A stretch of 24,228 bases of DNA, taken from positions 1-24,228 of the IMG/VR virus record IMGVR_UViG_2541047889_000005; one strand, given 5' to 3'. How positions within the stretch are numbered: position 1 is the first letter of the stretch; each line of letters begins with the position of its first letter. The stretch is from a virus (lineage: Duplodnaviria > Heunggongvirae > Uroviricota > Caudoviricetes). Shown piece after piece: positions 1 to 24,228 of this stretch. The position numbers and the translations under genes were made by a program. The notes beneath the pieces were generated by a model, which saw nothing but the letters and a program-made list of their open reading frames with translations, searched no databases and had not been told where the DNA came from.

Positions 1-1062
1 TTCTCCCAAACCAAGGTATGTGAGAAGACCAGCTACATCCTTTCCACTCAAATTAGTCAGCGTATTGTCCAGCGGTTGTTTACCTGCCAGTGCATTAAGC
101 ATTGTCGTGGCAAAGTTCGGGTCATTCCCCAGCGCCGCCGCCAGTTCGTTCAATGTATCCAGTGCCGCAGGTGCAGAACCCACCATTCCTGCAATCGCCG
201 ATTTCACAAAAGCCGTAGTGGCAATCTGTGTATTGTTGACCGACTGTGCCGCAGTAGGTGCTGTTGGCGTTCCAGTAAGTGCCGGACTCGACAGCGGCGC
301 TTTCAGTGCCAGCGCATTATTAATAGTGGTACTGAATTTCGGGTCATTGTTAATGGCTGCGGCAATTTCTTTCAGTGTGTCCAGCGTGGCTGGCGCACCG
401 TTAATCAGAGCAGTAATAGCGGCCTGAACAAACTCTGTGGTCGCAATCCGAGTGGTGTTATTTCCTGCTGCAGGCGTCGGCGCTTTTGGTTCTCCGGTAA
501 ATGTCGGATTATGTTTCTGCGCATACTGGGTATGAGGATCTTGTGCGGCAATGTGGTTTCTCATCTGGTCATCCACATACAGCTTTAATTCCAGGACTTT
601 ATCATCCACGTATTTACGGGTTGCCAGCACTACAGCAGGGTCGATTTTCAGGATGATATTGTCCGTACTGCTGGTAATCAGCACCATGCGCACGGTCTGG
701 GTACGCCCGCTGCCTTCAGCCAGTTGCGGCTTATAGCTTTCCGGGCAGTTTCCCACGGCAATCAATGCCCCGGACTCATCAAACAGGCCCACTTCACGTA
801 TCCACCAACCGCCCTCGTTTTCAGGGATCACCTGTTCAGCAATAATCTGGCTACTGTTCTGCGGGTCGATATAAAGCATATTCAGCGCAGCCCGGCGTTT
901 CTCATTTACCAGTGCCGTCTGCTTGGCGTCCGGCGTTGGCAATACTCCGCCGCCATCGCCCACCGCCATATGGGTAATTTTTAGCGGCACACCGAGCGCG
1001 GCGGCGCTGGCAAGTTTCGCCGCGCCAATATCCGTCAGCAGGGTATAAAATTTTGTGCTCAT
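1..1062 (-). CDS. H: Tail fibre protein, N-terminal part only (gene runs off the left edge of the window)
   Basis: Reverse-strand ATG at 1060-1062 overlaps the stop of gene I (ATGA). Hand translation gives MSTKFYTLLTDIGAAKLASAA...MAVGDGGG...IAVGNCPESYKPQLAEGSGRTQ, the conserved N-terminus of P2-type gpH. The frame stays open to position 1. It is absent from the ORF track only because no stop lies within the window. Confidence 0.8.
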   Translation of the reverse strand, partial: MSTKFYTLLTDIGAAKLASAAALGVPLKITHMAVGDGGGVLPTPDAKQTALVNEKRRAALNMLYIDPQNSSQIIAEQVIPENEGGWWIREVGLFDESGALIAVGNCPESYKPQLAEGSGRTQTVRMVLITSSTDNIILKIDPAVVLATRKYVDDKVLELKLYVDDQMRNHIAAQDPHTQYAQKHNPTFTGEPKAPTPAAGNNTTRIATTEFVQAAITALINGAPATLDTLKEIAAAINNDPKFSTTINNALALKAPLSSPALTGTPTAPTAAQSVNNTQIATTAFVKSAIAGMVGSAPAALDTLNELAAALGNDPNFATTMLNALAGKQPLDNTLTNLSGKDVAGLLTYLGLGE

Positions 1063-1664
1063 GGATTCACTCTCATTGTGTCAATAACATGGACCGCCCC
1101 GCCTTCATGCGCGGTGCCACCGGAAATAATCGTTTCGTTGATATACGGATAGATCGTGATTTCTTCGCCAAGATAGCTGGCGGCTCCCACCCAATGCGGG
1201 CCGCTGGTCTGCAGATTGATGGACATGCCGATCATGTGGCGGCTACATGGTTTGGCATCGCTTATCAGTCGCTCAAGTTCCAGATAGGTATCTTCAGTGA
1301 TGCCCTGGTCCTGCACGCCGATATCCAGGCGAAACGTGCCCGGTGCCTCTCCGGTTTGCCACCACTCAATAATGCGGATCAGAAAGCCGAACGGCTCCAC
1401 CACCCGCCGCACGGCACTGGTGGTCCCTTTATGCTGATGAATATAAAAAGCATCCTTCACCACCTGGCGCTTGACGCTTTCTGTCCAGCCCTCGTCCCAG
1501 CGATCCACAGAGAACGCCCAGGCGAGATAAGGCAGGAAACTGACCGGACAGGTTGCCGGATTCCACAAGTCACGAAGCGGCACCTGCAGATCAGAAATCC
1601 CGCTGCAGGTTTGTGCCAGTCGGCGCTCCAGTGGTGTTGAACCCGGTGGCAGCAGACTATTCAT
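1059..1664 (-). CDS. I: Baseplate assembly protein gpI
   Basis: 201-aa ORF MNSLLPPGSTPLERRLAQTCSGISDL... resembles P2 gpI; follows J and precedes H as in P2. Confidence 0.8.
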   Translation of the reverse strand: MNSLLPPGSTPLERRLAQTCSGISDLQVPLRDLWNPATCPVSFLPYLAWAFSVDRWDEGWTESVKRQVVKDAFYIHQHKGTTSAVRRVVEPFGFLIRIIEWWQTGEAPGTFRLDIGVQDQGITEDTYLELERLISDAKPCSRHMIGMSINLQTSGPHWVGAASYLGEEITIYPYINETIISGGTAHEGGAVHVIDTMRVNP

Positions 1665-2565
1665 CCGTTCCCCCGTTGGTCACGCTCCACTCCGTACATG
1701 ATGCCGCCTGCGTTTTGTTCAGGACCACATCCGCCAGCGGGGAAGCCAGTTCCACACGCTGAACACCCTCAACATGCAGCGCGGCAAAAATGGCGCTACG
1801 GCGAATATCCCGACCAAGCCGCGTCTGACTGGCAATGTACCTCTGCAGGCTGGCTTTTGCCGCTGCCATTACCGGCTCTGCTTCCGGCCCCGGATAGAGA
1901 AAAATGGTAGCTTCCACGCGGTACGGGATGATTTCTGCACTGCGAACCGTCAGACGGTCAGCCACCGGGCGGACGTTCTCACTGTTCAGGGCTTTCTCCA
2001 CCACATCCAGCAGGTCTTTTTCTGCTGTTCCATCGCCTTCGCGGCTAAGGACAGTCAGCACCACCTCTGCAGGTGCCGGGCTGGTTGCACTGGCATCCGC
2101 CACCCGACCGTCGGCGCTTCGGGCATGAAATTCATAAGCTGCAGTTGGCCCCGCAACTGAAAGCCCCTCAAAGGCTGCAGGCACACGCAGGCGTAACGCT
2201 TCATCGCTTTCCATCACAGCTGCAACGGGCGGCACAGCGTCATCATCAGCAGGCGTCACCGTCAGGCGTTTCACGTTGTAGTTGGCAGCGAGCTGGTCCA
2301 GATCGCCGCCCATCGCGTAAGCCACCATCACCGCCTGCGCGGCTTCGTTAATGCGCTGGCGCAGAAGCAACTCACGGTAAGCGTTCTCCTGCAGCAATTT
2401 GGTGACGGGTTCAGATTCCAGTTCCAGCGTGCGGATCACAGCCTCCTGCTCATCTTTCGGATGAAGCGCCACAAATTCTGCCTTGCGTTCGGCAAGCAGC
2501 GTCTCAAAGTTCGGCACATCCACAATCTGCGGCGCAGGCAACTGCGAAAGGTCAATCACTGCCAT
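1657..2565 (-). CDS. J: Baseplate protein gpJ (gp6-like wedge)
   Basis: ORF 1657..2604; likely start at the ATG giving MAVIDLSQLPAPQIVDV..., matching the P2 gpJ N-terminus; overlaps the W 3' end. Confidence 0.8.
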   Translation of the reverse strand: MAVIDLSQLPAPQIVDVPNFETLLAERKAEFVALHPKDEQEAVIRTLELESEPVTKLLQENAYRELLLRQRINEAAQAVMVAYAMGGDLDQLAANYNVKRLTVTPADDDAVPPVAAVMESDEALRLRVPAAFEGLSVAGPTAAYEFHARSADGRVADASATSPAPAEVVLTVLSREGDGTAEKDLLDVVEKALNSENVRPVADRLTVRSAEIIPYRVEATIFLYPGPEAEPVMAAAKASLQRYIASQTRLGRDIRRSAIFAALHVEGVQRVELASPLADVVLNKTQAASCTEWSVTNGGTDE

Positions 2566-2911
2566 TCTCTGCTCCTGTTGATACGGAAAGGGACACAGGC
2601 ACACCGTTATTCCGCCGCCCGGTCAGCTCCACCACCATTGAACCGTCAAAATTGCTGTTGATGGTGATGGAATCCAGCGTCAGCCGTGGCTCCCAGCGAC
2701 TCAGTGCCACATACACAGCCGACATGACCTGCAGGCGTAACGCCGGATTTTGTGGCTGATCTATTAAAGCCGACAGCAGGGAACCATATTCCCGGCGGGC
2801 AATGCGGCTACCCTGCGGTGTCAGCAGAATGTCCCGCACCGACTGGCGCAGATGGTCAATATCAGTAATAGCTTTACCGCTGGTATTGTTCATCCCGATA
2901 TAAAGCGTCAT
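2552..2911 (-). CDS. W: Baseplate wedge protein gpW (gp25-like)
   Basis: 119-aa ORF MTLYIGMNNTSGKAITDIDHLRQSVRDILLTPQGSRI...; start overlaps V stop (ATGA). Confidence 0.8.
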   Translation of the reverse strand: MTLYIGMNNTSGKAITDIDHLRQSVRDILLTPQGSRIARREYGSLLSALIDQPQNPALRLQVMSAVYVALSRWEPRLTLDSITINSNFDGSMVVELTGRRNNGVPVSLSVSTGAENGSD

Positions 2912-3486
2912 ACCGGGCCTCCGGTTGTGTCGCCGCCTTTCAGGACGCCAGTATGCTGATGCGCATCAACCACGATCCCGTTAGAACTCATTGCACCGCC
3001 GCCCTGGGTAACGCCACCATTGATCACCACTTCGCTGTTAATACGCGTGCGGTCAGCCTCCAGCACAAACTCACTGGTTTTCAGGGTGATGTTGTCGGCA
3101 GCCTCAATGACCATGGATTTGATGCCCCTGACATACCAGCGCCCGGTGGCGGGTTCGTATTCAAACCAGCCACCATCAGGATGTTCTGTCACGCAGGCTT
3201 CCGCCGACGTTGACGGCGGTGCGAACTGATTCGAATAGATGGCGGGCAACGCAAAGGCGGTTTCCAGATTGCCACCCAGGCTGAACAGCACAACCTGCTC
3301 GCCCACAGACGGTTTCCACCAGGTGCGCGATTTGCCCGCGCGCAGTGTCAGCCAGTTAATCCAGTTGGTTTCAAGGTCGCCCGTTTTCACCCGGCAAAGC
3401 CAGTTCTCCCGGTCCACCTCGGTGACTACACCAGTGCGGATCAGGTTGGTGATAAGGCGCATGATTTCAGTCAGTTGTGCATTCAT
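2908..3486 (-). CDS. V: Baseplate spike/assembly protein gpV
   Basis: ORF 2908..3564; probable start at ATG 3486 (MNAQLTEIMRLITNLIRTGVVTEVD...), which aligns with the P2 gpV N-terminus; AAGGA RBS upstream. Confidence 0.8.
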   Translation of the reverse strand: MNAQLTEIMRLITNLIRTGVVTEVDRENWLCRVKTGDLETNWINWLTLRAGKSRTWWKPSVGEQVVLFSLGGNLETAFALPAIYSNQFAPPSTSAEACVTEHPDGGWFEYEPATGRWYVRGIKSMVIEAADNITLKTSEFVLEADRTRINSEVVINGGVTQGGGAMSSNGIVVDAHQHTGVLKGGDTTGGPV

Positions 3487-3534
3487 GAGAGCGATCCTTG
3501 CACAACCGGGTAGAGTGATGTAATACAGAGCGTA

Positions 3535-3555
3535 TGTATGGAGAACCACACAAAA
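3535..3555. promoter_or_regulatory. Candidate late-promoter activator site (TGT-N12-ACA dyad; Ogr/B-type)
   Basis: tgtatggagaaccacacaaaa; shares TGT-N6-AACCACACAAA with the site at 10361-10380 in the O/P divergent region. Confidence 0.35.
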
Positions 3556-3581
3556 GAGAAACAATTTCTAAGGTATTTAAG

Positions 3582-4448
3582 ATGACACAAATCGCAATTT
3601 ATGGATTTAATTTCACTAAAAAAATCACATTTGACGGTGGTGAGTTAACTCCTATTTTCAGTTCATGGAGTGAGTTAAAAAAAAATGGCTGGGCTAATGA
3701 TAGGTACATCCTCACTGGTTTTTTCAAACCAAACTCGAATAACTACGCCACTCAACAGCAGCTTATTTTTGATTTACAAGCAGTTCTTAGTTTTATTGAA
3801 CAAAAAAATGTAATCATTTCAGGAGAACTTGAAAATGATGAAACCCCTTTCAATTTCAAACCATCTCTACCCAAAAAGCTTGACAAAAAAAGAGATAAGG
3901 GTGCGGGCATTATCATCATGGAAGATTATTTTGCACCAAACAGCCGAGAAAATTTTATTTGCTTAGCCATGGAAAAACTAAATAGTAAAGCCATGCTAAA
4001 ACAAGATGCCTTTAGAACATCATTTTTTAAATCAATGCTAGCTTTCCGCGACTCAATAAATTATATCGACGTCAGATATTATTTATTATTCTCGGCACTA
4101 GAAGCACTTTGCAGATTTATTAAAAATGACTACTCCCCTGCCAAAACACCACAAATAATCACTCAGGTTTTAAAAGAATATGGTTTTAATGTCGAAAAAA
4201 CAGGACATACATTAGCTCAAAGAAACATTATGCATTACTGCAAACTCCGTCACTCGCTGTTCCACAATGGTAAATACATTGCCTATCTTGATGAAAAAAA
4301 CTCAGATGGCAAAATTGAAATTCAAGATTACTCATCAAATTTGAATTTACTGGTGCCACTTGTACTAATGAAATTCATAGGATTTGATGACAATTATATA
4401 AACTGGGACTCATGGATTGATAGGAATCCATTTATCAGTAAAAAGTAA
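3582..4448 (+). CDS. Hypothetical protein, A+T-rich cargo gene inserted between tail genes V and S on the opposite strand
   Basis: ORF 3534..4448; likely ATG at 3582 (MTQIAIYGFNFTKKITFDGG...) with AGG RBS; strongly AT-rich compared with flanking GC-rich phage genes; no recognisable motif. Confidence 0.7.
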   Translation: MTQIAIYGFNFTKKITFDGGELTPIFSSWSELKKNGWANDRYILTGFFKPNSNNYATQQQLIFDLQAVLSFIEQKNVIISGELENDETPFNFKPSLPKKLDKKRDKGAGIIIMEDYFAPNSRENFICLAMEKLNSKAMLKQDAFRTSFFKSMLAFRDSINYIDVRYYLLFSALEALCRFIKNDYSPAKTPQIITQVLKEYGFNVEKTGHTLAQRNIMHYCKLRHSLFHNGKYIAYLDEKNSDGKIEIQDYSSNLNLLVPLVLMKFIGFDDNYINWDSWIDRNPFISKK

Positions 4449-4474
4449 ACTAAATTTTATAAATGTGGTTTTAT

Positions 4475-4921
4475 TTATCTCTGTAACCAATTTAGCAAAG
4501 CATCCTGAATGACAGTTTCCACATCATCATTTACGCCTAGGAGACGACGCTCTGCATAACGGACCTCCGGTCCTCTTCGACTGATGCGATCACGCAGGCC
4601 GTAGTGATGAACGCGGGCAATGCGCTGCACCTTACCTTCAAACTGCACGCTGGCAGAATCGGCGCTGGCGGCAGTTTTCAGGTATTTTGTGGTGCGCAGC
4701 TTTGTAAACATCTGACGTTTGATGCGCCCCTTTTTGCTGCGTGCTGTTACCCGTCGCGGCTCATAACTGCTGCCATCTGGATTGCGCTGCATCCTGATGT
4801 TCTGCTGCTGTGTCCGGCGCAGTTCCTGCGCCAGCTGGCGCATCATGCGGCTTCTTGCGGCTGGCTCCAGATTCGCCAGCAAGGCACTCAGCCAGTCGTC
4901 CACCTTCTGCAATTCAGCCAC
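4475..4921 (-). CDS. S: Tail completion protein gpS
   Basis: 148-aa ORF MAELQKVDDWLSALLANLEPAARSRMMRQLA...; position after R as in P2. Confidence 0.75.
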   Translation of the reverse strand: MAELQKVDDWLSALLANLEPAARSRMMRQLAQELRRTQQQNIRMQRNPDGSSYEPRRVTARSKKGRIKRQMFTKLRTTKYLKTAASADSASVQFEGKVQRIARVHHYGLRDRISRRGPEVRYAERRLLGVNDDVETVIQDALLNWLQR

Positions 4922-5345
4922 GTTTCACCGTCCACATTTCTTCAGGTTCATCAGGTTCCGCTATAGCTTCAACGCTCGACACACTGCCGTCAGTGCTGAC
5001 CAGCACACGCTCCGTCAGTTGCAGGTTCAGGCTGATATCACAGACATCGTTGCGCAGAATATCCACCTCAAAGGTGAATAGTTTTTCCCGTAACGCCGGG
5101 TTATTGATGGCATCGGGCTGGTTATCCCGCAGCCACAGCAAAACCGGGGCCATCAGCAGATTCTGGTCGCCGCTGAAATCCTCAATCACTGCGTTCAGCG
5201 TGTAACGGTACTCCCACGACATGGAGCTGGTCCCCGTGGCAACCAGCGAACCGTTATCCACAAACAGATGCAGTTTGTCCGGGTTATTGCGGACATAAGG
5301 CACTGCTTTATTAAGGGCGTGGCGCAGGGATTGTGGTTTGTTCAC
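4914..5345 (-). CDS. R: Tail completion protein gpR
   Basis: ORF 4914..5366; probable GTG start at 5345 preceded by AGGAGC, giving (M)NKPQSLRHALNKAV..., which matches the P2 gpR N-terminus. Confidence 0.75.
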   Translation of the reverse strand: MNKPQSLRHALNKAVPYVRNNPDKLHLFVDNGSLVATGTSSMSWEYRYTLNAVIEDFSGDQNLLMAPVLLWLRDNQPDAINNPALREKLFTFEVDILRNDVCDISLNLQLTERVLVSTDGSVSSVEAIAEPDEPEEMWTVKRG

Positions 5346-5592
5346 TGTTTCGCTCCTGACACGCAATAATCATGTCCACTTTGTCTGCACAGACCGCCCA
5401 GGCGGCCTCCGTTTCATCCAGCAACGCGTTCAGCTCACCGTTAGTGCGCGGCGCTGTCTGATCCAGCCGACACGGCGTCACTCGCGGACAACCACTGACG
5501 GTAAGCTGCACCTCCGGTGAGTGCCGGACGTTCCCGCAGCCGGATAATGTCAGCAGGCAAAGGAGTATCAGCCCAGCGGCGTAAATCCTCAT
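5311..5592 (-). CDS. lysC: Outer-membrane spanin lipoprotein (LysC/Rz1-like), embedded out of frame in lysB 3' end and overlapping R
   Basis: MRIYAAGLILLCLLTLSGC... has a lipobox (LSGC) after a signal peptide; proline-rich; nested in the +1 frame of the i-spanin gene as in P2 lysB/lysC. Confidence 0.7.
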   Translation of the reverse strand: MRIYAAGLILLCLLTLSGCGNVRHSPEVQLTVSGCPRVTPCRLDQTAPRTNGELNALLDETEAAWAVCADKVDMIIACQERNSEQTTIPAPRP

Positions 5593-5869
5593 TCTCACGT
5601 TTCAGTTCCTCAATCCGGCGTTGTCGTTGTCTCAGCAGCGCGCTGGTCTGTTCTGCGTCGGCATAGAGCCGCGCCTGCTCCCGGTTATTGGTTTCAGTCA
5701 GAATGGACAGGCTGATAAGCTGGCTGTTGCTCTTTGCCAGTGCCTGGCTTTTGCTCTGCAGCTCGTCCGCCTGCGTGCTGATGGTCCGGCTGGCATCAGC
5801 CAGCCGCCACGTCTGCCAGCCCAGCGCCGCCAGTAATAACGCCAGCATAACCAGCAGCAACCGGTTCAT
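5441..5869 (-). CDS. lysB: Inner-membrane spanin (LysB/Rz-like)
   Basis: 142 aa; N-terminal TM (MNRLLLVMLALLLAALGWQTW) followed by a coiled-coil-like charged region (ELKRENEDLRR); start overlaps lysA stop. Confidence 0.8.
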   Translation of the reverse strand: MNRLLLVMLALLLAALGWQTWRLADASRTISTQADELQSKSQALAKSNSQLISLSILTETNNREQARLYADAEQTSALLRQRQRRIEELKRENEDLRRWADTPLPADIIRLRERPALTGGAAYRQWLSASDAVSAGSDSAAH

Positions 5870-6243
5870 GCTGCTACCTGTTGCGCCATCTGATTACGGG
5901 TGATCCAGAAGGCAATAACGGTCAGTAGATAAAAGACCAGGGTAATAGCCCACCCCGTCCAGACGAGACTTACGACAATCAGCAATCGCATCACCCAGCT
6001 GATAAATACGTTTTCTTTTCGGGTAATGGTCTTCAGCAAAGATACCCTCAACTCCTGCCAGAGCGAGCCATTCTTAATTAACGCAGCCAGTGCTACCGGA
6101 ATTGCCGCCCATGTCAGTAAACAGGCTACCCAAACGCCGGACGCTGCCAGTACCGGAAAAATCCCCTGCGGATACACCATTGCTGCGATTAACAGCGCCA
6201 TCCATAACATCAGAAACAGTCCGCTGATTAATTTCTTTTTCAT
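5866..6243 (-). CDS. lysA: LysA-like lysis-timing membrane protein
   Basis: ORF 5866..6315; likely start at ATG 6243 (MKKKLISGLFLMLWMALLIAAMV...); about four hydrophobic segments; sits between endolysin and spanins as in P2. Confidence 0.65.
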   Translation of the reverse strand: MKKKLISGLFLMLWMALLIAAMVYPQGIFPVLAASGVWVACLLTWAAIPVALAALIKNGSLWQELRVSLLKTITRKENVFISWVMRLLIVVSLVWTGWAITLVFYLLTVIAFWITRNQMAQQVAA

Positions 6244-6244
6244 T

Positions 6245-6757
6245 TCAGTTTGCTCCCTGTAAGCACCAGGCCATCTCCCGCGCACGGCGGTTATCCAGCC
6301 CCTGATTAAACACACCTTTCACATACACCCAGCGCGGCAACTGTCGGCACGCATCCGCCCAGCGCCGCTGATTGAGCAATTTCACCAGCGTGGAGCTGCA
6401 GGCATTGCCTGTCCCCACGTTGAAGGCAAATGACACCACCGCGTCATACACTTTCTGCGGTGGCTGTTGCTTCACACACCTTTCCAGTGACCGCTCCACA
6501 CGCAGCACGTTGGAGATAAGCCCTTCTGCTGCCTGTCGTTCCGTAATGGTTTTGCCGGGAATGACGTCCGACGTATTACCAATGCCGTCAGTCCATACAC
6601 CCGCGCTGCACTGATACGGCTGCAGACGACAGCCTTCGTAATCGGCAATCAGTTTCAGTCCTTCCACGGAGGTGTGAAGCTGCTGAAAACCCGGCAGCGT
6701 GGCAGCAATAGCCAGCACGGCCCCGACAAGGCAGCGTTTAACGATTGATGGATTCAT
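6245..6757 (-). CDS. K: Endolysin, GH24 lysozyme family with N-terminal hydrophobic signal-anchor (SAR-type)
   Basis: 170 aa; N-terminal VKRCLVGAVLAIAATLPGF hydrophobic stretch, then ADYEGCRLQPYQCSAGVWTDGIGNT (E-x8-C/D-x5-T lysozyme catalytic motif as in P21 R-type endolysins); strong GGGAGGA RBS. Confidence 0.8.
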   Translation of the reverse strand: MNPSIVKRCLVGAVLAIAATLPGFQQLHTSVEGLKLIADYEGCRLQPYQCSAGVWTDGIGNTSDVIPGKTITERQAAEGLISNVLRVERSLERCVKQQPPQKVYDAVVSFAFNVGTGNACSSTLVKLLNQRRWADACRQLPRWVYVKGVFNQGLDNRRAREMAWCLQGAN

Positions 6758-6953
6758 AATCCTCCCGCGAGATCTGCCCGTCGCGCAGAAGCTGGTAGGC
6801 TTTGTGTTTGTAGTACCAGTTGATAGCCAGCATCAGTACACCAATCATCAGGCCGCCCAGCGTTGAGGCATCCTTGATGGACAAATCGCCCAGCCAGGCC
6901 AGCACGACGGCGATGCAATACGTGATAAAGGCGCTGATTCGCTCAAGCGTCAT
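6738..6953 (-). CDS. Y: Holin (small, two-TM class II type; possible pinholin)
   Basis: 71 aa with two hydrophobic segments and a charged C-terminus, immediately upstream of and overlapping the endolysin gene. Confidence 0.7.
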   Translation of the reverse strand: MTLERISAFITYCIAVVLAWLGDLSIKDASTLGGLMIGVLMLAINWYYKHKAYQLLRDGQISREDYESINR

Positions 6954-6956
6954 AAT

Positions 6957-7160
6957 TCAGTCCCATAGCTGGACGGTCTGCACGGTGGTGGTTGTCGGAA
7001 TGTCCGGCAGCTCCACCTGCAGCCCGTGAGGTAAAAAGGGGCCGTATTCGGCAAGCCCCGGATTTGCCTTCAGTACCTGCTCCGTGACACCCTGCGTGCG
7101 CCCGTAATGACGCCAGCAAAGTGCGTCCACCGTGTCATACTGATGCGCACGCACTTTCAT
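6957..7160 (-). CDS. X: Tail protein gpX
   Basis: 67 aa (MKVRAHQYDTVDALCWRHYG...), same size and position as P2 gpX. Confidence 0.75.
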   Translation of the reverse strand: MKVRAHQYDTVDALCWRHYGRTQGVTEQVLKANPGLAEYGPFLPHGLQVELPDIPTTTTVQTVQLWD

Positions 7161-7624
7161 CAGATAAGCTCCACTGTGCAGTGCGGCGCATCCTGCACCC
7201 GGCTGATGGCCCAGCGGGCGTCACGCCATAAATCACCGCTTGCTTCCGCCAGTTCCTCGCCTCGCTTCGCACCGGATGCCGTGGCGTCATAGTCCTGGTA
7301 ACGTTCGTTGAGCATGGCGCGTGCCCAGCAGTAAACCGCGTTGAAATAGTGCTGAATGCGCTCGCTTTTGCCGTCCAGTTGTTCCGCCGGGACTTCTGCC
7401 AGCGAGGCATACCCCAGCATCTGCTGGCGTCTGCGAAACTCATACAGCTCTGCGTTGACCTCCGAAATTGCCGACAGCGCAACCTGCTTTAAACGCGGCT
7501 GCGTCACCGTGCCGTCAGTGCGCATGACACTGCGAAACTCCGACAGGTCCACATCAGGCCAGAACGGCGTATTTCTGATGATTTCCGCCTGTTCCGGTGC
7601 CTGTTCTGGCGCAACAAACTTCAT
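7160..7624 (-). CDS. L: Head completion/stabilisation protein gpL
   Basis: ORF 7160..7687; ATG at 7624 with AGGAGA RBS gives MKFVAPEQAPEQAEIIRNTPFWPDVDL...ELYEFRRRQ..., resembling P2 gpL; an upstream GTG start at 7687 is possible. Confidence 0.7.
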   Translation of the reverse strand: MKFVAPEQAPEQAEIIRNTPFWPDVDLSEFRSVMRTDGTVTQPRLKQVALSAISEVNAELYEFRRRQQMLGYASLAEVPAEQLDGKSERIQHYFNAVYCWARAMLNERYQDYDATASGAKRGEELAEASGDLWRDARWAISRVQDAPHCTVELI

Positions 7625-7719
7625 GCTGCTTTCTCCTGAAATAAAGGGCGGTGGACGGGGTTTTGATGTGGCAGTGCCTTTCGCCACCCCGTGCCGCCCG
7701 TGCGCGGGGGCACGTTCTG

Positions 7720-8370
7720 TCAGCGGCTGTCATTGCGCAGTCTGCGCTCCAGCTGCTGTTTGTCTTTTTTCACGCCACAGCGGGGATCGAGCTGTAACGC
7801 ATGGTTGAGATGATTAAGGGCGGAAGCCGGATTGCTTTCACTCAGGACAGCGCCAATCGCTTTATGCAGACGCGCCCGTGACTGGTCCGGCATATCCAGA
7901 CCGTCTGTCAGCTCCAGCGTCTGCAGCAACAGATCGGCATCAAAGCCGGTGGCGGCAAGCATTGCGCTCTGCGCTGCATCTGCCATTTCCTCTGCCAGCA
8001 CGGTCTGCACGTTGCGGTTACCCAGCGGCATCACCCAGCCATGACGCAGGGCATGACGCCCGATCTCCAGCGCCCCGGCATAATCTCCGGCATCAATGCG
8101 CCACAGCATCACGTACATCAGCACGTCATCCTGTTGAGCGCCTCCGGCAGCCAGGACGCCCTCCGCCCAGGCGGCATATTTCGGCAGCAGCTCCACCTTG
8201 ATTTCCGCTTTTTTCACCGTGGACTGAACGCCCTTGAGACGGCGGCGGTCTTCCACCAGTTGCAGCAGCATCAGGTCATAGCCCGACGCGTGGCGAACGC
8301 TGCCGCCCTCGCGGGCGGCCTGTTCAGCCTGAACGCGCAGGCGATGCTGCCGTGCGGGACTCAGGCTCAT
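7720..8370 (-). CDS. M: Terminase small (endonuclease) subunit gpM
   Basis: 216 aa; ...GAQQDDVLMYVMLWRIDAGDYAGALEIGRHAL... aligns with the P2 gpM core. Confidence 0.8.
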   Translation of the reverse strand: MSLSPARQHRLRVQAEQAAREGGSVRHASGYDLMLLQLVEDRRRLKGVQSTVKKAEIKVELLPKYAAWAEGVLAAGGAQQDDVLMYVMLWRIDAGDYAGALEIGRHALRHGWVMPLGNRNVQTVLAEEMADAAQSAMLAATGFDADLLLQTLELTDGLDMPDQSRARLHKAIGAVLSESNPASALNHLNHALQLDPRCGVKKDKQQLERRLRNDSR

Positions 8371-8373
8371 GGG

Positions 8374-9432
8374 TTACGCTCCGGCTTCTGCTGCGGCGGC
8401 GCTGAAATCGCCAATCTGGATGTTTTCCACCAGCGCAGCGCAGCGGTAGTCCTCAACCACATAGGCTTCGTTAACAGATTCAAAGTTTTCAATCCGGTCA
8501 CGTTTCGGGTTGTCGATAACTGAACGGCGGCGGGTGTCTTCCTGCCAGTAGATGGACAGGTTATCCAGACGGGTGATCAGCAGCGCATTCGGCGGGAAGA
8601 ACGGCGCACGCACGGCCTGCAGACCGCCCATGCGTTTCTGACTGATAATCATATCGGCTGCCAGTTTTTCACTGTTTTCCTGCTCTTTGTTGACCAGCGG
8701 GAAATACTTGTCAGACAGCAGTTCACGACCGCAAATCACCACCAGATCGTCATCATCCTGGTAGACCACGTCGATAAGCTCATTGACCGCATCCATCACT
8801 ACAGCGTCCAGGTTGGCATATTCGCCACCTTTCCCGACTTTCACCGCACCCGGTGTGGTTTCGCCGCCCGTGGTGGTGCTGCCCATGACGTGATCCGGTG
8901 CATCCTCACGGATTTTCTGCAGCCAGCCTTTGTTCACATCCTGCAGCAGCGGGTTTTCACTACGGTTGGAGGTTTTCGCACGCTTCACGCCGTTAAAGCC
9001 GATCATGATGCGGTCCAGTGCCTGACGTTTCACGATGGCGTCACGGATACGCACCTGGAAATCCTGAAACTTCGCCCACAGGTCCAGCTTCGCGTAGGTC
9101 AGCACCGTGTCAAAGTTGGTCTGCTCGCATTTATATTCCACATCGACCATCAGCGTCGGATCGACAGGTTCACGCTCTTTCGCGGTGGTGTCAGTGGTTC
9201 CGGCAATGGTGCTGCCAACACCCAGCCCCAGCAACTGACCGGACTGCTCAGTCACTGGCGTGACGTTAATCAGCGTCAGGAAGGCGGCGGACTGCTGGAT
9301 CTGGTCTTCCAGCGTCTGCTGCACAGACGGCTCCACAGTGAATTTGCTGGACAGATCTTCAACTGCCACACCGTTCAGACGCGCCAGCTGCTGCAGGTAA
9401 GCGTTAAAAGCAAAGCGGGTATTCTTCTTCAT
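8374..9432 (-). CDS. N: Major capsid protein gpN
   Basis: 352 aa, position and size of the P2 gpN precursor between O and M. Confidence 0.85.
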   Translation of the reverse strand: MKKNTRFAFNAYLQQLARLNGVAVEDLSSKFTVEPSVQQTLEDQIQQSAAFLTLINVTPVTEQSGQLLGLGVGSTIAGTTDTTAKEREPVDPTLMVDVEYKCEQTNFDTVLTYAKLDLWAKFQDFQVRIRDAIVKRQALDRIMIGFNGVKRAKTSNRSENPLLQDVNKGWLQKIREDAPDHVMGSTTTGGETTPGAVKVGKGGEYANLDAVVMDAVNELIDVVYQDDDDLVVICGRELLSDKYFPLVNKEQENSEKLAADMIISQKRMGGLQAVRAPFFPPNALLITRLDNLSIYWQEDTRRRSVIDNPKRDRIENFESVNEAYVVEDYRCAALVENIQIGDFSAAAAEAGA

Positions 9433-9448
9433 CGGGTTTTGTGCTCCA

Positions 9449-10282
9449 TCAGCAATTGGTCAGAGTGTCAGCGGGGGCGTTACCGCCTGTTGCACGCTGG
9501 CGGTAGTCCTGGCGGCTGTCTTCATGACTCAGCTTGTCCACCAGTTCGTTAAAGGCGGTCTGCTGTGCCTGCAGGGCAGTCTCCAGCTCAGACAGGCGTT
9601 CTTCCTGCTCAGACAGGGATTTTTCGGTGCGTGCGCTCAGGTTCTGCTGCTCAGTGGCGACCAGCTCCACGGCCTTATGCACATCAGAGAACCGGGCGTC
9701 ATCGGACTGCTCTTTTTTGGTAAACAGCGCCGTGACGCGGGCAAACAGGGACGGTTTGTCGTCCTGGACTTCTTCCAGTTCGATCACCGTTTCCTCTGCA
9801 GCGGTAAAAAGATTGGCGGGATTCTGCTTGCGGTTTGCCAGCGGGTTATGGGCTGCACTGGCGCTGAATGTCAGCATTTCCGTACCCAGACTGGCGGGAT
9901 CATCAGTGGCAGCCAGGCCGACCAGATAGGCTTTGCCCGTATCAGCGAACTTCGGGCTGACTTCCATAGAGGTGAATAATTTCTGGCCTTTTTTCACCAG
10001 TTCCACCAGGGACTCCGTTGGCTCAACGTCGGCATACAGCGCCATCTTGCCTGCCAGCGGACCTTCCGTGATTTCTTCAGCAAACAGCGCCGTCACCTTG
10101 CCGTAGCGGTTAAAGGTGCTGTCCGGCAGATAAGACTTGATGTGCTCAAGGTTAATCAGCGCGGTATACACCGCCGGGTTGTAGCTGGCTGCCATCTGTT
10201 CCAGCCATTCACGCTGGATTTCGCGTCCGTCGGTGGTGGCACCTTCCACCCCGATGCGAAAACGCTTTGCTTTCACTGTCAT
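9449..10282 (-). CDS. O: Capsid scaffolding protein gpO
   Basis: 277 aa, acidic/coiled-coil C-terminal half, first gene of the leftward head operon divergent from P. Confidence 0.8.
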   Translation of the reverse strand: MTVKAKRFRIGVEGATTDGREIQREWLEQMAASYNPAVYTALINLEHIKSYLPDSTFNRYGKVTALFAEEITEGPLAGKMALYADVEPTESLVELVKKGQKLFTSMEVSPKFADTGKAYLVGLAATDDPASLGTEMLTFSASAAHNPLANRKQNPANLFTAAEETVIELEEVQDDKPSLFARVTALFTKKEQSDDARFSDVHKAVELVATEQQNLSARTEKSLSEQEERLSELETALQAQQTAFNELVDKLSHEDSRQDYRQRATGGNAPADTLTNC

Positions 10283-10360
10283 GAGCCGTGCTCCGTTAGA
10301 AAAAACTTACTGGAGCCTTATGGTTGCGGTGATAGGGGCAGTGAAACAATGCGCGGTATT

Positions 10361-10380
10361 TGTACCGACAACCACACAAA
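10361..10380. promoter_or_regulatory. Candidate late-promoter activator site in the O/P divergent intergenic region (TGT-N12-ACA)
   Basis: tgtaccgacaaccacacaaa; P2-family late promoters carry a TGT-N12-ACA dyad bound by Ogr/B-type zinc-finger activators; the same extended motif recurs at 3535-3555. Confidence 0.4.
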
Positions 10381-10424
10381 CCGCAGGCGGGGAAAGCCTT
10401 CATTCAAGGCTGTAGGTTTGTGCC

Positions 10425-12191
10425 ATGAACACCACACTGACACCCGCAGATCTCGATCCCCGTCGGCAGGCCATGCTGCTGTACTTTCAGGGATACCGCG
10501 TCGCCCGCATTGCTGAAATGCTGGGCGAGAAAGTTGCAACCGTTCACAGCTGGAAAAAACGCGACAAGTGGGGTGACTATGGGCCGCTGGATCAGATGCA
10601 GCTCACCACCGCCGCACGCTACTGCCAGCTCATTATGAAGGAGCACAAAGAAGGGAAAGATTTCAAAGAGATTGACCTGCTGGCGCGCCAGTCGGAGCGC
10701 CACGCGCGGATCGGCAAGTTTAACAATGGCGGCAACGAAGCCGACTTAAACCCTAACGTCGCCAACCGCAACAAAGGCCCACGCCGTCAGCCGGAAAAGA
10801 ATGTTTTCACCGATGAGCAGATTGAGAAGCTGGAAGAAATCTTCCATTCCTCCATGTTCAACTACCAGCGCCACTGGTGGGAAGCCGGAAAAACCAACCG
10901 CATCCGCAACCTGCTGAAGTCACGCCAGATCGGCGCGACCTTTTACTTTGCCCGTGAAGCCCTGATTGACGCTCTGCTTACCGGACGTAACCAGATTTTC
11001 CTTTCTGCCAGTAAGGCACAGGCCCACGTCTTCAAACAGTACATCATCGACTTTGCCAAAGAAGTGGAGGTGGAGCTGAAAGGCGATCCGATGGTGCTTC
11101 CCAACGGGGCCACACTGTATTTCCTCGGAACCAATGCCCGCACGGCCCAGAGTTACCACGGCAACCTGTATCTGGATGAATATTTCTGGATACCGAAATT
11201 CCAGGAGCTGCGCAAAGTGGCTTCCGGTATGGCTATTCACAAAAAATGGCGACAAACCTATTTTTCCACGCCATCCAGCCTGACCCACAGTGCTTATCCG
11301 TTCTGGTCCGGTGCGCTGTTCAACCGTGGACGCAACAAAGCTGACAAGGTGGACATCGACCTGTCCCACAGCAATCTGGCCCCCGGCCTGCTGTGCGCAG
11401 ACGGGCAATACCGCCAGATAGTCACCGTGGAAGATGCGGTGCGCGGCGGCTGTAACCTGTTCGACCTCGACCAGCTACGCATGGAGTACAGCCCGGACGA
11501 ATACCAGAACCTGCTGATGTGCGAGTTCGTGGACGATCTCGCGTCCGTGTTCCCGCTCAGCGAACTGCAGGCGTGCATGGTGGACAGTTGGGAAGTCTGG
11601 ACCGACTTTCATGCACTGGCCCTGCGCCCGTTTGGCTGGCGCGAGGTGTGGATCGGTTATGACCCGGCAAAAGGTACGCAGAACGGCGACAGCGCCGGAT
11701 GCGTGGTGGTGGCACCACCAGCCGTGCCAGGCGGTAAGTTTCGCATTCTTGAGCGTCACCAGTGGCGCGGGATGGACTTCCGCGCCCAGGCGGACGCCAT
11801 CAAAAAACTGACCGAACAGTACAACGTGACCTATATCGGCATCGACTCGACAGGTGTCGGTCACGGGGTTTACGAGAACGTGAAAGCGTTTTTTCCAGCC
11901 GTCCGGGAGTTTGTCTACAACCCCAACGTTAAAAACGCCCTGGTACTCAAGGCCTACGACATTATCAGCCACCGCCGTCTGGAGTTTGACGCCGGACACA
12001 CCGACATAGCGCAGTCATTTATGGCAATCCGTCGCGCCACCACCGCCAGCGGCAACCGCCCGACCTATGAAGCCAGCCGCAGCGAAGAAGCCAGCCACGC
12101 CGATCTGGCCTGGGCAACGATGCACGCTCTGTTTAACGAACCGCTGCAGGGCGAATCCGCCAATACCAGCAATATTGTGGAGATTTTTTGA
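10425..12191 (+). CDS. P: Terminase large (ATPase) subunit gpP
   Basis: 588 aa; N-terminal MNTTLTPADLDPRRQAMLLYFQGYRVARIAEMLG... and overall size typical of P2 gpP; divergent from O. Confidence 0.85.
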   Translation: MNTTLTPADLDPRRQAMLLYFQGYRVARIAEMLGEKVATVHSWKKRDKWGDYGPLDQMQLTTAARYCQLIMKEHKEGKDFKEIDLLARQSERHARIGKFNNGGNEADLNPNVANRNKGPRRQPEKNVFTDEQIEKLEEIFHSSMFNYQRHWWEAGKTNRIRNLLKSRQIGATFYFAREALIDALLTGRNQIFLSASKAQAHVFKQYIIDFAKEVEVELKGDPMVLPNGATLYFLGTNARTAQSYHGNLYLDEYFWIPKFQELRKVASGMAIHKKWRQTYFSTPSSLTHSAYPFWSGALFNRGRNKADKVDIDLSHSNLAPGLLCADGQYRQIVTVEDAVRGGCNLFDLDQLRMEYSPDEYQNLLMCEFVDDLASVFPLSELQACMVDSWEVWTDFHALALRPFGWREVWIGYDPAKGTQNGDSAGCVVVAPPAVPGGKFRILERHQWRGMDFRAQADAIKKLTEQYNVTYIGIDSTGVGHGVYENVKAFFPAVREFVYNPNVKNALVLKAYDIISHRRLEFDAGHTDIAQSFMAIRRATTASGNRPTYEASRSEEASHADLAWATMHALFNEPLQGESANTSNIVEIF

Positions 12192-13213
12192 TGAAAGAAC
12201 ATATCGCGCCAGACGAAACCGTAACTGCAGAAGAAACTAAAAAATCCGTTGCGGAGGCTTTCAGCTTTGGTGATCCCATTCCTGTACTGGACCGCCGCGA
12301 ACTGCTGGACTATGTGGAATGCGTACAGATGGATCGCTGGTATGAGCCGCCCGTCAGCTTTGACGGACTGGCGCGCACCTTCCGCGCCGCCGTGCACCAC
12401 AGCTCCCCGATCAGTGTTAAGCGTGACATTATCAGCAGTACCTATATTCCACATCGCCTTCTCAGCCAGCAGGCATTTACCCGTTTTGTGCAGGACTATC
12501 TGGTTTTTGGTAACGCCTACCTGGAGAAACGCACGAACCGCTTTGGTGAAGTTATTTCGCTGGAACCTGCACTGGCAAAATACACCCGGCGCGGACTTGA
12601 CCTTGAAACATACTGGTTTGTGCAATACAGCCTGACGACACAGCCGTATCAGTTCACAAAAGGTAATGTCTTCCACCTGATGGAGCCGGATATCAACCAG
12701 GAGATTTATGGTCTGCCGGGTTACCTTTCTGCCATTCCGTCAGCTCTGCTCAACGAATCCGCCACGCTGTTCCGCCGCAAGTATTACATCAACGGCAGTC
12801 ATGCAGGCTTCATCATGTACATGACCGACGCCGCGCAGAACCAGGAGGATGTAAACAACCTCCGTAACGCGATGAAAAGCGCCAAAGGTCCAGGCAACTT
12901 CCGTAATCTGTTTATGTACTCGCCTAACGGCAAAAAAGACGGGCTTCAGATTATCCCGTTATCAGAAGTCGCAGCGAAGGATGAGTTTCTGAATATCAAG
13001 AACGTGAGCCGGGACGACATGATGGCAGCACACCGAGTGCCGCCGCAAATGATGGGGATTATGCCGAATAATGTTGGTGGATTTGGGGATGTGGAGAAAG
13101 CGAGTAAAGTTTTTGTGAGAAATGAACTGATCCCGCTGCAGAAGAGATTATTCGAGATAAATGTATGGCTAGGAGAAAATGTCATTACTTTCCAGCCATA
13201 CAACTTAGATTAA
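12191..13213 (+). CDS. Q: Portal protein gpQ
   Basis: ORF 12188..13213; ATG at 12191 overlaps the P stop (TGATG); about 340 aa as in P2 gpQ. Confidence 0.85.
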   Translation: MKEHIAPDETVTAEETKKSVAEAFSFGDPIPVLDRRELLDYVECVQMDRWYEPPVSFDGLARTFRAAVHHSSPISVKRDIISSTYIPHRLLSQQAFTRFVQDYLVFGNAYLEKRTNRFGEVISLEPALAKYTRRGLDLETYWFVQYSLTTQPYQFTKGNVFHLMEPDINQEIYGLPGYLSAIPSALLNESATLFRRKYYINGSHAGFIMYMTDAAQNQEDVNNLRNAMKSAKGPGNFRNLFMYSPNGKKDGLQIIPLSEVAAKDEFLNIKNVSRDDMMAAHRVPPQMMGIMPNNVGGFGDVEKASKVFVRNELIPLQKRLFEINVWLGENVITFQPYNLD

Positions 13214-13217
13214 TACT

Positions 13218-13249
13218 ATTACAGACACTTTCGTGAAAGTGTCTGTAAT
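13218..13249. terminator. Perfect 15-bp-stem inverted repeat between convergent Q and RelA/SpoT-like gene (putative bidirectional terminator)
   Basis: attacagacactttc-gt-gaaagtgtctgtaat, flanked by an A6 run on plus (U-run on the minus transcript). Confidence 0.55.
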
Positions 13250-13261
13250 CAAAAAATGAAA

Positions 13262-14266
13262 TTATTCTTCTGAATCATCATAAACATCCATTCCTTCGGT
13301 CTGATTTCTAATATAAGAAGTCCCCATAGAATTAGCAATCGCAGTCCGAATTAACCCTACATGAGTGAAAAACACCCCTAACCTAGCACGCTTTAACTCA
13401 GACTCATCATCATAGTCATCTTCATTACTTATAATTCTTCTAACCATTGCCTTATCTTCGTCAATAGCCGAAGGTAGCCCACTCTTTAAAGCGTCAATAC
13501 ACTCACCTACAGTTATAATTTTATTTTTAATTAATTCAGAAAGCAAATCATCATAATTTTCATCATCAGATTTATTATCAGGTGGTAATTCACTTGCAGC
13601 TATCATTTTCAGCAATTCTACGTCAAGCATAGTTCCTCTATCTAGTCTGCTTGTCTCAACATACCCCTCACGCTCTGATAACACTCTTTCAAATTCGAAA
13701 TCAACGACTTCAAGCAAAGCAGATACTCTATTAATTGCTCGCCTAAGAGGAAGTGGAACACTTTGCTCTTTTTTGTATTGCAGTTTATGAGATGCTGCAG
13801 CCCAAATATGCTGAGAAAGCGTTCGTATTTGCACCTCCACTTTCATATTTTTAAAATCACTAAAGGATGGAACTCTTAGCCATTCTTCTGGAGGTTGTAT
13901 TACATAATGATGAGATTGGTACCCAAATCTATCCTCATCCAGTTCATCAAGTTTATTCTCTTGCTTCAAAATAATGAAATGTTCTTTCAGACAAGATATA
14001 ACCTTTTCAACATCTCGCTTAAATAGCATTATTAATCGGATTCCAACATAATCATCCAAGTCAACTATTGACTCAATCTTTAGAGGTTTTCGGTTATCCT
14101 TATTAATAATAGAACTTAATGTTTTGACACGGCTTTCAATTGGAACCCCTAAAGACAATTTATTCTCCGACAAAATAACATCAATTTGCTCAACCATAAC
14201 TCGTCTGAACAATTCCGCAACTGAGCCGTAAATTGAATGCTGTTCTTTTAATTCTTCGTCTGTCAT
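13262..14266 (-). CDS. RelA/SpoT-fold nucleotidyltransferase (small alarmone synthetase-like; candidate toxSAS/CapRel-like fused toxin-antitoxin)
   Basis: 334 aa; synthetase-fold motifs ESRVKTLSSIINK, DYVGIRLIMLF, FGYQSHHYVI, EVQIRTLSQHIWAAASHKLQYK; about 130-aa acidic C-terminal extension; AT-rich; lies between portal gene and cos. Confidence 0.7.
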   Translation of the reverse strand: MTDEELKEQHSIYGSVAELFRRVMVEQIDVILSENKLSLGVPIESRVKTLSSIINKDNRKPLKIESIVDLDDYVGIRLIMLFKRDVEKVISCLKEHFIILKQENKLDELDEDRFGYQSHHYVIQPPEEWLRVPSFSDFKNMKVEVQIRTLSQHIWAAASHKLQYKKEQSVPLPLRRAINRVSALLEVVDFEFERVLSEREGYVETSRLDRGTMLDVELLKMIAASELPPDNKSDDENYDDLLSELIKNKIITVGECIDALKSGLPSAIDEDKAMVRRIISNEDDYDDESELKRARLGVFFTHVGLIRTAIANSMGTSYIRNQTEGMDVYDDSEE

Positions 14267-14383
14267 CTATCTTACCTAACTTATATAAATGAATCAGATA
14301 TAAAACATTGCATAATTTTAATTCAAGTGGACAACATATAAATTATCCGATCTAAACCACTTAAACAACAGGTTTTGCGCGCG

Positions 14384-14402
14384 CTCGTATCCCCGCCACG
14401 CC
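14384..14402 (-). other. cos-like cohesive-end site (P2/186 type)
   Basis: Minus-strand GGCGTGGCGGGGATACGAG; the first 13 nt match my recollection of the P2/186 19-nt cos core (GGCG[A/T]GGCGGGGA...); located next to the portal gene as expected. Confidence 0.5.
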
Positions 14403-14451
14403 TGCCCGCTTTATGTAGTAGTTTTCATGCAGGTGCATGATCTACGCGAAA

Positions 14452-14471
14452 GCCCGCCAGTTCTGGCGGGC
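14452..14471 (-). terminator. GC-rich hairpin downstream of the membrane-protein gene (putative terminator)
   Basis: gcccgccag-tt-ctggcgggc; followed on the minus transcript by UUUCGCG. Confidence 0.4.
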
Positions 14472-14519
14472 CCTAGCAAAAACGATCCTCAAACGATCAT
14501 GCGATCTCATGCAGCATAG

Positions 14520-15362
14520 TCATGCACGATCATTTGACTCAGCATCTGCTGCACGCTTGCTGCGCGAAGATGCACTTTTACTATCAATCTTTCGACAGTT
14601 CTTTCTATCCCTGGCTTCATTTTCTTTAAATTTGTTATATGTCTCAGTATCAAAAAACGAAATTGTTTCAACCTCATCTTTTGGTATGAGCACACGGAAA
14701 TCTTCGATATTAAGCCGAGACATTCCACTTATCACACCACTATCAAGATAATGTTGGTGATAGTTAGTCGTGATACTAATCGTTAGATCATCTTTATCCC
14801 GATATCCGCTTAACATCGGGAGAAGTTCAAGGTGCTCTGAAAGCCCGTTTTCTAACGCCGGACAAGTAACAAGACCAACATAGATTTTGCGAGACGACAG
14901 AGTTGCTATGATCGGAAACTGTCTTGCGGACGCTTCCATGAGTAATGATTCGAAAGCGTTATTACCCACAGCTTTAGCTAAGGCATCCCAGCGACGATCT
15001 CCACGTGATGTGCGTAACTTATTTCCAAAACCTGAAATCGCAGCGAGGACAATTGAAATCATAACCCATGCTATCTGTTTGATTTCATTTATTCTTTGAA
15101 GTTTGTCTTTCGATGAAGACAACATGCCATTAAAACTGTCAGGTGTTAGATTCAAGGCATTAGCCAGCCAACGAAACCCTCCGCTGACGTTCAAAATAAA
15201 GGTGAAAAAACCGCCAAGGAGAAAAAAAACGATACCCCAGGCAGCCACAAAAAAATAAGCGTCCCAGCCGTTGGAACGCTTATATCGGTATCTTGTTGAA
15301 AGTGATAGGTTTACATAAATAAAACCACTAACCAAAATCACTGCTAAAAGTAATGTTGCCAT
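14520..15362 (-). CDS. Hypothetical membrane protein: three N-terminal TM helices plus about 165-aa cytoplasmic domain
   Basis: 280 aa; hydrophobic segments ATLLLAVILVSGFIYV, AYFFVAAWGIVFFLLGGFFTFIL, IAWVMISIVLAAISGF; start overlaps the stop of the upstream 71-aa gene (TAATG). Confidence 0.65.
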   Translation of the reverse strand: MATLLLAVILVSGFIYVNLSLSTRYRYKRSNGWDAYFFVAAWGIVFFLLGGFFTFILNVSGGFRWLANALNLTPDSFNGMLSSSKDKLQRINEIKQIAWVMISIVLAAISGFGNKLRTSRGDRRWDALAKAVGNNAFESLLMEASARQFPIIATLSSRKIYVGLVTCPALENGLSEHLELLPMLSGYRDKDDLTISITTNYHQHYLDSGVISGMSRLNIEDFRVLIPKDEVETISFFDTETYNKFKENEARDRKNCRKIDSKSASSRSKRAADAESNDRA

Positions 15363-15577
15363 TATCTGGTTCTATTAGTTTTCTCTTTTACAGTGCTCGT
15401 TTTGATGCCTTCAAGCTTATCCATCTGTGCCTTGATGGCATCCATTGCTCTTTTGTTAGACAAGTCTACGGACACAAAACCATCTTTACTAAGATTGAGT
15501 TTGTCCTGGTTCTCTTTAAGAACCCTTGCCAGACGTTCAACTGGGTTACCCAGGCTAAATGCGGCGATGCTTGACAT
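15362..15577 (-). CDS. Hypothetical small protein (71 aa), translationally coupled to the downstream membrane protein
   Basis: ATG preceded by a strong GGGGGAG RBS; charged and soluble; 270-bp AT-rich intergenic region upstream. Confidence 0.6.
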   Translation of the reverse strand: MSSIAAFSLGNPVERLARVLKENQDKLNLSKDGFVSVDLSNKRAMDAIKAQMDKLEGIKTSTVKEKTNRTR

Positions 15578-15847
15578 AACTCCCCCTTTTCACATGGCGC
15601 GGAAGTCTACACTCCGACGCCTACAACCTCAACAGATTATCTTTAAAATTTAGACAACAATATCATCTGTTGATTGCGTTACTTAAACTTAAGTTCAATG
15701 CGCTCGATCATGCAAGCTGTTTCTTAAGAACTGTTAATTTCCTGGCATATATAGTGGTTAAGGTAACAAATTGACACTAACGCCTCGCATAGCTCGTTGT
15801 TCAACCTTGCTGACGCCAGAAGCAAGTTCAGACGCCAGCAACGTTTC

Positions 15848-16081
15848 TTAATGCAGCCAGCTGTCGTCTTCCCACACCTTCTGCATAATTTTCATCACTT
15901 GTTTTCTTTCTTCGTCCAGTTGCAATCCGGTCAGTTCCACACCGTTAGAGCTACCTTTGCGGATACGAATTACCATTTTGGGATACAGAGGACGCAGATT
16001 GCGGTAAAGCTCGGATTCAAGGGCGTCCAGGGTAGACTGGCTAATCTTCTGCTCTTTATCGATCATTATTTCAATGCGCAT
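15848..16081 (-). CDS. DinI-family protein (SOS operon; Tum/DinI-like)
   Basis: 77 aa MRIEIMIDKEQKISQSTLDALESELYRNL...EERKQVMKIMQKVWEDDSW aligns along its length with E. coli DinI. Confidence 0.75.
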   Translation of the reverse strand: MRIEIMIDKEQKISQSTLDALESELYRNLRPLYPKMVIRIRKGSSNGVELTGLQLDEERKQVMKIMQKVWEDDSWLH

Positions 16082-16092
16082 AAAAAGTCACC

Positions 16093-16281
16093 TCAACTGA
16101 TGACATCCATTGAGCGGTTGTATTCGTGGGTTCTGATTTTTGCCATGAGTTCATCTGTTAGTTCAGAAACCCACTGCAAAGCCAGCCCCTTCTCTTCATC
16201 ACTACACTCACTAGCCGCTACAAGCTTAAGAAAAAAATCAATGCGCTGGAGCTTCAAAGACTCCAAAAAATAGTCCTGCAT
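16093..16281 (-). CDS. Hypothetical small protein (62 aa), first gene of the LexA-box operon
   Basis: GGAGGA RBS; stop is followed 11 nt later by the DinI-like start with its own GAGGTG RBS. Confidence 0.55.
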   Translation of the reverse strand: MQDYFLESLKLQRIDFFLKLVAASECSDEEKGLALQWVSELTDELMAKIRTHEYNRSMDVIS

Positions 16282-16321
16282 CTTTCCTCCTATGACACCA
16301 AAGCAATACTGTAAATATAAC

Positions 16322-16341
16322 CACTGTTTATATTTACAGTA
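16322..16341. promoter_or_regulatory. LexA operator (SOS box) inside a 13-bp-arm inverted repeat, upstream of the 62-aa/DinI-like operon
   Basis: cactgtttatatttacagta = CTGT-N8-ACAG with AT-rich spacer; part of the larger palindrome TACTGTAAATATA...TATATTTACAGTA (16307-16341). Confidence 0.7.
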
Positions 16342-16432
16342 TATAATAATCTTACTGATGTAAAACGTTTTTTACGTTCATCAGCCTGATATGCCTGGTA
16401 TTATTAAGAGCACGAATTGTTAACCCGCGTAA

Positions 16433-18847
16433 TTAATACAGGTTTCGCCACTTATCATCTTCCTGCAAACGCTGGTTCCGATAGAAGATACGCAGGCCTG
16501 CTCCTGACGGAATACTGCCGCCGCGAAGGAGTAAATCGACCTCTTTCTCGCTACCATCAAATCCTCTGGACTTCAGCTCATAGACTAGCTGCAGTCGCTG
16601 ATGGTCTGTAATTCGCTGTTTGTAGTCTTTACGCCGTTTCGGTTTAACCAGGCGTAACCTTGCTGCCAGTTCCCGGCGCTCTTTTTTGCTCATACTGTGC
16701 AGGTAATCGTGCAACTGCTTGTCATCCATGCGGGTAATGTCCGTTCTGGTGCCCCCATCAGCTGATTTATCTTTCTCCTGTTGGTTCAAATTTTCAGCAA
16801 GGGGACAGTTATTGCCACGAGTCCAAGGGGCGCAAGCGCCCTGGTCGGCTGCCGCCTCCTGAATGTCAACGGCCTTACGAACCATTTTCCACTTCACCGC
16901 ATGAGTGCAGATCTTGCCCTCTGCAATGGGTGACCAGATGCCATAAATACGAATACCGTGATCGCCATAGGCGGTCGGCTCTTCGTTGATTTCATAAGCG
17001 GTTCTGATGAGGTGATATTTGCGGGGAACCAGTACGCCGCCCTGCTTCATGATGTAGGTGGCAAAACAGCCAGCATCAGCGGCAGCCAGGATGGCATCAA
17101 GGCGCGGGTTATCCAGTACCGGCGCACCTGCTTTTTTGTCCCCCTGTTGCCTTGCCGCCTGACCAGCCAGCAATCGCAGTTCACGGTAAGCCTGACGCCC
17201 CGGAATGCCAAAGAAGCGGAATTGCTGAACACGATGCAGAGACGCCCAGGCATTAACGTATTCGGCGTTATCACGCAGGGATTTACCCGTTTCCTTGCTG
17301 ATCTCGCCAGCCAGACCACGCCCGTCAATGTTCTTACTGATGTATTTCGCGATGTAGCTTGTTGGCGTACCTTTGCGCGGGTTTATCAGCTCAGACTTAA
17401 AGCGTGGTTCCGTGTTATTACCCAGCTCCTCGCGGTCTTCACGAATGGCAAACTTACGCAACAAAGCAGTAATGGCGCGGCGATCTTTTTTGCGCATAAA
17501 ACACAACAGGTGCCAGTGAACTGTACCGTCATGATGCGGCTCAGCCACCCGCACGCCATACCAGCGTAATCCGGCTTTGTGCATCGCCTTACGAAATGCA
17601 GCAAACATACCGACCAGATAATCACTGCTTTGTCTTACCGTCGCATTTGTCCAGGTCGGGTTGGGCCTGCCGTTATTTAGCGTGGAATGGAAACGTGACG
17701 GACAGGTGATGGTGTAGAAAACGGCGCAGTCACCGCGCATTTCCGCGATAAGCTCCAGACCTTTAACACAGGCCATCATCTCATTGCGGCGATGCGCAGG
17801 GTTGCTGCTGCTGGCGTTTACCACGTCTTCCATATCCAGCGTGTCGCCGTCTTCGTTCACCAGTTCATGAGAACGGAAAAACTCCAGCGACTTACGGCGC
17901 TGCTCACGTTTATGCATCACGGCTTCATAGCTGACATAGGGAGATGCTTTTTTGCTGACCAGGCAAACAGCACGCAACTGCTCTTCCCGCCATTCGCAAC
18001 GCATCTTCCATAATTTCCGATACCACCAGTCGGCGCATAACATACGCGCCAGCGAACCCGGAATGAGTTCATAAGGCACGGGTTTACGGCGGTTTCTTTT
18101 CCGACGGAGTTGCTCAAACGCAGGCGGGATAACATCCAGACGCAGGGTTTCCGCTGCCACCTTTTCCCATGTCTTGCGGATTTCTTCTGGCGTAACATCA
18201 TCGGTGGCATACAAATCGCCACAAGCTGTATCAAGGCACATGCTCATATGCGCAGCTACCAAGGTGGACAGGCGTTTCACCTGATCCTGACTCATTTCAG
18301 GCAGGATCAGCAGGCCGTCCAGCCCTTCATGGCTTGCCATAAAGCGAAAAGAAGTGGATAGCTGACTGTCGCGTACATGCTCCAGTCGTTCCAAGCATGG
18401 CTTAATCGTCTCACGCAAATAGCGGGAATAAGCCTTTGGCCTGCCCAGGCTGCTGAAGTATTTAATACGTTGCATCAGCGGCTTGCTGATATGGGAAGGC
18501 TGGGCGTTGACGTCCGCCAGAATGGCCATGTCTGGATTAAAACGCTGCTGCTCATGCGCCAGCTTTGCCCGGCTAATTAGCTTATCCTGCTCCATTTCGC
18601 GTTGGACAGGATCACGGGATTCATTAAAGAAATAACGCTCCCAGACCTGATCACTCAGTGCCTCGCGGCGCAGTTGTTCCTGCTCGTTATCGGCAGCGTA
18701 CAGAGTGATCAGGTTTGAAAGCGCAGAAACCGGCGCAACTTCCGCCGGGTCCAGATAAGGGTTAATGGCCTTTTTCGGGCTGTTCCATGAGAATGCTGCG
18801 GCGACCTCGTTAAAGCCGCTGCAGTTGTTCATATCAGCATGGCTCAT
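16433..18847 (-). CDS. A: Replication initiation protein gpA (rolling-circle endonuclease)
   Basis: ORF 16433..18874; probable ATG at 18847 overlapping the dam stop (ATGA); about 800 aa as in P2/186 gpA. Confidence 0.8.
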
Positions 18848-19701
18848 GCACGCACTCCGTACACGACGGAACAATCCACGCCACGCGAAGGATCAAATCC
18901 TACCCAGCAGCGCGGCCCGGAAACAGCGATGATTTCTGTTGCAGATTTACTCTCACCAGCTGCCACGCCGATGCTGCGTTTTGCCTTGATGTAGTGGTGA
19001 GTAAAATTGCGATACAGCGAACGGATCAGGGGTGTGTCACTGTTAGAAACAATGACCGGATGACCTTCAGATGATCGATGTTCAAGAACGGATGCCAGGT
19101 GATACTGGTCATCTTCAGTGAAGCCATCAGTGTGATAGCCGGAAAACGTACCGTCATAAGGCGGATCGCAATACACCACATCCCCCGCCTTCAACATCGC
19201 CAGCGTTTCATCAAAGCTGGCGCAGATAAACGTTGCCCGCTGGGCTTTCTCTGCAAATGCGCGAATTTCTTTTTCAGGGAAATACGGATTTTTATAATTA
19301 CCGTAGGGAATGTTGAAATACCCGCTCTTGTTATAGCGACATAGCCCACGGTAACCATGACGATTGAGATACAGAAAATATACCGCTTTCATGAAATCAG
19401 TAATTTCAGTGGAGTAATTAAACTCCTGCCTTATGTTGTAATAAGCCACCTCTCTGTTTGCTTCCTCAAATAAAGCTCTGGCACGAGATATAAACGCCTC
19501 ACAATCAGCAGCAACCTTTTTATAGAGGTTGATTAAATCAGGATTAATATCCGCAACCAGATAGCTGGGGTAATCCGTCTCCATCATCACAGCACAAGAA
19601 CCCGCGAAAGGTTCAACCAGTCGCGTGCCAGCAGGAAGGTATTTTTTCAGTTCGGACATAATGGTGGTTTTATTACCCGCCCATTTCAGGATGGTGCTCA
19701 T
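18844..19701 (-). CDS. dam: DNA adenine methyltransferase (Dam-like, D12 class N6-adenine MTase)
   Basis: ORF 18844..19773; ATG at 19701 with AGGAGG RBS; motifs [16 protein letters not shown] and catalytic DPPY (VYCDPPYDG). Confidence 0.85.
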
Positions 19702-20000
19702 ACAGCACCTCCTGCAATAACATATCCTAAAGCTTCTAATGGGGTTAATGAGCGAATTGATAGCATCACCCATTGTTCTGAAACTGCCATGACGTCATTA
19801 ACCGGAAGCACATGAGAGATAACCGCGGCCCATTCCCTACCCGTAAATACGCCATGCTTCCATTCGCAAAGAGAAAGAACATCACCAACTTTATAGCCAC
19901 GATCGTCTTTACGAAGTTCAGCCGTCTTTTGACCTGCAACCACAGCGTTGAAATACTTAGGTGCAATTTTTAATTGATGGATACGCACAGCCCCTGTCAT
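19698..20000 (-). CDS. Hypothetical phage protein (about 100 aa; possible ASCH/PUA-like fold)
   Basis: ORF 19698..20060; ATG at 20000 with GGAGG RBS; [42 protein letters not shown]; fold assignment is my guess only. Confidence 0.5.
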
Positions 20001-20224
20001 ACAGCACCTCCGTTGTAATGTTTGCCTTTCAGCTCTGCGATTTCCTGACAGGTAATGCAAAGCTGCACTCCTGGAATGGCGCGGCGGCGTGCTGGCGGAA
20101 TTGGCGCTTCACATTCAATGCAAAGCACGCGAGACACGCCCGGTGTTTTGGCACGGGCAGCACGGATATGGCGCTGGCGTTCTTCTTCAACGCGCTGCTG
20201 TACGAGATCCATTGCATCAGCCAT
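19997..20224 (-). CDS. TraR/DksA-family C4 zinc-finger protein
   Basis: 75 aa; CIEC-x17-CITC (C-x2-C-x17-C-x2-C) typical of phage/plasmid TraR-DksA proteins. Confidence 0.75.
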
Positions 20225-20457
20225 TAGTGGATCTCCTGCGCTTCGTTCTGGATTGCTTCAGCGGTCACACGCAGCAGTTCTGCCGCTTCGACGTGGTTTA
20301 GCTGGCGGGATGTGATATGACACGCAAGCCTATCAAGGCGGGCAGCCATTGCTTCAGCCCTTGCCCGGCGTTCTTCCAGACGAGCCTCTGTCAGTAAAAT
20401 ATTAAGCCCTGCGTCATCCGGTCCGGTTTTAGTCGTGAGGGTTTCAATATTACGCAT
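20224..20457 (-). CDS. Hypothetical early protein
   Basis: ORF 20224..20463; ATG at 20457 with AGGAGA RBS; 77 aa. Confidence 0.5.
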   Translation of the reverse strand: MRNIETLTTKTGPDDAGLNILLTEARLEERRARAEAMAARLDRLACHITSRQLNHVEAAELLRVTAEAIQNEAQEIH

Positions 20458-20524
20458 AATCAATTCTCCTGAATTTAGATAAAGGGATGCCCGGCGGGTT
20501 TACGCCATTAATTTCATTAGCTGG

Positions 20525-20866
20525 TTAATTCGGCATGGTTAGCCGTCTGGGAAATAAGCTCACCACTGCACGAAAATGATTCATTGCTTTAATCAACTCC
20601 CGCTTTTCGTCAGTGGTCAGCTCATTAATGCTGATGCTATGACGTTCAGCTGGAATTTTTGCCATAAAGAATATGGCAGCCAGTGCCCGTTTATTTTGTT
20701 CGCTATTGATATCCCGTGGATCACGCATATCTTTAATAAACCGCTCAAGCTCTGACTCAATATTCAGGCCAAAAACTTTCGCCCTTAACTCCGCAATGTG
20801 ATTAAGTCCATTCAGGCGTTCACCGGGGCTTAATGGAACAGTTGCCGCAGCGCCATTAATTGCCAT
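20525..20866 (-). CDS. Hypothetical early protein (113 aa)
   Basis: ATG-initiated ORF in the early operon between cII and A. Confidence 0.5.
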   Translation of the reverse strand: MAINGAAATVPLSPGERLNGLNHIAELRAKVFGLNIESELERFIKDMRDPRDINSEQNKRALAAIFFMAKIPAERHSISINELTTDEKRELIKAMNHFRAVVSLFPRRLTMPN

Positions 20867-20888
20867 AATTCATATCCCCAAAACGCAA

Positions 20889-21113
20889 CTATCGTTCTTT
20901 GTTCTTACGGTAACGTTCAAGAGGAGATACATTTTTTCGTATCGTCTCTTTAACCTGCTCTCCCCGTAAAAACGTCCCATCCTTTAGCGTGAAAAAGTAA
21001 CTGCCATCGCCCGACAACGACGGATAACAACAGAGCAAATCATCTTCAGGTACTGAATAACTCTCCCCTCTGTAACGAAACTGATAAACCACTTCACTTT
21101 CCGCTGCATACAT
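20889..21113 (-). CDS. Hypothetical small early protein (74 aa)
   Basis: ATG with GGAGAAAG RBS; overlaps another frame (20984..21280). Confidence 0.45.
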   Translation of the reverse strand: MYAAESEVVYQFRYRGESYSVPEDDLLCCYPSLSGDGSYFFTLKDGTFLRGEQVKETIRKNVSPLERYRKNKER

Positions 21114-21280
21114 TTTGACTTTCTCCGTTTCCCCGTGGTCAATTCAGACAGCAATTCATCTTGTGAACGGCACGGATGCCAGCGTTTACCATCCTCACCC
21201 ATGATCCAGCCGTGACCGTAGTGCATTGCCGGGCTTTGTTTTACCAGCAGCGATGCAAATGATGGTTCTTTCGTCAGCAT
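20984..21280 (-). CDS. Hypothetical small early protein immediately downstream of cII (possible fil/dhr-class gene); 3' half may be non-coding read-through
   Basis: ATG at 21280 with GAGGTG RBS overlapping the cII stop; the first ~50 aa look protein-like, the Arg/Lys-rich remainder overlaps the RBS and 5' end of the 74-aa gene. Confidence 0.35.
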   Translation of the reverse strand: MLTKEPSFASLLVKQSPAMHYGHGWIMGEDGKRWHPCRSQDELLSELTTGKRRKSKCMQRKVKWFISFVTEGRVIQYLKMICSVVIRRCRAMAVTFSR

Positions 21281-21287
21281 AAGCACC

Positions 21288-21797
21288 TCACAGCAAACCG
21301 AATGAAGCACCGAGGCCAGTCACGGTATCAACTGCACTCGCCATCGCAGGATTAGCCTGTAAACGGGCCTGCAATGAAACAGCCGCCAGCGCCATCAGTC
21401 GTGTTACAGAGTTAATGCTGCTGATAGCATCACGACGACCTGCACTGGTTTTTACATCGCCAGATACCGCACCTGCAGCAACACGCCCGATCTCTGCGGT
21501 TGCACTCATGACGTAATGTGGCAGTTTCTCTTTTGCTACCTCATTAATCGGTACACATGGCAGACAATGAATCTGTGCCAGAAAACCATCTACCAACGTT
21601 GAATCTTCAGTCAGATCGGTAAGCAGCCAGATTTCTGGTGCGGTTAATAAATGAGGTTGAGCTGGGTTCAGCTTGTTCCGCAGAATCTGCACATTCATGC
21701 CCGCACGTTCTGCCAGTTGCACCAGATTGTGGCGCAGTGCGAATGCACGACAGGCTTCATCAAAATGTGGATGTTTGGAAACTTGGTAATCAAACAT
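21288..21797 (-). CDS. cII: CII-like lysogeny-establishment transcriptional activator (coliphage 186 type)
   Basis: ORF 21288..21806; ATG at 21797 gives a 169-aa protein [45 protein letters not shown]... with an HTH; resembles 186 CII as I recall it. Confidence 0.7.
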
Positions 21798-21861
21798 GGT
21801 TTTCAACTCCGAACTTATCGCAAAATCGAACTCAGCGTCTTATTGCGAAAATAGACGTCTA

Positions 21862-22065
21862 TTAAGCAGACAAAGCATCAACAGTCAGAGCAGCCAGGTT
21901 AATCATTACCTTTTCACGTTTTTTGTCTTTACGAAGACGATGACGAGGTAGTCGGCCATCAGCCAACATGTCGTTAATCGTATCAATAGAAAGGCCAGTC
22001 AGTTCGCTATAACGTTCGATTGTGACATGTGGTGTATTCAGAGTAATTGAAATGTTAGGTGTCAT
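21862..22065 (-). CDS. apl: Apl/Cox-like excisionase and switch regulator (small HTH protein)
   Basis: 67 aa; [27 protein letters not shown]; first gene of the lytic operon, divergent from cI. Confidence 0.65.
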
Positions 22066-22210
22066 AAGGCAACATTCCTTCTAGATATGGCTTGTGGCGA
22101 GCCGTTGTTTGTCGTGATTAGTAGTGAAGGCTCCAAAAGAACACTTCTGGTTCAACTTTAAGATCGCTTTTGGAATCTGTCAACGAATTTTGGATTTCTT
22201 TGGAGGACTT
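22066..22210. promoter_or_regulatory. Lysis-lysogeny switch region (face-to-face lytic and lysogenic promoters and operators)
   Basis: About 145-bp AT-rich divergent intergenic region between apl (minus) and cI (plus), as in 186 pR/pL; individual promoters and operators not resolved. Confidence 0.45.
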
Positions 22211-22780
22211 GTGGATTTCAATAGCGGCGGTAAGAAAGCCATAGAACGTTTAGTTGAAGCATATGGGTTCGGTACTCGTCAGGCTCTCTGTGATCATTTA
22301 GGTGTTTCTAAGAGCACCATGGCAACGCGCTATATGCGTGATATTTTTCCAGCAGATTGGGTAATCCAGTGCGCCCTTGAAACGGGCACCTCGCTTAATT
22401 GGCTAACAACAGGGCATGGTTCAAAGCAAGCATCAGCAAATACAAATACTATAGAAGTAGAAAAATATTTATTGTCTGATGGAGCATTGCAGAAAGACGG
22501 TTTTTATATTTTTGATAAGGGATTTCTACCCTCTACGTTTAAAAAACCTTTTGTCATCACAGATAACAATTCTGAATTTATTTGTGATAAAGAATTTGAT
22601 GATATACGTGATGGTAAATGGGTAATAAGTATTGATGGCGAAATAACGATCCGTGACATTACTCGTTTACCCGGTGGAAGAATCTTCGTCGAGGGTGGAA
22701 ACAGAGTCTTCGAATGCAAGATAGAAGACATTGAAATAATTGGTAAAATTATAAGTTTAACAGTCAAGTATGTTAAATAG
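22211..22780 (+). CDS. cI: Immunity repressor CI (186 type)
   Basis: ORF 22124..22780; probable GTG start at 22211 after a GGAGGA RBS gives about 189 aa; N-terminal HTH (LGVSKSTMATRYMRD...LNWLTTGHG) and a C-terminal domain. Confidence 0.7.
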   Translation: MDFNSGGKKAIERLVEAYGFGTRQALCDHLGVSKSTMATRYMRDIFPADWVIQCALETGTSLNWLTTGHGSKQASANTNTIEVEKYLLSDGALQKDGFYIFDKGFLPSTFKKPFVITDNNSEFICDKEFDDIRDGKWVISIDGEITIRDITRLPGGRIFVEGGNRVFECKIEDIEIIGKIISLTVKYVK

Positions 22781-22795
22781 TACCGGGAGGAAACT

Positions 22796-22987
22796 ATGCT
22801 TGGTAAGGTATTTTTTGTGGTTTTGTCATGTTCTTTGTTATTAAACCCACTAACTACCTATGCTAGAAATTATCCCTGCTCAGGGAAAAAGGGAGGTGTT
22901 TCTCACTGTACCTCAGATGGCAAATTCGTTTGCAATGATGGAACTATTAGTAAATCCAAAAAAATCTGTACTAAAAACTCACGATAA
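22796..22987 (+). CDS. Small secreted cysteine-rich protein (63 aa) between cI and int
   Basis: Strong GGAGG RBS; N-terminal signal peptide [23 protein letters not shown]; four Cys in the mature part; AT-rich. Confidence 0.6.
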
Positions 22988-23175
22988 TTTTTGTTTTTAT
23001 ATCTGCGTCTAAAATAAAAATGAGCCGCAGGTTAACCGCAAAAGTTACATGCTCACATAGCAAAAAGAATAGCCAACTTCATTATGGCTTCAGTGAGATG
23101 TATGGTCGTAGGATTTCATACATTGACACTGGTTATATATACAGTAAAAATGCTCTCTACTGGAGGGCATTTTTT

Positions 23176-24228
23176 ATGGCAGTACGAAAACTCACCACAG
23201 GGAAATGGCTTTGCGAATGTTACCCCGCCGGACGAAGTGGGCGTCGTGTGCGTAAACAATTCGCCACCAAAGGCGAAGCTCTGGCTTTTGAGCGTCACAC
23301 GATGGAAGAAACCGAATCAAAGCCCTGGCTGGGCGAATCAGTGGATCGTCGAACCCTGAAAGACGTGGTTGAGCTATGGTTCAAACTACATGGTAAATCT
23401 CTGACTGCTGGACAGCATGTCTATGACAAATTGCTGCTGATGGTTGACGCTCTAGGCAATCCTCTTGCAACCGATCTCACCTCTAAAATGTTTGCCCACT
23501 ATCGAGATAAACGCCTTACTGGTGAAATCTACTTCAGTGAAAAATGGAAGAAAGGAGCAAGCCCAGTTACTGTTAACCTGGAGCAAAGCCATCTAAGCAG
23601 CGTTTTCAGAGAACTTTCCCGCCTGGGTGAATGGACACTTCCAAACCCATTAGAGAAGATGCGCAAATTCACTATCGCAGAAAAGGAAATGGCATGGCTT
23701 ACACATGAGCAGATCATCGAATTACTGTCTGACTGCAAACGTCAGAACCCAATTCTGGCACTGGTGGTAAAAATATGTCTAAGTACAGGCGCACGTTGGC
23801 GAGAAGCAATCAATCTTACCCGCTCACAGGTCACCAAGTACCGAATCACCTTTGTGAGAACGAAGGGGAAGAAAAACAGAAGCATCCCTATCAGTAAAGA
23901 GCTTTACGAAGAGATCATGGCGCTTGATGGGTTCAATTTCTTCACAGACTGCTATTTTCAATTTTTATCCGTGATGGAAAAAACGTCTATCGTGCTCCCT
24001 CGCGGTCAACTCACACACGTTCTGCGCCATACGTTTGCGGCGCACTTCATGATGTCGGGTGGAAACATTCTGGCCTTACAAAAAATTCTCGGACACCACG
24101 ATATAAAAATGACTATGCGTTACGCACATCTGGCACCGGATCATCTGGAAACGGCGCTCCGTTTCAATCCTCTGGCAACGCTGCCAAGTGGCGACAAAGT
24201 GGCGGCAGCGGTTGGCATTACCCCGTAA
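23176..24228 (+). CDS. int: Tyrosine integrase (P2 family)
   Basis: ORF 23020..24228; ATG at 23176 after a GGAGGG RBS (MAVRKLTTGKWLCECYPAGRSGRRV...); C-terminal catalytic region ...HVLRHTFAAHFMMSGGNILALQKILGHHDIKMTMRYAHL (R-H-R-Y type); stop at the window's right edge. Confidence 0.85.
   Translation: MAVRKLTTGKWLCECYPAGRSGRRVRKQFATKGEALAFERHTMEETESKPWLGESVDRRTLKDVVELWFKLHGKSLTAGQHVYDKLLLMVDALGNPLATDLTSKMFAHYRDKRLTGEIYFSEKWKKGASPVTVNLEQSHLSSVFRELSRLGEWTLPNPLEKMRKFTIAEKEMAWLTHEQIIELLSDCKRQNPILALVVKICLSTGARWREAINLTRSQVTKYRITFVRTKGKKNRSIPISKELYEEIMALDGFNFFTDCYFQFLSVMEKTSIVLPRGQLTHVLRHTFAAHFMMSGGNILALQKILGHHDIKMTMRYAHLAPDHLETALRFNPLATLPSGDKVAAAVGITP

Follow-up and report, generated by a model that had tools for sequence, protein, structure and literature searches.

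How did a single AT-rich gene come to lie between two tail genes of a P2-like prophage, on the strand opposite to both, and what does its product do? We addressed this question in the window, by which we mean the whole stretch of DNA that was analyzed (24,228 nucleotides), a P2/186-like prophage of Escherichia coli. Positions 2900-5000 are 100% identical to E. coli strain BS15R-A, for which RefSeq gives the gene order gpW, gpV, WP_000192048.1, gpS, gpR. A preliminary description of this DNA had placed a 288-residue open reading frame (ORF) between V and S; we re-derived the ORF, which is intact (3582-4448, plus strand) and is listed in RefSeq as WP_000192048.1, "hypothetical protein". Coordinates of other cargo genes taken from NZ_CP063349 proved unusable in the window past about 13 kb, where that hotspot holds a different cargo.

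The cargo gene and its site

The locus contains the following features.

2908..3486, minus strand: gpV, baseplate assembly protein, the left anchor (RefSeq annotation of the identical region)
3487..3581, no strand: divergent control region of 95 bp, with the leftward late promoter P_V and presumably the cargo promoter and ribosome binding site
3535..3552, no strand: TGT-N12-ACA dyad TGTATGGAGAACCACACA, putative Ogr/B-type late-activator site of P_V, 30 nt upstream of the cargo ATG
3582..4448, plus strand: cargo gene, 288 aa, WP_000192048.1, PHROG 4373, with an N-terminal alpha/beta domain and a C-terminal HEPN-like domain
4449..4517, no strand: right end of the cassette, a 26-bp spacer plus the last ~14 codons of gpS (4475-4517), varying with the cargo allele
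4475..4921, minus strand: gpS, virion morphogenesis / tail completion protein, the right anchor (RefSeq annotation; P2 gene order)

The gene differs sharply from its surroundings in composition. Its overall GC content is 0.33, compared to 0.55-0.57 in the V and S genes (V-S interval 0.335, V 0.570, S 0.549), and it runs at 0.31-0.34 across 3600-4500 and at 0.54-0.60 in both flanks. GC3 follows the same pattern, at 0.31 in the cargo gene versus 0.59-0.66 in V, S, W and R. The product is rich in K, N, I, F and L and has no transmembrane-like segment (maximum Kyte-Doolittle value of 1.24 in a 19-aa window). The preliminary description had remarked on both the A/T-rich composition and the lack of transmembrane segments, and these calculations bear it out; its account of the flanks needs amending. 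It had V and S converging on the gene, which is right for S, lying tail-to-tail with it, but not for V, which lies head-to-head with the cargo gene and is divergent from it. An alternative ATG upstream, at 3534, would yield a 304-aa product, whereas homologues begin at the methionine of 3582; the 'MYG.PH' N-terminal extension seems conserved because the DNA dyad TGTATGG..CACACA at 3535-3552 overlaps it.

The cargo site is the boundary of two late operons, O...R-S and V-W-J-I-H, in P2-like phages. The annotation of P2 itself runs R-S, the rho-independent terminator of the O operon, Orf30, the activator-binding site of P_V, and V. Orf30 is a non-essential gene that lies between S and V on the opposite strand, and the suggestion that it marks a recurrent slot for accessory genes is confirmed by this annotation. 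It shares with the cargo gene the slot, an AT-rich composition (GC content of 0.35 in the P2 interval), non-essential status and a strand opposite to the tail genes. The two proteins differ in being non-homologous: BLASTP between them gave an E value of 32, P2 was absent among the tblastn matches of the cargo protein, and P2 Orf30 has no Pfam match.

Non-coding DNA around the cargo gene amounts to 95 bp upstream and 26 bp downstream. Past the V ATG, the upstream region (3487..3581) cannot be aligned with either the empty allele or P2, and alleles that carry this cargo family have in common a partly conserved block adjoining the V ATG. We compared nine gap alleles: that of the window, the empty CFT073 allele, those with TIR, SIR2, DUF6216, FRG and two AAA ATPases, and those of the Klebsiella phage ST437-OXA245phi4.1 and the Salmonella phage RE-2010. 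All nine have a TGT-N12-ACA dyad at a distance of 47-49 nt from the V ATG, in surroundings that are unalignable between alleles. The window's dyad (3535-3552) resembles two others, at 10361-10378 and 10419-10436, which colinearity with BS15R-A places between the divergent capsid-scaffold and terminase genes. By analogy with the P2 annotation, it is presumably the Ogr/B-type late-activator site of P_V. Scans for a sigma-70 consensus upstream of 3582 and for terminator-like hairpins after the cargo gene or after S returned no match. The cargo ATG lies only 30 nt past the activator dyad, and the cargo promoter must therefore overlap P_V.

A variable slot and an exchangeable cassette

The V and S flanks were found in 1044 of 5426 complete E. 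coli genomes, and the window's cargo allele in 23 of those 1044. In a spread sample of E. coli P2-like prophages the gaps were mostly empty, the others holding TIR, SIR2, DUF6216, FRG or hypothetical proteins. We extended the comparison to IMG/VR, where gpV homologues occur in 593 stretches; among the best 80 by gpV (at least 94% identity), 79 also had gpS. The gap was empty in 58 of these 79 closest loci (about 73%), with V and S adjacent, and occupied in the remaining 21. The occupied loci represent 13 distinct intervals of 553-1956 nt with a GC content of 0.31-0.36 throughout, and in 20/21 the longest ORF runs opposite to V. Alternative cargoes as well as empty gaps are thus found when this interval is compared across relatives, a comparison that the preliminary description had proposed.

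Some of the other cargoes are recognizable. They include a SIR2 protein that matches LmuA/ThsA models (E 1e-21), a 598-aa OLD-type ATPase-Toprim protein that matches AriAB/GajA models (E 1e-25), a TIR protein and a pair of AAA ATPases; many others are membrane proteins (DUF6216) or lack any match. Two further cargoes, of 449 aa (L033) and 379 aa (L067), have RNxxxH/RDxxxH motifs by eye, and hhalign with family alignment A4 gave no link between them and the cargo family. Slot mates with defense domains (TIR, SIR2, OLD-type, AAA) count toward a defense reading of the cargo protein, as partial guilt by association.

A phage-encoded hotspot is a small locus between conserved phage genes with high turnover of unrelated cargo (Rousset et al. 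2022). The S-V gap is such a diversity/defense hotspot: it is small, its flanks are conserved, the turnover of its content is high, and some of its cargo is known defense. Published hotspots of P2 are old/tin between gpA and gpQ, Z/fun, and a locus near cI/int. Like these, the S-V gap is short and variable, with AT-rich cargo, high turnover and defense alleles. It differs from them as a distinct locus in which the cargo is nearly always a single gene (0.5-2.3 kb) and in which the cassette brings its own P_V control region and 3' end of S. A 2026 survey places defense systems of P2-like phages 'within the tail genes / downstream of GpL', and variation at the S-V gap has been described in phage R18C. 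The slot is known in outline, and the literature that we found does not treat the S-V gap as a separate hotspot.

Comparison with the empty allele locates the ends of the exchanged segment. Likeness ends at the V ATG on the left and returns at 4518, inside S, on the right, and between cargo alleles the gpS C-termini diverge past an ERRLLG motif. Judged by these alignments, the cassette spans the V start codon to the last ~14 codons of S, including what reads as its own copy of the P_V control region. Two prophages whose V differs from that of the window by 8.5% and 7% carry cargo that is 100% and 99.5% identical, respectively, and in one of the two S differs by 6%. We therefore conclude that the gene has moved recently as a cassette. 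The earlier proposal of recent horizontal acquisition holds up well, given a gene that is AT-rich, missing from most close relatives and near-identical beside a diverged V. With only 4 differences between close cargo alleles, dN/dS is uninformative.

Its position between tail and baseplate genes could suggest that the gene belongs to the phage backbone, with a role in morphogenesis or as a tail accessory. The preliminary description had itself named presence in all relatives with a backbone-like composition, or a clear structural-protein homologue, as grounds for abandoning the foreign-cargo reading. We found the gene missing from about 73% of the closest relatives, foreign in composition and opposite in strand; its homologues occur outside phages as well, and none of its matches is a structural protein. 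A backbone role has next to no chance of being right and is effectively refuted.

Motifs and predicted fold of the cargo protein

The cargo protein matches phrog_4373 (unknown function) over its full length (E 2e-142), and has no Pfam, NCBIfam or PADLOC match at E<=1. Homologues fall into 78 clusters in a set of 5.8 billion proteins, and a set of 1.84 billion yields 194 representatives when grouped at 50% identity; the full-length ones are ~280 aa and the rest are fragments. The same slot, on the same strand, holds a relative at 57% identity in a Klebsiella phage, one at 55% in another E. coli prophage and one at 35% in Salmonella phage RE-2010. More distant relatives occur in other settings. 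In Halomonas the gene comes first next to an integron-type integrase, and in Acinetobacter it stands alone among housekeeping genes; a Vibrio island has it adjoining an integrase, a different Klebsiella prophage has it at its border, and in a metagenome it neighbors toxin-antitoxin genes. Neither the P2-like phages of E. coli, Klebsiella and Salmonella nor the other contexts have a conserved neighbor gene in common, and we therefore take the cargo protein to act alone. A literature search returned no paper naming WP_000192048.1 and no experimental data on the family.

An AlphaFold (AF2) model (pLDDT 89.7, pTM 0.89) divides the protein into an alpha/beta domain at the N terminus and a helical domain at the C terminus. 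Two short motifs in the latter are of particular interest, and the parts of the protein are listed here with their coding positions.

3582..3935, plus strand: N-terminal domain, residues about 1-118, mixed beta/alpha
3939..4445, plus strand: C-terminal helical HEPN-like domain, residues about 120-288
4101..4115, plus strand: E174-A-L-C-R178, an Ex3[KR] motif, the second HEPN active-site element, in helix 162-181
4248..4265, plus strand: R223-H-S-L-F-H228, the Rx4H HEPN catalytic motif, at the end of helix 216-229

The preliminary description could assign no motif to this protein, a verdict overturned by Ex3R and RNxxxH, which together are a HEPN signature. Three traits define HEPN domains (Anantharaman et al. 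2013, PMC3710099): helix-3 ends in Rx4-6H, in which a polar residue (N/D/H) follows the arginine; an acidic residue, typically in Ex3[KR], lies upstream in the helix before the insert; and inserts separate helices 2 and 3. HEPN RNases are further characterized by metal-independent cleavage that leaves 2',3'-cyclic phosphate ends and by a composite active site across a dimer. Read against the sequence definition, the cargo protein has Rx4H with a polar residue following the arginine; this residue is H in the window's protein and N (RNxxxH) in most relatives. The upstream Ex3[KR] is also present. E174 and R178 are invariant in alignment A1, as are R223 and H228; across the distant set A2, E174, R223 and H228 are at least 90% conserved, and the full Rx4H motif, with N or H after the arginine, occurs in 46/48 distant relatives. 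In the AF2 model, a hairpin (233-246) and a further helix (251-265) come after the Rx4H helix (216-229), and the E-helix and the R-helix are separated by an additional helix (186-199). The predicted placement of the motifs in this secondary structure agrees with the HEPN arrangement.

Among HEPN models, the family members touched those of the ApeA type only. Pfam HEPN_Apea touched 2/48 relatives (E 0.019) and PADLOC Cas13-ApeA touched 2/48 (E 0.006), both below threshold. The best PDB sequence match is Ec2ApeA, non-significant at E 0.21 and covering the two motif segments only, with the family's RNalfHnG aligned on R502-NLIV-H507-TG of ApeA; R502 is the published catalytic residue of that protein (bioRxiv 10.64898/2026.01.26.701840). 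All of these ApeA-type matches are individually non-significant (E 0.006-0.2). Running hhalign with A4 against a small ApeA HEPN alignment rebuilt from fragments (A7) gave no support. Foldseek against PDB and BFVD returned no significant match, and scanning 10 GC-rich relatives did not identify the members that touch HEPN_Apea. Membership of the ApeA family itself was rejected on size (288 aa vs ~580 aa), the lack of a Pfam or PADLOC match and the negative hhalign result. On motif plus fold, we are confident that the cargo protein belongs to the HEPN superfamily.

Could the likeness to HEPN be superficial? The protein would then act in lysogenic conversion or exclusion without catalysis, for instance by binding and thereby blocking some step of a superinfecting phage, or by altering host physiology. 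The two HEPN active-site motifs are the most conserved positions of the family, down to about 19% identity to the window's protein, and they sit in the predicted helices expected for HEPN; a chance helical bundle is not expected to retain RNxxxH together with Ex3R. A non-catalytic factor is accordingly an unlikely explanation.

For the N-terminal domain we found neither a relative nor conserved residues of a catalytic type. Compared with CARF, the Rossmann-like ligand-binding domain at the N terminus of Csm6/Csx1-type effectors, it gave Foldseek E>2, and its order of secondary structure is not Rossmann-like. The only match of the full-length profile against PDB sequences, 2p1a (E 0.026), falls on the N-terminal part and was judged to be chance. 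The domain is presumably a sensor or oligomerization domain.

A candidate single-gene defense

Because a complete HEPN RNase signature is present, we favor a single-gene abortive-infection function among those that the locus might suggest. By analogy with known systems, we hold it probable, with real room for doubt, that the cargo is a one-gene abortive-infection anti-phage HEPN RNase in every link of the chain. Single-protein HEPN abortive-infection tRNases have precedents in HepS and Tha, both prophage-borne, and in ApeA and DARNA.

ApeA is a single-protein anti-phage system with an N-terminal region without known homology and a C-terminal HEPN domain (Gao et al. 2020; bioRxiv 10.64898/2026.01.26.701840); it cuts tRNA anticodon loops and is activated by deoxydinucleotides (bioRxiv 10.64898/2026.01.26.701840). 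[quoted passage not shown] A further parallel is the insertion of ApeA between H3 and H4 and the beta-hairpin after the motif in the cargo protein. However, the cargo protein is half the size of ApeA (288 vs ~590 aa) and lacks its N-terminal and Mid domains, and no HMM or profile-profile match between them is significant. HepS is encoded on the Salmonella prophage Gifsy-1 with no partner gene and is an inactive tetramer at rest; activated by the siphovirus tail-tip protein J, it cuts tRNA anticodon loops (PMC13043305). Compared by description, its motif is R100-H105, while that of the cargo protein, R223-H228, stands behind an extra ~118-aa N-terminal domain. The HepS host prophage is lambdoid and the cargo host prophage is P2-like, and the HepS trigger cannot be assumed for the cargo protein.

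DARNA (PD-T7-3) acts by abortive infection through tRNA anticodon-loop cleavage and is activated by ssDNA presented by phage SSB, and Tha, found in S. aureus prophages, is activated by tail proteins. Both are like our reading of the cargo protein in fusing a HEPN RNase to a non-catalytic infection-sensing domain. DARNA has the opposite domain order (HEPN N-terminal), is 456 aa long and forms a dodecamer. PADLOC models, those of the PD-T systems included, do not match the cargo protein.

From these parallels we infer RNase activity, a defense role, an oligomeric state, a trigger and an RNA target for the cargo protein. The lysogen would produce it in an inactive state, as a HEPN dimer or a larger oligomer. 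When a competing phage infects, a phage protein, nucleic acid or small molecule would act through the N-terminal domain to switch the protein on. Metal-independent RNA cleavage at the HEPN site would follow, most probably, to judge from the known systems, at tRNA anticodon loops, so that translation would stop and phage spread would be blocked. The resident phage would need to lack the trigger or to silence the cargo gene.

A HEPN toxin could instead serve prophage maintenance or competition between phages, as an addiction or exclusion module with an unrecognized antitoxin such as a small overlapping ORF, an antisense RNA or a host factor. No neighbor is conserved in any context, and the free DNA is limited to the 95 bp and 26 bp on either side. 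Positions 3300-4700 contain no tandem repeats, and an Rfam search of the cargo flanks for an RNA antitoxin or riboswitch found no family. The extra ~118-aa N-terminal domain is also what self-regulated solo HEPN defense proteins have. We give a toxin of this kind a slim chance. As to particular RNA partners, a type III toxin-antitoxin system with an AbiF-like HEPN toxin was rejected, there being no tandem-repeat RNA antitoxin in 3300-4700, and an RNA antitoxin or riboswitch in the flanks was rejected for lack of tandem repeats and Rfam matches.

A HEPN protein might also serve the phage itself, by countering host immunity or by taking part in phage RNA metabolism; it could, for instance, degrade cyclic-oligonucleotide signals or specific host RNAs in lytic growth, with a CARF-like N-terminal module to bind the ligand. 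No significant structural or sequence match points to such a module, and the gene lies on the strand opposite to the late operons. Outside phages, homologues stand alone in a chromosome or next to an integron-type integrase, and anti-defense genes were present in only 28/1511 P2-like prophages in the 2026 survey. We regard a phage-side role as very improbable.

Expression of the cargo gene may be tied to P2 late transcription. The dyad is fixed at 47-49 nt from the V ATG and lies 30 nt upstream of the cargo ATG, so that the onset of late transcription might silence or induce the divergent cargo promoter. The activator might be supplied by the prophage itself, by a P4-type satellite or by a P2-like phage that superinfects the lysogen. 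If this coupling is true, it would let the prophage avoid self-killing or would target relatives and satellites. A bolder proposal combines a founding solo-HEPN family, an N-terminal domain that senses a new infection cue, and expression wired to P2 late transcription; we think it unlikely that all of these hold together.

The cargo protein most likely represents a new uncharacterized family of prophage-borne solo HEPN abortive-infection nucleases, a kind that is already well known. Should the prediction fail, the gene would be another AT-rich moron of unknown function. The S-V inter-operon gap is in either case a little-studied single-gene slot, with TIR, SIR2 and OLD-type proteins beside many unknowns, and can be mined cheaply for candidates. 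If the prediction is true, the gene encodes a compact, self-contained HEPN immunity protein of 288 aa that is absent from Pfam, NCBIfam and PADLOC 2.0. Its family is found in P2-like prophages of E. coli, Salmonella and Klebsiella and, next to an integron-type integrase, in a marine gammaproteobacterium. To HepS, ApeA, DARNA and Tha, the few solo HEPN tRNases, whose triggers are at present being elucidated, it would bring a new sensor domain.

Apparently inactivated copies and a Halomonas homologue of the cargo gene

Three E. coli genomes carry copies of the cargo gene that look inactivated, judging from sequence and annotation. For strains 61 and 64 (NZ_CP048326 and NZ_CP048322), the match to the V-cargo-S region is split into two pieces, and an IS1 transposase is annotated within the region. 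The corresponding region of SCU-485 (NZ_CP053245) is 99.5% identical to that of the window, is 9 nt longer and has no annotated cargo CDS.

A homologue 42% identical to the cargo protein is encoded on Halomonas contigs (L004/L005, 8001-8858). It is the first gene beside a divergent integron-type integrase (Phage_int_SAM_4 and Phage_integrase domains) and is followed by small cassette-like genes, including a cupin and several acetyltransferases. From this gene order, the homologue is probably an integron cassette.

Probable late-activator sites, and variable regions of the window

Two TGT-N12-ACA dyads lie within the capsid-scaffold/terminase divergent region, as placed by colinearity with the annotated locus of E. 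coli strain BS15R-A:

10361-10378, dyad TGTACCGACAACCACACA
10419-10436, dyad TGTGCCATGAACACCACA

The first closely resembles the dyad at the late promoter P_V (3535-3552), and the promoters P_O and P_P probably have their late-activator sites at this pair of dyads.

A second cargo region adjoins the presumed portal gene, and GC content is low over about 12900-15400, a span that includes both cargo ORFs:

12188-13213, 341-aa ORF, portal gpQ (identity by colinearity with BS15R-A)
13262-14266, minus strand, 334 aa; Pfam assigns a RelA_SpoT domain (E 7e-20), and PADLOC matches its candidate PDC-S33 (E 2e-16)
14520-15362, minus strand, 280-aa ORF with no hit

The RelA_SpoT gene lies a few dozen nucleotides downstream of the gpQ ORF and, with gpQ identified by colinearity, its site is the classical old/tin hotspot. 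The cargo beside gpQ differs between the window and BS15R-A, so the two derive from different strains. We take the RelA_SpoT protein to be similar to the fused toxSAS/CapRel-type defence proteins.

Another low-GC stretch (0.33-0.40) contains the repressor gene at the integrase end:

22124-22780, plus strand, CI repressor (Phage_CI_repr and Phage_CI_C)
23020-24228, integrase, 3′ of the CI repressor gene

Between cI and int, BS15R-A has a DUF4041 gene that is missing from this position in the window.

gpS tails and other cargo of the S-V gap

The AT-rich last ~14 codons of gpS (4475-4517) vary with the cargo allele, and after ERRLLG the C-termini diverge in all 10 alleles compared. Because the 3′ end changes with the cargo, each cassette has its own C-terminal tail for this tail-completion protein.

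Two other S-V cargo proteins, in the IMG/VR loci L033 (449 aa) and L067 (379 aa), showed no significant hhalign match to the cargo-gene family and no useful match in PADLOC or Pfam. By eye, they have RNIIIH and RDKIAH motifs near the C-terminus, with an (F/L)ES(I/Y)IL segment upstream; together these features suggest that the gap is used by further solo HEPN-like proteins. In a third such locus, L064, the cargo is a single 598-aa gene product that matches the PARIS AriAB and Gabija GajA models, an ABC-type ATPase, DUF3226 and the PADLOC ATPase-Toprim model. It is an OLD-family protein, placed in the S-V gap and not at the classical old locus.

What the first reader, a model, noticed from the sequence alone, without database searches (positions are those of the whole stretch)
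3535..10380. Shared extended motif TGT-N6-AACCACACAAA at two late-operon control regions (3535-3555 and 10361-10380)
Both the V-upstream region and the O/P divergent region contain TGT-N12-ACA dyads that share the extended right half AACCACACAAA. P2-family late promoters are activated by a zinc-finger protein (Ogr/B) binding such dyads. In the V region the site lies between V and the opposite-strand cargo gene, so the cargo gene could be co-regulated with late genes or could have displaced the promoter geometry. The spacing to the V and P start codons (about 47-49 nt from the motif edge) is tighter than I would expect, so the exact assignment is uncertain.
Basis: partly seen in the sequence, partly recalled or inferred. 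Interest (0 to 1): 0.4.

Follow-up and report, generated by a model that had tools for sequence, protein, structure and literature searches.

The report
P2-type late-promoter activator sites
The two matching motifs are the expected binding sites for the small zinc-finger late-gene activator (Ogr/B family) of a P2/186-like prophage, placed as in phage P2, so the finding is real but ordinary.

Summary
TGT-N6-AACCACACAAA occurs exactly twice, at 3535-3554 and 10361-10380, both on the + strand. The 11-mer is expected 0.04 times by chance; plain TGT-N12-ACA is not enriched (6 found, 6.4 expected).

The window is a P2/186-like E. coli prophage. Site 1 lies between gene V (ATG 3486, - strand) and an AT-rich divergent cargo gene (3582-4448). 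Site 2 lies between O (ATG 10282, -) and P (ATG 10425, +).

The annotated P2 and 186 records show the same layout: one shared activator site for the divergent O and P promoters and one for V, each about 55 bp from the transcription start. P2's V start is the first base of its ATG.

In 65 related loci, 26 unrelated V-upstream sequences all carry a perfect dyad; 25 lie 54.5-57.5 bp from the V ATG. In 46 O-P variants it lies 55.5 bp from the P ATG.

The "tight" spacing is therefore the normal -55 geometry with leaderless or nearly leaderless V and P transcripts. The cargo insertion has not shifted the promoter, and the cargo gene is badly placed for co-activation. The activator gene lies outside the window, and no transcript data exist.

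The parts
3535..3552 (.). Activator-binding dyad of the V-operon late promoter (PV). It reads TGT-N12-ACA, and in V sense the 22-mer 3533-3554 reads TTTGTGTGGTTCTCCATACATA. The centre is 3543.5, which is 57.5 bp from the V ATG.
   Evidence: The positional equivalent is annotated as an activator binding site in P2. A perfect dyad at 54.5-57.5 bp is present in 25 of 26 unrelated V-upstream types.
10361..10378 (.). Single activator-binding dyad shared by the divergent O-operon and P-operon late promoters. In O sense the 22-mer 10359-10380 reads TTTGTGTGGTTGTCGGTACAAA. The centre is 10369.5, which is 55.5 bp from the P ATG and 87.5 bp from the O ATG.
   Evidence: P2 and 186 each annotate one shared site for both promoters. 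The position is invariant in 46 distinct O-P intergenic variants.
3495..3500 (-). Inferred -10-like hexamer CAAGGA of PV, within TTGTGCAAGG. P2 has TTGTGCAATC at the same place.
   Evidence: Read directly from the sequence. This block is conserved in the 57%-identical Klebsiella cassette. It is an inference with no transcript data.
3486..3488 (-). Predicted start of the V-operon transcript, at or 2 nt before the V ATG (leaderless or nearly so).
   Evidence: The dyad centre minus 55.5 gives 3488. P2's annotated V transcription start is the first base of the V ATG. P2 is cited as a source of leaderless genes. Only 2 of 26 V-upstream types have a Shine-Dalgarno-like 4-mer.
2908..3486 (-). Gene V (baseplate spike), first gene of the V-W-J-I-H operon.
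   Evidence: Pfam Phage_base_V and the GpV Apex motif. Similarity to relatives stops exactly at the ATG.
3582..4448 (+). AT-rich cargo gene divergent from V, 288 aa, in the same slot and orientation as P2 orf30. It has a probable C-terminal HEPN fold with an invariant R-x4-H motif.
4475..4921 (-). Gene S, last gene of the O operon and the right border of the variable S-V slot.
   Evidence: Pfam Phage_tail_S. The S-V gap ranges from 78 bp to 2.3 kb among relatives.
9449..10282 (-). Gene O (capsid scaffold), first gene of the O operon. The predicted transcript start is near 10310-10314.
   Evidence: Pfam Phage_GPO. The dyad-to-ATG distance of 87.5 equals that in 186 and PSP3.
10413..10418 (+). 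Inferred -10-like hexamer TAGGTT of the P promoter. It corresponds to TAGCCT of P2 and 186 and sits 6 nt before the P ATG.
   Evidence: It is kept as TAGGTT, TATGTT or TAGGCT in all 46 variants.
10425..12191 (+). Gene P (large terminase). Its ATG lies where P2's mapped P transcript starts, so the mRNA is predicted to be leaderless.
   Evidence: Pfam terminase domains. The N-terminus aligns with P2 gpP from residue 3. The dyad-to-ATG distance is 55.5 here against 78.5 in P2, 186 and PSP3, and the 23-nt difference equals their leader length.

Best explanation
The two motifs are binding sites for the prophage's Ogr/B/Delta-family zinc-finger late activator. Site 2 is one site shared by the back-to-back O and P late promoters. 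Site 1 serves the V promoter. The activator bound about 55 bp upstream of each transcription start recruits host RNA polymerase to promoters that lack a usable -35 element. This switches on head, lysis and tail genes late in lytic growth.

The shared extension AACCACACAAA is the reverse complement of TTTGTGTGGTT. That is the better-conserved half-site and it lies on the promoter-distal side relative to O and V. Both copies are on the + strand because O and V are both on the - strand.

The short distance to the V and P start codons arises because these two transcripts start at or within about 2 nt of the ATG. They are leaderless or nearly so.

Shown here: the sequences, the positions, the gene identities, the conservation, and the match to annotated P2 and 186 features. 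Inferred: binding by the activator, the transcription start points, and leaderless translation.
For: 1. The gene order H-I-J-W-V | cargo | S...O | P-Q mirrors P2, with V, S, O and P confirmed by Pfam.

2. P2 RefSeq annotates one activator site for pO and pP (3057-3087), with starts at 3016 and 3127, which is 55-56 bp either side. It annotates a pV site (10239-10266) with the V start at the first base of the ATG. The 186 record annotates one B-protein site for pV and p12.

3. Among 65 related loci there are 48 distinct V-upstream sequences falling into 26 unrelated types. All carry a perfect TGT-N12-ACA. The distance to the ATG is 54.5 in 1 type, 55.5 in 15, 56.5 in 6, 57.5 in 3 and 69.5 in 1. 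The outlier has a GTG start and a Shine-Dalgarno sequence.

4. In 46 O-P variants the dyad centre is always 55.5 bp from the P ATG. TGT and ACA are invariant while the spacer varies.

5. A matrix trained on relatives picks the two window sites as the top hits.

6. The half-site TTGTGTG lies in the same orientation in 186 (GTTGTGTGGGCGG), in P2 (TGTTGTGTCAG), and in the tail-sheath promoter of close relatives (TTTTGTGTGAATAACGGTACAA).

7. Prophages that share this late region encode a 72-aa Ogr_Delta zinc-finger protein after gene D.

8. The literature gives TGT-N12-ACA as the P2 late-promoter consensus, reports a shared PP/PO site in another P2-like phage (PMC3931495), and cites P2 as a source of leaderless genes (PMC4633059).

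9. No sigma-70 consensus promoter is found in either control region.
Against: There are no transcript or binding data for this prophage. The activator gene lies outside the window, so its presence in this element is only inferred from relatives. Site 1 is 2 bp further from the ATG than the mode, ends ACAT rather than ACAA, and scores at the top of the shuffle range rather than clearly beyond it (16.5 against a shuffle maximum of 16.3). An AAGGA that could act as a ribosome-binding site lies 9-13 nt upstream of the V ATG, so a longer leader from another start cannot be excluded. The -10-like hexamers are weak and were assigned by analogy.
Confidence: 0.9

Rival explanations
1. Site 1 is a two-way switch. 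As well as activating V, activator binding controls the divergent cargo gene. It would do so either by activating it, as in the shared O/P arrangement, or by occluding its promoter so that the probable HEPN toxin-like gene is shut off during late lytic growth.
For: The dyad lies only 27 nt from the cargo Shine-Dalgarno and ATG region. Any cargo promoter must therefore overlap the dyad or the PV core. A single site serving two divergent promoters has a precedent at O/P.
Against: A start 55.5 bp from the dyad centre would fall at about 3599, which is 17 nt inside the cargo ORF. The cargo start codon position is conserved in the 57%-identical Klebsiella homologue. P2 orf30 starts only 27.5 bp from its dyad centre. 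No conserved or convincing sigma-70 promoter for the cargo gene was found. The repression idea has no direct support.
Confidence: 0.12
2. The extended identity of the two sites is coincidence, or reflects a recent copy of one site into the other, and only the generic dyad matters.
For: Plain TGT-N12-ACA occurs at chance frequency. Relatives use many different spacers and inner half-site bases at the V site. The three bases AAC/GTT beyond the conserved TTTGTGTG are therefore not required.
Against: The exact 11-mer occurs twice against 0.04 expected. About 7-8 of the 11 shared bases fall at positions that are conserved family-wide (T-TGT-R-Y). The tail-sheath promoter of close relatives has the same TTTGTGTG. 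The flanks of the two sites are unrelated, so this is not a duplication.
Confidence: 0.25
3. The dyads are sites for a host regulator such as CRP, or are RNA hairpin or terminator elements, rather than sites for the phage activator.
For: TGT...ACA resembles the outer bases of the CRP consensus. This comparison rests on my own knowledge and was not tested here.
Against: The CRP consensus spacing corresponds to TGT-N10-ACA, not N12 (my own knowledge). The window sites are symmetric only at TGT/ACA and cannot form a stable hairpin. The fixed distance to late-gene start codons and the annotated P2 and 186 sites point to the phage activator.
Confidence: 0.03

Closest known systems
Bacteriophage P2 late promoters PO/PP and PV with their Ogr binding sites (RefSeq NC_001895)
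   Same: There is one dyad between the divergent O and P genes and one upstream of V, each about 55 bp from the transcription start. The V transcript starts at its ATG. A divergent AT-rich cargo gene (orf30) sits between S and V next to the site. The -10-like TTGTGCAA block upstream of V and the TAGNNT hexamer upstream of P are also shared.
   Different: The P2 sites are imperfect (TGT-N12-CCA at O/P, TGT-N11-ACA or TGT-N12-CAA at V), whereas the window's are perfect. P2 gene P has a 23-nt leader with a ribosome-binding site, which this lineage lacks entirely. The cargo protein is unrelated to Orf30. The immunity repressor here is of the 186 CI type, not P2 C.
Coliphage 186 B-protein sites at pV/p12 and pJ (RefSeq NC_001317)
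   Same: One B site is shared by the divergent scaffold and terminase promoters. The half-site GTTGTGTGG has the same orientation. The dyad-to-O-homologue ATG distance is 87.5, identical to the window. The activator is a 72-aa C4 zinc-finger protein, and the repressor is of the CI type.
   Different: The right half in 186 is CCA rather than ACA. The 186 terminase gene has a 23-nt leader. In 186 there is no cargo gene between the S and V homologues (69-bp gap).
Escherichia phage 500465-1 (Wadgaonvirus) and related Klebsiella/E. coli P2-like prophages
   Same: The O/P control region is 99.6% identical, including the same dyad. The tail-sheath promoter dyad is TTTTGTGTGAATAACGACACAA. The Ogr_Delta gene follows gene D.
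   Different: Its S-V slot is empty (78 bp) and carries a different, perfectly palindromic V site (TTTGTATCAGCACTGATACAA) at 55.5 bp. The window's V promoter came with its cargo cassette.

Membership tests
Ogr/B/Delta-dependent late promoters of P2-like phages | A TGT-N12-ACA element of dyad symmetry upstream of the promoter | tested here: met
   Perfect matches at 3535-3552 and 10361-10378. The consensus is as stated in PMC3931495.
Ogr/B/Delta-dependent late promoters of P2-like phages | Location upstream of the late operons (P-Q, O...S, V...G, FI...D) | tested here: met
   The sites lie upstream of V and between O and P. The FI promoter is outside the window, but close relatives have the dyad there.
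Ogr/B/Delta-dependent late promoters of P2-like phages | Element centred about 55 bp upstream of the transcription start | not testable with these tools
   There are no transcript data for this prophage. Indirectly, the distances to start codons match P2 and 186 once their mapped starts and leaders are taken into account, and they are conserved in relatives.
Ogr/B/Delta-dependent late promoters of P2-like phages | One site shared by the divergent O and P promoters | tested here: met
   Only one conserved dyad lies in the 142-bp O-P gap. A second TGT-N12-ACA over the P ATG is not conserved. This is the same arrangement as annotated in P2 and 186.
Ogr/B/Delta-dependent late promoters of P2-like phages | No recognisable sigma-70 -35/-10 consensus promoter, as expected for activator dependence | tested here: met
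   The consensus scan finds none in 10200-10500 and none upstream of V. Only weak -10-like hexamers are present.
Ogr/B/Delta-dependent late promoters of P2-like phages | A cognate Ogr_Delta (PF04606) zinc-finger activator encoded by the same element | tested here: inconclusive
   The gene would lie beyond the left end of the window. It is present at the expected place in prophages that share the late region (L005:7078-7296, L003:29211-29429).
Ogr/B/Delta-dependent late promoters of P2-like phages | Activation requires the activator and the alpha subunit of host RNA polymerase | not testable with these tools
   This needs genetics or biochemistry.
Leaderless mRNAs (as reported for P2 gene V) | Transcript 5' end at the A of an AUG start codon, with no ribosome-binding site | tested here: inconclusive
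   For P: the ATG is 7 nt after the -10-like hexamer and 55.5 bp from the dyad, and there is no good ribosome-binding site. For V: the predicted start is 0-2 nt before the ATG, but an AAGGA lies upstream. Across relatives, 24 of 26 V-upstream types lack a ribosome-binding-like 4-mer. There is no 5'-end data.

The most novel reading that the evidence does not exclude
The V late promoter (activator site plus core) is not part of the conserved phage backbone. It travels inside the swappable S-V cargo cassette. Each of at least 25 unrelated cassettes carries its own version with the dyad held 54.5-57.5 bp from the V ATG. In this cassette the same site may also silence the divergent HEPN-type gene once the activator appears, so that the phage switches off its own toxin-like defence gene as it enters late lytic growth.
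Probability: 0.12. Interest if true: 0.45.

Novelty: new member of a known kind. Interest (0 to 1): 0.2.

Why it matters
The result mainly supports annotation. It fixes the late-promoter architecture of a very common E. coli and Klebsiella prophage lineage, which matches 1,844 of 5,426 complete E. coli genomes. It also explains the spacing that looked odd.

Two points go slightly beyond the textbook picture. First, the large-terminase gene in this lineage has lost the whole 23-nt leader found in P2, 186 and PSP3. It is predicted to be translated from a leaderless mRNA, as reported for P2 gene V. Second, every cargo cassette inserted between S and V brings its own V promoter, with the activator site at a fixed distance from the ATG. 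This gives a simple rule for finding V promoters and cassette borders in P2-like prophages.

Tried and rejected
1. Generic dyad enrichment was rejected as evidence, because TGT-N12-ACA occurs at chance frequency, as does TTGT-N12-ACAA (2 found, 0.58 expected).

2. I first suspected that site 2 served only O, because the P ATG seemed too close. I dropped this after finding that P2 and 186 annotate one shared site, that the -10-like hexamer is homologous, and that the P ATG sits exactly at P2's mapped start.

3. I searched for a sigma-70 promoter for the cargo gene. There is no consensus match and only weak candidates in a permissive scan. None is conserved in the Klebsiella homologue.

4. A third dyad over the P start codon (10419-10436, 15.5 bits) was rejected as functional, because many relatives have TGG instead of TGT there.

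5. Cargo homology to P2 Orf30 was tested and none was found.

6. The primary papers on Ogr, B and Delta binding (PMC177091, PMC2144757) are not held. I relied on RefSeq feature annotation and secondary citations instead.

7. The exact source genome of the window is not among the complete E. coli genomes searched (best match 94% coverage, 98.5% identity). The element's own ogr gene could therefore not be checked.
Full report
**What is in the sequence**

The motif TGT-N6-AACCACACAAA occurs exactly twice, at 3535-3554 (TGTATGGAGAACCACACAAA) and at 10361-10380 (TGTACCGACAACCACACAAA). Both copies are on the + strand, and no further match appears even with three mismatches allowed.

The exact 11-mer is found twice against 0.04 expected. 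The bare TGT-N12-ACA is not enriched: 6 matches against 6.37 expected. What is unusual is therefore the extended half-site and the location, not the generic dyad.

**Genomic context**

The window is a P2/186-like prophage read as the mirror image of the P2 map.
- On the - strand: I (1059-1664), J, W and V (2908-3486).
- On the + strand: an AT-rich ORF (3582-4448).
- On the - strand: S (4475-4921) through O (9449-10282).
- On the + strand: P (10425-12191) and Q.
- After Q: a variable region, a replication gene, a 186-type CI repressor and an integrase.

Close relatives are Escherichia phage 500465-1 (Wadgaonvirus) and many Klebsiella and E. coli prophages. Matches occur in 1,844 of 5,426 complete E. 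coli genomes. Site 1 lies in the 95-bp gap between the divergent V and cargo genes. Site 2 lies in the 142-bp gap between the divergent O and P genes.

**Comparison with mapped promoters**

The P2 RefSeq record annotates a single activator binding site for pO and pP at 3057-3087. The P and O transcript starts are at 3016 and 3127, which is 55-56 bp either side of the site centre. It also annotates a pV site at 10239-10266, with the V transcript start at 10308, the first base of the V ATG. The 186 record annotates one B-protein site for the corresponding divergent promoters and one for the tail-sheath promoter.

In the window the dyad centres are 57.5 bp from the V ATG, 55.5 bp from the P ATG and 87.5 bp from the O ATG. 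In P2, 186 and PSP3 the centre-to-O distance is 95.5, 87.5 and 87.5, and the centre-to-P distance is 78.5.

The 23-bp difference at P equals the length of the P leader in P2 and 186. The window's P protein aligns with P2 gpP from residue 3. The P ATG of this lineage therefore sits exactly where P2's P transcript starts.

The -10-like hexamer is also homologous. P2 and 186 have TAGCCT followed by 6 nt and then the start. The window has TAGGTT (10413-10418) followed by 6 nt and then the ATG.

Upstream of V, the block TTGTGCAAGG corresponds to P2's TTGTGCAATC at the same distance from the ATG. P2 is cited in the literature as one of the few sources of leaderless genes expressed in E. coli, with reference to the 1985 P2 late-promoter paper (PMC4633059).

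**Conservation in relatives**

I fetched 80 viral contigs whose P protein is 94-100% identical to the window's and located V, S, O and P in them by tblastn.

*Upstream of V.* Sixty-five loci gave 48 distinct 100-nt sequences. The S-V gap ranged from 78 bp to 2.3 kb, which means many different cargo insertions.
- Every sequence has a perfect TGT-N12-ACA.
- Reduced to 26 types with unrelated core-promoter sequence, the dyad-centre-to-ATG distance is 54.5 (1 type), 55.5 (15), 56.5 (6), 57.5 (3, including the window's type) and 69.5 (1).
- The single outlier is also the only type with a GTG start, and it has a strong ribosome-binding sequence.
- Only 2 of the 26 types have a ribosome-binding-like 4-mer at -17 to -5, which fits leaderless V translation across the group.

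*Between O and P.* Forty-six distinct variants all place the dyad centre 55.5 bp from the P ATG. Small indels occur only on the O side (85.5-88.5). TGT and ACA are invariant while the 12-bp spacer varies.

*Specificity.* A weight matrix trained on the relatives' V sites alone, with the window's type excluded, ranks the window's two sites at the top. Scores are 20.5 and 18.9 bits for the two strands of site 2 and 16.5 for site 1. Block shuffles gave a mean maximum of 11.9 and a highest value of 16.3.

**The extended half-site**

Read in the sense of O and V, the sites are TTTGTGTGGTTGTCGGTACAAA and TTTGTGTGGTTCTCCATACATA. The promoter-distal half, TTTGTGTGG, matches the following:
- GTTGTGTGGGCGG at the shared 186 site.
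- ATTGTGTGAAC upstream of the 186 V homologue.
- TGTTGTGTCAG in P2.
- TTTTGTGTGAATAAC(G/A)... at the tail-sheath promoter of close relatives.

The family profile is T-TGT-R-Y-C-A ... T-G-R-Y-ACA-A. About 7-8 of the 11 shared bases are therefore at positions constrained family-wide. The remainder may be lineage preference or chance. Both copies lie on the + strand simply because O and V are both on the - strand.

**The activator**

The window ends inside the tail-fibre gene, so the position where ogr/B lies (after gene D) is outside it. In prophages that share this late region, a 72-aa Ogr_Delta (PF04606) protein with the C-x2-C-x22-C-x4-C pattern is encoded there. It is 51-63% identical to P2 Ogr, 186 B and the homologue of phage 500465-1. 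Its presence in this particular element is inferred, not shown.

**The cargo gene and the promoter**

Similarity to most relatives stops exactly at the V ATG. GC content falls from about 56% to about 33% across 3500-4500. The "empty" relatives carry a quite different V site (TTTGTATCAGCACTGATACAA) directly after the S stop codon. The V promoter of the window therefore belongs to the cargo cassette, yet it keeps the standard geometry.

The cassette recurs with 100% identity in 24 complete E. coli genomes. A 57%-identical version sits in the same slot of a Klebsiella phage. In an alignment of the two cassettes, the conserved blocks are the V -10-like region, the two dyad halves and the cargo ribosome-binding site with its ATG.

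P2 has the same arrangement with an unrelated gene, orf30. The cargo ATG (3582) is 38.5 bp from the dyad centre. A divergent start with the O/P-type geometry would therefore fall about 17 nt inside the ORF. I found no convincing sigma-70 promoter for the cargo gene. Co-activation with late genes is thus unlikely. Interference or repression by the bound activator cannot be excluded and is untested.

**Verdict**

These are orthologues of well-known elements, so novelty is low. Two modest additions emerge. This lineage has a predicted leaderless terminase gene. The V promoter, with its activator site at a fixed distance from the ATG, is carried by each S-V cargo cassette.

Noticed in passing
[not shown]
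   Followed up: partly
window 13262-14266 (-): A 334-aa RelA/SpoT-domain protein (Pfam PF04607; PADLOC candidate PDC-S33, E = 1.8e-16) sits in the variable slot between Q and the replication gene, the position of P2 old/tin. It may be an alarmone-synthetase-type toxin or defence gene. Neighbouring ORFs at 14520-15362 (phrog_3630) and 15797-16273 have no assignable function.
   Followed up: partly
window 10419-10436 (+): A further perfect TGT-N12-ACA (TGTGCCATGAACACCACA) overlaps the P start codon and scores 15.5 bits with the activator-site matrix. Many relatives have TGG instead of TGT here, so it is probably fortuitous. If bound, it would sit on the predicted P transcript start.
   Followed up: partly
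window 15103-15122 (+): TTGTCTTTCGATGAAGACAA matches TTGT-N12-ACAA. It lies inside the 280-aa ORF 14520-15362 (- strand) and is not among the top matrix hits, so it is likely chance (2 matches found against 0.58 expected).
   Followed up: no
L026 (IMGVR_UViG_2703718809_000018), upstream of V at about 2263: This is the only relative whose V-upstream dyad is 69.5 rather than about 55.5 bp from the start codon. It is also the only one with a GTG start, and it has a strong AAGGGGGGAAGG ribosome-binding sequence. It looks like a leadered version of the V promoter, which fits the idea that the other versions are leaderless.
   Followed up: partly
window 10395-10411 (+): The inverted repeat AGCCTT-CATTC-AAGGCT lies between the shared dyad and the P -10-like hexamer, at about -30 to -14 of the predicted P start. 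It is only partly preserved in relatives, and its role is unknown.
   Followed up: no
L005 (E. coli A16 prophage) 29902-32112 versus window 13262-16281: Prophages with an identical V-cargo-S cassette carry different genes in the Q-to-replication-gene slot: a DUF4435 protein plus an AAA ATPase in strain A16, and the RelA/SpoT-like gene in the window. The two variable slots therefore assort independently.
   Followed up: no

Follow-up and report, generated by a model that had tools for sequence, protein, structure and literature searches.

The 24,228-nucleotide stretch of viral DNA analysed here (the window; positions 1 to 24,228 of the IMG/VR record IMGVR_UViG_2541047889_000005, Caudoviricetes) carries a holin gene and an endolysin gene whose exact combined extent is positions 6245-6953. 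The locus raises the question of how such a pair would lyse its host: in what state the endolysin is exported and held, what sets it free, and whether the holin forms holes large enough to conduct proteins. An earlier, sequence-only reading had proposed a SAR endolysin of the phage 21 R type and a small class II holin, set in a P2-like backbone. In our assessment, which draws on analogy with characterized phages, the whole is probably a P2 lysis operon with one exchanged pair of genes, coding for a SAR endolysin of the P1 Lyz type, a likely small-hole holin and a LysB/LysC spanin.

The genomic background is readily recognized. Elsewhere in the window are encoded a P2-family capsid protein (E 3.9e-152), scaffold, terminase, portal, GPA replication protein and integrase; P2-family Pfam matches were obtained for the terminase, portal and GPA as well, and also for gpL and gpX. 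The structural and replication genes are of the P2 type and stand in the P2 order, as befits the Peduoviridae, and the window shares about 95% nucleotide identity over 80% of its length with classified members of this family from Klebsiella and E. coli. Both observations bear out the P2-like backbone, and the cassette represents the late-operon lysis genes of a P2-like (Peduoviridae) prophage. Matches in Pfam and PHROGs, together with a comparison against the genome of P2, identified each of its genes. On the minus strand, the gene for the head completion protein gpL ends at 7160 and is followed by that for the tail protein gpX (7160..6957; Pfam Phage_tail_X, E 2.2e-34; 61% identity to P2 X), the holin gene (6953..6738; 71 aa) and the endolysin gene (6757..6245; 170 aa). 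The latter two overlap by 20 nt, such that the endolysin ATG lies within the holin gene. Downstream of the endolysin come lysA, lysB and lysC, as had been proposed and as coordinates, Pfam and PHROG matches and the comparison with P2 all indicate, and the gene for the tail completion protein gpR comes after lysC.

From its sequence, the endolysin is assigned as a GH24 (T4-lysozyme-like) muramidase domain with an N-terminal SAR segment. The match to Pfam Phage_lysozyme (PF00959, E 2.9e-40) covers residues 39-161 and includes the catalytic stretch E41-G-C43-x6-C50-x5-T56 (6590..6637, minus strand), which reads in full E41-G-C43-R-L-Q-P-Y-Q-C50-S-A-G-V-W-T56; the previously noted motif E-x8-C-x5-T is thus found in the translation as E41-x8-C50-x5-T56. 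The stretch was aligned with P1 Lyz, HP1 Lys and R21, and E41, C50 and T56 coincide with the triad residues of P1 Lyz and R21, indicating an intact muramidase triad. Ahead of this domain, the N-terminus runs M-N-P-S-I-V-K7-R8 and continues with 16 uncharged residues, C9-LVGAVLAIAATLPG-F24. These constitute the predicted SAR, or signal-anchor, segment (residues 9-24, CLVGAVLAIAATLPGF; 6686..6733, minus strand), which follows directly on K7-R8, contains the invariant C9 and consists of G, A, S or T to the extent of 44%. Its hydrophobicity is 0.08 per residue on the Hessa scale and 2.11 on the Kyte-Doolittle scale. Per residue, the SAR domains of P1 Lyz, R21 and HP1 Lys score 0.06, 0.08 and -0.01, respectively, on the Hessa scale, and the helices of LysA and LysB in this window about -0.2. 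The segment accordingly matches proven SAR domains on two hydrophobicity scales and is less hydrophobic than the stable LysA and LysB helices, in keeping with the signal-anchor that had been placed before the GH24 domain. In 19 homologues neither R8 nor C9 varies, and the K-R-C motif can be followed to homologues with as little as 56% identity. A lipoprotein signal at this N-terminus was considered and rejected, V-K-R-C being no lipobox, and no twin-arginine motif was seen there.

The anchor would be lost if translation began further downstream, which is how one deposited phage record (ON470620.1) annotates the gene: from a GTG at codon 14, giving a protein of 157 aa that would be a soluble cytoplasmic endolysin and would need no gene overlap. 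Such a start is extremely improbable. Codons 7-13, which span the interval from the holin stop to the alternative GTG, differ from those of the Klebsiella phage ST15-OXA48phi14.1 at four positions, and all four differences (4/4) are synonymous in the endolysin frame. The Yersinia phage vB_YenM_201.16 has ATT at the position of the GTG yet retains the upstream M-N-S-I-V-K-R-C. A Shine-Dalgarno-like GGGAGG (6761..6766, minus strand) is located 3 nt ahead of the endolysin start codon and still within the holin gene, at its 3' end, and RefSeq uses the form of 170/171 aa, one such cluster counting 1753 sequences. Because the upstream changes are synonymous only, the Yersinia relative has ATT, K-R-C persists, GGGAGG precedes the ATG and RefSeq has the long form, the GTG start is judged to be wrong and the ATG, as read from these comparisons, to be the true one, so that the anchor survives scrutiny of the start codon. 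The gene overlap and the position of the GGGAGG would also permit translational coupling of holin and endolysin. A purine-rich run at the same position, together with an overlap of 17-20 nt, occurs in one Klebsiella and one Yersinia relative, and the holin and endolysin genes of HP1 overlap by 8 nt.

The type of SAR endolysin is indicated largely by three cysteines. In the alignment, C9, C43 and C50 occupy the positions of C13, C44 and C51 of P1 Lyz, an enzyme which is reportedly governed by disulfide isomerisation; across the 19 homologues C9 and C50 never vary, and C43 almost never does. The protein thus combines a Cys at x8, a Cys two residues past the catalytic Glu and an anchor Cys, which together define the P1 Lyz type, and it shows neither the E-x8-D-x5-T motif nor the cysteine-free anchor that define the R21 type. 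Under the mechanism of P1 Lyz, an association between the anchor cysteine and the E-C-C pattern is to be expected. Diverse relatives of the endolysin were represented by 50%-identity cluster representatives (38-80% identity). Where the N-terminal hydrophobic extension and the E-C-C pattern are both present, 19 of the 23 relatives have the anchor cysteine, the four exceptions having shortened N-termini that resemble mis-called starts, and it is found in neither of the two relatives with E-x8-D. Many relatives without an N-terminal extension share the E-G-C...C pattern, and for this reason C43 and C50 alone are no proof of caging. Taken with C9, they point to an endolysin that is probably of the P1 Lyz type and disulfide-switched.

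Two other modes of action were weighed against this assignment. In the R21 type, to which the sequence-only reading had likened the enzyme, activation proceeds by refolding after release from the membrane, with no disulfide control. R21 is a clear homologue (3HDE, E 7e-19; 36% identity), and the present endolysin resembles it in lacking the 11-residue insertion common to P1 Lyz and HP1 Lys. However, R21 has Asp at x8, where the endolysin has Cys, and the R21 anchor contains a G-G-G run and is devoid of cysteine, whereas the anchor here contains a single G12 along with C9; both C43 and the anchor cysteine are present and conserved. P1 Lyz also stands above R21 by sequence and by fold: it is the best match in the PDB sequence ranking (1XJT, E 1.6e-25; 37% identity, compared to 34% for HP1 Lys) and the structure closest in fold to the AF2 model (TM 0.73), a model whose mean pLDDT of 68, with values below 50 for residues 42-66, supports overall fold similarity only. 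The R21 mode is therefore very improbable for this enzyme. Of the two proteins proposed for alignment, P21 R proved to be a clear homologue of the endolysin and S21 a remote one of the holin, but the R-type triad and anchor are absent. Alternatively, the N-terminal segment could be a cleavable Sec signal peptide, resulting in a secreted endolysin like Lys44 of fOg44 that is restrained only by the energised membrane. K7 and R8 could serve as an n-region ahead of the hydrophobic core, possible cleavage sites are seen by inspection after A18, A19 or G23, and SignalP also gives that call for HP1 Lys. Yet the whole anchor, including R8-C9, is conserved to the same degree as the catalytic domain, which a peptide destined for removal would rarely show; the anchor cysteine co-occurs with the cysteine at the catalytic position; and some homologues, e.g. 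VATVLLLAVLVPDF, have no acceptable -3/-1 site. In P1 Lyz the anchor is retained in the mature enzyme, and the 1XJT entry, matched by both sequence and fold, is full length. Cleavage of the segment is thus considered improbable. When cloned, the full-length endolysin is likely to be toxic, and its cysteines are likely to be important.

The holin (translation MTLERIS...ESINR, 71 aa) is named 'HP1 family phage holin' in RefSeq and matches phrog_20 'holin' (E 1.9e-26). Its only hydrophobic stretches are residues 6-22 and 29-48, followed by a charged 23-residue tail, and hence a third helix does not fit. The protein is predicted to be a class II holin with two transmembrane helices in an N-in/C-in topology; the two-helix holin of the sequence-only reading is thereby upheld against a topology of three. 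The loop is acidic (D23, D28), and K49-H50-K51 stand directly after the second helix. Helix 1 (residues 6-22, ISAFITYCIAVVLAWLG; 6888..6938, minus strand), delimited by hydropathy and conservation, is short, at 16-17 residues, and strongly conserved, with a nearly invariant C13. Helix 2 (residues 29-48, ASTLGGLMIGVLMLAINWYY; 6810..6869, minus strand), delimited by conservation and alignment with S21, carries the pattern S30-x3-G34-x3-G38 together with N45; among the aligned relatives G34 is invariant and G38 nearly so.

By Pfam, the holin belongs to PF16080 (Phage_holin_2_3, the HP1 family), which it matches with 36.7 bits against a cut-off of 28.8 and which is also matched by all 15 aligned holin relatives; its score against PF04971 (P21 S), 23.2 bits, falls short of the cut-off of 26. 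A profile of diverse holin relatives nevertheless aligns with S21 over residues 2-51 (hhalign 93.3%, E 2.7e-7), placing G34, G38 and N45 opposite S44, G48 and N55 of S21 helix 2. The S21 sequence used for this alignment was validated against the Pfam family to which it belongs, which it matches over its full length with 122 bits. Judged by these profiles, the holin is a remote homologue of phage 21 S that lies outside PF04971 by the rule of Pfam. Direct comparison with HP1 Hol detected nothing (BLASTP E 4.5; hhalign 4.6%), despite the common Pfam family. A scan of IMG/VR with the holin alignment returned 80 loci, uniform in cassette and all with 100% holin identity to the query, and no diversity was gained.

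The holin could be a pinholin or a large-hole holin. An adjacent endolysin with a SAR-like N-terminus was found for all eight of the holin relatives read (8/8), a small sample comprising five P2-like loci (Klebsiella, Yersinia and Erwinia), HP1, a lambdoid Yersinia phage, in which the holin adjoins an R21-type enzyme, and a Pseudomonas podophage; none of these relatives has a soluble endolysin as partner. Phage 21 S and R presumably represent the same pairing of holin and SAR endolysin. The earlier statement that SAR endolysins pair with pinholins does not hold as a blanket rule, since SAR endolysins also work with ordinary holins, as P1 Lyz does with LydA. Helix 1 of the present holin is not SAR-like by the standard of S21. 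We know of no description of LydA as a pinholin. One published abstract lists Lyz together with the holin LydA and the antiholin LydB and makes no mention of hole size. With a canonical class II holin that makes large holes, a SAR endolysin would also be set free, through the depolarisation caused by any holin. The hydropathy of helix 1 is in line with such a holin: its Kyte-Doolittle mean is 2.12, like that of an ordinary membrane helix, relative to 0.33 for helix 1 of S21 and 1.32 for that of HP1 Hol. Exit of helix 1 from the membrane in the style of S21 is not evident, because the helix is far more hydrophobic than helix 1 of S21 and six residues shorter; its hydropathy is near that of endolysin SAR domains (about 2.0). 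An S21-like dual-start antiholin is likewise lacking, the N-terminus (M-T-L-E-R) containing no dual-start motif; dual starts do occur in Yersinia and Erwinia relatives (M-G-L-K-M-E-K and M-K-M-E-K). Against large holes stand the profile homology to the S21 pinholin, which takes in the small-residue pattern of helix 2, the uniformly SAR-like partners of the relatives, and membership in the Pfam family named for HP1 Hol. In HP1, the closest experimental system within the same virus family, Hol showed the behaviour of a pinholin and Lys that of a SAR endolysin; Hol killed cells without release of beta-galactosidase and was needed for phage release (PMC7312051). A large-hole holin is therefore a tentative and somewhat unlikely alternative, a pinholin is likely, and by analogy the holes are most likely small ones that would collapse the proton-motive force.

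The three genes downstream would complete the lysis cassette. LysA (6243..5866, minus strand; 125 aa) is predicted to be a polytopic membrane protein; at least three hydrophobic helices were detected, and their number is probably four. It matches phrog_162 (E 1.1e-42), into which P2 lysA of NC_001895 also falls and which is mislabelled 'endolysin' in PHROG; its direct similarity to P2 LysA is weak. LysA is a candidate lysis-timing regulator or antiholin on the sole basis of the note 'affects timing of lysis' in the P2 record. The idea that it replaces the dual-start antiholin was rejected: the Klebsiella phage ST13-OXA48phi12.1 has neither and the Erwinia phage EtG has both. LysB (5869..5441, minus strand; 142 aa) matches phrog_89 'Rz-like spanin' (E 8.4e-46), shares 40% identity with the C-terminal part of P2 LysB and is assigned by homology as the inner-membrane spanin subunit with an N-terminal helix. 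LysC (5598..5311, minus strand; 95 aa) matches Pfam PF23793 LysC (E 4.7e-15), carries the lipobox L-S-G-C21 and is, on these features, the outer-membrane lipoprotein subunit of the spanin. Its start is placed at the GTG at 5598 because the similarity to P2 LysC (40% identity) spans residues 1-92 in both proteins. The lysC gene begins within lysB in another frame and ends 130 nt beyond the lysB stop, so that the two genes, formerly described as nested, are in fact overlapped in the P2 layout.

A sequence of events can be proposed, inferred entirely from P1 Lyz, phage 21 S/R and HP1 Hol/Lys. The endolysin would be exported by Sec and would remain tethered to the inner membrane by the uncleaved residues 9-24, K7-R8-C9 lying on the cytoplasmic side, and in this state it would be inactive, C50, at the catalytic position, being locked in a disulfide with C43. 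Meanwhile the 71-aa, two-helix holin would build up in the membrane and then trigger, forming small rather than protein-conducting holes. Upon depolarisation, the weakly hydrophobic anchor could leave the bilayer, whereupon C9 would attack the C43-C50 disulfide, free C50 and render the muramidase active along the whole sacculus. The LysB/LysC spanin would then disrupt the outer membrane, and LysA probably modulates the timing of lysis. A more specific version, which we consider rather unlikely, is a pinholin variant that differs from S21 in having a short, highly conserved and stably inserted helix 1 (with the near-invariant C13), no in-frame antiholin, timing in trans by a four-helix LysA inherited from the P2 cassette and a P1 Lyz-type partner with its switch cysteine in an invariant K-R-C motif on the cytoplasmic edge of the anchor. 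If true, the combination of a pinholin variant with LysA and an edge-cysteine endolysin would represent a third wiring of the pinholin/SAR system.

The cassette is widespread and already known, and nothing of substance about it is new. The 709-base segment containing holin and endolysin occurs at 100% identity in no fewer than five E. coli chromosomes, where the gene products are annotated as 'lysozyme' and 'HP1 family phage holin'; of 5426 complete E. coli genomes, 1031, about a fifth, carry the segment. The whole cassette recurs at 96.8-97.5% nucleotide identity in at least 25 deposited phages; near-identical copies, several with a holin protein that is 100% identical, are found in the Klebsiella phages KP12, 4LV2017 and Kp48xx and the Escherichia phages 500465-1, vB_EcoM-813R9 and Cartapus. 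For KP12, whose cassette is about 97% identical, the endolysin has been described as like P1 Lyz with a conserved SAR domain, and the cassette as 'P1/P2-like' (PMC9902359). A search for literature on SAR endolysins in Fels-2 or, more broadly, across the Peduoviridae yielded nothing specific beyond the HP1 and KP12 papers. The importance of the locus beyond correct annotation is small. A common prophage enzyme of E. coli and Klebsiella emerges as a membrane-tethered, probably disulfide-switched lysozyme, which is useful to anyone cloning it, and several database errors are corrected, namely the endolysin cut to an internal GTG, LysA called 'endolysin' and lysC shortened without its lipobox.

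Several known systems invite comparison. The endolysin shares with P1 Lyz the GH24 domain, the pattern E-G-C-x6-C-x5-T, the SAR cysteine and the same SAR hydrophobicity. It differs in that the anchor cysteine of P1 Lyz, C13, lies in mid-helix, whereas C9 lies at the cytoplasmic edge, at the start of the segment (K-R-C9); the P1 anchor is also longer, at about 20 residues compared to 16, and the 11-residue insertion is absent here. In P1, lyz lies apart from the holin genes, whereas the two genes overlap in the present locus. Phage 21 S is likewise a 71-aa, two-helix class II holin with a SAR-type partner endolysin, yet it has a dual start, a releasable helix 1 rich in Gly and Ser and a lambdoid context, and R21 carries E-G-V-x6-D-x5-T, with Asp for Cys and no disulfide switch. 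HP1 offers a parallel within the Peduoviridae: its holin gene overlaps a downstream gene for a Cys-type SAR endolysin, there is no dual start, and both holins belong to PF16080. However, no lysA or lysC homologue is annotated in HP1, helix 1 of its Hol is much less hydrophobic, and the two holins lack direct similarity by hhalign. The cassettes of KP12, 4LV2017, Kp48xx, 500465-1, vB_EcoM-813R9 and Cartapus and of the E. coli prophages show no substantive difference from the present one, although cargo genes elsewhere differ.

The overall layout corresponds to that of P2 itself, in which the cassette also lies between X and R, with homologous, overlapped LysB and LysC and a lysA-family gene. 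Yet in P2 the holin (Y) has 93 aa and the endolysin (K) 165 aa, the latter with no N-terminal anchor. L, X, R, LysB and LysC show 40-61% identity to the corresponding P2 proteins (41-61% for L, X and R), but the holin and endolysin are similar to neither Y nor K of P2. Since the neighbours are P2-like and these two proteins are unrelated to Y and K, the first two genes of the P2 operon have evidently given way to a pair like those of HP1, P1 and phage 21, with gpX as the upstream border of the exchanged pair. The locus thus provides a tidy case of the exchange of a holin-endolysin module within an otherwise conserved P2 lysis operon.

Upstream of its ATG, the lysA reading frame remains open for 24 codons and reaches back into the 3' end of the endolysin gene (window 6243-6315, minus strand), and therefore any frameshift in this region joins the lysozyme to LysA. 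Many such fusions, of 276-296 aa and with differing junctions, are found in the protein database, where they are mostly singletons. The majority are probably sequencing errors. One fusion, P0013, is found on 30 contigs and may be a genuine allele belonging to a prophage in decay.

The annotation of the cassette also contains errors in deposited records. In the relative ON470620.1, the endolysin is annotated from an internal GTG, giving a product of 157 aa which lacks the anchor, and lysC is annotated at only 56 aa, without its lipoprotein signal and lipobox; these misannotated genes occupy positions 3946-4419 (endolysin) and 3012-3182 (lysC). PHROG family 162, to which the lysA of the window belongs (5866-6243, minus strand), is labelled "endolysin", even though P2 lysA (NC_001895), a polytopic membrane protein, is also placed in it. 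Because of this label, several RefSeq phage records show two endolysins in this cassette; the records concerned include NC_049342 and NC_047818.

The holin of the window lacks the classic dual-start motif (M-G-L-K-M-E-K or M-K-M-E-K), unlike its relatives in Yersinia and Erwinia phages (loci L005, L007, L008 and L009). LysA is present in some of the cassettes of these phages and missing from others, and among them no link was found between its presence and the holin dual start.

Two further regions of the window each carry a possible cargo gene. A 334-aa ORF (13262-14266, minus strand), with the portal gene on one side and the replication region on the other, contains a nucleotidyltransferase domain of the RelA/SpoT type (Pfam, E 7.5e-20). 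It also matches the PADLOC candidate defence family PDC-S33 (E 1.8e-16), and is possibly an anti-phage cargo gene of the toxic small-alarmone-synthetase type. Adjoining it is a 280-aa ORF of unknown function (14520-15362, minus strand; phrog_3630, E 8.8e-99), for which no match was found in Pfam or PADLOC. The second region, at the position of P2 orf30, is occupied by a 304-aa ORF on the opposite strand (3534-4448, plus strand), flanked by tail genes S and V. It matches phrog_4373, a family of unknown function (E 2.8e-142), and searches of Pfam and PADLOC returned nothing. This site looks like a variable cargo slot, since the related phage vB_EcoM-813R9 has different genes there, coding for a "putative enzyme with ATPase activity" and a hypothetical protein.

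Downstream in the cassette, lysC runs about 35 nt into tail gene R, its 3' end covering the beginning of that gene (window 5311-5366, minus strand). The same overlap is present in P2, in which an attenuator is annotated inside lysC.

Follow-up and report, generated by a model that had tools for sequence, protein, structure and literature searches.

The closest described counterparts of the locus analysed here are the cos sites of phages P2 and 186 and of the satellite P4. A functional cos is reportedly roughly 125 bp long. The annotated cohesive ends read GGCGTGGCGGGGAAAGCAT in 186 and GGCGAGGCGGGGAAAGCAC in P2, and in four later papers (PMC5694545, PMC3931495, PMC9594776 and PMC5247547) a 55-bp core is attributed to Ziermann & Calendar 1990. 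With longer cos flanks, a P2 cosmid was transduced more than 10,000-fold above the level given by the short signal (PMC9594776). The sequence that P4-like satellites have in common with their helpers is reportedly limited to cos, and the region adjacent to cos is a known defence hotspot, where the neighbouring genes differ between relatives (PMC9122126).

We analysed a stretch of 24,228 nucleotides (positions 1 to 24,228 of IMG/VR virus record IMGVR_UViG_2541047889_000005), hereafter the window. A first-pass annotation, made from the letters alone, had pointed to a cluster of short repeats next to a cos-like site, and had proposed that they are terminase-binding (cosB-like) or regulatory sites. 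The comparative data reported here make it probable that these repeats form one half of a cos of the P2 family, the half that serves recognition, as a cosB-like array for the terminase.

Results

A P2-like prophage carrying cos and its terminase genes

The window is a P2/186/Fels-2-like E. coli prophage, placed in reverse orientation relative to the P2 map. At least 80% of it is present in 443 complete E. coli genomes, the best match being 98.5% identical. According to the list of open reading frames and the RefSeq annotation of this match, the order across the window is M, N, O, P, Q, cos, cargo, A, dam and int. The terminase genes are those of a gpM-type small subunit (7720-8370, minus strand; Pfam PF05944, E = 8e-40) and of a gpP-type large subunit (10425-12191, plus strand; Pfam PF06056, PF03237 and PF17289), with the capsid and scaffold genes between them. 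The portal gene Q (12188-13213, plus strand) and an A+T-rich cargo ORF of 334 aa (13262-14266, minus strand) come next. The cos site is found between Q and the gpA-side accessory region, in the same element as the gpM and gpP genes. Further on are a second cargo ORF, of 280 aa (14520-15362, minus strand), the replication gene A (16433-18874, minus strand) and a phage Dam methylase gene (18844-19773, minus strand), beyond which lies the integrase. The 280-aa ORF had been taken for a membrane protein, and its translation does have hydrophobic N-terminal segments by hydropathy; it gave no match in Pfam and none in PADLOC.

The cohesive end and a conserved block of 153 bp

Positions relative to cos are numbered in P2 orientation, i.e. 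on the reverse complement of the window, and counted from the top-strand nick. For comparison, IMG/VR was scanned with GGGCNGGCGNGGCGGGGA, which yielded 119 loci and, once the flanks had been checked, 112 unique cos regions. The representatives, with less than 80% ungapped identity, numbered 72, and the MAFFT alignment used 74 representatives.

The cohesive end, cosN, which gives a 5′ overhang, occupies 14384-14402 on the minus strand. Its 19 nt, GGCGTGGCGGGGATACGAG, match the annotated ends of 186 and P2 over the first 13, so that the cos-like site noticed earlier is a genuine one, and the overhang fits the P2-family form, G+C-rich, 19 nt long and beginning with GGCGNGGCGGGG. In alignment, the record of Salmonella phage SEN8 ends at window position 14403, adjoining the cohesive end, and the same overhang type was found in 39-42 IMG/VR loci. 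Directly after the cohesive end comes (T/C)GCGCGC (14377-14383, minus strand), whose columns, +19 to +25, are near-invariant among the 74 representatives; it is also present in P2, 186 and P4, and is the left-end-side border of the P2/P4 55-bp core. On the other side of cosN, the nick-proximal segment GAAAAC...CATAAAGCGGGCA (14403-14426, minus strand; columns -24 to -1) has a high information content. The whole core, 14377-14431, aligns column for column with P2, 186 and P4. Between P2 and P4 themselves, identity extends over 55 bp, from a TGCAT at -29 to the GCGCGC past the overhang. This agrees with the published core as it is described in the papers cited above, a core that begins exactly at the first of the boxes described below (B1).

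Conservation extends further on one side. In megablast and blastn searches against phage records, only 14375-14527 aligned, at 88-95% identity and whatever the flanking genes. This conserved block of 153 bp ends at the outermost box, B5. Matching records include Fels-2, SopEPhi, many Klebsiella prophages and a Yersinia phage, and most of the matching phage records carry no feature at this place. Among 5426 complete E. coli genomes, 1286 contain the block, and there too the alignments end at 14527. More distant P2-like phages align only over 14377-14440 or 14377-14469. The additional conserved sequence is all on one side of cosN, 14403-14527, which is the right-end side in the P2 map. The three distal boxes, B3 to B5, lie outside the published 55-bp core; placed at -101, -111 and -124, offsets that recur in P2, 186 and P4, they represent an extended flank on the right-end side.

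Five TGCAT boxes

The conserved flank contains five boxes. B1 (14427-14431, minus strand), at -29, is a TGCAT followed by (G/T)AAAAC; it is part of the TCATGCA at 14425-14431 and makes the outer end of the 55-bp core. B2 (14434-14438, plus strand), at -36, is inverted, reads ATGCA in P2 orientation and is part of the TGCATGA at 14434-14440. Together B1 and B2 form the palindrome ATGCAnnTGCAT, as detected in an inverted-repeat scan. B3 (14499-14503, minus strand), at -101, is CGCAT here, the family consensus being TTTGCATG. B4 (14509-14513, minus strand), at -111, and B5 (14522-14526, minus strand), at -124, are both TGCAT and belong to the TCATGCA copies at 14507-14513 and 14520-14526, the second of which holds the stop of the 280-aa ORF. 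The layout is that of a proximal inverted pair, B1/B2, 25-36 bp from the nick, and a distal direct array, B3-B5, at 97-124 bp, the copies of which are about one helical turn apart. The gap between pair and array is fixed at 72 bp, about 7 turns, and contains a G+C-rich dyad.

The four heptamers of the first-pass annotation, all of them at exactly the positions it gave, correspond to B1, B2, B4 and B5. B3, which had been missed, is the fifth copy; it reads CGCATGA on the minus strand, the core occupying 14499-14503. Counted over the whole window and both strands, TCATGCA is unremarkable (8 copies for 5.8 expected). Half of these, 4 of 8, lie within 102 bp beside cos (P = 0.0001, random placement in 20,000 trials), so that the density remarked on earlier belongs to this place and is not genome-wide. 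For the core GCATG, 5 copies are found in 105 bp (P = 0.0012).

A second word, ACGATCAT, had been listed as a repeat of its own. One copy is indeed at 14493-14500; the other is at 14526-14533, one base away from the 14527-14534 given before. As a separate repeat family it did not hold: its total in the window is not significant (2 for 0.8 expected) and the two copies differ in origin. At 14493 the word consists of the B3 flank together with a GATC specific to the lineage. At 14526 it lies beyond B5 and is private to near-identical relatives, the others having unrelated sequence there.

The sharing of sequence between protein coding and DNA site, which had been suggested from the overlap of the cluster with the membrane-protein ORF, is real, and amounts to 8 nt only. 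The ORF ends in ...CGT GCA TGA, and what it shares with the site are the Arg and Ala codons and the TGA stop, which falls within B5. Apart from these last 8 nt, the 280-aa ORF is outside the cos signal, and the sequence upstream of B5, on the side of this ORF, is unrelated in other relatives.

The boxes are fixed to the nick in phages and satellites

Loci were assigned to classes from tblastn matches to either P4 psu/sid/delta or gpA/gpQ, and box occupancy was scored within ±3 bp in representatives. B1 was occupied in all 72 P2-like and all 9 P4-like loci. For B3, B4 and B5 the counts were 69, 64 and 62 of the 72 P2-like loci, and 9, 9 and 8 of the 9 P4-like loci, respectively. Each of the four direct boxes is then present in 86-100% of the P2-like loci, and all four together in 8 of 9 P4-like ones, the rate at control offsets being 2.5% (50/1998). 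The inverted box B2 was found in 50 of 72 P2-like loci (69%) and in 4 of 9 P4-like loci. Exact starts among the 72 representatives were as follows: TGCAT at -29 in 70-72 and ATGCA at -36 in 42; 59 have a GCAT at -100, 55 have one at -110 and 64 have one at -123, -120 or -119. The distances between boxes are rigid. From B1 to B3 it is 72 bp in 59 of 69 cases and 71-73 bp in all; from B3 to B4 it is 10 bp in 63 of 63; between B4 and B5, 34 cases have 13 bp and 14 have 10 bp. Outside the core, information content in the alignment of 74 representatives peaks only at the boxes and, more weakly, at a central CCAG..CTGGCG dyad.

Alignment with P2 and 186 had been proposed as a check on the repeats. 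Their flanks are otherwise unalignable with the window, and the (T/C)GCAT boxes are at equal distances from the nick. TGCAT(G/T)AAAAC is found at -29 in all three, as are three direct (T/C)GCAT at about -101, -111 and -124; the inverted ATGCA at -36 is present in 186 and the window, not in P2. Likewise, the CCAG..CTGGCG dyad of the spacer is seen in 186 and the window, and P2 has no clear dyad. The layout is the same in the satellite P4, which keeps the direct boxes B1 and B3-B5. Further away, Erwinia phage ENT90 keeps all five boxes and a Ralstonia P2-like phage four of the five (at -110, -100, -36 and -29). Aeromonas phage LPM4 has B1 only and, where the distal array would be, carries AAGGATC three times, which means that this array is not universal.

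Because the boxes are locked to the nick and not to genes, and because satellites keep them, we propose that they are recognition sites of the helper terminase. P4 borrows only packaging and structural functions, yet it keeps the boxes, which argues for a packaging role, namely terminase recognition, over gene regulation. Clustering, positional conservation and retention in P4 thus lend comparative support to the terminase-binding (cosB-like) proposal made initially, and of the two outcomes named at the time as speaking against it, a similar frequency across the genome and a lack of conservation beside cos in relatives, neither was observed.

GATC sites beside the boxes

Five GATC are present in 14439-14531 (about 95 bp), the densest group among the 82 sites of the window (P = 0.024). 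Two of them, at 14484 and 14495, make a pair (14484-14498), in which AAACGATC is directly repeated with an 11-bp spacing and which is overlapped by the ACGATCAT at 14493-14500. The pair, at -96/-85, was found in 43 of 112 cos regions: of the 42 loci that share this overhang type, 39 have it, as do a few others. Over 18 representatives, each GATC is conserved to at least 90%, the spacer being variable; several have the palindrome GATCC-N5-GGATC. The pair is absent in P2, 186 and P4. It occurs in 11 of 13 loci that have a phage dam gene, compared to 3 of 23 loci without one (Fisher, 3.7e-5), the Dam loci being nearly all of one lineage. We rejected this association as functional evidence, since it is confounded by shared ancestry.

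These sites bear on another explanation of the boxes, in which they are bound by a host protein, either an architectural one that bends DNA or one that reads methylation (SeqA or Dam at GATC), terminase contacting the 55-bp core only. Five GATC in about 95 bp, a pair kept across lineages with different spacers and found together with phage dam (11/13 versus 3/23) speak for such a protein, and the spacer, constant at 72 bp and with moderate conservation of a T-tract and the dyad, would fit a bent architecture. However, P2, 186 and P4 package well with no such pair, and the dam association carries the confounding by ancestry just mentioned. Moreover, 14403-14527 contains no IHF consensus (a lambda-type site was sought as WATCAANNNNTTR with up to 1 mismatch) and, to our knowledge, TGCAT fits no known host-factor consensus. 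We hold this explanation to be unlikely.

By analogy, a role of methylation within terminase recognition itself may be imagined. The GATC pair (GCATGATC-N6/7-GGATCG) abuts B3, and B2 and B5 also have GATC sites next to them, so that cos recognition might be sensitive to adenine methylation in the Dam-encoding branch of P2-like phages, to which this prophage belongs, an idea that we regard as doubtful. If it were true, cutting and packaging would be restricted to DNA that is fully methylated or newly replicated, as at P1 pac. P2, 186 and P4-type satellites would lack this methylation layer, which could bias packaging between helper and satellite.

The packaging step served by the boxes

The comparative data fix the boxes to the position of the nick, not to a step in packaging. 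P2 reportedly matures monomeric circles, so one cos serves both initiation and termination. It might be that the boxes act in a step other than initiation, such as a cosQ-like control of termination or nicking, the protection of ends, or circularisation after injection. This we find distinctly improbable: multi-copy arrays that are helically phased and placed on one side of the nick typify initiation sites, as seen in lambda cosB and in SPP1 pacL/pacR.

The spacer dyad and transcription

The dyad of the spacer, GCCCGCCAG-tt-CTGGCGGGC (14452-14471), has perfect 9-bp arms, its family-wide core being CCAGnnCTGGCG; the corresponding columns, -64 to -52, are moderately conserved among the 74 representatives. 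A minus-strand RNA of 55 nt around it folds with -27.2 kcal/mol (z = -4.6). The stop of the 280-aa ORF precedes the hairpin by 46 nt, and the stem is followed by only three T. In a scan for promoters and terminators, nothing was called in 14375-14527, the hairpin failing the T-run criterion. Over the family, the mean folding energy of the dyad region is -11.4 kcal/mol, versus -5.7 in a control region. Strong hairpins were present in 31 of 72 representatives, and 9 of these 31 had a T-rich tail; in ENT90, a hairpin followed by T8 is found at the corresponding place. We read the dyad as a family-wide element which, in some lineages, doubles as a terminator shielding cos from read-through. In the present lineage, the strong hairpin is possibly the terminator of the 280-aa cargo ORF, which reads into cos. 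The heptamer TGGCGGG/CCCGCCA is common to the dyad and the cohesive end. A search of RNA families gave a single match, a spurious miRNA (E = 0.11) outside the block.

The regulatory half of the initial proposal, according to which the repeats would be promoter, operator or terminator elements of the neighbouring cargo genes, can be examined on this basis. In P2, the transcripts annotated for old-tin start 25-27 bp from B5, which puts the -35 region of their promoter over this box, and given this overlap some boxes may have a second role. The hairpin of -27 kcal/mol, 46 nt past the stop of the 280-aa ORF, and the hairpin with T8 of ENT90 are also of the kind expected from transcription signals. 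Yet it is the hairpin alone that fits, and the boxes do not: they are fixed to the nick and not to any gene, the 280-aa ORF is read toward them so that they lie downstream of its stop, and the scan of the block called neither a promoter nor a terminator. Furthermore, the neighbouring genes vary in identity and orientation among relatives (PMC9122126). As an account of the boxes, we consider transcription very unlikely. As for a chance coincidence of short words, to which the unenriched totals could point (TCATGCA 8 for 5.8, ACGATCAT 2 for 0.8), it is refuted by a clustering at P ~1e-4 and by the conserved positions in 72 P2-like and 9 P4-like loci against a background of 2.5%, and its probability is practically nil.

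Candidate reader of the boxes

The two terminase proteins were examined for DNA-binding domains. By Pfam, gpP has an N-terminal Terminase_5 domain, an ATPase and an RNaseH-like nuclease. Its residues 13-46 gave sub-threshold Pfam matches to Sigma70_r4_2 and HTH_23. Residues 1-120, compared with PDB sequences, had only non-significant HTH matches (E >= 0.5), and their single-sequence AF2 model was unusable (pLDDT 47). The AF2 model of gpM, made with 30 homologues, was of better quality (pLDDT 88) and is all-alpha, with a TPR-like repeat. Compared with the PDB by Foldseek, it had no significant match (best E 0.014) and no recognisable DNA-binding fold, and the PDB sequence search revealed no solved relatives and no match for gpM. 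We rejected gpM as a classical HTH small terminase, given the lack of a PDB sequence match and the TPR-like model. Because the gpM model is without a recognisable DNA-binding fold, we infer that the predicted HTH-like N-terminus of gpP is more likely to be the reader of the boxes than gpM.

Discussion

If the boxes are a terminase recognition array, as we think probable, the sequence of events could be the following. The helper-encoded terminase, gpP together with gpM, would bind the boxes cooperatively, and the DNA between the proximal pair and the distal array would bend or loop. The resulting complex would set the gpP nuclease on cosN and mark the DNA as packageable, in the manner of lambda cosB. 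The present lineage has, in addition, a strong hairpin in the spacer and a GATC pair beside B3. In the literature covered by our search, whose reach stopped short of Ziermann & Calendar 1990, nothing was found on the distal boxes, on box function, on binding, footprints or mutants of the boxes, or on the direction of packaging; an indirect hint at function is the gain in transduction given by longer cos flanks (PMC9594776).

Several uses may follow. The unannotated block of 153 bp, bordered by the outermost TGCAT box, would be, to judge from sequence conservation, the complete packaging signal of this phage group. Its limits could help to delimit the two defence-gene hotspots that flank cos, to design P2/P4 cosmids, and to recognise P4-like satellites by the same boxes. 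The map of the boxes, five of them with a rigid 72-bp spacer, together with the predicted pairing of an HTH-like domain on the large subunit and a TPR-like small subunit, also offers a concrete target for the study of DNA recognition by P2-type terminases.

Among the known packaging sites, P1 pac is said to be made of TGATCA/G hexamer repeats, and its cleavage to depend on Dam methylation. The window resembles it in having a GATC-dense packaging site, with several GATC abutting the boxes (GCATGATC), in a phage that encodes its own Dam. In contrast with P1, however, the site is a cos and not a headful pac, GATC is not the repeated unit, and P2, 186 and P4 lack the GATC pair.

The likeness to lambda cosB, with its gpNu1 sites R3-I1-R2-R1, is one of architecture: short boxes on one side of the nick only, and a nick-proximal site plus a distal group, at a fixed spacing that implies a bent or looped complex. 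There is no sequence similarity, the spacer holds no IHF consensus, and the proteins are unrelated. Whereas gpNu1 is a winged-helix protein, gpM is predicted to be TPR-like, and here a predicted HTH-like domain is on the large subunit.

The cos of P2, 186 and P4 is by far closer in its details. The overhang starts with GGCG(T/A)GGCGGGGA, the core runs from TGCAT(G/T)AAAAC to GCGCGC, and the site sits between Q and the gpA-side cargo hotspot, in an element with gpM/gpP-type terminase genes. All five box offsets of 186 are equal to those of the window, as are the B1 and B3-B5 offsets of P2 and P4. The differences are that the 3′ part of the window overhang is ATACGAG (the Fels-2/Klebsiella type) instead of AAGCAC/T, that B3 is CGCAT, and that the GATC pair at -96/-85 and a perfect 9-bp spacer hairpin have been added. 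At the sequence level, the site has everything that marks a P2-family cos. We conclude that it is an ordinary element of a known kind, in one more prophage, rather than a new system.

Variation in the distal boxes of relatives

The distal array of TGCAT boxes (B3 to B5) is not kept in all relatives. Aeromonas phage vB_AsaM_LPM4 (L128), a P2-like phage, is without distal TGCAT boxes, and three AAGGATC repeats replace them, at positions of roughly -130 to -85 relative to the nick. Since these repeats are found where the boxes would stand, the distal array may be a swappable specificity module. A different kind of change was seen in IMGVR_UViG_3300011921_000023 (L007), which has the overhang type of the window: all of boxes B2 to B5 and the two GATC sites carry mutations, and the cos core (the 55-bp segment from B1 to GCGCGC) is intact despite these changes. 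This locus may be a decaying, packaging-defective prophage.

GATC sites and the phage Dam methylase

Some P2-like cos regions, among them the window's (14484-14498) and those of IMG/VR loci such as L015, L029, L085 and L115, have a conserved GATC pair that adjoins box B3. The pair is often the palindrome GATCC-N5-GGATC. Across loci, presence of a phage dam gene and of this pair are associated, an association that is confounded by lineage. The background density of GATC, measured over the whole flanks of the IMG/VR loci, differs strongly between cos types: ∼0.16 GATC per 150 bp of flank in loci with the P2-type overhang versus ∼0.49 in those with the GGATACGAG-type overhang, where ∼0.59 is expected with equal base use. 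This suggests that P2-type phages lacking Dam avoid GATC. As listed for the window, the ORF of the phage's own DNA adenine methylase (18844-19773, minus strand) and that of the replication protein gpA (16433-18874) overlap by 31 nt; the annotated dam and gpA CDS of the closest relative share a 4-nt overlap.

A cohesive-end heptamer in the central hairpin

CCCGCCA/TGGCGGG, a heptamer within the cohesive end (14392-14398), is repeated in each arm of the central hairpin, at 14453-14459 and 14464-14470. The family-wide consensus of the dyad, CTGGCG.GG, is similar to GTGGCGGGG of the overhang.

Terminase subunits

The product of 7720-8370 (minus strand), gpM, is annotated as 'small terminase / endonuclease subunit'. 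Its predicted structure (pLDDT 88) is an all-alpha, TPR-like repeat protein, and comparison with solved small terminases and nucleases gave no similarity. The HTH-like domain is instead N-terminal in gpP, the large subunit (10425-12191, plus strand).

Cargo genes on both sides of cos

Between portal gene Q and cos lies an A+T-rich (35.5% GC) ORF of 334 aa (13262-14266, minus strand). It carries a RelA/SpoT nucleotidyltransferase domain (Pfam PF04607, E = 7.5e-20) and, in PADLOC, its match is PDC-S33, a candidate defence family (E = 1.8e-16); on these matches, it looks like toxSAS/CapRel-like defence cargo in the cos-Q hotspot. The gene appears disrupted in L001, the closest E. coli relative, as the annotation there splits the region into three short CDS, including one 'GTP pyrophosphokinase'. 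On the opposite, gpA side of cos, a 280-aa ORF, with about three hydrophobic segments at its N-terminus, and an overlapping 71-aa ORF (14520-15577, minus strand) form a two-gene cargo without recognised family, Pfam and PADLOC searches having returned no match for either.

Box B5 and the P2 old-tin promoter

In P2 itself, box B5 is at 33451-33455, and the annotated old-tin mRNA starts at 33424/33426. As these starts are 25-27 bp away from B5, the -35 region of the old-tin promoter (TTGAAT, minus strand) overlaps this outermost cos box.

Follow-up and report, generated by a model that had tools for sequence, protein, structure and literature searches.

A mobile two-gene cassette beside cos in a 186-like Escherichia coli prophage pairs a predicted Sm-like membrane protein with a small partner and is a candidate anti-phage or toxin–antitoxin module

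Positions 14,520 to 15,577 of the window, the 24,228-nucleotide stretch of viral DNA that we analyzed, hold a horizontally mobile two-gene accessory ('moron'-like) cassette in the cos-proximal hotspot between the replication gene A (gpA) and the portal gene Q (gpQ) of a 186-like E. coli prophage. The two genes form an obligate pair, encoding a small protein and a predicted inner-membrane protein with three N-terminal transmembrane (TM) helices and, in its structural model, a cytoplasmic Sm-like β-barrel. We regard the cassette as a credible candidate for an anti-phage or toxin–antitoxin (TA) module, and put at roughly 40% the probability that the pair is a TA-like anti-phage module acting at the membrane. 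New here are the extent of the superfamily of the large protein and its link to DUF6338, the strict pairing of the two genes, their one-way decay, and the other accessory slots that they occupy.

Both genes lie on the minus strand, the first encoding a 71-aa soluble partner (15362..15577; WP_000094764; PHROG 9843) and the second the 280-aa inner-membrane protein (14520..15362; WP_021556032; PHROG 3630, E 8.8e-99). At their junction, GAACCAGATAATGGCAAC, base 15362 is common to the TAA stop and the ATG start, giving the one-base TAATG overlap that the initial annotation had described. The small gene is preceded by a strong Shine-Dalgarno sequence, AGGGGGAG (15587-15580), 2 nt 5' of its ATG, and none is found in the sequence upstream of the ATG of the large gene, which fits translational coupling. 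The genes are AT-rich, also as first described, with a cassette GC content of 0.41 compared with 0.53 for gpA and 0.50 for the portal gene. Codon differences between the cassette and a Klebsiella copy comprise 114 synonymous and 40 nonsynonymous changes, indicating purifying selection, and these counts together with hundreds of homologous loci mark both ORFs as real genes rather than products of chance.

The spacer between the small gene and DinI measures 270 bp (15578-15847), exactly the length first given for it. In an alignment of the upstream regions of 15 loci, 15578..15770 (minus strand) is a cassette-specific non-coding region that accompanies both genes from locus to locus, and backbone homology restarts at ~15771. 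The cassette-specific part contains a promoter-like element, TTGAGG (15632-15627) and TAGACT (15609-15604) separated by a 17-nt spacer, and ~10 sequence variants from the 15 loci, TTGTAG-17-TATAAT being one of them, keep the arrangement TTGnnn-17-TAnAnT at a constant distance (-24 to -30). A strict sigma-70 scan of the 270-bp spacer found no minus-strand promoter, with TTGAGG-17-TAGACT scoring 8/12, and across the whole family the upstream promoter-like sites (26 observed) are not significantly enriched over shuffled sequences (19.9 ± 3.7). Therefore, our claim extends no further than the close clade, in which the promoter-like element is conserved.

The backbone further upstream (15771..16339, minus strand) comprises a LexA box, CTGTTTATATTTACAG (16324-16339), which is the sole LexA-box match, a 62-aa ORF (16281-16093, minus strand), DinI (16081-15848, minus strand; Pfam DinI, E 5.4e-23), and a post-dinI hairpin at ~15803-15845 (-23.5 kcal/mol, z -3.3) that lacks a U-tract. 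On the other side of the cassette, positions 14375..14528 are conserved phage backbone, 90-93% identical in cassette-free Fels-2, RE2010, and Yersinia and Klebsiella P2-like phages. This segment includes a cos-like (cohesive-end-like) sequence, GGCGTGGCGGGGATACGAG, at ~14384-14402, and a GC-rich hairpin, GGGCCCGCCAG/CUGGCGGGCUU, at ~14450-14473 (fold -32.5 kcal/mol, z -2.5). A hairpin 3' of the cassette, as proposed initially, is thus present, but it is part of the conserved cos flank and not of the cassette, for which it can serve as a terminator. An Rfam scan of 14200-16400 returned only a sub-threshold miRNA match. With the LexA-box/dinI operon on one side and cos on the other, the cassette occupies the slot between the SOS operon and cos to which it had been assigned, the position of old and tin in P2.

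The cassette occurs in 52-62 of 5,426 complete E. coli genomes (~1%) and in ~4% of the 1,274 that have its flanks, and it is absent from P2, 186, Fels-2 and others. The initial annotation had allowed that homologs might turn out to be conserved core genes with a morphogenetic or regulatory role. Instead, the cassette is variable cargo of the P2-like hotspot kind, located between gpA and gpQ, adjoining cos, and varying among otherwise similar phages. The gpA-gpQ hotspot is rich in defense genes, with 1,650 gene arrangements and more than one-third of cloned systems active (Rousset et al, 2022; PMC9122126). Of 160 sampled loci, 72 have the pair in the P2-type gpA-gpQ/cos slot, which it occupies even where the gpA of the phage shows just 33-39% identity. 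The pair is also found at lambdoid tail junctions (between K and I, between L and K, and before L), in the nin region beside hok/gef (one copy), at an Aeromonas tail/tape-measure-protein junction, at a Shewanella prophage edge, and in chromosomal islets. Of the features that define a moron, deviant base composition and insertion between two genes that adjoin each other in related phages are both seen; as for a promoter and terminator, the 8/12 element is conserved in the close clade and the downstream hairpin is backbone. Cargo across cos (RelA_SpoT, SEFIR, P-loop NTPase and others) changes independently of the cassette. We considered and rejected the RelA_SpoT gene as a part of the system: cos separates it from the cassette, the match runs on into the RelA_SpoT end of the query in only one complete E. 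coli genome, and other carriers have SEFIR, P-loop NTPase or other genes there.

In the 280-aa protein, Kyte-Doolittle hydropathy identifies three hydrophobic segments, TM1 (residues 1-23), TM2 (34-63) and TM3 (94-112), followed by a C-terminal part of 167 aa with 12 K/R vs 7 D/E in its final 40 residues, so that the three N-terminal helices, ~165-aa cytoplasmic domain and basic tail first read from the sequence are borne out. The membrane region (15027..15362, minus strand) was delimited from Kyte-Doolittle windows, K/R counts across the family alignment, and the helices of the AF2 model (pLDDT 80.6), in which three long helices span residues 2-29, 33-60 and 87-119. Hydropathy and the positive-inside rule predict an N-out/C-in topology, with a basic loop at residues 24-33 (RYRYKRS) and a periplasmic loop at 64-93; R29, Y36 and G43 are invariant in the alignment. 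The cytoplasmic part is predicted to contain an Sm/LSm-like domain at residues ~136-236 (14655..14957, minus strand), modeled as the N-terminal helix and five-stranded, strongly bent antiparallel sheet of the Sm/LSm fold and carrying the family signature S-R-K-x-Y-V-G ... L-P-x-L-S-G-Y-R-D-K-D ... T-x-N-Y ... F-F-D-x-x-T-Y. For the Sm1/Sm2 motifs, the Pfam matches of the large protein include neither the LSM nor the Hfq family; a PDB sequence search gave zero matches at E≤10, and Pfam, PADLOC and NCBIfam scans gave nothing significant. The domain differs from others of the Sm/LSm/Hfq fold, which includes the WYL ligand-sensor domains, in being tethered to three TM helices and in having no sequence similarity to the Sm motifs, and the ring formation and RNA or ligand binding of Sm/LSm/Hfq proteins are only putative for the large protein. 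The channel MscS, a heptameric ring, has a similar plan, in which an N-out/C-in chain passes through three TM helices into an Sm-like β domain in the cytoplasm. The resemblance is one of architecture only, and we rejected homology because hhalign gave a probability of 0.1% against an E. coli MscS sequence and there was no Pfam MS_channel match.

The 71-aa protein has 14 K/R, 9 D/E and no hydrophobic segment, in keeping with its first description as a charged soluble protein with a strong ribosome-binding site. Its AF2 model, of low confidence (pLDDT 67), suggests a helix, a β-hairpin, a second helix and a basic disordered tail, and the DNA-binding fold typical of autoregulating antitoxins is not seen. 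Pfam, PADLOC and NCBIfam scans of the protein gave nothing significant, and a PDB sequence search returned only noise. Its NCBI name, 'multidrug ABC transporter ATPase', is a propagated misannotation, given a length of 71 aa and the absence of an ATPase motif. In PHROGs, both cassette proteins fall in families of 'unknown function' only. The earlier remark that no motif was recognized in either protein needs correction, since both have PHROG matches (3630 and 9843) and the large one has a predicted Sm-like fold and belongs to a DUF6338-related superfamily.

A profile search places the large protein in a superfamily of 2,885 clusters at 50% identity, extending from Proteobacteria to Acidobacteria. 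In hhalign, the family profile (A1) aligns with that of DUF6338-positive proteins (A5) with a probability of 99.9% and E 1.6e-32 over 219 columns. The window protein itself has no match to Pfam DUF6338 (PF19865) at E≤1, and only distant relatives pass the PF19865 gathering score of 26.5 bits (P0320 with 27.7 and P0325 with 36.6). DUF6338-positive proteins share with the window's family the N-terminal TM region and the S-x-K-x-Y-V-G / S-G-Y-R-D-K-D / F-D-x-x-x-Y signature, and they too have a small ORF immediately upstream. Because DUF6338, an uncharacterized integral-membrane family, has no known function, the link yields no mechanism. The literature search found DUF6338 in one unrelated proteomics paper, and its occurrence in biosynthetic gene clusters is reported (PMC10433244).

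Every one of the 153 intact large genes in the sample has a small ORF immediately 5' of it. This ORF is demonstrably homologous in 129 cases, the remainder showing the pattern V-G-R-G-x-L-x-V-D...Y..A..Q, and 69 loci have an intergenic gap of -1 or -4 nt. Among decayed copies, the large gene is truncated beside an intact small gene in 9 loci and the reverse is seen in 0, an asymmetry that would be expected if the large protein were harmful alone. Members of the clade that includes the window protein are patchily distributed and occur almost exclusively in prophages, and integrase, portal, terminase and tail are the commonest neighbor families even of distant members. Distant relatives often occupy ordinary chromosomal settings between housekeeping genes, known defense genes are few among 122 immediate neighbors, and in fluorescent pseudomonads the upstream neighbors of family copies look syntenic.

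Among the 5,027 models of PADLOC-DB v2.0.0, the best match to the large protein has E 0.14 and there is none to the small protein. Neither the systems cloned in two earlier studies (Rousset et al, 2022; PMC9122126; Vassallo, 2022) nor the tested and validated DefensePredictor tables include the pair. The Rousset systems 'Hydrolase+3TM', '3HP' and others were rejected as identities for the pair, with no match by PADLOC or by N-terminal sequence search in Table S2. Table S5A of that study lists the pair as 'hypothetical + hypothetical' (PMC9122126), and the family touches DUF6338, which qualifies the initial label 'undescribed'. DefensePredictor (2026) assigns WP_000212611, a protein of 280 aa with an HHpred match to DUF6338, log-odds of 5.10 (cutoff 4) and the label 'Predicted novel defense gene'; its overall validation rate is 45%, declining with score. 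WP_000212611 is probably an allele of the window's large protein, judging by its length of 280 aa and by Rousset Table S5A, where it is entered beside a small protein identical to that of the cassette. A literature search found no experiment on any member of the family, and one on Sm-like, transmembrane and anti-phage proteins found WYL regulators only.

The SpoIISAB system provides a precedent for the layout of the cassette. SpoIISA is a ~250-aa Bacillus membrane toxin in which three TM segments at the N terminus precede a C-terminal two-thirds that lies in the cytoplasm, and SpoIISB, a small cytosolic antitoxin from the adjacent gene, binds its cytoplasmic domain (PMC3057836). The cassette likewise combines a multi-TM protein bearing a cytoplasmic domain, N-out/C-in as predicted here, with an adjacent small soluble partner, encoded by one-base-overlapping genes of a family paired in 153/153 loci. 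In contrast, the toxin gene comes first in SpoIISAB and the order is reversed here, the SpoIISA domain is GAF-like rather than Sm-like, the host phylum is different, and toxicity of the cassette is only putative. There is no homology to SpoIISA or SpoIISB, with no PDB sequence match though the PDB contains 3O6Q. The cassette also shares its locus with P2 old/tin and with the cargo validated by Rousset et al, including 'Hydrolase + 3TM' of P4, being likewise short, AT-rich and variable and, as in P2-hotspot systems, having a membrane protein as its presumed effector. Old, Tin and the 3-TM protein of Hydrolase+3TM are nevertheless unrelated to either cassette protein (no PADLOC match).

A TA-like defense role is suggested by the hotspot location and variability of the cassette, its mobility as a unit, obligate pairing, asymmetric decay, purifying selection, low GC, the conserved promoter-like element, the DefensePredictor score of the probable allele, and the SpoIISAB precedent. 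Against this role stand the absence of any PADLOC match and of the pair from cloned and tested sets, the 45% validation rate of DefensePredictor, the housekeeping rather than defense neighbors of distant relatives, the promoter count near that of shuffles, and the pLDDT of 67 for the small protein. The initial proposal of a candidate defense or exclusion module is partly supported, its limits lying in the negative PADLOC result and in the settings of distant relatives. We infer oligomerization, partner binding, toxicity and an anti-phage role for the cassette proteins, and a mechanism could run as follows. The large protein would oligomerize via its Sm-like domain, a fold that typically forms hexameric or heptameric rings, and the 18-21 TM helices brought together by the ring would make up a latent pore or membrane lesion. 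Its small partner, supplied at a fixed stoichiometry through translational coupling, would bind the cytoplasmic ring and keep it closed, or act as a sensor. Infection by another phage might then remove or alter the small partner, or charge the Sm/WYL-like domain with a nucleic-acid or nucleotide ligand, whereupon the effector would depolarize the membrane and abort the infection, or would block genome entry.

The pair could instead mediate non-suicidal superinfection exclusion, with the lysogen's membrane protein blocking genome injection in the manner of HK97 gp15, T4 Imm or P22 SieA, the small protein acting as an assembly factor or regulator, and cell death not involved. HK97 gp15, which blocks DNA entry, is a moron of the tail operon, and the cassette has both a predicted inner-membrane protein with a cytoplasmic domain and the classic moron positions, within the tail operons of prophages of lambdoid and other siphophages and next to cos in P2-like phages. 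However, known Sie proteins are single small membrane proteins without an obligate soluble partner, and the strict linkage of two genes of which the large one is lost first points toward a regulated toxic effector. Outside prophages, where many members of the family reside, excluding phage relatives also makes less sense, and we consider exclusion unlikely. Another reading is a selfish addiction module with no anti-phage role, in which a membrane toxin and a labile small antitoxin stabilize the carrier prophage or islet. The gene order (small before large), translational coupling, strict pairing, the retention of the small gene where the large one has decayed, the copy adjoining the hok/gef toxin in the nin region, the isolated chromosomal islets and SpoIISAB all fit such a module. 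Rapid turnover of hotspot cargo is the opposite of stabilization, though, and the small protein lacks the DNA-binding fold of autoregulating antitoxins, making pure addiction a doubtful explanation; it overlaps with TA-like defense because many TA systems double as defense.

A physiological membrane function unrelated to phages, such as homeostasis of the envelope or under stress, transport, or the handling of RNA or nucleotides at the membrane, would make the pair a lysogenic-conversion or fitness gene when carried by prophages. The huge superfamily (2,885 clusters, Proteobacteria to Acidobacteria), the many copies between housekeeping genes, the syntenic-looking upstream neighbors in fluorescent pseudomonads, the occurrence of DUF6338 in biosynthetic gene clusters (PMC10433244) and the scarcity of defense neighbors are all consistent with such a function. 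This explanation is rendered improbable by the patchy, almost exclusively prophage-borne clade of the window protein, by the phage genes that are the commonest neighbors even of distant members, and by the machine-learning prediction of DefensePredictor. A role in the lytic cycle of the carrier phage, for example in lysis timing or in membrane anchoring of replication or packaging near cos, would accord with the strand that the cassette shares with the early/replication operon (gpA, dinI), with possible read-through of the post-dinI hairpin, which has no U-tract, and with the long time for which the cassette has been associated with P2-like phages from many genera. Such a role is very hard to reconcile with the absence of the cassette from ~96% of E. 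coli genomes with the same flanks and from P2, 186 and Fels-2, or with its presence both outside phages and in phages of unrelated types, where its positions are likewise unrelated.

If the cassette protects, it would be a defense system built from two protein families without a characterized member, with an effector that fuses three TM helices to an Sm-like ring domain, a combination undescribed in validated systems. Protection would likewise offer a first clue to the function of the DUF6338-related superfamily (~2,900 clusters at 50% identity), each cluster of which has a previously unannotated obligate small partner. Hotspot location (Rousset et al, 2022) and protein-language-model scoring (DefensePredictor, 2026) converge on the cassette, making it a clean test case, and if it proved to be just a TA or housekeeping module, the result would caution against taking a hotspot location and a membrane protein as sufficient evidence of defense. 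A more speculative and rather improbable version of the TA-like defense reading is that the Sm-ring protein, with its MscS-like body plan, is a gated pore under the control of its ~60-70 aa partner, with the ring sensing nucleic acid or nucleotide and triggering depolarization. Such a pore would represent a new abortive-infection effector and sensor principle spread over thousands of protein clusters in Gram-negative phyla, and would make the DUF6338-related pair a widespread, unrecognized class of two-component membrane systems. Incoming phage DNA at the inner membrane is one example of a ligand that the ring could sense.

The cassette is a candidate two-gene membrane-effector module built from uncharacterised families. 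Its two minus-strand ORFs encode a 71-aa small protein (15577-15362) and a 280-aa large protein (15362-14520), and the TAA stop codon of the small gene shares its last A with the ATG start codon of the large gene (junction GAACCAGATAATGGCAAC), so that the TAATG overlap described in the initial annotation comes down to one shared base at 15362. The small gene is preceded by a strong Shine-Dalgarno sequence, AGGGGGAG, at 15587-15580. No Shine-Dalgarno sequence was found ahead of the large gene, and its translation therefore probably depends on coupling. With 14 K/R residues, 9 D/E residues, and no hydrophobic segments, the small protein is charged and soluble, as first proposed, and the AT-richness of the cassette is also borne out, with a GC content of 0.41 (gpA, 0.53; portal gene, 0.50). 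Judged from hundreds of homologous loci and from the synonymous excess in a Klebsiella phage copy (114 synonymous and 40 nonsynonymous codon differences), both ORFs are real genes.

The large protein contains three hydrophobic segments (residues 1-23, 34-63, and 94-112), with K/R-rich parts in the loop at residues 24-33 (RYRYKRS) and in the stretch after TM3, which has 6 K/R per 22 residues. This pattern is kept across 33 homologues and agrees with the three N-terminal TM helices, ~165-aa cytoplasmic domain, and basic tail suggested earlier: the predicted topology is N-out/C-in, with a cytoplasmic part of 167 aa and a basic tail. The cytoplasmic domain is predicted to adopt an Sm-like fold of the ring-forming type, which is also the fold of WYL-type sensor domains. 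The resulting body plan, N-out with three TM helices and a cytoplasmic Sm-like domain, is MscS-like, but homology with MscS was tested and rejected. Sequence searches of Pfam, PADLOC, NCBIfam, and the PDB gave no match for either protein, and in PHROGs the pair corresponds to phrog_3630 (large) and phrog_9843 (small), both families of unknown function. Searching 1.84 billion representative proteins with a profile returned 2,885 clusters, 2,006 of them at E ≤ 1e-10, nearly all of full-length proteins of 230-300 aa. It is the most distant family members that carry the Pfam domain DUF6338, and profile-profile comparison relates them to the window's family with a probability of 99.9% (E 1.6e-32) and a common signature (S-x-K-x-Y-V-G, L-P-x-x-S-G-Y-R-D-K-D, T-x-x-Y, and F-D-x-x-x-Y). 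No function for DUF6338 was found described in the literature searched. The predicted Sm-like fold, the DUF6338 link, the scale of the family, and a universal small partner with a toxin-antitoxin (TA)-like decay pattern are new from this study. The small protein was modeled as a helix, beta-hairpin, and helix at low confidence (pLDDT 67), and no structural neighbours of this model were found. Its names 'multidrug ABC transporter ATPase' (many NCBI and UniRef records) and 'YobD membrane protein' (one record) are propagated misannotations; the 71-aa protein has neither ATPase nor TM features.

Integrated in E. coli, the window belongs to the Peduoviridae and is 186/Fels-2-like. Around the cassette are cII, fil, DUF5347, TraR/DksA, Dam methylase, and replication endonuclease gpA genes, and the order after gpA is a 62-aa ORF, DinI, the cassette, a 154-bp cos block, a RelA_SpoT-domain ORF, portal, and terminase. 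The cos block (14375-14528), which holds the cos-like sequence GGCGTGGCGGGGATACGAG, is 90-93% identical in Fels-2, RE2010, and Yersinia and Klebsiella P2-like phages. A single perfect LexA box occurs in the window, CTGTTTATATTTACAG at 16324-16339; its position just upstream of the 62-aa ORF and dinI supports SOS control of this operon. From the order gpA/dinI, cassette, cos, portal, the cassette therefore occupies the cos-proximal gpA-gpQ slot that carries tin and old in P2, between the SOS operon and cos as originally placed. For this slot, Rousset et al. reported 1,650 arrangements of genes, and they validated several anti-phage systems taken from it (PMC9122126). Cassette-specific DNA extends from ~14529 to 15770. 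The 270-bp intergenic region (15578-15847) and the downstream GC-rich hairpin (~14450-14473) noted initially are both present; this cos-side hairpin and a post-dinI hairpin (15803-15845; -23.5 kcal/mol, z -3.3) belong to the backbone, outside the cassette-specific DNA. The post-dinI hairpin is stable but lacks a U-tract, so the cassette may receive read-through from SOS or early-lytic transcription.

A non-coding region of ~190 bp upstream of the small gene travels with the cassette. The element TTGnnn-17-TAnAnT, 24-30 nt ahead of the start codon, is kept in ~10 leader sequence variants (TTGAGG-17-TAGACT in the window and TTGTAG-17-TATAAT in one variant), in line with the separate promoter that had been proposed. 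However, the family-wide count of promoter-like sites was not significantly greater than in shuffled controls, and an autonomous cassette promoter is therefore only likely. Further leader blocks at 15660-15772 (minus strand) are conserved with five of the homologous loci fetched for comparison (L002, L021, L026, L036, and L038). An inverted repeat, AGTGCCT-N(11-12)-AGGCACT then TATATATGCT, is kept intact by copies of the Klebsiella/Serratia type but is degenerate in the window's copy, and a second block reads CTTGC-N17-TTAAGT then TAAGTAACGCAAYCAACAG. The blocks gave no Rfam match and could represent an operator, a second promoter, or a small RNA.

We analysed 169 loci, comprising 160 from IMG/VR and GTDB species representatives plus nine fetched earlier. 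The gpA-cos-Q slot holds the pair in 72 of the 160, including Photorhabdus, Edwardsiella, and Serratia P2-like phages in which gpA is only 33-39% identical, and other fetched loci have it among lambdoid tail genes, at the K-I or L-K junction or ahead of L. Look-ups outside the 160 loci placed the pair ahead of the tape-measure gene in an Aeromonas prophage and at the prophage edge in a Shewanella P2-like prophage. In E. coli FDAARGOS_943 (NZ_CP065615; locus L176, 4945-6376), a ~52%-identical pair of 68 aa and 272 aa lies in the nin region of a lambdoid prophage, directly adjoining a Hok/Gef toxin gene, and this site is a second, independent E. coli accessory slot for the family. Distant members occupy chromosomal islets, flanked by housekeeping genes or close to IS elements and an Abi_alpha gene. 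Every one of the 153 loci whose large gene is full-length has a small ORF immediately upstream on the same strand, with -1 and -4 nt the commonest spacings; iterative HMM search found homology to the 71-aa protein in 129 of these, and the remaining 24 (Pseudomonas, Alteromonas, and Xanthomonas) have the same hairpin-helix pattern, V-G-R-G-x-L-x-V-D...Y..A..Q..K. At nine loci the large gene is cut short or frameshifted and the small gene is intact, while an intact large gene beside a decayed small gene was never seen in the 169 loci. These comparisons show that the pair is obligate and mobile. In the Pseudomonas fluorescens group (L139-L163; also L173), the distant pair consists of a 275-aa gene and, overlapping it by 13 nt, an ORF of 66-69 aa. 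Its upstream neighbours are similar between species of fluorescent pseudomonads, which suggests a stable chromosomal copy there rather than fast-turnover cargo; one copy has yggL on one side and a dacB-like gene on the other.

The pair has appeared in earlier listings. Rousset Table S5A gives WP_000094764 and WP_021556032 as 'hypothetical + hypothetical', not among the cloned systems (PMC9122126), and the pair is absent from the Vassallo 2022 supplements. DefensePredictor Table S5 includes WP_000212611.1 (280 aa, 843 nt; HHpred DUF6338 94.3%) as a 'Predicted novel defense gene' with log-odds of 5.10 against a cutoff of 4 (PMC13092281). This protein and the window's large protein are very probably alleles, because the former shares a Rousset hotspot locus with the window's exact small protein (PMC9122126). 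WP_000212611.1 is not in the DefensePredictor tested or validated tables, the domains newly validated there do not include DUF6338, and 45% of tested units were validated, fewer at low scores (PMC13092281). With the comparative evidence and this independent machine-learning prediction, the sequence-based view of the pair as a candidate for defence or exclusion is reasonable, though unproven.

The small gene first and coupled, the strict pairing, and the earlier decay of the large gene, along with a multi-TM protein bearing a ring-forming cytoplasmic fold and moron or hotspot sites in several phage types, point to a TA-like module with its effector at the inner membrane. In the proposed mechanism, the Sm-like domains would assemble as a ring and so bring the TM helices together in a latent pore, which the small partner would hold closed, or for which it would act as sensor; infection would release the partner and cause depolarisation (abortive infection) or a block of genome entry. 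Since WYL-type sensor domains have the same fold, the ring could plausibly sense a ligand or nucleic acid. Among characterised systems, the nearest in layout is SpoIISA/SpoIISB of Bacillus, in which the toxin (248 aa) combines three TM segments with a cytoplasmic domain and is neutralised when a small cytosolic protein wraps that domain (PMC3057836). This system is not homologous to the pair: the SpoIISA domain is GAF-like and the gene order is reversed.

Non-suicidal superinfection exclusion matches the tail-operon moron sites, but leaves the obligate partner, the decay asymmetry, and the copies outside prophages unexplained. A purely selfish addiction module would account for the TA-like features and the hok neighbour, although it matches poorly with rapid turnover in the hotspot. 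The size of the superfamily, the housekeeping surroundings of distant members, and how few of 122 immediate neighbours are known defence genes all suggest a physiological membrane function; yet integrase, portal, terminase, and tail families are the commonest neighbours even of distant members, and nearly all of the window's clade is prophage-borne. The flanks matched in 1,274 of 5,426 complete E. coli genomes, but the cassette is present at ≥80% coverage in only 52 (50 of them at ≥99% identity), with a 68%-identical relative in 10 further genomes. Checked in this way, the cassette is variable cargo rather than a set of conserved core phage genes, and its absence from about 96% of genomes with the same flanks makes a role in the carrier phage's own cycle unlikely.

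Cargo across cos varies independently of the pair, and includes RelA_SpoT (window and strain SCU-485), a 557-aa hypothetical protein, SEFIR, a P-loop NTPase, and two hypotheticals. Therefore, the two-gene unit is a self-contained cargo module, and is neither part of a larger system nor a core phage gene. The intact RelA_SpoT ORF on the other side of cos (13262-14266, minus strand; 334 aa, very AT-rich at GC 0.355) matches Pfam RelA_SpoT (E 7.5e-20), PADLOC candidate PDC-S33 (E 1.8e-16), and YjbM/YwaC in the PDB, and is separate hotspot cargo, possibly a toxSAS/CapRel-like defence gene. It combines an N-terminal RelA/SpoT small-alarmone-synthetase domain with an acidic C-terminal extension of ~130 aa. 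The homologous region of strain SCU-485 is not the same as that of the window, and its annotation splits it into three fragments. In Klebsiella phage ST15-OXA48phi14.1 (L002, 3497-5136), a SEFIR-domain protein and a 69-aa ORF lie across cos from the same pair and are likely another defence candidate in the gpA-gpQ hotspot.

Follow-up and report, generated by a model that had tools for sequence, protein, structure and literature searches.

The window, by which we mean the whole 24,228-nt stretch of viral DNA that was analysed, carries on its minus strand a short module at positions 15848-16345, in which a 62-aa ORF is followed by a 77-aa ORF of the DinI family. The module, the sites around it and the repressor gene to which it is probably linked are given below, with the repressor gene last.

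End at 16433, minus strand: gene for a replication protein A homologue (P2/186) of 813 aa, directly 5' of the module
16359-16364, minus strand: putative -35, TTTACA, of an SOS promoter equivalent to 186 p95
16336-16341, minus strand: putative -10, TACTGT, of the same promoter, within LexA box 1
16322-16341, minus strand: LexA box 1, TACTGTAAATATAAACAGTG, a perfect CTGT-N8-ACAG with 17 of 20 positions as in the consensus
16307-16326, minus strand: candidate LexA box 2, CAGTGGTTATATTTACAGTA, 15 of 20 by hand count, with the core GTG-N10-CAG
16306-16342, no strand assigned: near-perfect palindrome of 37 bp, formed by the two overlapping AT-rich LexA boxes
16093-16281, minus strand: tumA-like gene, 62 aa, with a GGAGG ribosome-binding site at 16286-16290 and its ATG at 16281
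15848-16081, minus strand: dinI-like gene of 77 aa, equivalent to tumB and preceded by its own GAGG at 16091-16094
15803-15845, minus strand: conserved stem-loop directly after the dinI stop codon, a candidate operon 3' end or terminator
15777-15806, minus strand: conserved motif GGTTGAACAACGAG-N6-CGAGGCGTTAG after the hairpin, strongly conserved in sequence
22124-22780, plus strand: CI repressor gene of the 186 type, start uncertain, the predicted target of TumA

The first-pass annotation had described a 62-aa ORF and, after it, a DinI-family ORF with a ribosome-binding site of its own, and the coordinates and ribosome-binding sites were confirmed. The GAGG of the 77-aa ORF lies 9 nt 5' of its ATG and overlaps the stop codon of the 62-aa ORF; the two ORFs are in different frames, with a stop codon and 11 nt between them. 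This operon anatomy is read directly here, as are the homology of both ORFs to halves of 186 Tum, the conservation of the LexA box and the purifying selection on both genes. The module is found directly after gene A and in the same orientation, as is p95-tum in phage 186. The CI of the window is 33% identical to 186 CI (E = 1e-37) and belongs to a PHROG class annotated as transcriptional repressor, an ORF at 21288-21806 is 69% identical to 186 CII, and a small Apl/Cox-like ORF lies between the CI and CII genes. Judged by its sequence, the element in the window belongs to the 186/Fels-2 type within the Peduoviridae. Copies of the 498-bp module at 100% identity lie in E. coli chromosomes; 1125 of 5426 complete E. 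coli genomes (~21%) have the module, and many phages of Klebsiella, Escherichia and Salmonella carry it at 92-97% identity. Both ORFs gave a dN/dS of ~0.09 (0.06-0.10 for the dinI-like ORF) at a dS of ~0.9, indicating strong purifying selection.

An alignment of both ORFs with 186 Tum had been suggested as a check of the earlier proposal that the coding capacity of 186 tum is here split into 62 and 77 aa. The 77-aa ORF aligned with residues 71-145 of 186 Tum at 40% identity (E = 2e-23) and matched the Pfam DinI family PF06183 with 81.5 bits against a cut-off of 24.2 (5.4e-23), covering the full domain (profile positions 1-63 of 63). The DinI-like part of Tum is therefore present, as a separate ORF. 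The protein also matched the structure of E. coli DinI, 1GHH (E = 4e-6), which it resembles in being a full-length member of the family with an acidic C-terminal helix, WEDDSW; unlike E. coli DinI, it is phage-encoded and predicted to be co-transcribed with an antirepressor. By hand count it is ~77% identical to TumB of PSP3.

The 62-aa ORF gave no alignment with 186 Tum by BLASTP, has no Pfam family and had no match in a PDB sequence search. It belongs to a large family of 55-75-aa proteins in Enterobacterales, and an HMM built from 31 family members matched residues 6-48 of 186 Tum with 35 bits (E = 5e-7 at Z = 1e6), as well as the 60-aa "tum protein" of Yersinia phage vB_YenM_06.16-2 with 36 bits. 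When the family was compared with that of the 186 Tum N-terminus using hhalign, residues 2-46 aligned with residues 2-46 (96.5%, E = 7.6e-10). Both families share the rough motif ExxxxxR[IV][DE]xxxxLxxxxxCxxxx[KR]ExAxxWxxEL. Since BLASTP was negative, the link between the 62-aa ORF and Tum rests on profiles, and through these the protein is a remote homologue of the N-terminal, non-DinI domain of Tum. As the DinI ORF matches Tum 71-145 and the profile of the 62-aa family matches the Tum N-terminus, the proposed split of tum is correct. The AlphaFold model of the 62-aa protein is a two-helix hairpin with a pLDDT of 85.8, and a Foldseek search of this model against the PDB returned generic helical matches, all with E > 1. 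The protein is 98.4% identical to Fels-2 STM2728 and 88.7% identical to SopEphi orf10, and public annotations give it as "hypothetical" (PGAP) or of "unknown function" (PHROGs, phrog_698) and occasionally, by mislabelling, as "levan regulatory protein". The practical value of the link is one of annotation, as the gene can be named TumA, a predicted Tum-type antirepressor.

Upstream of the tumA-like gene, the arrangement TTTACA-N17-TACTGT has the layout of the annotated 186 p95 promoter, TTCACA-N18-TACTGT, and TTTACA and TATACTGT are kept in SopEphi, MLG42 and ST437phi4.1. An alternative -10 would be TATACT with a 15-nt spacer. The hexamers are weak, and a simple consensus promoter/terminator scan did not call this SOS promoter. 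LexA box 1 covers the putative -10 and matches the 20-mer consensus TACTGTATATATATACAGTA at 17 of 20 positions; it is the canonical CTGT-N8-ACAG operator that the first-pass annotation had placed at 16322-16341, about 40 bp upstream of the 62-aa ORF, and its end does lie 40 bp before the ATG at 16281. The bare CTGT-N8-ACAG pattern is weakly significant, with 0.32 occurrences expected per window and at least one in 27 of 100 shuffles; a match to the 20-mer consensus with three or fewer mismatches was found in 0 of 100 shuffles. A LexA box is found 5' of the homologous tumA-like gene in all 12 of the 12 related Peduoviridae loci examined. LexA control of this operon is thereby a reading at the sequence level. 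Away from the operon, a second LexA box of the window lies in its int promoter (around 23100-23180).

LexA box 1 had also been described as lying inside a palindrome with 13-bp arms. The palindrome itself was borne out, but its arms are longer: 16306-16323 and 16325-16342 are 18 nt each and 94% complementary, and include perfect arms of 15 nt. Within it lie two 16-bp cores of the CTG-N10-CAG type, 16324-16339 and 16309-16324, which share 1 bp (16324), and the second of these starts with GTG, like the corresponding box of colicin and cloacin promoters. The window has a single occurrence of CTGT-N8-MCAGTGG-N8-ACAG, and 0 of 100 shuffles contain this pattern. The dual operator CTGT-N8-ACAGTGG-N8-ACAG is shared by the window, 813R9, Fels-2, SopEphi, MLG42, ST437phi4.1 and 500465-1, and a single LexA box is found in 186, PSP3, YenM, ESSI-2 and ev040. 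Across viral contigs the dual-box pattern was found in at least 119; among the matches listed, 96 are followed by a TumA-like ORF at most 250 nt away, and DinI is also present in 86 of these 96.

The palindrome could instead be an element separate from the LexA site, serving as the operator of a phage regulator or as a terminator of read-through from gene A. Consistent with this, it is a near-perfect inverted repeat 90 nt past the A stop codon, on the transcribed strand it runs into a U-rich stretch, and the left half of box 2 is degenerate and non-canonical (GTGG). We regard this explanation as improbable in view of how the 96 listed operators vary. Their box-2 spacer differs from one to another (TTATGTAT, TTATACAT, TTATGCAT and others) and box 1 shows no compensating changes, while TGG and ACAG are fixed; the conserved feature is therefore the half-sites for a protein and not a stem. 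A perfect palindrome such as that in the window is a rare variant, present in 2 of the 96. The reading of the palindrome as an RNA hairpin or terminator was rejected, since the relatives lack compensatory changes.

The LexA double operator of colicin genes, which has the same 31-bp architecture, also argues against a separate element. A 44-bp operator query matched 932 plasmid records, including small Col-type plasmids, and in the two plasmids inspected (pCKO3 and a ColE1-type plasmid) the match lay just upstream of colicin-like bacteriocin genes. The operator of pCKO3, TATACTGTATATAAAACCAGTGGTTATATGTACAGTATT, matches the query at 88% identity over 42 bp, and colicin and cloacin operators share the arrangement CTGT-N8-(A/C)CAGTGG-N8-ACAG. 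The two systems differ in that the boxes of colicin promoters lie 3' of the -10, whereas box 1 of the window overlaps the presumed -10, and in that the genes downstream of the colicin and cloacin operators are unrelated to tumA and dinI. Colicin operators bind two LexA dimers at once (PMC2994835, citing Lu & Chak 1996). The palindrome is better read as reflecting a second, overlapping LexA box. By analogy with colicins, occupancy by two LexA dimers would be expected to repress the promoter more tightly, and to delay its induction, compared with a single box.

At the other end of the module, the stem-loop at 15803-15845 has an MFE of -28.7 kcal/mol (z = -2.0). In 22 relatives, 10 of its 13 pairs show compensatory changes, so that the stem differs in sequence and the pairing is kept. 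It has no U-run on the operon strand; on the opposite strand, CGTTTCTT follows the stem. In position it is the counterpart of 186 t95a. The megablast similarity to other phages ends at ~15777, where a variable cargo region starts. We suggest, with low confidence, that the stem-loop is an operon terminator or 3' stabiliser and also marks the border of a cargo hotspot. A search of 15300-16500 against Rfam returned one match (E = 0.99), far below the gathering score, and the promoter/terminator scan gave a weak hairpin at the tumA/dinI junction, of a kind that occurs at chance frequency. Of the cargo ORFs, those of 71 and 280 aa had no match in PADLOC, and that of 334 aa had a weak match to PDC-S33.

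The first-pass annotation had asked whether antirepressor activity resides in the 62-aa protein, the DinI-like protein or both. This question is largely answered in favour of the 62-aa protein, since it is the upstream gene that is reported to have the activity in PSP3. The primary source on this is reportedly Bunny et al. 2002. As given in a passage of PMC3121763, where a personal communication is cited second-hand, the upstream gene of PSP3 is the antirepressor. In ESSI-2 (Cronobacter), ev040 (Escherichia) and vB_YenM_06.16-2 (Yersinia), a TumA-like gene is accompanied by a LexA box, while the flanks examined contained no DinI gene, and the occurrence of TumA without DinI in such phages points to TumA as the probable antirepressor. 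The TumA of PSP3 scores 3.8 bits with the HMM of the window family and has diverged past detection by BLAST and HMM. As DinI is similar to PSP3 TumB while the TumA part has been replaced, specificity would sit in TumA.

A different assignment would make the DinI-like protein the antirepressor, or would require a complex of both proteins, with fused Tum reconstituted non-covalently and the 62-aa protein as adaptor; this appears unlikely to us. In its favour, 186 carries both parts in one polypeptide, a fusion that suggests physical or functional coupling, and the two genes form one transcription unit with a tight spacing of 11 nt in the 86 of 96 listed dual-box loci that have both. It is opposed by the three phages without DinI nearby and by the PSP3 report, limited as that is to the second-hand passage; in addition, DinI is conserved where TumA and CI diverge together, and the DinI-only products that 186 makes from internal starts are annotated as modulators of induction and not as antirepressors. 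Induction of Gifsy phages is likewise unaffected by dinI deletions (PMC3121763). As the 186 fusion suggests joint action of the two proteins, DinI may have a helper role alongside TumA as the antirepressor.

We compared TumA with its predicted target, CI, across related phages. TumA of the window shares 98-100% identity with its counterparts in 813R9, Klebsiella phages of the 4LV2017 type, Kp4845-2, Kp4865-2 and Fels-2, whereas the CI proteins of these phages are 38-58% identical to that of the window. An invariant TumA facing a divergent CI is unexpected for a specific pair, and accommodating it takes the extra assumption of a conserved docking surface. Within this group the divergence of CI is uneven: in the helix-turn-helix domain, which makes up the first ~65 residues of the alignment, identity is 71-83%, and in the rest it is 24-41%. 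Across 61 unique TumA/CI pairs from viral contigs, those comparisons in which TumA was at least 95% identical gave a median identity of 78% for the CI N-terminal part (minimum 58%) and 33% for the rest, and the Spearman coefficients between TumA identity and CI identity (61 pairs) were 0.49 for the N-terminal part and 0.23 for the rest; as the pairs are not independent, these medians and coefficients are descriptive only. We hypothesize that TumA docks on a surface of the conserved CI DNA-binding domain at the N-terminus and may act across immunity types. TumA-CI binding in this phage is thus a prediction.

The same numbers could be taken to mean that the 62-aa protein is SOS-induced but does not inhibit CI, having for instance a host target, and that the prophage is induced by another route. 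TumA at 98-100% identity against CI at 38-58% looks as if its partner were more conserved than CI, and public resources list the protein as hypothetical or of unknown function. We consider this highly improbable, as the protein is homologous to the N-domain of Tum, its gene has the position and regulation of tum, the CI N-terminal domain is well conserved within the TumA-sharing group, and TumA tracks that domain more closely than the rest of CI. The literature on Fels-2, SopEphi and PSP3 (PMC3121763, PMC2771037, PMC9827884) also opposes it. The preferred reading remains TumA as an inhibitor of CI.

We conclude that the 15848-16345 region is very probably the operon for SOS induction of a P2-like prophage of the 186/Fels-2 type, in the split form that comprises tumA and a dinI-like tumB. 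In an undamaged lysogen, LexA bound to two overlapping boxes that cover the -10 and the transcription start would keep the operon tightly shut. On DNA damage, active RecA would lead to self-cleavage of LexA, and the promoter would fire. TumA, the 62-aa helical hairpin, would then bind CI stoichiometrically and prevent its binding to the operators, which would derepress the early lytic promoter (Apl, CII, A and others), leading to excision and lytic growth. The co-transcribed DinI-like protein would act on the host side, on RecA filaments, modulating the SOS signal rather than serving as an antirepressor. A double box of the colicin type would be expected to make induction tight and late, as suits a cell-killing product.

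We further propose, tentatively and with less than even confidence in its parts jointly, that the Fels-2-type SOS switch is a general-purpose two-point circuit and not a private pair. First, a near-invariant TumA may inactivate heteroimmune CIs in trans and so co-induce co-resident P2-like prophages. Second, the colicin-type double LexA operator may cause late, all-or-none firing. Third, the LexA box in the spacer of the dedicated int promoter may make the supply of integrase SOS-dependent. The double operator, the invariant TumA set against a divergent CI and the int LexA box thus yield predictions on the tightness and collectivity of the damage response. The module would govern the timing of host killing and spread in a very common family of P2-like prophages, which is found in about one in five complete E. 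coli genomes as well as in Klebsiella and Salmonella and includes the virulence-converting SopEphi. Candidates for novelty, modest ones, are the profile link of a "hypothetical" 62-aa family to Tum and the double operator of colicin type; the LexA box in the int promoter and the decoupling of TumA from the C-terminal domain of CI are further, similarly modest, new points.

The split tum module is already known, and that of the window is essentially identical to the module of Fels-2. Tum binds CI and blocks its DNA binding, and tum is split in Fels-2 and PSP3 (Lemire et al., PMC3121763). The tum gene accounts for the UV-inducibility of phages 186, PSP3, Fels-2 and SopEphi (PMC2771037), p95-tum by itself is enough to make a 186 CI switch reporter respond to UV (PMC7708051), and in SopEphi the inflammation-driven SOS response is reported to raise Tum expression (PMC9827884). 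The GenBank record of PSP3 describes tumA as "similar to 5' end 186 tum; UV induction of prophage" and tumB as "similar to dinI and 3' end of 186 tum".

The window resembles the p95-tum-orf97 region of 186 in having a promoter, LexA-repressed in 186 and predicted to be so in the window, with a box over the -10 TACTGT, placed after gene A and in its orientation in a P2-like phage with 186-type CI, Apl and CII, and in encoding both a Tum N-domain and a DinI-like part, which 186 also makes as a free product from an internal start. It differs in that 186 has a fused Tum of 146 aa, with which the N-domain of the window is ~18% identical, and a single LexA box as opposed to two overlapping ones. In 186, orf97 follows tum and the terminator t95a has a U-run, whereas the window has a covarying hairpin without a U-run; of the three cargo ORFs, the 280-aa downstream ORF was the one compared with orf97, and it showed no similarity. 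A single fused Tum followed by orf97 was not found. Since the window has two ORFs in different frames, separated by a stop codon and 11 nt, its element is of the split tumA/tumB subtype and not of the 186 form.

The same split arrangement is seen in PSP3 (tumA/tumB), Fels-2 (STM2728/STM2726.1) and SopEphi (orf10/orf11), and Fels-2 and SopEphi also share the double box. PSP3 differs in its single LexA box and in its TumA, which is of the 186-like sequence type and for which neither BLAST nor HMM detects similarity to the window protein, and Fels-2 differs in the genes downstream of dinI. The dinI-gfoA/gftA operons of Gifsy-1/2/3 in Salmonella are comparable in being LexA-controlled and in pairing a DinI homologue with a small antirepressor of a non-cleavable repressor (PMC3121763). 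In contrast to the window, dinI comes first in the Gifsy operons, their antirepressors and repressors are unrelated in sequence to those discussed here, and the phages are lambdoid rather than P2-like.

A second LexA-type box is present at the integrase gene of this 186/Fels-2-type prophage, where we located the following feature.

23123-23178, + strand: LexA-type box and putative int promoter region (consensus match, conservation in relatives).

The box, CACTGGTTATATATACAGTA (23127-23146, +), matches the LexA consensus at 17 of 20 positions, a match of which none was expected from shuffled sequences; the promoter whose spacer contains it has the form TTGACA (23123-23128)-N16/17-TAAAAAT. It is located 30 nt upstream of what is likely the true int start, ATG 23176, from which the protein begins MAVRKLTTGKW. 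The related phages 813R9 and 4LV2017 keep the box despite divergent flanks, and in ESSI2_ev129, again with divergent flanks, it takes the canonical form CTGT-N8-ACAG. Among viral contigs, an integrase homologue was found downstream of 88 of the 98 CATTGACACTG[GT]-N8-ACAGT sites, with its start approximately 30 nt from the site in 74 of these 88 cases. Since the box is conserved and an integrase follows most such sites, the integrase of this subgroup may have an SOS-controlled promoter of its own; our literature search found no mention of one of this kind. Between int and the 186-type repressor gene cI there is an inserted reading frame.

22796-22987, + strand: ORF of 63 aa that contains several cysteines and whose N-terminus resembles a signal peptide.

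The ORF is followed by an AT-rich stretch and has the look of a moron encoding a small secreted protein, one that sets int apart from the cI transcript. In phages 186 and Fels-2 the int box is absent and cI and int adjoin.

The SOS operon, which comprises tumA (homologous to the N-terminal domain of 186 Tum) and a dinI-like gene, borders a variable cargo region.

15777-15845, - strand: covarying hairpin, then a conserved 30-nt motif, downstream of dinI and next to the cargo region.
13262-15577, - strand: three cargo ORFs (71, 280 and 334 aa) that separate the portal gene from the SOS operon.

Compensatory changes were observed in 10 of the 13 hairpin pairs, with no U-run on the operon strand, and the motif reads GGTTGAACAACGAG-N6-CGAGGCGTTAG. 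The 280-aa cargo protein, a member of phrog_3630 (unknown function), has predicted hydrophobic segments at its N-terminus, and for the 334-aa protein there is a weak match to PDC-S33, a candidate defence family (E 2e-16). At this position relatives carry other genes: one for a TIR-domain protein, one for a Hypoth_Ymh protein, or orf97. The region is a probable hotspot for defence genes or morons.

Many distant TumA-family members (P0147, P0149, P0152, P0155, P0172, P0177, P0181) bear a glycine-rich extension at the C-terminus, ...NPQxGG...GGxx(L/F)Q, with LQ or FQ as its last residues; the TumA of the window lacks it. In a few records the TumA homologue is called "levan regulatory (domain) protein"; this analysis found no support for the name, which looks like a propagated misannotation.

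16087-16104, - strand: weak hairpin (6 pairs) and TTTTT, spanning the stop codon of tumA and the ribosome-binding site of dinI.

This junction hairpin, present in 813R9 and Fels-2 and absent from SopEphi, MLG42 and PSP3, is no more frequent than chance predicts, but might affect how DinI is translated. In some relatives, the MLG42 (L010, 1201-1635) and 500465-1 (L012) loci, tumA and dinI share a reading frame, with only a stop codon plus a few codons between them, and on this arrangement a single stop-codon change could restore a 186-like tumA-dinI fusion. In the window and in Fels-2, however, the two genes lie in different frames.

Follow-up and report, generated by a model that had tools for sequence, protein, structure and literature searches.

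Gene content and identity of dam

The window analysed here is a 24,228-nucleotide stretch of DNA from a virus of the class Caudoviricetes (IMG/VR record IMGVR_UViG_2541047889_000005). On its minus strand lies a run of four genes, in which a methyltransferase gene, referred to below as dam, is placed directly upstream of the replication gene A:

16433..18847, minus strand: gene A, encoding gpA, an 804-aa P2-type rolling-circle replication endonuclease (PF05840, Phage_GPA, E 5e-128)
18844..19701, minus strand: dam, encoding a 285-aa Dam-family N6-adenine DNA methyltransferase, stop codon included
19698..20000, minus strand: DUF3850/ASCH-like gene, 100 aa (PF12961, E 1.1e-23), inserted between TraR and dam
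19997..20224, minus strand: TraR/DksA-family zinc-finger gene (PF01258, TIGR02419), the usual upstream neighbour of dam

The dam frame, read directly from the sequence, is intact and full-length from 19701 to 18844. Its product matches PF02086 over the whole profile (positions 1–253 of 253; E 2.8e-76; 257 bits against a cut-off of 22) and TIGR00571 with 320 bits (cut-off 114.85), and carries both an LKWAGNK and a DPPY motif, all of which bears out the sequence-only reading of the gene as a phage-encoded, D12-class, Dam-type adenine methyltransferase. The Pfam match, taken with an NTGA overlap at the dam stop codon in 64 of 77 complete homologues from different species (ATGA in 41, GTGA in 18 and TTGA in 5), shows that neither the assignment nor the overlap is due to chance. 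Against NF008152 (PRK10904), the equivalog model for the chromosomal Dam of Enterobacterales, the protein scores 287.9 bits, below the cut-off of 441, and dam thus belongs to a paralogous phage lineage and is not the host gene.

The start codon, ATG at 19701, is preceded by GGAGG 6 nt upstream, and is supported both by PGAP, which calls the identical 858-nt CDS in relatives, and by the length of the protein, which is 285 aa in all 80 IMG/VR relatives. An in-frame ATG at 19773 was ruled out as the start on these three grounds.

The gene is common. The exact protein is present in NCBI under the name “DNA adenine methylase,” gene A is named “replication endonuclease” by PGAP in relatives, and dam is found in 1238 of 5426 complete E. 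coli genomes, about a quarter, as well as in many Klebsiella phages. At the nucleotide level, it is 95.5% identical to ELphiS00010, annotated as a DNA adenine methyltransferase in Salmonella phage RE-2010 (genus Felsduovirus), where the TraR–dam–A layout has the same 4-nt overlaps as here, without the DUF3850 cassette. The Dam proteins of Felsduovirus and 186-like phages of the P2 family (RE-2010, the Klebsiella ST11/ST258 prophages, and Fels-2) are encoded by the same gene, with 285 aa, 95–96% DNA identity, and allelic differences only. Among 80 Enterobacterales loci scanned from species-representative genomes, gpA lies downstream of dam in 65 and TraR upstream in 58. The dam of the window is the common Dam gene of Fels-2/186-like P2-family (Peduoviridae) prophages of Enterobacterales, already known and annotated.

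Orphan Dam methylases encoded by phages are long familiar, from T2/T4, P1, and the retron Ec67 prophage onwards. The retron Ec67 methylase is reportedly active in vivo, and from its 186-like prophage context we presume it to be the same protein as that encoded by the dam of the window. The retron Ec67 element itself resides in a prophage related to 186 and has a Dam methylase gene (Hsu et al., 1990, as cited in PMC7826664). A literature search on Dam or GATC methylation in P2-like phages, Peduoviridae, and Eco67Dam (P21311) returned nothing, and one on STM2730 returned a single unrelated paper.

None of the neighbouring products, TraR, DUF3850, and gpA, is a nuclease of the restriction-modification type, and no restriction-modification nuclease turned up when the cargo genes, DUF3850, CI, and a small ORF were scanned with Pfam and PADLOC. 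With no restriction enzyme nearby, dam is thus an orphan methylase, and “orphan methyltransferase” is also its best PADLOC model. Several Type II methyltransferase models of PADLOC match as well, and a structural relative, DpnM (M.DpnII of Streptococcus pneumoniae), a D12-class GATC methylase with the fold in common (E 1e-33), belongs to the DpnII restriction-modification system, whereas dam has no accompanying endonuclease. Defence-like cargo is present in the prophage, namely a RelA/SpoT-domain protein at 13262..14266, but it is 4.5 kb distant from dam and part of another module, and the neighbours of dam itself recur across 80 species. We therefore consider it very improbable that dam provides the methylase component of a prophage restriction-modification or other defence system.

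Catalytic and cofactor-binding residues

Four protein motifs can be placed on the gene, from the N-terminus to the C-terminus:

19669..19689, minus strand: N-terminal motif LKWAGNK, residues 5–11, read from the sequence
19594..19608, minus strand: AdoMet-binding motif I, F32-A-G34-S-C36, aligned with F35-V-G37-A-G39 of E. coli Dam (EcoDam)
19291..19356, minus strand: DNA-recognition β-hairpin, residues 116–137, with Y117, R118, L120, R122, P132, and Y136
19156..19167, minus strand: catalytic motif IV, DPPY, residues 179–182, encoded by GATCCGCCTTAT (GAT CCG CCT TAT)

The AF2 model of the protein (pLDDT 71) has EcoDam (2g1p) as its best Foldseek match, with a TM of 0.87, followed by DpnM and T4 Dam; normalised to the target, the TM is 0.87–0.88 against 2g1p/4rtn. 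EcoDam (PDB 2g1p, 4rtj) is 46% identical and colinear over 266 columns, with the fold, DPPY, and the AdoMet-binding residues in common. Relative to EcoDam, the alignment has just three indels, the largest being a 5-aa deletion after DPPY, and the substitutions include N120 to R118, G39 to C36, and R137 to N135. The 5-aa deletion and the changes at N120 and G39 are specific to the phage clade. The protein of the window also has a 22-aa C-terminal tail that EcoDam lacks; the tail (264–285) is conserved and has a pLDDT below 50 in the model. The genomic settings differ too: EcoDam is encoded in the host damX-dam-rpe operon, while the dam of the window is phage-borne.

D179-P-P-Y182 aligns with D181–Y184 of EcoDam, with D, P183, and Y invariant and P182 present in 76 of 79 species homologues, and the cofactor-binding residues F32, G34, and D51 (the acidic D54 of EcoDam) are all conserved in the alignment. 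The catalytic motif substitutions that the sequence-only reading had named as grounds for rejecting an active enzyme do not occur at DPPY; the catalytic and cofactor-binding residues are kept in homologues down to 48% identity, which points to purifying selection on the enzyme.

The one departure in motif I, Cys36 in place of the second glycine, is invariant across the phage clade, and T2 Dam, an active enzyme, is likewise without this glycine (FCGGL). Cys36 could be taken as a mark of a decaying or inactive remnant whose frame is kept only for the translation signals of gene A, as could the terminal residues GVRA (consensus EVRA), which are encoded by the ribosome-binding region of that gene. 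A remnant is, however, scarcely credible for a frame that is intact and full-length, with a set of active-site residues conserved to such a distance, and the methylase of the related retron Ec67 phage is called functional in the title of Hsu et al. (1990).

Target recognition

The residues with which EcoDam reads GATC are K9, Y119, N120, L122, R124, P134, and Y138, with roles as given in PMC4417163. In the alignment, K6 of the LKWAGNK motif corresponds to K9, which contributes to reading the first base pair, while the six hairpin residues Y117, R118, L120, R122, P132, and Y136 correspond to Y119, N120, L122, R124, P134, and Y138 in 2g1p numbering. Six of the seven are thus identical (K9, Y119, L122, R124, P134, and Y138), the seventh being N120, replaced by R118. 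In 105 close homologues and 79 loci from species-representative genomes, the lysine of LKWAGNK is invariant, and K9, R124, and DPPY as a set are invariant or nearly so. The sequence-only reading had held that the target sequence could not be inferred, which was overly cautious: because these six base-contacting residues are the same as in EcoDam, the target can be inferred, and would be GATC. The comparison with the recognition regions of E. coli and T-even Dam that it had proposed shows the hairpin arginine and proline to be common to all. The hairpin has a low pLDDT in the AF2 model, which may reflect the lack of DNA in the model.

Other phage-encoded orphans of the D12 class, T2/T4 Dam and the Dam domain of P1 Dmt, are GATC methylases like the one proposed here and keep the recognition-hairpin arginine and proline as well as DPPY. 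They are otherwise distant: T2 Dam is just 22% identical to the protein of the window, the T-even enzymes come from virulent phages and act on hydroxymethylcytosine DNA, and P1 Dmt is, unlike this protein, a 672-aa fusion.

Some D12-class methyltransferases have targets other than GATC, and the shortfall against NF008152 (288 against 441 bits) together with two changes in the recognition hairpin, N120 to R118 and R137 to N135, would be compatible with an active adenine methyltransferase of the Dam fold that sets a private phage methylation mark at another site. Within the phage clade, however, position 120 alternates, with R in 49 cases and N in 28, and T2/T4 Dam methylates GATC with S at this position. 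The EcoDam base-specific contacts R124, L122, P134, K9, and Y138 are all identical, and the three nearest solved structures are GATC enzymes. An altered specificity is thus unlikely.

GATC occurs 82 times against 82.4 expected, so that the site count has no avoidance or enrichment that could serve as a signature of Dam. The lack of avoidance is as expected for normally methylated DNA.

Gene junctions and probable translational coupling

Both ends of dam overlap the neighbouring genes by four nucleotides, and each start codon lies in a predicted hairpin:

18844..18847, minus strand: ATGA overlap of the dam stop (TGA, 18846..18844) and the gene A start (ATG, 18847..18845)
18844..18866, minus strand: predicted hairpin of 9 bp in which the gene A AUG is paired and the GGAG ribosome-binding site lies partly in the loop
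19698..19701, minus strand: ATGA overlap of the DUF3850 stop and the dam start, read from the sequence
19687..19714, minus strand: predicted hairpin at the dam start, in which the GGAGG ribosome-binding site pairs with dam codons 2–5 and the AUG is in the loop

Positions 18844–18847 read TCAT on the plus strand and hence ATGA on the minus strand, which confirms directly the overlap of the dam stop with the gene A start that had been noted before. The ATGA at the dam stop is invariant in the 80 IMG/VR relatives. The gene A start has GGAG 7 nt upstream, inside dam, and its hairpin has a predicted energy of −12.2 kcal/mol (z −1.96, with 5 of 200 shuffles as stable), so that it is suggestive only as a coupling signal. 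On the basis of the overlap, the GGAG, and this hairpin, translational coupling of dam and A is a reasonable inference.

At the upstream junction, ATGA or GTGA is found in 63 of 79 loci from species-representative genomes. The dam start hairpin is predicted at −18.4 kcal/mol (z −4.67, with none of 200 shuffles as stable) and is kept in relatives with at least about 70% protein identity and missing from more distant ones; neither start-site hairpin is conserved in relatives below about 65% identity. Among 72 distinct upstream junctions in the 79 species loci, changes in the dam hairpin are G-U wobbles only, and none is compensatory. If formed, the two hairpins could mask the start sites until they are opened by translation of the gene before.

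A Dam-gpA fusion made by frameshifting was considered and rejected, as the junction has no slippery sequence and the entries with a fusion are artefacts, being short fragments from assemblies. The idea had its origin in a protein cluster in which Dam and gpA entries are mixed.

The DUF3850 cassette, 299 bp long, is flanked by a perfect 15-bp direct repeat (19698–19712 and 19997–20011). It is found between TraR and dam in 13 of the 80 IMG/VR relatives and is absent from the other 67 and from RE-2010. Besides Dam, the genes found between TraR and A, which act on nucleic acids, are a second D12 methylase, a PAPS-reductase-like gene, an RNase T-like exonuclease, and DUF3850/ASCH. At a rather low probability, the stretch from TraR to A may be a small cassette slot, in which recurring junctions of the form GGAGGTGC-N3/4-ATGA could provide the short homology for gain and loss of cassettes and Dam would be a swappable module. 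If so, Dam would be one module of a co-translated DNA-modification toolkit, and the conserved tail at its C-terminus could serve a phage-specific function, for example in contacting gpA. With its tight overlaps, the TraR-DUF3850-dam-A unit would illustrate in nature how translational coupling can be chained and combined with cassette insertion.

Operon and proposed role

The placement of dam in an early replication operon, also put forward in the sequence-only reading, agrees with the matching layouts of RE-2010 and of the E. coli LR-50 prophage. CI, a cox-like gene, CII, and the remaining early genes are laid out as in phage 186, and a candidate promoter faces the CI repressor gene (22124..22780):

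22155..22183, minus strand: candidate early lytic promoter, TTGACA-17-TAAAGT, 10 of 12 matches in a consensus scan

From there, transcription would run through the cox/apl-like gene, cII, DUF5347, DUF2732, TraR, DUF3850, dam, and A. The stretch from this promoter to dam has no strong predicted terminator. In our proposal, dam would sit in a CI-repressed early lytic operon in which TraR, DUF3850, dam, and A are chained by ATGA overlaps. Judging by this layout, its product is most likely made only during phage replication, in an amount that would be tied to the translation of the neighbouring genes. The phage enzyme may then top up a limiting host Dam, so that the rolling-circle copies of the phage would become fully GATC-methylated before packaging; the methylated DNA could escape restriction enzymes of the next host that act on unmethylated GATC, and hemimethylated phage DNA would be kept from MutH and SeqA. 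Taken as a whole, with a probability of roughly 85%, dam is an active orphan GATC methylase, a standard accessory gene of Fels-2/186-like phages in a CI-repressed operon, for which the topping-up role is our inference.

What the phage gains is not obvious, as the host has a GATC Dam of its own. Protection from restriction, a hypothesis also raised in the sequence-only reading, is put forward here by analogy with other phages. Phage methylases can guard against restriction, and they are also able to set off some abortive-infection systems (bioRxiv 10.1101/2022.08.27.505566).

The control of expression, replication timing, and repair by EcoDam (PMC4417163) lends some plausibility to a mainly regulatory role, in which phage Dam, overproduced on induction or leaky in lysogens, would benefit the phage by altering GATC-dependent events such as the activity of host or phage promoters, SeqA/oriC timing, or mismatch repair; reprogramming of gene expression was likewise a hypothesis of the sequence-only reading. 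Consistent with this, dam lies in one putatively coupled unit with gene A and a TraR/DksA-type RNA-polymerase-binding factor, and the spacer of the predicted early promoter contains a GATC at 22162–22165. With one GATC per about 295 bp, however, a 29-bp promoter would contain one by chance about 1 time in 10, and GATC sites are not clustered in the early regulatory region. We regard a mainly regulatory role as possible though doubtful. The regulatory and protective roles of dam are compatible with each other.

The importance of the gene goes little beyond its correct annotation. Prophages of this kind add a second GATC methylase to the cell, and on induction, this could mask a mutation in the host dam.

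The dam gene and its product

The gene and the elements read within it are all on the minus strand:

19701 (ATG) to 18844 (TGA), minus strand: dam, 285 aa
19689..19669, minus strand: LKWAGNK motif, residues 5-11, read from the sequence
19167..19156, minus strand: DPPY motif, residues 179-182, read from the sequence
18844-18909, minus strand: C-terminal tail, residues 264-285, from the alignment of homologues

The ORF listing of the window stretches dam to an upstream ATG at 19773. We place the start at 19701 because GGAGG lies 6 nt upstream of this ATG, the resulting 858-nt CDS is the PGAP annotation in relatives, and Dam is 285 aa long in 80/80 IMG/VR relatives. At the other end, plus-strand 18844-18847 is TCAT, and the dam TGA and the next ATG therefore overlap as a minus-strand ATGA; this ATG begins an 804-aa protein matching Pfam Phage_GPA (E 5e-128). 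The sequence-only reading, of an ORF with LKWAGNK and DPPY whose stop overlaps the start of replication gene A as ATGA, was accurate, and every element is confirmed at these coordinates.

Its assignment to the Dam-type adenine methyltransferases is likewise supported, by profiles, PDB matches and model superposition. In the profile search the protein matches PF02086 (D12-class N6-adenine methyltransferase) over its full length (E 2.8e-76) and scores 320 bits with TIGR00571 “dam” (cut-off 115); with the chromosomal Dam equivalog model it reaches 288 bits, under the cut-off of 441. Identity is 46% to E. coli K-12 Dam across 266 columns, and 22% to T2 Dam. A PDB sequence search returned E. coli Dam (E 5e-73), DpnM (1e-33) and T4 Dam (8e-17), and the AlphaFold2 model (mean pLDDT 71, pTM 0.74) superposes on E. 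coli Dam structures with TM 0.87-0.88, DpnM and T4 Dam ranking next. All three of these nearest structures are GATC methylases.

This is a known gene with routine annotation. An identical protein is listed in NCBI as “DNA adenine methylase [Escherichia coli]”, and the gene occurs at 90-99.9% identity in 1238/5426 complete E. coli genomes. It also occurs in 53 phage records, among them Salmonella phage RE-2010 (genus Felsduovirus) and many prophages of Klebsiella, where the annotation has a DNA adenine methylase flanked by a TraR/DksA gene and a replication endonuclease. The phage Dam belongs to PHROG 56 (“DNA methyltransferase”) and has 6630 homologues (E <= 1e-30); with E. coli Dam as query, relatives appear in 1161 phage records. 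Scanning species-representative genomes gave 80 loci with dam, in Escherichia, Citrobacter, Enterobacter, Kosakonia, Pantoea, Erwinia, Yersinia, Photorhabdus, Xenorhabdus, Morganella, Providencia and others, with gpA downstream in 65/80 and TraR upstream in 58/80. One paper treats a Fels-2-like Klebsiella prophage that shares this gene order together with the retron Ec67 element, a 186-related prophage encoding a Dam methylase (PMC7826664; Hsu et al. 1990 as cited there).

Target sequence

In E. coli Dam, K9 and Y138 recognize the first base pair, L122 and P134 the third, and R124 the G:C at position 4, while N120 hydrogen bonds to a base and Y119 intercalates (PMC4417163). K9, Y119, N120, L122, R124, P134 and Y138 align with phage K6, Y117, R118, L120, R122, P132 and Y136: six of seven are identical, the exception being N120, which is arginine. 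All seven are fixed in 105 close homologues, always with R at 118, apart from conservative L120 to V/M changes (n=5) and one P132 to S. In a cross-species set of 79 homologues (48-100% identity), K9, R124 and the catalytic D181, P183 and Y184 are invariant (E. coli numbering), P134 is retained in 78, Y119 is replaced by F in 20, the residue that T2/T4 Dam also has, and position 120 is R in 49 and N in 28. The sole contact difference thus falls at a position where the clade itself is variable and where T2/T4 Dam, also a GATC enzyme, has Ser.

From these residues we infer GATC as the target, with a probability of roughly 0.85-0.9. The sequence-only reading had held the target not inferable; the alignment it proposed to the Dam target-recognition region shows otherwise, the GATC-reading residues being kept save for the one at this clade-variable position. 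A different target, for which the arginine at 118 is the one departure among the contacts, is unlikely. So is an inactive remnant, given the intact frame. The Dam of retron Ec67 was reportedly found active in vivo by Hsu and colleagues in 1990.

Early operon and possible role

The window is a P2-family prophage, with these features around the early region:

23020..24228, plus strand: integrase as listed, 402 aa
22124..22780: CI repressor, 186-type
22183..22155, minus strand: promoter-like TTGACA-17-TAAAGT, facing CI
21288..21806: CII homologue
19997-20000, minus strand: TraR/DUF3850 overlap, ATGA
19698..20000, minus strand: DUF3850/ASCH-like gene, between TraR and dam
19698-19701, minus strand: overlap of DUF3850 stop and dam ATG, ATGA
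13262-15362, minus strand: cargo, with the portal gene on one side and the DinI/A end of the early region on the other

After CII come DUF5347, DUF2732, TraR/DksA, DUF3850, dam and A, then portal and late genes. The promoter-like site faces CI and no strong terminator is predicted between it and dam; dam is therefore read as an early-operon gene, most simply as part of a CI-repressed early lytic operon. As listed, the integrase ORF probably extends too far 5': the Pfam Int_N match starts only at residue 109, and complete integrases in related loci have 350-361 aa. Between CI and integrase, a 63-aa ORF (22796-22987, plus strand) has a hydrophobic N-terminus, five cysteines and no PADLOC match.

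The Dam encoded in this operon is an intact enzyme of its family that has the GATC-reading residues; it is an orphan with overlapped frames. Membership in a restriction-modification system is unlikely; neither the neighbour genes nor a PADLOC scan of the cargo genes, DUF3850, CI and a small ORF yielded a restriction endonuclease near dam, for which PADLOC's best model is “orphan methyltransferase”. GATC is neither enriched nor depleted in the window (82 observed, 82.4 expected), about one per 295 bp. Upon induction, dam would be expressed and co-translated with its neighbours, and Dam would methylate GATC on replicating phage DNA. Taking RE-2010's 34 kb as the full phage genome length, each genome would carry roughly 100 sites, so a burst of many copies would add many thousands within minutes, a demand that could outstrip host Dam supply. 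Full methylation would shield phage DNA from enzymes cutting unmethylated GATC and would avoid MutH and SeqA acting on hemimethylated DNA. Alternatively, the phage Dam may have a regulatory role.

Overlapping frames and predicted start-site hairpins

Both ends of dam are overlapped by adjoining genes. The ATGA at its stop is invariant across the 80 IMG/VR relatives; among species homologues, NTGA is found at the stop in 64/77 and ATGA/GTGA at the start in 63/79. This anatomy makes translational coupling of dam with its neighbours well supported. Hairpin masking of the start sites as the mechanism is only suggestive. At the dam start a predicted fold, CAGGAGGUGCU-GUAUG-AGCACC(A)UCCUG (-18.4 kcal/mol, z -4.67, 0/200 shuffles equally stable), has the ribosome-binding site base-paired to codons 2-5; relatives without DUF3850 give -14.3 kcal/mol (z -3.9), and at gene A the AUG is paired within a predicted 9-bp hairpin (-12.2 kcal/mol, z -1.96). 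These hairpins are limited to closer relatives, with wobble changes only.

The 90%-identity protein cluster holding Dam (18847-19701) has an 804-aa replication endonuclease as representative and mixes Dam with gpA. This mixture is probably artefactual, arising from gene calls that were fused in fragmentary assemblies; two homologous proteins, P0063 and P0068, each match both PF02086 and PF05840, and the dam/A ATGA junction has no slippery sequence.

The DUF3850 cassette

The DUF3850 gene looks like a 299-bp insertion separating TraR and dam. A perfect 15-bp direct repeat, GGAGGTGCTGTATGA, comprising a ribosome-binding site plus ATGA junction, lies on both sides of the cassette (within 19698-20011), whose GC content is 44.6% against 55.7% for TraR; phage RE-2010 and 67/80 IMG/VR relatives have one copy, with TraR joined straight to dam. 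A third copy of this junction type, GGAGGCCCGGTATGA (2908-2922, minus strand), joins late baseplate-region ORFs 2908..3564 and 2552..2911, so the same overlap design is used elsewhere in the prophage.

Other genes fill the TraR-to-A interval in three relatives' loci (L086 3097-5868, L088 3174-5865, L091 3816-5694). Such genes mostly form chains through ATGA overlaps, at junctions of a similar kind, GGNGGTGC-N3/4-ATGA. The interval contains DUF3850, an RNase T-like exonuclease, Dam and a PAPS-reductase-like gene in Lonsdalea; a second D12 methylase, Dam and a PAPS-reductase-like gene in an Erwiniaceae genome; and a 62-aa gene, Dam and a 276-aa gene in Atlantibacter. Both dam and the Lonsdalea exonuclease gene start with ATGAGCACCATCCTGA, as though insertion had duplicated the junction.

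Clade-specific features

In the phage Dam clade the second glycine of motif I is replaced by C36, five residues are deleted after DPPY, and the protein ends in a 22-residue tail (conserved W266, G268, D270, G274, D276, V279 and V283), which E. coli Dam lacks. The tail has pLDDT < 50 in the AlphaFold2 model. Its end (consensus EVRA, here GVRA) is encoded by the ribosome-binding region of gene A, an overlap that may explain part of its conservation.

Cargo module and local GATC cluster

The cargo resembles a defence or toxin module of the toxic alarmone-synthetase type, in the hotspot where P2 phages usually carry cargo. Its 334-aa protein begins with a RelA/SpoT nucleotidyltransferase domain (PF04607, E 7.5e-20) and is PADLOC candidate PDC-S33; the 280-aa protein upstream of it matches phrog_3630, without an assigned function. 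At this position the E. coli LR-50 relative instead has a P-loop NTPase. Upstream of the RelA/SpoT gene lies a GATC cluster (14267-14531): five sites in a 253-bp intergenic stretch (14349, 14439, 14484, 14495 and 14503) and one at 14528, with ≈0.9 expected. The clustered sites fall within short repeats of the GCATGATCG type, adjoining a terminator-like hairpin, GGGCCCGCCAGAACTGGCGGGCTTT.

What the first reader, a model, noticed from the sequence alone, without database searches (positions are those of the whole stretch)
22796..22987. Small secreted cysteine-rich peptide between repressor and integrase (lysogeny-expressed moron candidate)
A 63-aa ORF with a strong GGAGG RBS begins 16 nt after the cI stop codon, on the same strand as cI and int, so it is probably co-transcribed in the lysogen. 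It has a signal peptide and four cysteines in a ~40-aa mature part, and is AT-rich. Genes in this position in temperate phages often encode lysogenic-conversion or exclusion functions acting at the envelope.
Basis: partly seen in the sequence, partly recalled or inferred. Interest (0 to 1): 0.5.

Follow-up and report, generated by a model that had tools for sequence, protein, structure and literature searches.

The report
YdcA-family secreted peptide gene after cI
The small ORF is a real, strongly conserved gene for a 4-kDa basic periplasmic protein of the catalogued but uncharacterised YdcA family; it rides in the prophage's repressor operon, so it is a plausible lysogen-expressed accessory gene, but it is neither new nor of proven function.

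Summary
ORF 22796..22987 (+) has a GGGAGG Shine-Dalgarno 5 nt upstream, starts 15 nt after the cI stop, and encodes a 23-aa signal peptide plus a 40-aa mature part with four Cys (pI 9.7, 35% GC). The gene is already catalogued: NCBIfam NF007463 above cutoff, PHROG 6000, PF27300, RefSeq WP_000900883.1 'YdcA family protein', in about 12% of complete E. coli genomes. Purifying selection is strong (14 synonymous-only versus 1 amino-acid-changing polymorphic codons). It travels with one cI type (638 versus 631 genomes). It sits in a cargo slot between cI and a conserved hairpin that sequesters the int ribosome site. Sibling prophages carry the defence gene PD-Lambda-1 or a membrane protein there, and phage 186 has nothing. 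Haemophilus phage HP2 has an unannotated homologue overlapping its cI stop. Function is unknown in the literature. New clues here: the YdcA domain is fused to four kinds of secreted nuclease, sits 10-27 nt after thermonuclease genes in two Rhizobium plasmids, and is remotely related to Legionella T4SS protein Dis2. My best guess is a periplasmic polyanion (probably DNA) binder expressed with cI. An exclusion role is only inferred. Interest is modest.

The parts
22066..22210 (.). Switch region between the apl/cox-like gene (21862..22065, -) and cI. A pR-like promoter lies on the minus strand at 22183..22155. pL itself was not located.
   Evidence: Layout by analogy with the annotated phage 186 record.
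22211..22780 (+). cI immunity repressor (189 aa, GTG start), the first gene of the lysogenic operon.
   Evidence: Pfam Phage_CI_repr 3e-31 and Phage_CI_C 9e-29. RefSeq gene limits come from an almost identical prophage.
22785..22790 (+). Shine-Dalgarno GGGAGG, 5 nt upstream of the ATG.
   Evidence: Read directly from the sequence.
22796..22987 (+). ydcA-like gene: 63-aa precursor of a YdcA-family small secreted protein.
   Evidence: NCBIfam NF007463 at 115.8 bits against a cutoff of 93. phrog_6000 at 1.9e-34. RefSeq names it 'YdcA family protein', WP_000900883.1. Polymorphic codons are 14 synonymous-only versus 1 amino-acid-changing.
22796..22864 (+). Predicted Sec signal peptide (aa 1-23, [23 protein letters not shown]), with cleavage after A23.
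   Evidence: Hydrophobic core and the -3/-1 rule. A23 is invariant while the rest of the leader varies in homologues. In the relative Dis2, the modelled chain starts right after the equivalent AFA (PMC8486379).
22865..22984 (+). Mature 40-aa domain [40 protein letters not shown]: four Cys, net charge +7, pI 9.7, 4.3 kDa.
   Evidence: Conserved motif PCSGxKGG..xC..F.C.DG..S.SK..C across 149 family representatives. Charge statistics. AF2 pLDDT is 83-90 over aa 31-60.
22988..23097 (+). 3' untranslated part of the cargo module. It travels with the ORF and shows no convincing terminator.
   Evidence: The segment 22781..23099 matches full-length in 590 E. coli genomes. Homology to int-bearing prophages with other cargo begins only at about 23098.
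23123..23151 (+). Promoter-like site TTGACA-17-AAAAAT upstream of int. Its -10 overlaps the 5' arm of the hairpin.
   Evidence: Consensus scan, 10 of 12 matches. The site is conserved in prophages with other cargo. It is not evidence of function.
23146..23174 (+). 13-bp hairpin plus U-run ending 1 nt before the int ATG. Its 3' arm contains the int SD GGAGGG (23162..23167). It is the likely 3' boundary or attenuator of the cI-ydcA transcript.
   Evidence: dG -17.5 kcal/mol, z -5.9. Phage vB_EcoM-813R9 has a hairpin of different sequence at the same place, i.e. compensatory change.
23176..24228 (+). Tyrosine integrase (350 aa).
   Evidence: Pfam Int_N 9.5e-31 and Phage_integrase 5e-21. About 92% nucleotide identity to integrases of Peduoviridae phages.

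Best explanation
The ORF encodes a YdcA-family protein. A Sec signal peptide is removed, and a 40-residue, strongly basic, disulfide-stabilised domain is released into the periplasm. The gene is the second cistron of the prophage's lysogenic cI operon. It sits in a cargo slot bounded by the cI stop and a conserved hairpin that hides the int ribosome-binding site, so it should be made whenever the repressor is made, that is, in the lysogen. The YdcA domain most likely binds a phosphate-rich polyanion, and DNA is the best candidate. The prophage copy would therefore change the fate of DNA, or of an anionic envelope component, in the lysogen's periplasm, to the benefit of the lysogen. One example would be hindering incoming foreign DNA. 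Shown here: gene reality, family membership, purifying selection, linkage to cI, variability of the slot, and association of the domain with secreted nucleases. Inferred: export and cleavage site, disulfides, co-transcription, ligand, and any exclusion effect. My separate estimates are: identity and export about 0.9, expression with cI about 0.75, nucleic-acid or polyanion binding about 0.4, and an exclusion role about 0.2.
For: Identity: NF007463 above cutoff, phrog_6000, PF27300 on the cluster representative, and the RefSeq name. Selection: 11 synonymous versus 1 conservative change against the BL21 copy, and 14 versus 1 polymorphic codons over 7 haplotypes. The mature part is near-invariant from Enterobacteria to Moraxella, Haemophilus and Herbaspirillum while the leaders diverge. 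Operon: a 15-nt gap with an SD and no terminator-like site between cI and the ORF. In HP2 the homologue overlaps the cI stop as TAATG. Phage 186's lysogenic operon is annotated as running from pL through cI, int and Orf69. The cI type is found in 638 genomes and the ydcA segment in 631. A repressor is the immediate or near upstream same-strand neighbour in 13 of 80 species-level loci. Slot: PD-Lambda-1 at E 3e-120 in vB_EcoM-813R9, a 323-aa DUF2207_C-like protein in CFT073, and nothing in 186. A minor defence hotspot 'between integrase and primase' is already described for P2-like phages (PMC13586616). Ligand clues: N-terminal YdcA domain fused to Endonuclease_NS (3 by Pfam plus 2 truncated look-alikes), SNase, PLD-type nuclease and, weakly, HNH. 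A thermonuclease gene is followed 10-27 nt later by a YdcA-domain gene in 2 of 4 Rhizobium plasmids inspected. A YdcA-domain gene lies next to a GIY-YIG nuclease in a T6SS cluster. The HP2 neighbour is a secreted OB-fold (tRNA_anti-like) protein. The core domain is positively charged in 130 of 136 representatives, mean +3.3, and Lys, Ser and Gly are conserved.
Against: There are no expression data. No SignalP or experimental export data are available for this protein. The nuclease fusions are rare (about 9 of 149 representatives) and come only from metagenome contigs, 1-5 contigs each. None of the 80 species-level loci has a nuclease neighbour. Immediate neighbours are otherwise heterogeneous. 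The one solved relative, Dis2, contacts lipoproteins DotK, DotC and DotD near the outer membrane, not DNA (PMC12716638). PADLOC has no model for the protein. The only phenotype reported for the family is organic-acid sensitivity of an E. coli W ydcA deletion (PMC7642389). The hairpin before int might terminate or merely attenuate, and a promoter-like site there means that int, and not necessarily ydcA, has extra control.
Confidence: 0.4

Rival explanations
1. The YdcA domain is an envelope adaptor or anchor rather than a DNA binder. [quoted passage not shown] In fusion proteins it would simply hold nucleases or secretion-system parts in place. The free prophage copy would then alter the envelope, for example receptor access or the stability of trans-envelope machines.
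For: The best PDB relative is Dis2/Lpg0823. Foldseek ranks it top with probability 0.84. The profile search gives E 1.4e-4 with the leader and 0.025 for the mature part only. hhalign gives 84% probability, E 7.8e-6. A Dis2-like protein carries PF27300. Dis2 lies near the outer membrane and touches DotK, DotC and DotD. There are also fusions or neighbourhood with VasL (T6SS) and DUF4124, and an OmpA-family gene lies in the R. etli cluster.
Confidence: 0.2
2. It is a host-fitness factor for periplasmic stress (acid or organic acid), duplicating the role of chromosomal ydcA. That would be lysogenic conversion that helps gut survival and has nothing to do with phages or DNA.
For: Deletion of E. 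coli W ydcA gives severe growth reduction in 300 mM 3-hydroxypropionate. The authors cite acid (pH 5) induction via YdcI (PMC7642389). A sigma-S SELEX site lies in the rydC/ydcA spacer (PMC5493296). The prophage core is about 74% identical (hand count) to the K-12-type YdcA core sequence extracted.
Against: The evidence is a single phenotype at an extreme concentration with no mechanism. The prophage protein belongs to a separate equivalog: NF007462 scores 68.5 bits, below its cutoff of 118. This reading does not explain the nuclease, T4SS and T6SS associations or the spread on phages and tiny plasmids of non-enteric bacteria.
Confidence: 0.15
3. It is a secreted toxin or antimicrobial peptide: a defensin-like cationic peptide, a heat-stable-enterotoxin-like peptide, or a microcin-like peptide.
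For: It is a small, cationic, four-Cys peptide with a signal sequence.
Against: There is no similarity to any toxin family in Pfam, NCBIfam or PDB. No immunity or export genes lie nearby. A Sec leader delivers only to the periplasm. The family is common in soil and plant bacteria and on chromosomes.
Confidence: 0.03
4. It is a non-functional passenger ORF that merely hitch-hikes with cI.
For: No phenotype is known. One genome has the gene disrupted by IS5.
Against: The synonymous to non-synonymous ratio of 14:1. The mature-domain sequence is strongly conserved across three proteobacterial classes (invariant and near-invariant motif columns). The gene is retained in the decayed BL21 remnant, where the replication and cII genes are pseudogenes. 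The ydcA segment stays at 90-100% identity where the adjoining cI drops to 80-90%.
Confidence: 0.02

Closest known systems
E. coli K-12 YdcA (b1419; NCBIfam PRK10040 group, Pfam PF27300)
   Same: Same family and architecture: a Sec leader plus a roughly 35-aa four-Cys basic domain with the PCSGxKGG...F.C.DG..S.SKK.C motif. Core identity is about 74%.
   Different: The chromosomal copy lies next to cybB and rydC, not in a prophage operon. The window protein matches a different equivalog: NF007463 passes, NF007462 does not. The function of YdcA is itself unknown.
Legionella pneumophila Dis2 (Lpg0823), outer-membrane-cap subunit of the Dot/Icm T4SS (PDB 7MUC/7MUD)
   Same: A signal peptide followed by the motif C-S-K-x-G-G-I-x-x-C...G-x-x-V-C-N-x-G-x-x-S. 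It is the top Foldseek and profile hit, and a Dis2-like sequence carries PF27300.
Lambda rexA/rexB and phage 186 Orf69: accessory genes carried inside the repressor (lysogenic) operon
   Same: The operon logic is the same: a non-essential gene placed behind cI so that it is expressed in the lysogen (186 record; rexAB from general knowledge).
   Different: No sequence relation. Rex is a cytoplasmic and membrane abortive-infection pair. Here the product is a single exported 4-kDa peptide with no known phenotype.
PD-Lambda-1 in the same cI-int slot of Escherichia phage vB_EcoM-813R9
   Same: It occupies the same position, between cI and the int leader hairpin, in a prophage with a 92% identical int.
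   Different: It is a 558-aa cytoplasmic ATPase-type defence protein with a PADLOC model. The YdcA-like protein has no PADLOC hit.
Envelope-acting superinfection-exclusion proteins (T5 Llp, phi80 Cor, T4 Sp/Imm, HK97 gp15, P22 SieA)
   Same: They are small phage-encoded proteins acting in the envelope of the carrying cell.
   Different: Those proteins are lipoproteins or membrane proteins. This one has no conserved lipobox and no transmembrane segment in the mature part. There is no sequence similarity and no exclusion data.

Membership tests
YdcA family (NCBIfam NF007463 / PRK10040.1-2; Pfam PF27300; PHROG 6000) | Score above the curated model cutoff | tested here: met
   NF007463 scores 115.8 bits against a cutoff of 93, covering 58/58 model positions. 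phrog_6000 gives E 1.9e-34.
YdcA family (NCBIfam NF007463 / PRK10040.1-2; Pfam PF27300; PHROG 6000) | Pfam PF27300 domain | tested here: inconclusive
   The local Pfam copy returned no PF27300 hit. However, the precomputed annotation of the 98%-identical cluster representative and of nearly all homologues is PF27300.1.
YdcA family (NCBIfam NF007463 / PRK10040.1-2; Pfam PF27300; PHROG 6000) | N-terminal Sec leader followed directly by the four-Cys motif PCSGxKGG(V/I)xxC...F(V/I)CxDG(S/T)xSxSKxxC | tested here: met
   Every motif residue is present. P27, C28, S29, K32, G33, G34, C38, F44, C46, D48, G49, S52, S54, K55 and C58 are invariant in A2. The leader was judged by inspection only.
Classical moron (self-contained transcription unit inserted in a phage genome) | Present or absent between otherwise related phages | tested here: met
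   The slot is empty in 186 and holds other genes in 813R9 and CFT073. This int occurs in 1152 genomes and the ydcA segment in 631.
Classical moron (self-contained transcription unit inserted in a phage genome) | Own promoter and terminator flanking the gene | tested here: not met
   No promoter-like site lies on the + strand between 22211 and 22796, and no terminator-like site lies directly after the ORF. The gene behaves as a cistron of the cI operon.
Classical moron (self-contained transcription unit inserted in a phage genome) | Base composition distinct from its neighbours | tested here: inconclusive
   The ORF is 35% GC against 50% for the window, but the adjoining cI 3' half is 34%.
Lysogen-expressed conversion or exclusion gene | Transcribed and translated in the lysogen | not testable with these tools
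   Inferred only from the operon position.
Lysogen-expressed conversion or exclusion gene | Confers a phenotype (phage exclusion, altered envelope, or fitness) | not testable with these tools
   There is no PADLOC model, PHROG lists 'unknown function', and the searched literature has no study of the prophage gene.
Known envelope superinfection-exclusion proteins (Llp/Cor lipoproteins, Imm/Sp/SieA/gp15 membrane proteins) | Lipobox or transmembrane anchor in the mature protein | tested here: not met
   C12 in the leader is not conserved in homologues, and the mature part is hydrophilic with a mean Kyte-Doolittle value of -0.97.
Dis2 (Lpg0823)-type T4SS cap subunit | Two tandem lobes pinned by five disulfides, encoded in a genome with a Dot/Icm system | tested here: not met
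   The window protein has a single lobe with four Cys, and the window is a P2/186-like prophage. Only the fold and motif are shared.
Heat-stable enterotoxin, microcin or defensin-like peptides | Sequence or profile similarity, with dedicated export and immunity genes | tested here: not met
   No such hits in Pfam, NCBIfam or PDB. The neighbours are cI and int only.

The most novel reading that the evidence does not exclude
The YdcA domain is a previously unrecognised periplasmic DNA-binding module, borrowed by secreted nucleases and by the Dot/Icm cap protein Dis2. The 4-kDa prophage copy, made together with the repressor, would intercept DNA crossing the periplasm: genomes of superinfecting phages, transforming DNA in the naturally competent hosts where homologues abound (Haemophilus, Moraxella, Acinetobacter, Neisseria), or conjugative DNA. 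That would make it a new, minimal, single-peptide exclusion or anti-gene-transfer factor.
Probability: 0.15. Interest if true: 0.65.

Novelty: already known. Interest (0 to 1): 0.3.

Why it matters
As a gene it is ordinary. The identical protein is in RefSeq and in more than 1000 contigs. Its value is as a tractable entry point to an uncharacterised family of about 460 clusters at 50% identity. The family is extremely conserved and is carried by phages, small plasmids and chromosomes of Alpha-, Beta- and Gammaproteobacteria, and one member is present in E. coli B/BL21 laboratory strains. If the nuclease association reflects DNA binding in the periplasm, three things would follow. YdcA would be given a function. 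The 'Legionella-specific' Dis2 would be connected to a wide family. A very small player would be added to the list of prophage-encoded barriers to incoming DNA. The anatomy found here, with a cargo slot between cI and an int-leader hairpin, also tells where lysogen-expressed accessory genes should be looked for in 186-like prophages.

Tried and rejected
- **Local Pfam scan of the ORF:** only a sub-threshold GULLO2 hit, so it was not informative. The model PF27300 is evidently newer than the local library.
- **PADLOC:** no hit.
- **AFDB50 fold search:** unavailable.
- **IMG/VR scan:** it returned only near-identical copies at prophage ends and added no diversity.
- **Lipoprotein reading:** the VLSC sequence in the leader looks like a lipobox, but the Cys is not conserved, so I rejected it.
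- **Gonococcal island and F-plasmid 'ydcA' genes in the literature:** these are name coincidences; pS88 ydcA is a DNA methylase.
- **UniRef name 'Conjugal transfer protein':** not supported by any T4SS gene near the prophage copy.
- **lpg1681 family hit:** E 0.11, insignificant.
- **Nuclease neighbours in the 80 species-level loci:** searched for and not found.
- **Rfam scan of 21700..23400:** only sub-threshold matches.
- **Strong promoter-like site antisense to cI (22776..22748, 11 of 12):** it lies in AT-rich DNA where the scan finds no more sites than in shuffles, so I did not pursue it.
- **Published link between S2/HP2 lysogeny and loss of transformation in Haemophilus:** nothing usable in the held library.

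Full report
**Observation.** The cI stop TAG is at 22778..22780. The 15-nt spacer holds GGGAGG at 22785..22790, 5 nt before the ATG. The upstream gene is a 186-type repressor with Pfam Phage_CI_repr and Phage_CI_C. The downstream gene is a tyrosine integrase starting at 23176. Both are on the same strand. RefSeq annotation of a near-identical prophage puts the cI start at GTG 22211 (189 aa) and lists the three genes in this order. The product starts with K4 and a 12-residue hydrophobic core, and has T-Y-A before R24. The remaining 40 residues carry four Cys, seven Lys and two Arg, giving pI 9.7 and 4.3 kDa. The ORF is 35% GC in a 50% GC window, although the 3' half of cI is just as AT-rich. 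An open frame of this length has about a 0.6% chance in that composition.

**Identity.** The gene is not an orphan. It passes the curated cutoff of NCBIfam NF007463 (PRK10040.1-2; 115.8 versus 93 bits) and matches phrog_6000 at E 1.9e-34; both entries are listed as of unknown function. Homologues carry the precomputed Pfam domain PF27300, which the local Pfam copy lacks. RefSeq calls the identical protein WP_000900883.1 'YdcA family protein'. The exact sequence occurs on more than 1000 contigs. The literature I could search says only that YdcA is of unknown function. An E. coli W ydcA deletion grows poorly in 300 mM 3-hydroxypropionate. The gene is reportedly acid-induced through YdcI, and a sigma-S site lies upstream. 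Other 'ydcA' genes in the literature are name coincidences.

**It is a real, selected gene.**
- Against the copy in E. coli BL21, the ORF differs at 12 nucleotides. Eleven codon changes are synonymous and one is R24K.
- Across seven nucleotide haplotypes, 14 polymorphic codons are synonymous-only and one changes the amino acid.
- In alignments from Enterobacteria to Moraxella, Haemophilus, Herbaspirillum and beyond, the leader varies freely apart from the Ala before the cleavage site. The mature motif PCSGxKGG(V/I)xxC...F(V/I)CxDG(S/T)xSxSKxxC is almost invariant.
- C12 in the leader is not conserved, so the lipobox-like VLSC is fortuitous.
- The family comprises 462 clusters at 50% identity. 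A pattern scan found it in 229 of about 185,000 species genomes, essentially all Proteobacteria.

**Operon anatomy and the cargo slot.**
- No terminator-like or promoter-like site separates cI from the ORF.
- In phage 186 itself, cI and int abut directly. The record annotates a lysogenic operon running from pL/pE through cI, int and Orf69 to a terminator. The window's prophage therefore has a 395-nt insert at the cI/int junction.
- Homology to prophages that share this integrase (92% identity) but not this cargo begins at about 23098.
- That shared int leader contains a promoter-like TTGACA-17-AAAAAT.
- It also contains a 13-bp hairpin at 23146..23174 (dG -17.5 kcal/mol, z -5.9) whose 3' arm is the int Shine-Dalgarno and which runs into a U-tract ending at the ATG. 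In phage vB_EcoM-813R9 the hairpin has a different sequence but the same position and shape.
- The slot between the cI stop and this leader holds different things in different prophages. The YdcA-like gene is present in 631 of 5426 complete E. coli genomes. PD-Lambda-1 (E 3e-120) is present in vB_EcoM-813R9. A 323-aa DUF2207_C-like protein is present in CFT073. An IS5-disrupted ydcA is present in one strain.
- The integrase type occurs in 1152 genomes and this cI type in 638, so cI and ydcA form one module. The ydcA segment stays at 90-100% identity where cI falls to 80-90%.
- BL21's decayed prophage remnant still keeps cI, ydcA and int intact.
- A recent survey already lists 'between integrase and primase' as a minor defence hotspot of P2-like phages (PMC13586616).

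**The same placement elsewhere.**
- Haemophilus phages HP2 and S2 carry an unannotated 60-aa homologue whose ATG overlaps the cI stop (TAATG). It is followed 10 nt later by orf1(S) and then int.
- Among 80 species-level loci, a CI-type repressor is the immediate upstream same-strand neighbour in 7, and an S24/LexA-type repressor lies about 0.8 kb upstream in 6. Integrase, P2 gpD and tape-measure genes also recur.
- Other copies sit in Moraxella and Acinetobacter prophages, on 4-kb mobilisable Acinetobacter plasmids, on Rhizobium megaplasmids, and at chromosomal sites such as cybB-ydcA.
- Immediate neighbours are otherwise heterogeneous, so there is no obligate partner gene.

**Clues to function.**
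1. Fusions. In longer family members the YdcA domain always follows the signal peptide and is fused to catalytic domains that are almost all nucleases. These are Endonuclease_NS (three by Pfam plus two truncated look-alikes), staphylococcal-type nuclease, a PLD-type nuclease and, weakly, HNH. Other partners are a VasL fragment, DUF4124 and a basic CxC...GPRGGxYC tail resembling the PBCV basic adaptor. These fusions are rare and metagenomic.
2. Gene neighbourhood. In two of four Rhizobium plasmids inspected, a thermonuclease gene is followed 10-27 nt later by a YdcA-domain gene. In a Citrobacter plasmid a YdcA-domain gene lies in a T6SS cluster beside a GIY-YIG nuclease. HP2 orf1(S) is a secreted OB-fold (tRNA_anti-like) protein.
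3. Charge. The core is positively charged in 130 of 136 representatives, and the invariant residues are Lys, Ser and Gly, typical of phosphate contacts.

**Most likely mechanism.** The protein is exported and cleaved after A23, and it is oxidised to a compact basic domain; the AF2 model is confident only over residues 31-60. It is made from the lysogenic transcript together with CI. I think the domain binds a phosphate-rich polyanion. DNA is the best candidate because four unrelated nuclease folds and two nuclease operons have recruited the domain. In a lysogen such a protein could interfere with DNA passing through the periplasm, or otherwise modify the envelope. Everything after 'exported' is inference. 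I put polyanion or DNA binding at about 0.4 and an exclusion role at about 0.2.

**Rivals.**
- An envelope-docking adaptor in the manner of Dis2 (0.2).
- A periplasmic acid or organic-acid stress factor like chromosomal ydcA (0.15).
- A toxin or antimicrobial peptide (0.03).
- A functionless passenger (0.02), which the selection data argue against.

**Comparison and novelty.**
- By membership this is a YdcA-family protein, with features tested and met.
- It is not a classical self-contained moron, because it lacks its own promoter and terminator.
- It is not a member of any known exclusion or defence family.
- It is not a Dis2 orthologue.
- It resembles lambda rexAB or 186 Orf69 only in operon logic.
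- The entity is already catalogued, so I rate novelty as 'already known' and interest as modest.
- What is new here is inference: the nuclease association of the domain, the bridge to Dis2, the unannotated HP2/S2 gene, and the definition of the cI-int cargo slot and its int-leader hairpin.

**Limits.** No expression data, signal-peptide predictor, coordinates of the model, or AFDB search were available. Fusion statistics cover only the best 149 of 462 family clusters.

Noticed in passing
window 23123..23175: A 13-bp hairpin (23146..23174, dG -17.5, z -5.9) ends 1 nt before the int ATG. Its 3' arm is the int Shine-Dalgarno (GGAGGG, 23162..23167) and it runs into a U6 tract. A promoter-like TTGACA-17-AAAAAT overlaps its 5' arm, so transcripts starting there would leave the ribosome site free. 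Phage vB_EcoM-813R9 has a hairpin of different sequence at the same spot (compensatory change). This is likely an attenuator or terminator separating maintenance transcription from int.
   Followed up: partly
window 13262..15362 (- strand), between portal gpQ (12188..13213) and replication gene A (16433..18874): The main P2-type defence hotspot of this prophage holds a 334-aa RelA/SpoT-domain protein (Pfam 7.5e-20; PADLOC PDC-S33 1.8e-16) and a 280-aa protein with no family hit. This is a candidate toxic alarmone-synthetase-type defence cargo.
   Followed up: partly
[not shown]
   Followed up: partly
PDB 7MUC/7MUD chain AN (Legionella Dis2/Lpg0823); P0228: Dis2 has been published as Legionella-specific with no structural relatives. 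It appears to be a tandem, disulfide-rich derivative of the widespread YdcA domain. A Dis2-like sequence carries PF27300 and hhalign gives 84% probability.
   Followed up: partly
L172 4417..5285 and L175 1490..2764 (Rhizobium plasmids); L171 4926..6727 (Citrobacter plasmid): YdcA-domain genes sit 10-27 nt downstream of thermonuclease genes. In a T6SS cluster one sits next to a GIY-YIG nuclease and a VasL-domain gene. This matches rare fusion proteins of the domain with four nuclease classes.
   Followed up: partly
window 22124..22210: The mechanical cI ORF begins at GTG 22124, but RefSeq and homologues start at GTG 22211, preceded by GGAGG at 22202..22206. The extra 29 codons are probably not translated.
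   Followed up: yes
L168 (E. coli BL21-Gold(DE3), NC_012947) 1..3609: The laboratory B strains carry a decayed remnant of this prophage. The replication-endonuclease and cII genes are pseudogenes, while cI, the ydcA-like gene and int remain intact. This makes BL21 a ready test strain.
   Followed up: no
L169 3650..3919, L168 3202..3534, L170 3586..4341 (between int and rcdA): A second variable cargo position lies after int, before the attachment site next to rcdA. It holds different small genes in different strains, one with a faint HEPN-like hit. It corresponds to Orf69 of phage 186 and to the 'integrase to att' hotspot reported for P2-like phages.
   Followed up: no
window 22748..22776 (- strand): A near-consensus promoter-like site (TTAACA-17-TATAAT, 11 of 12) is antisense to the end of cI. 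It lies in AT-rich DNA, and the scan as a whole found no more sites than in shuffles.
   Followed up: no
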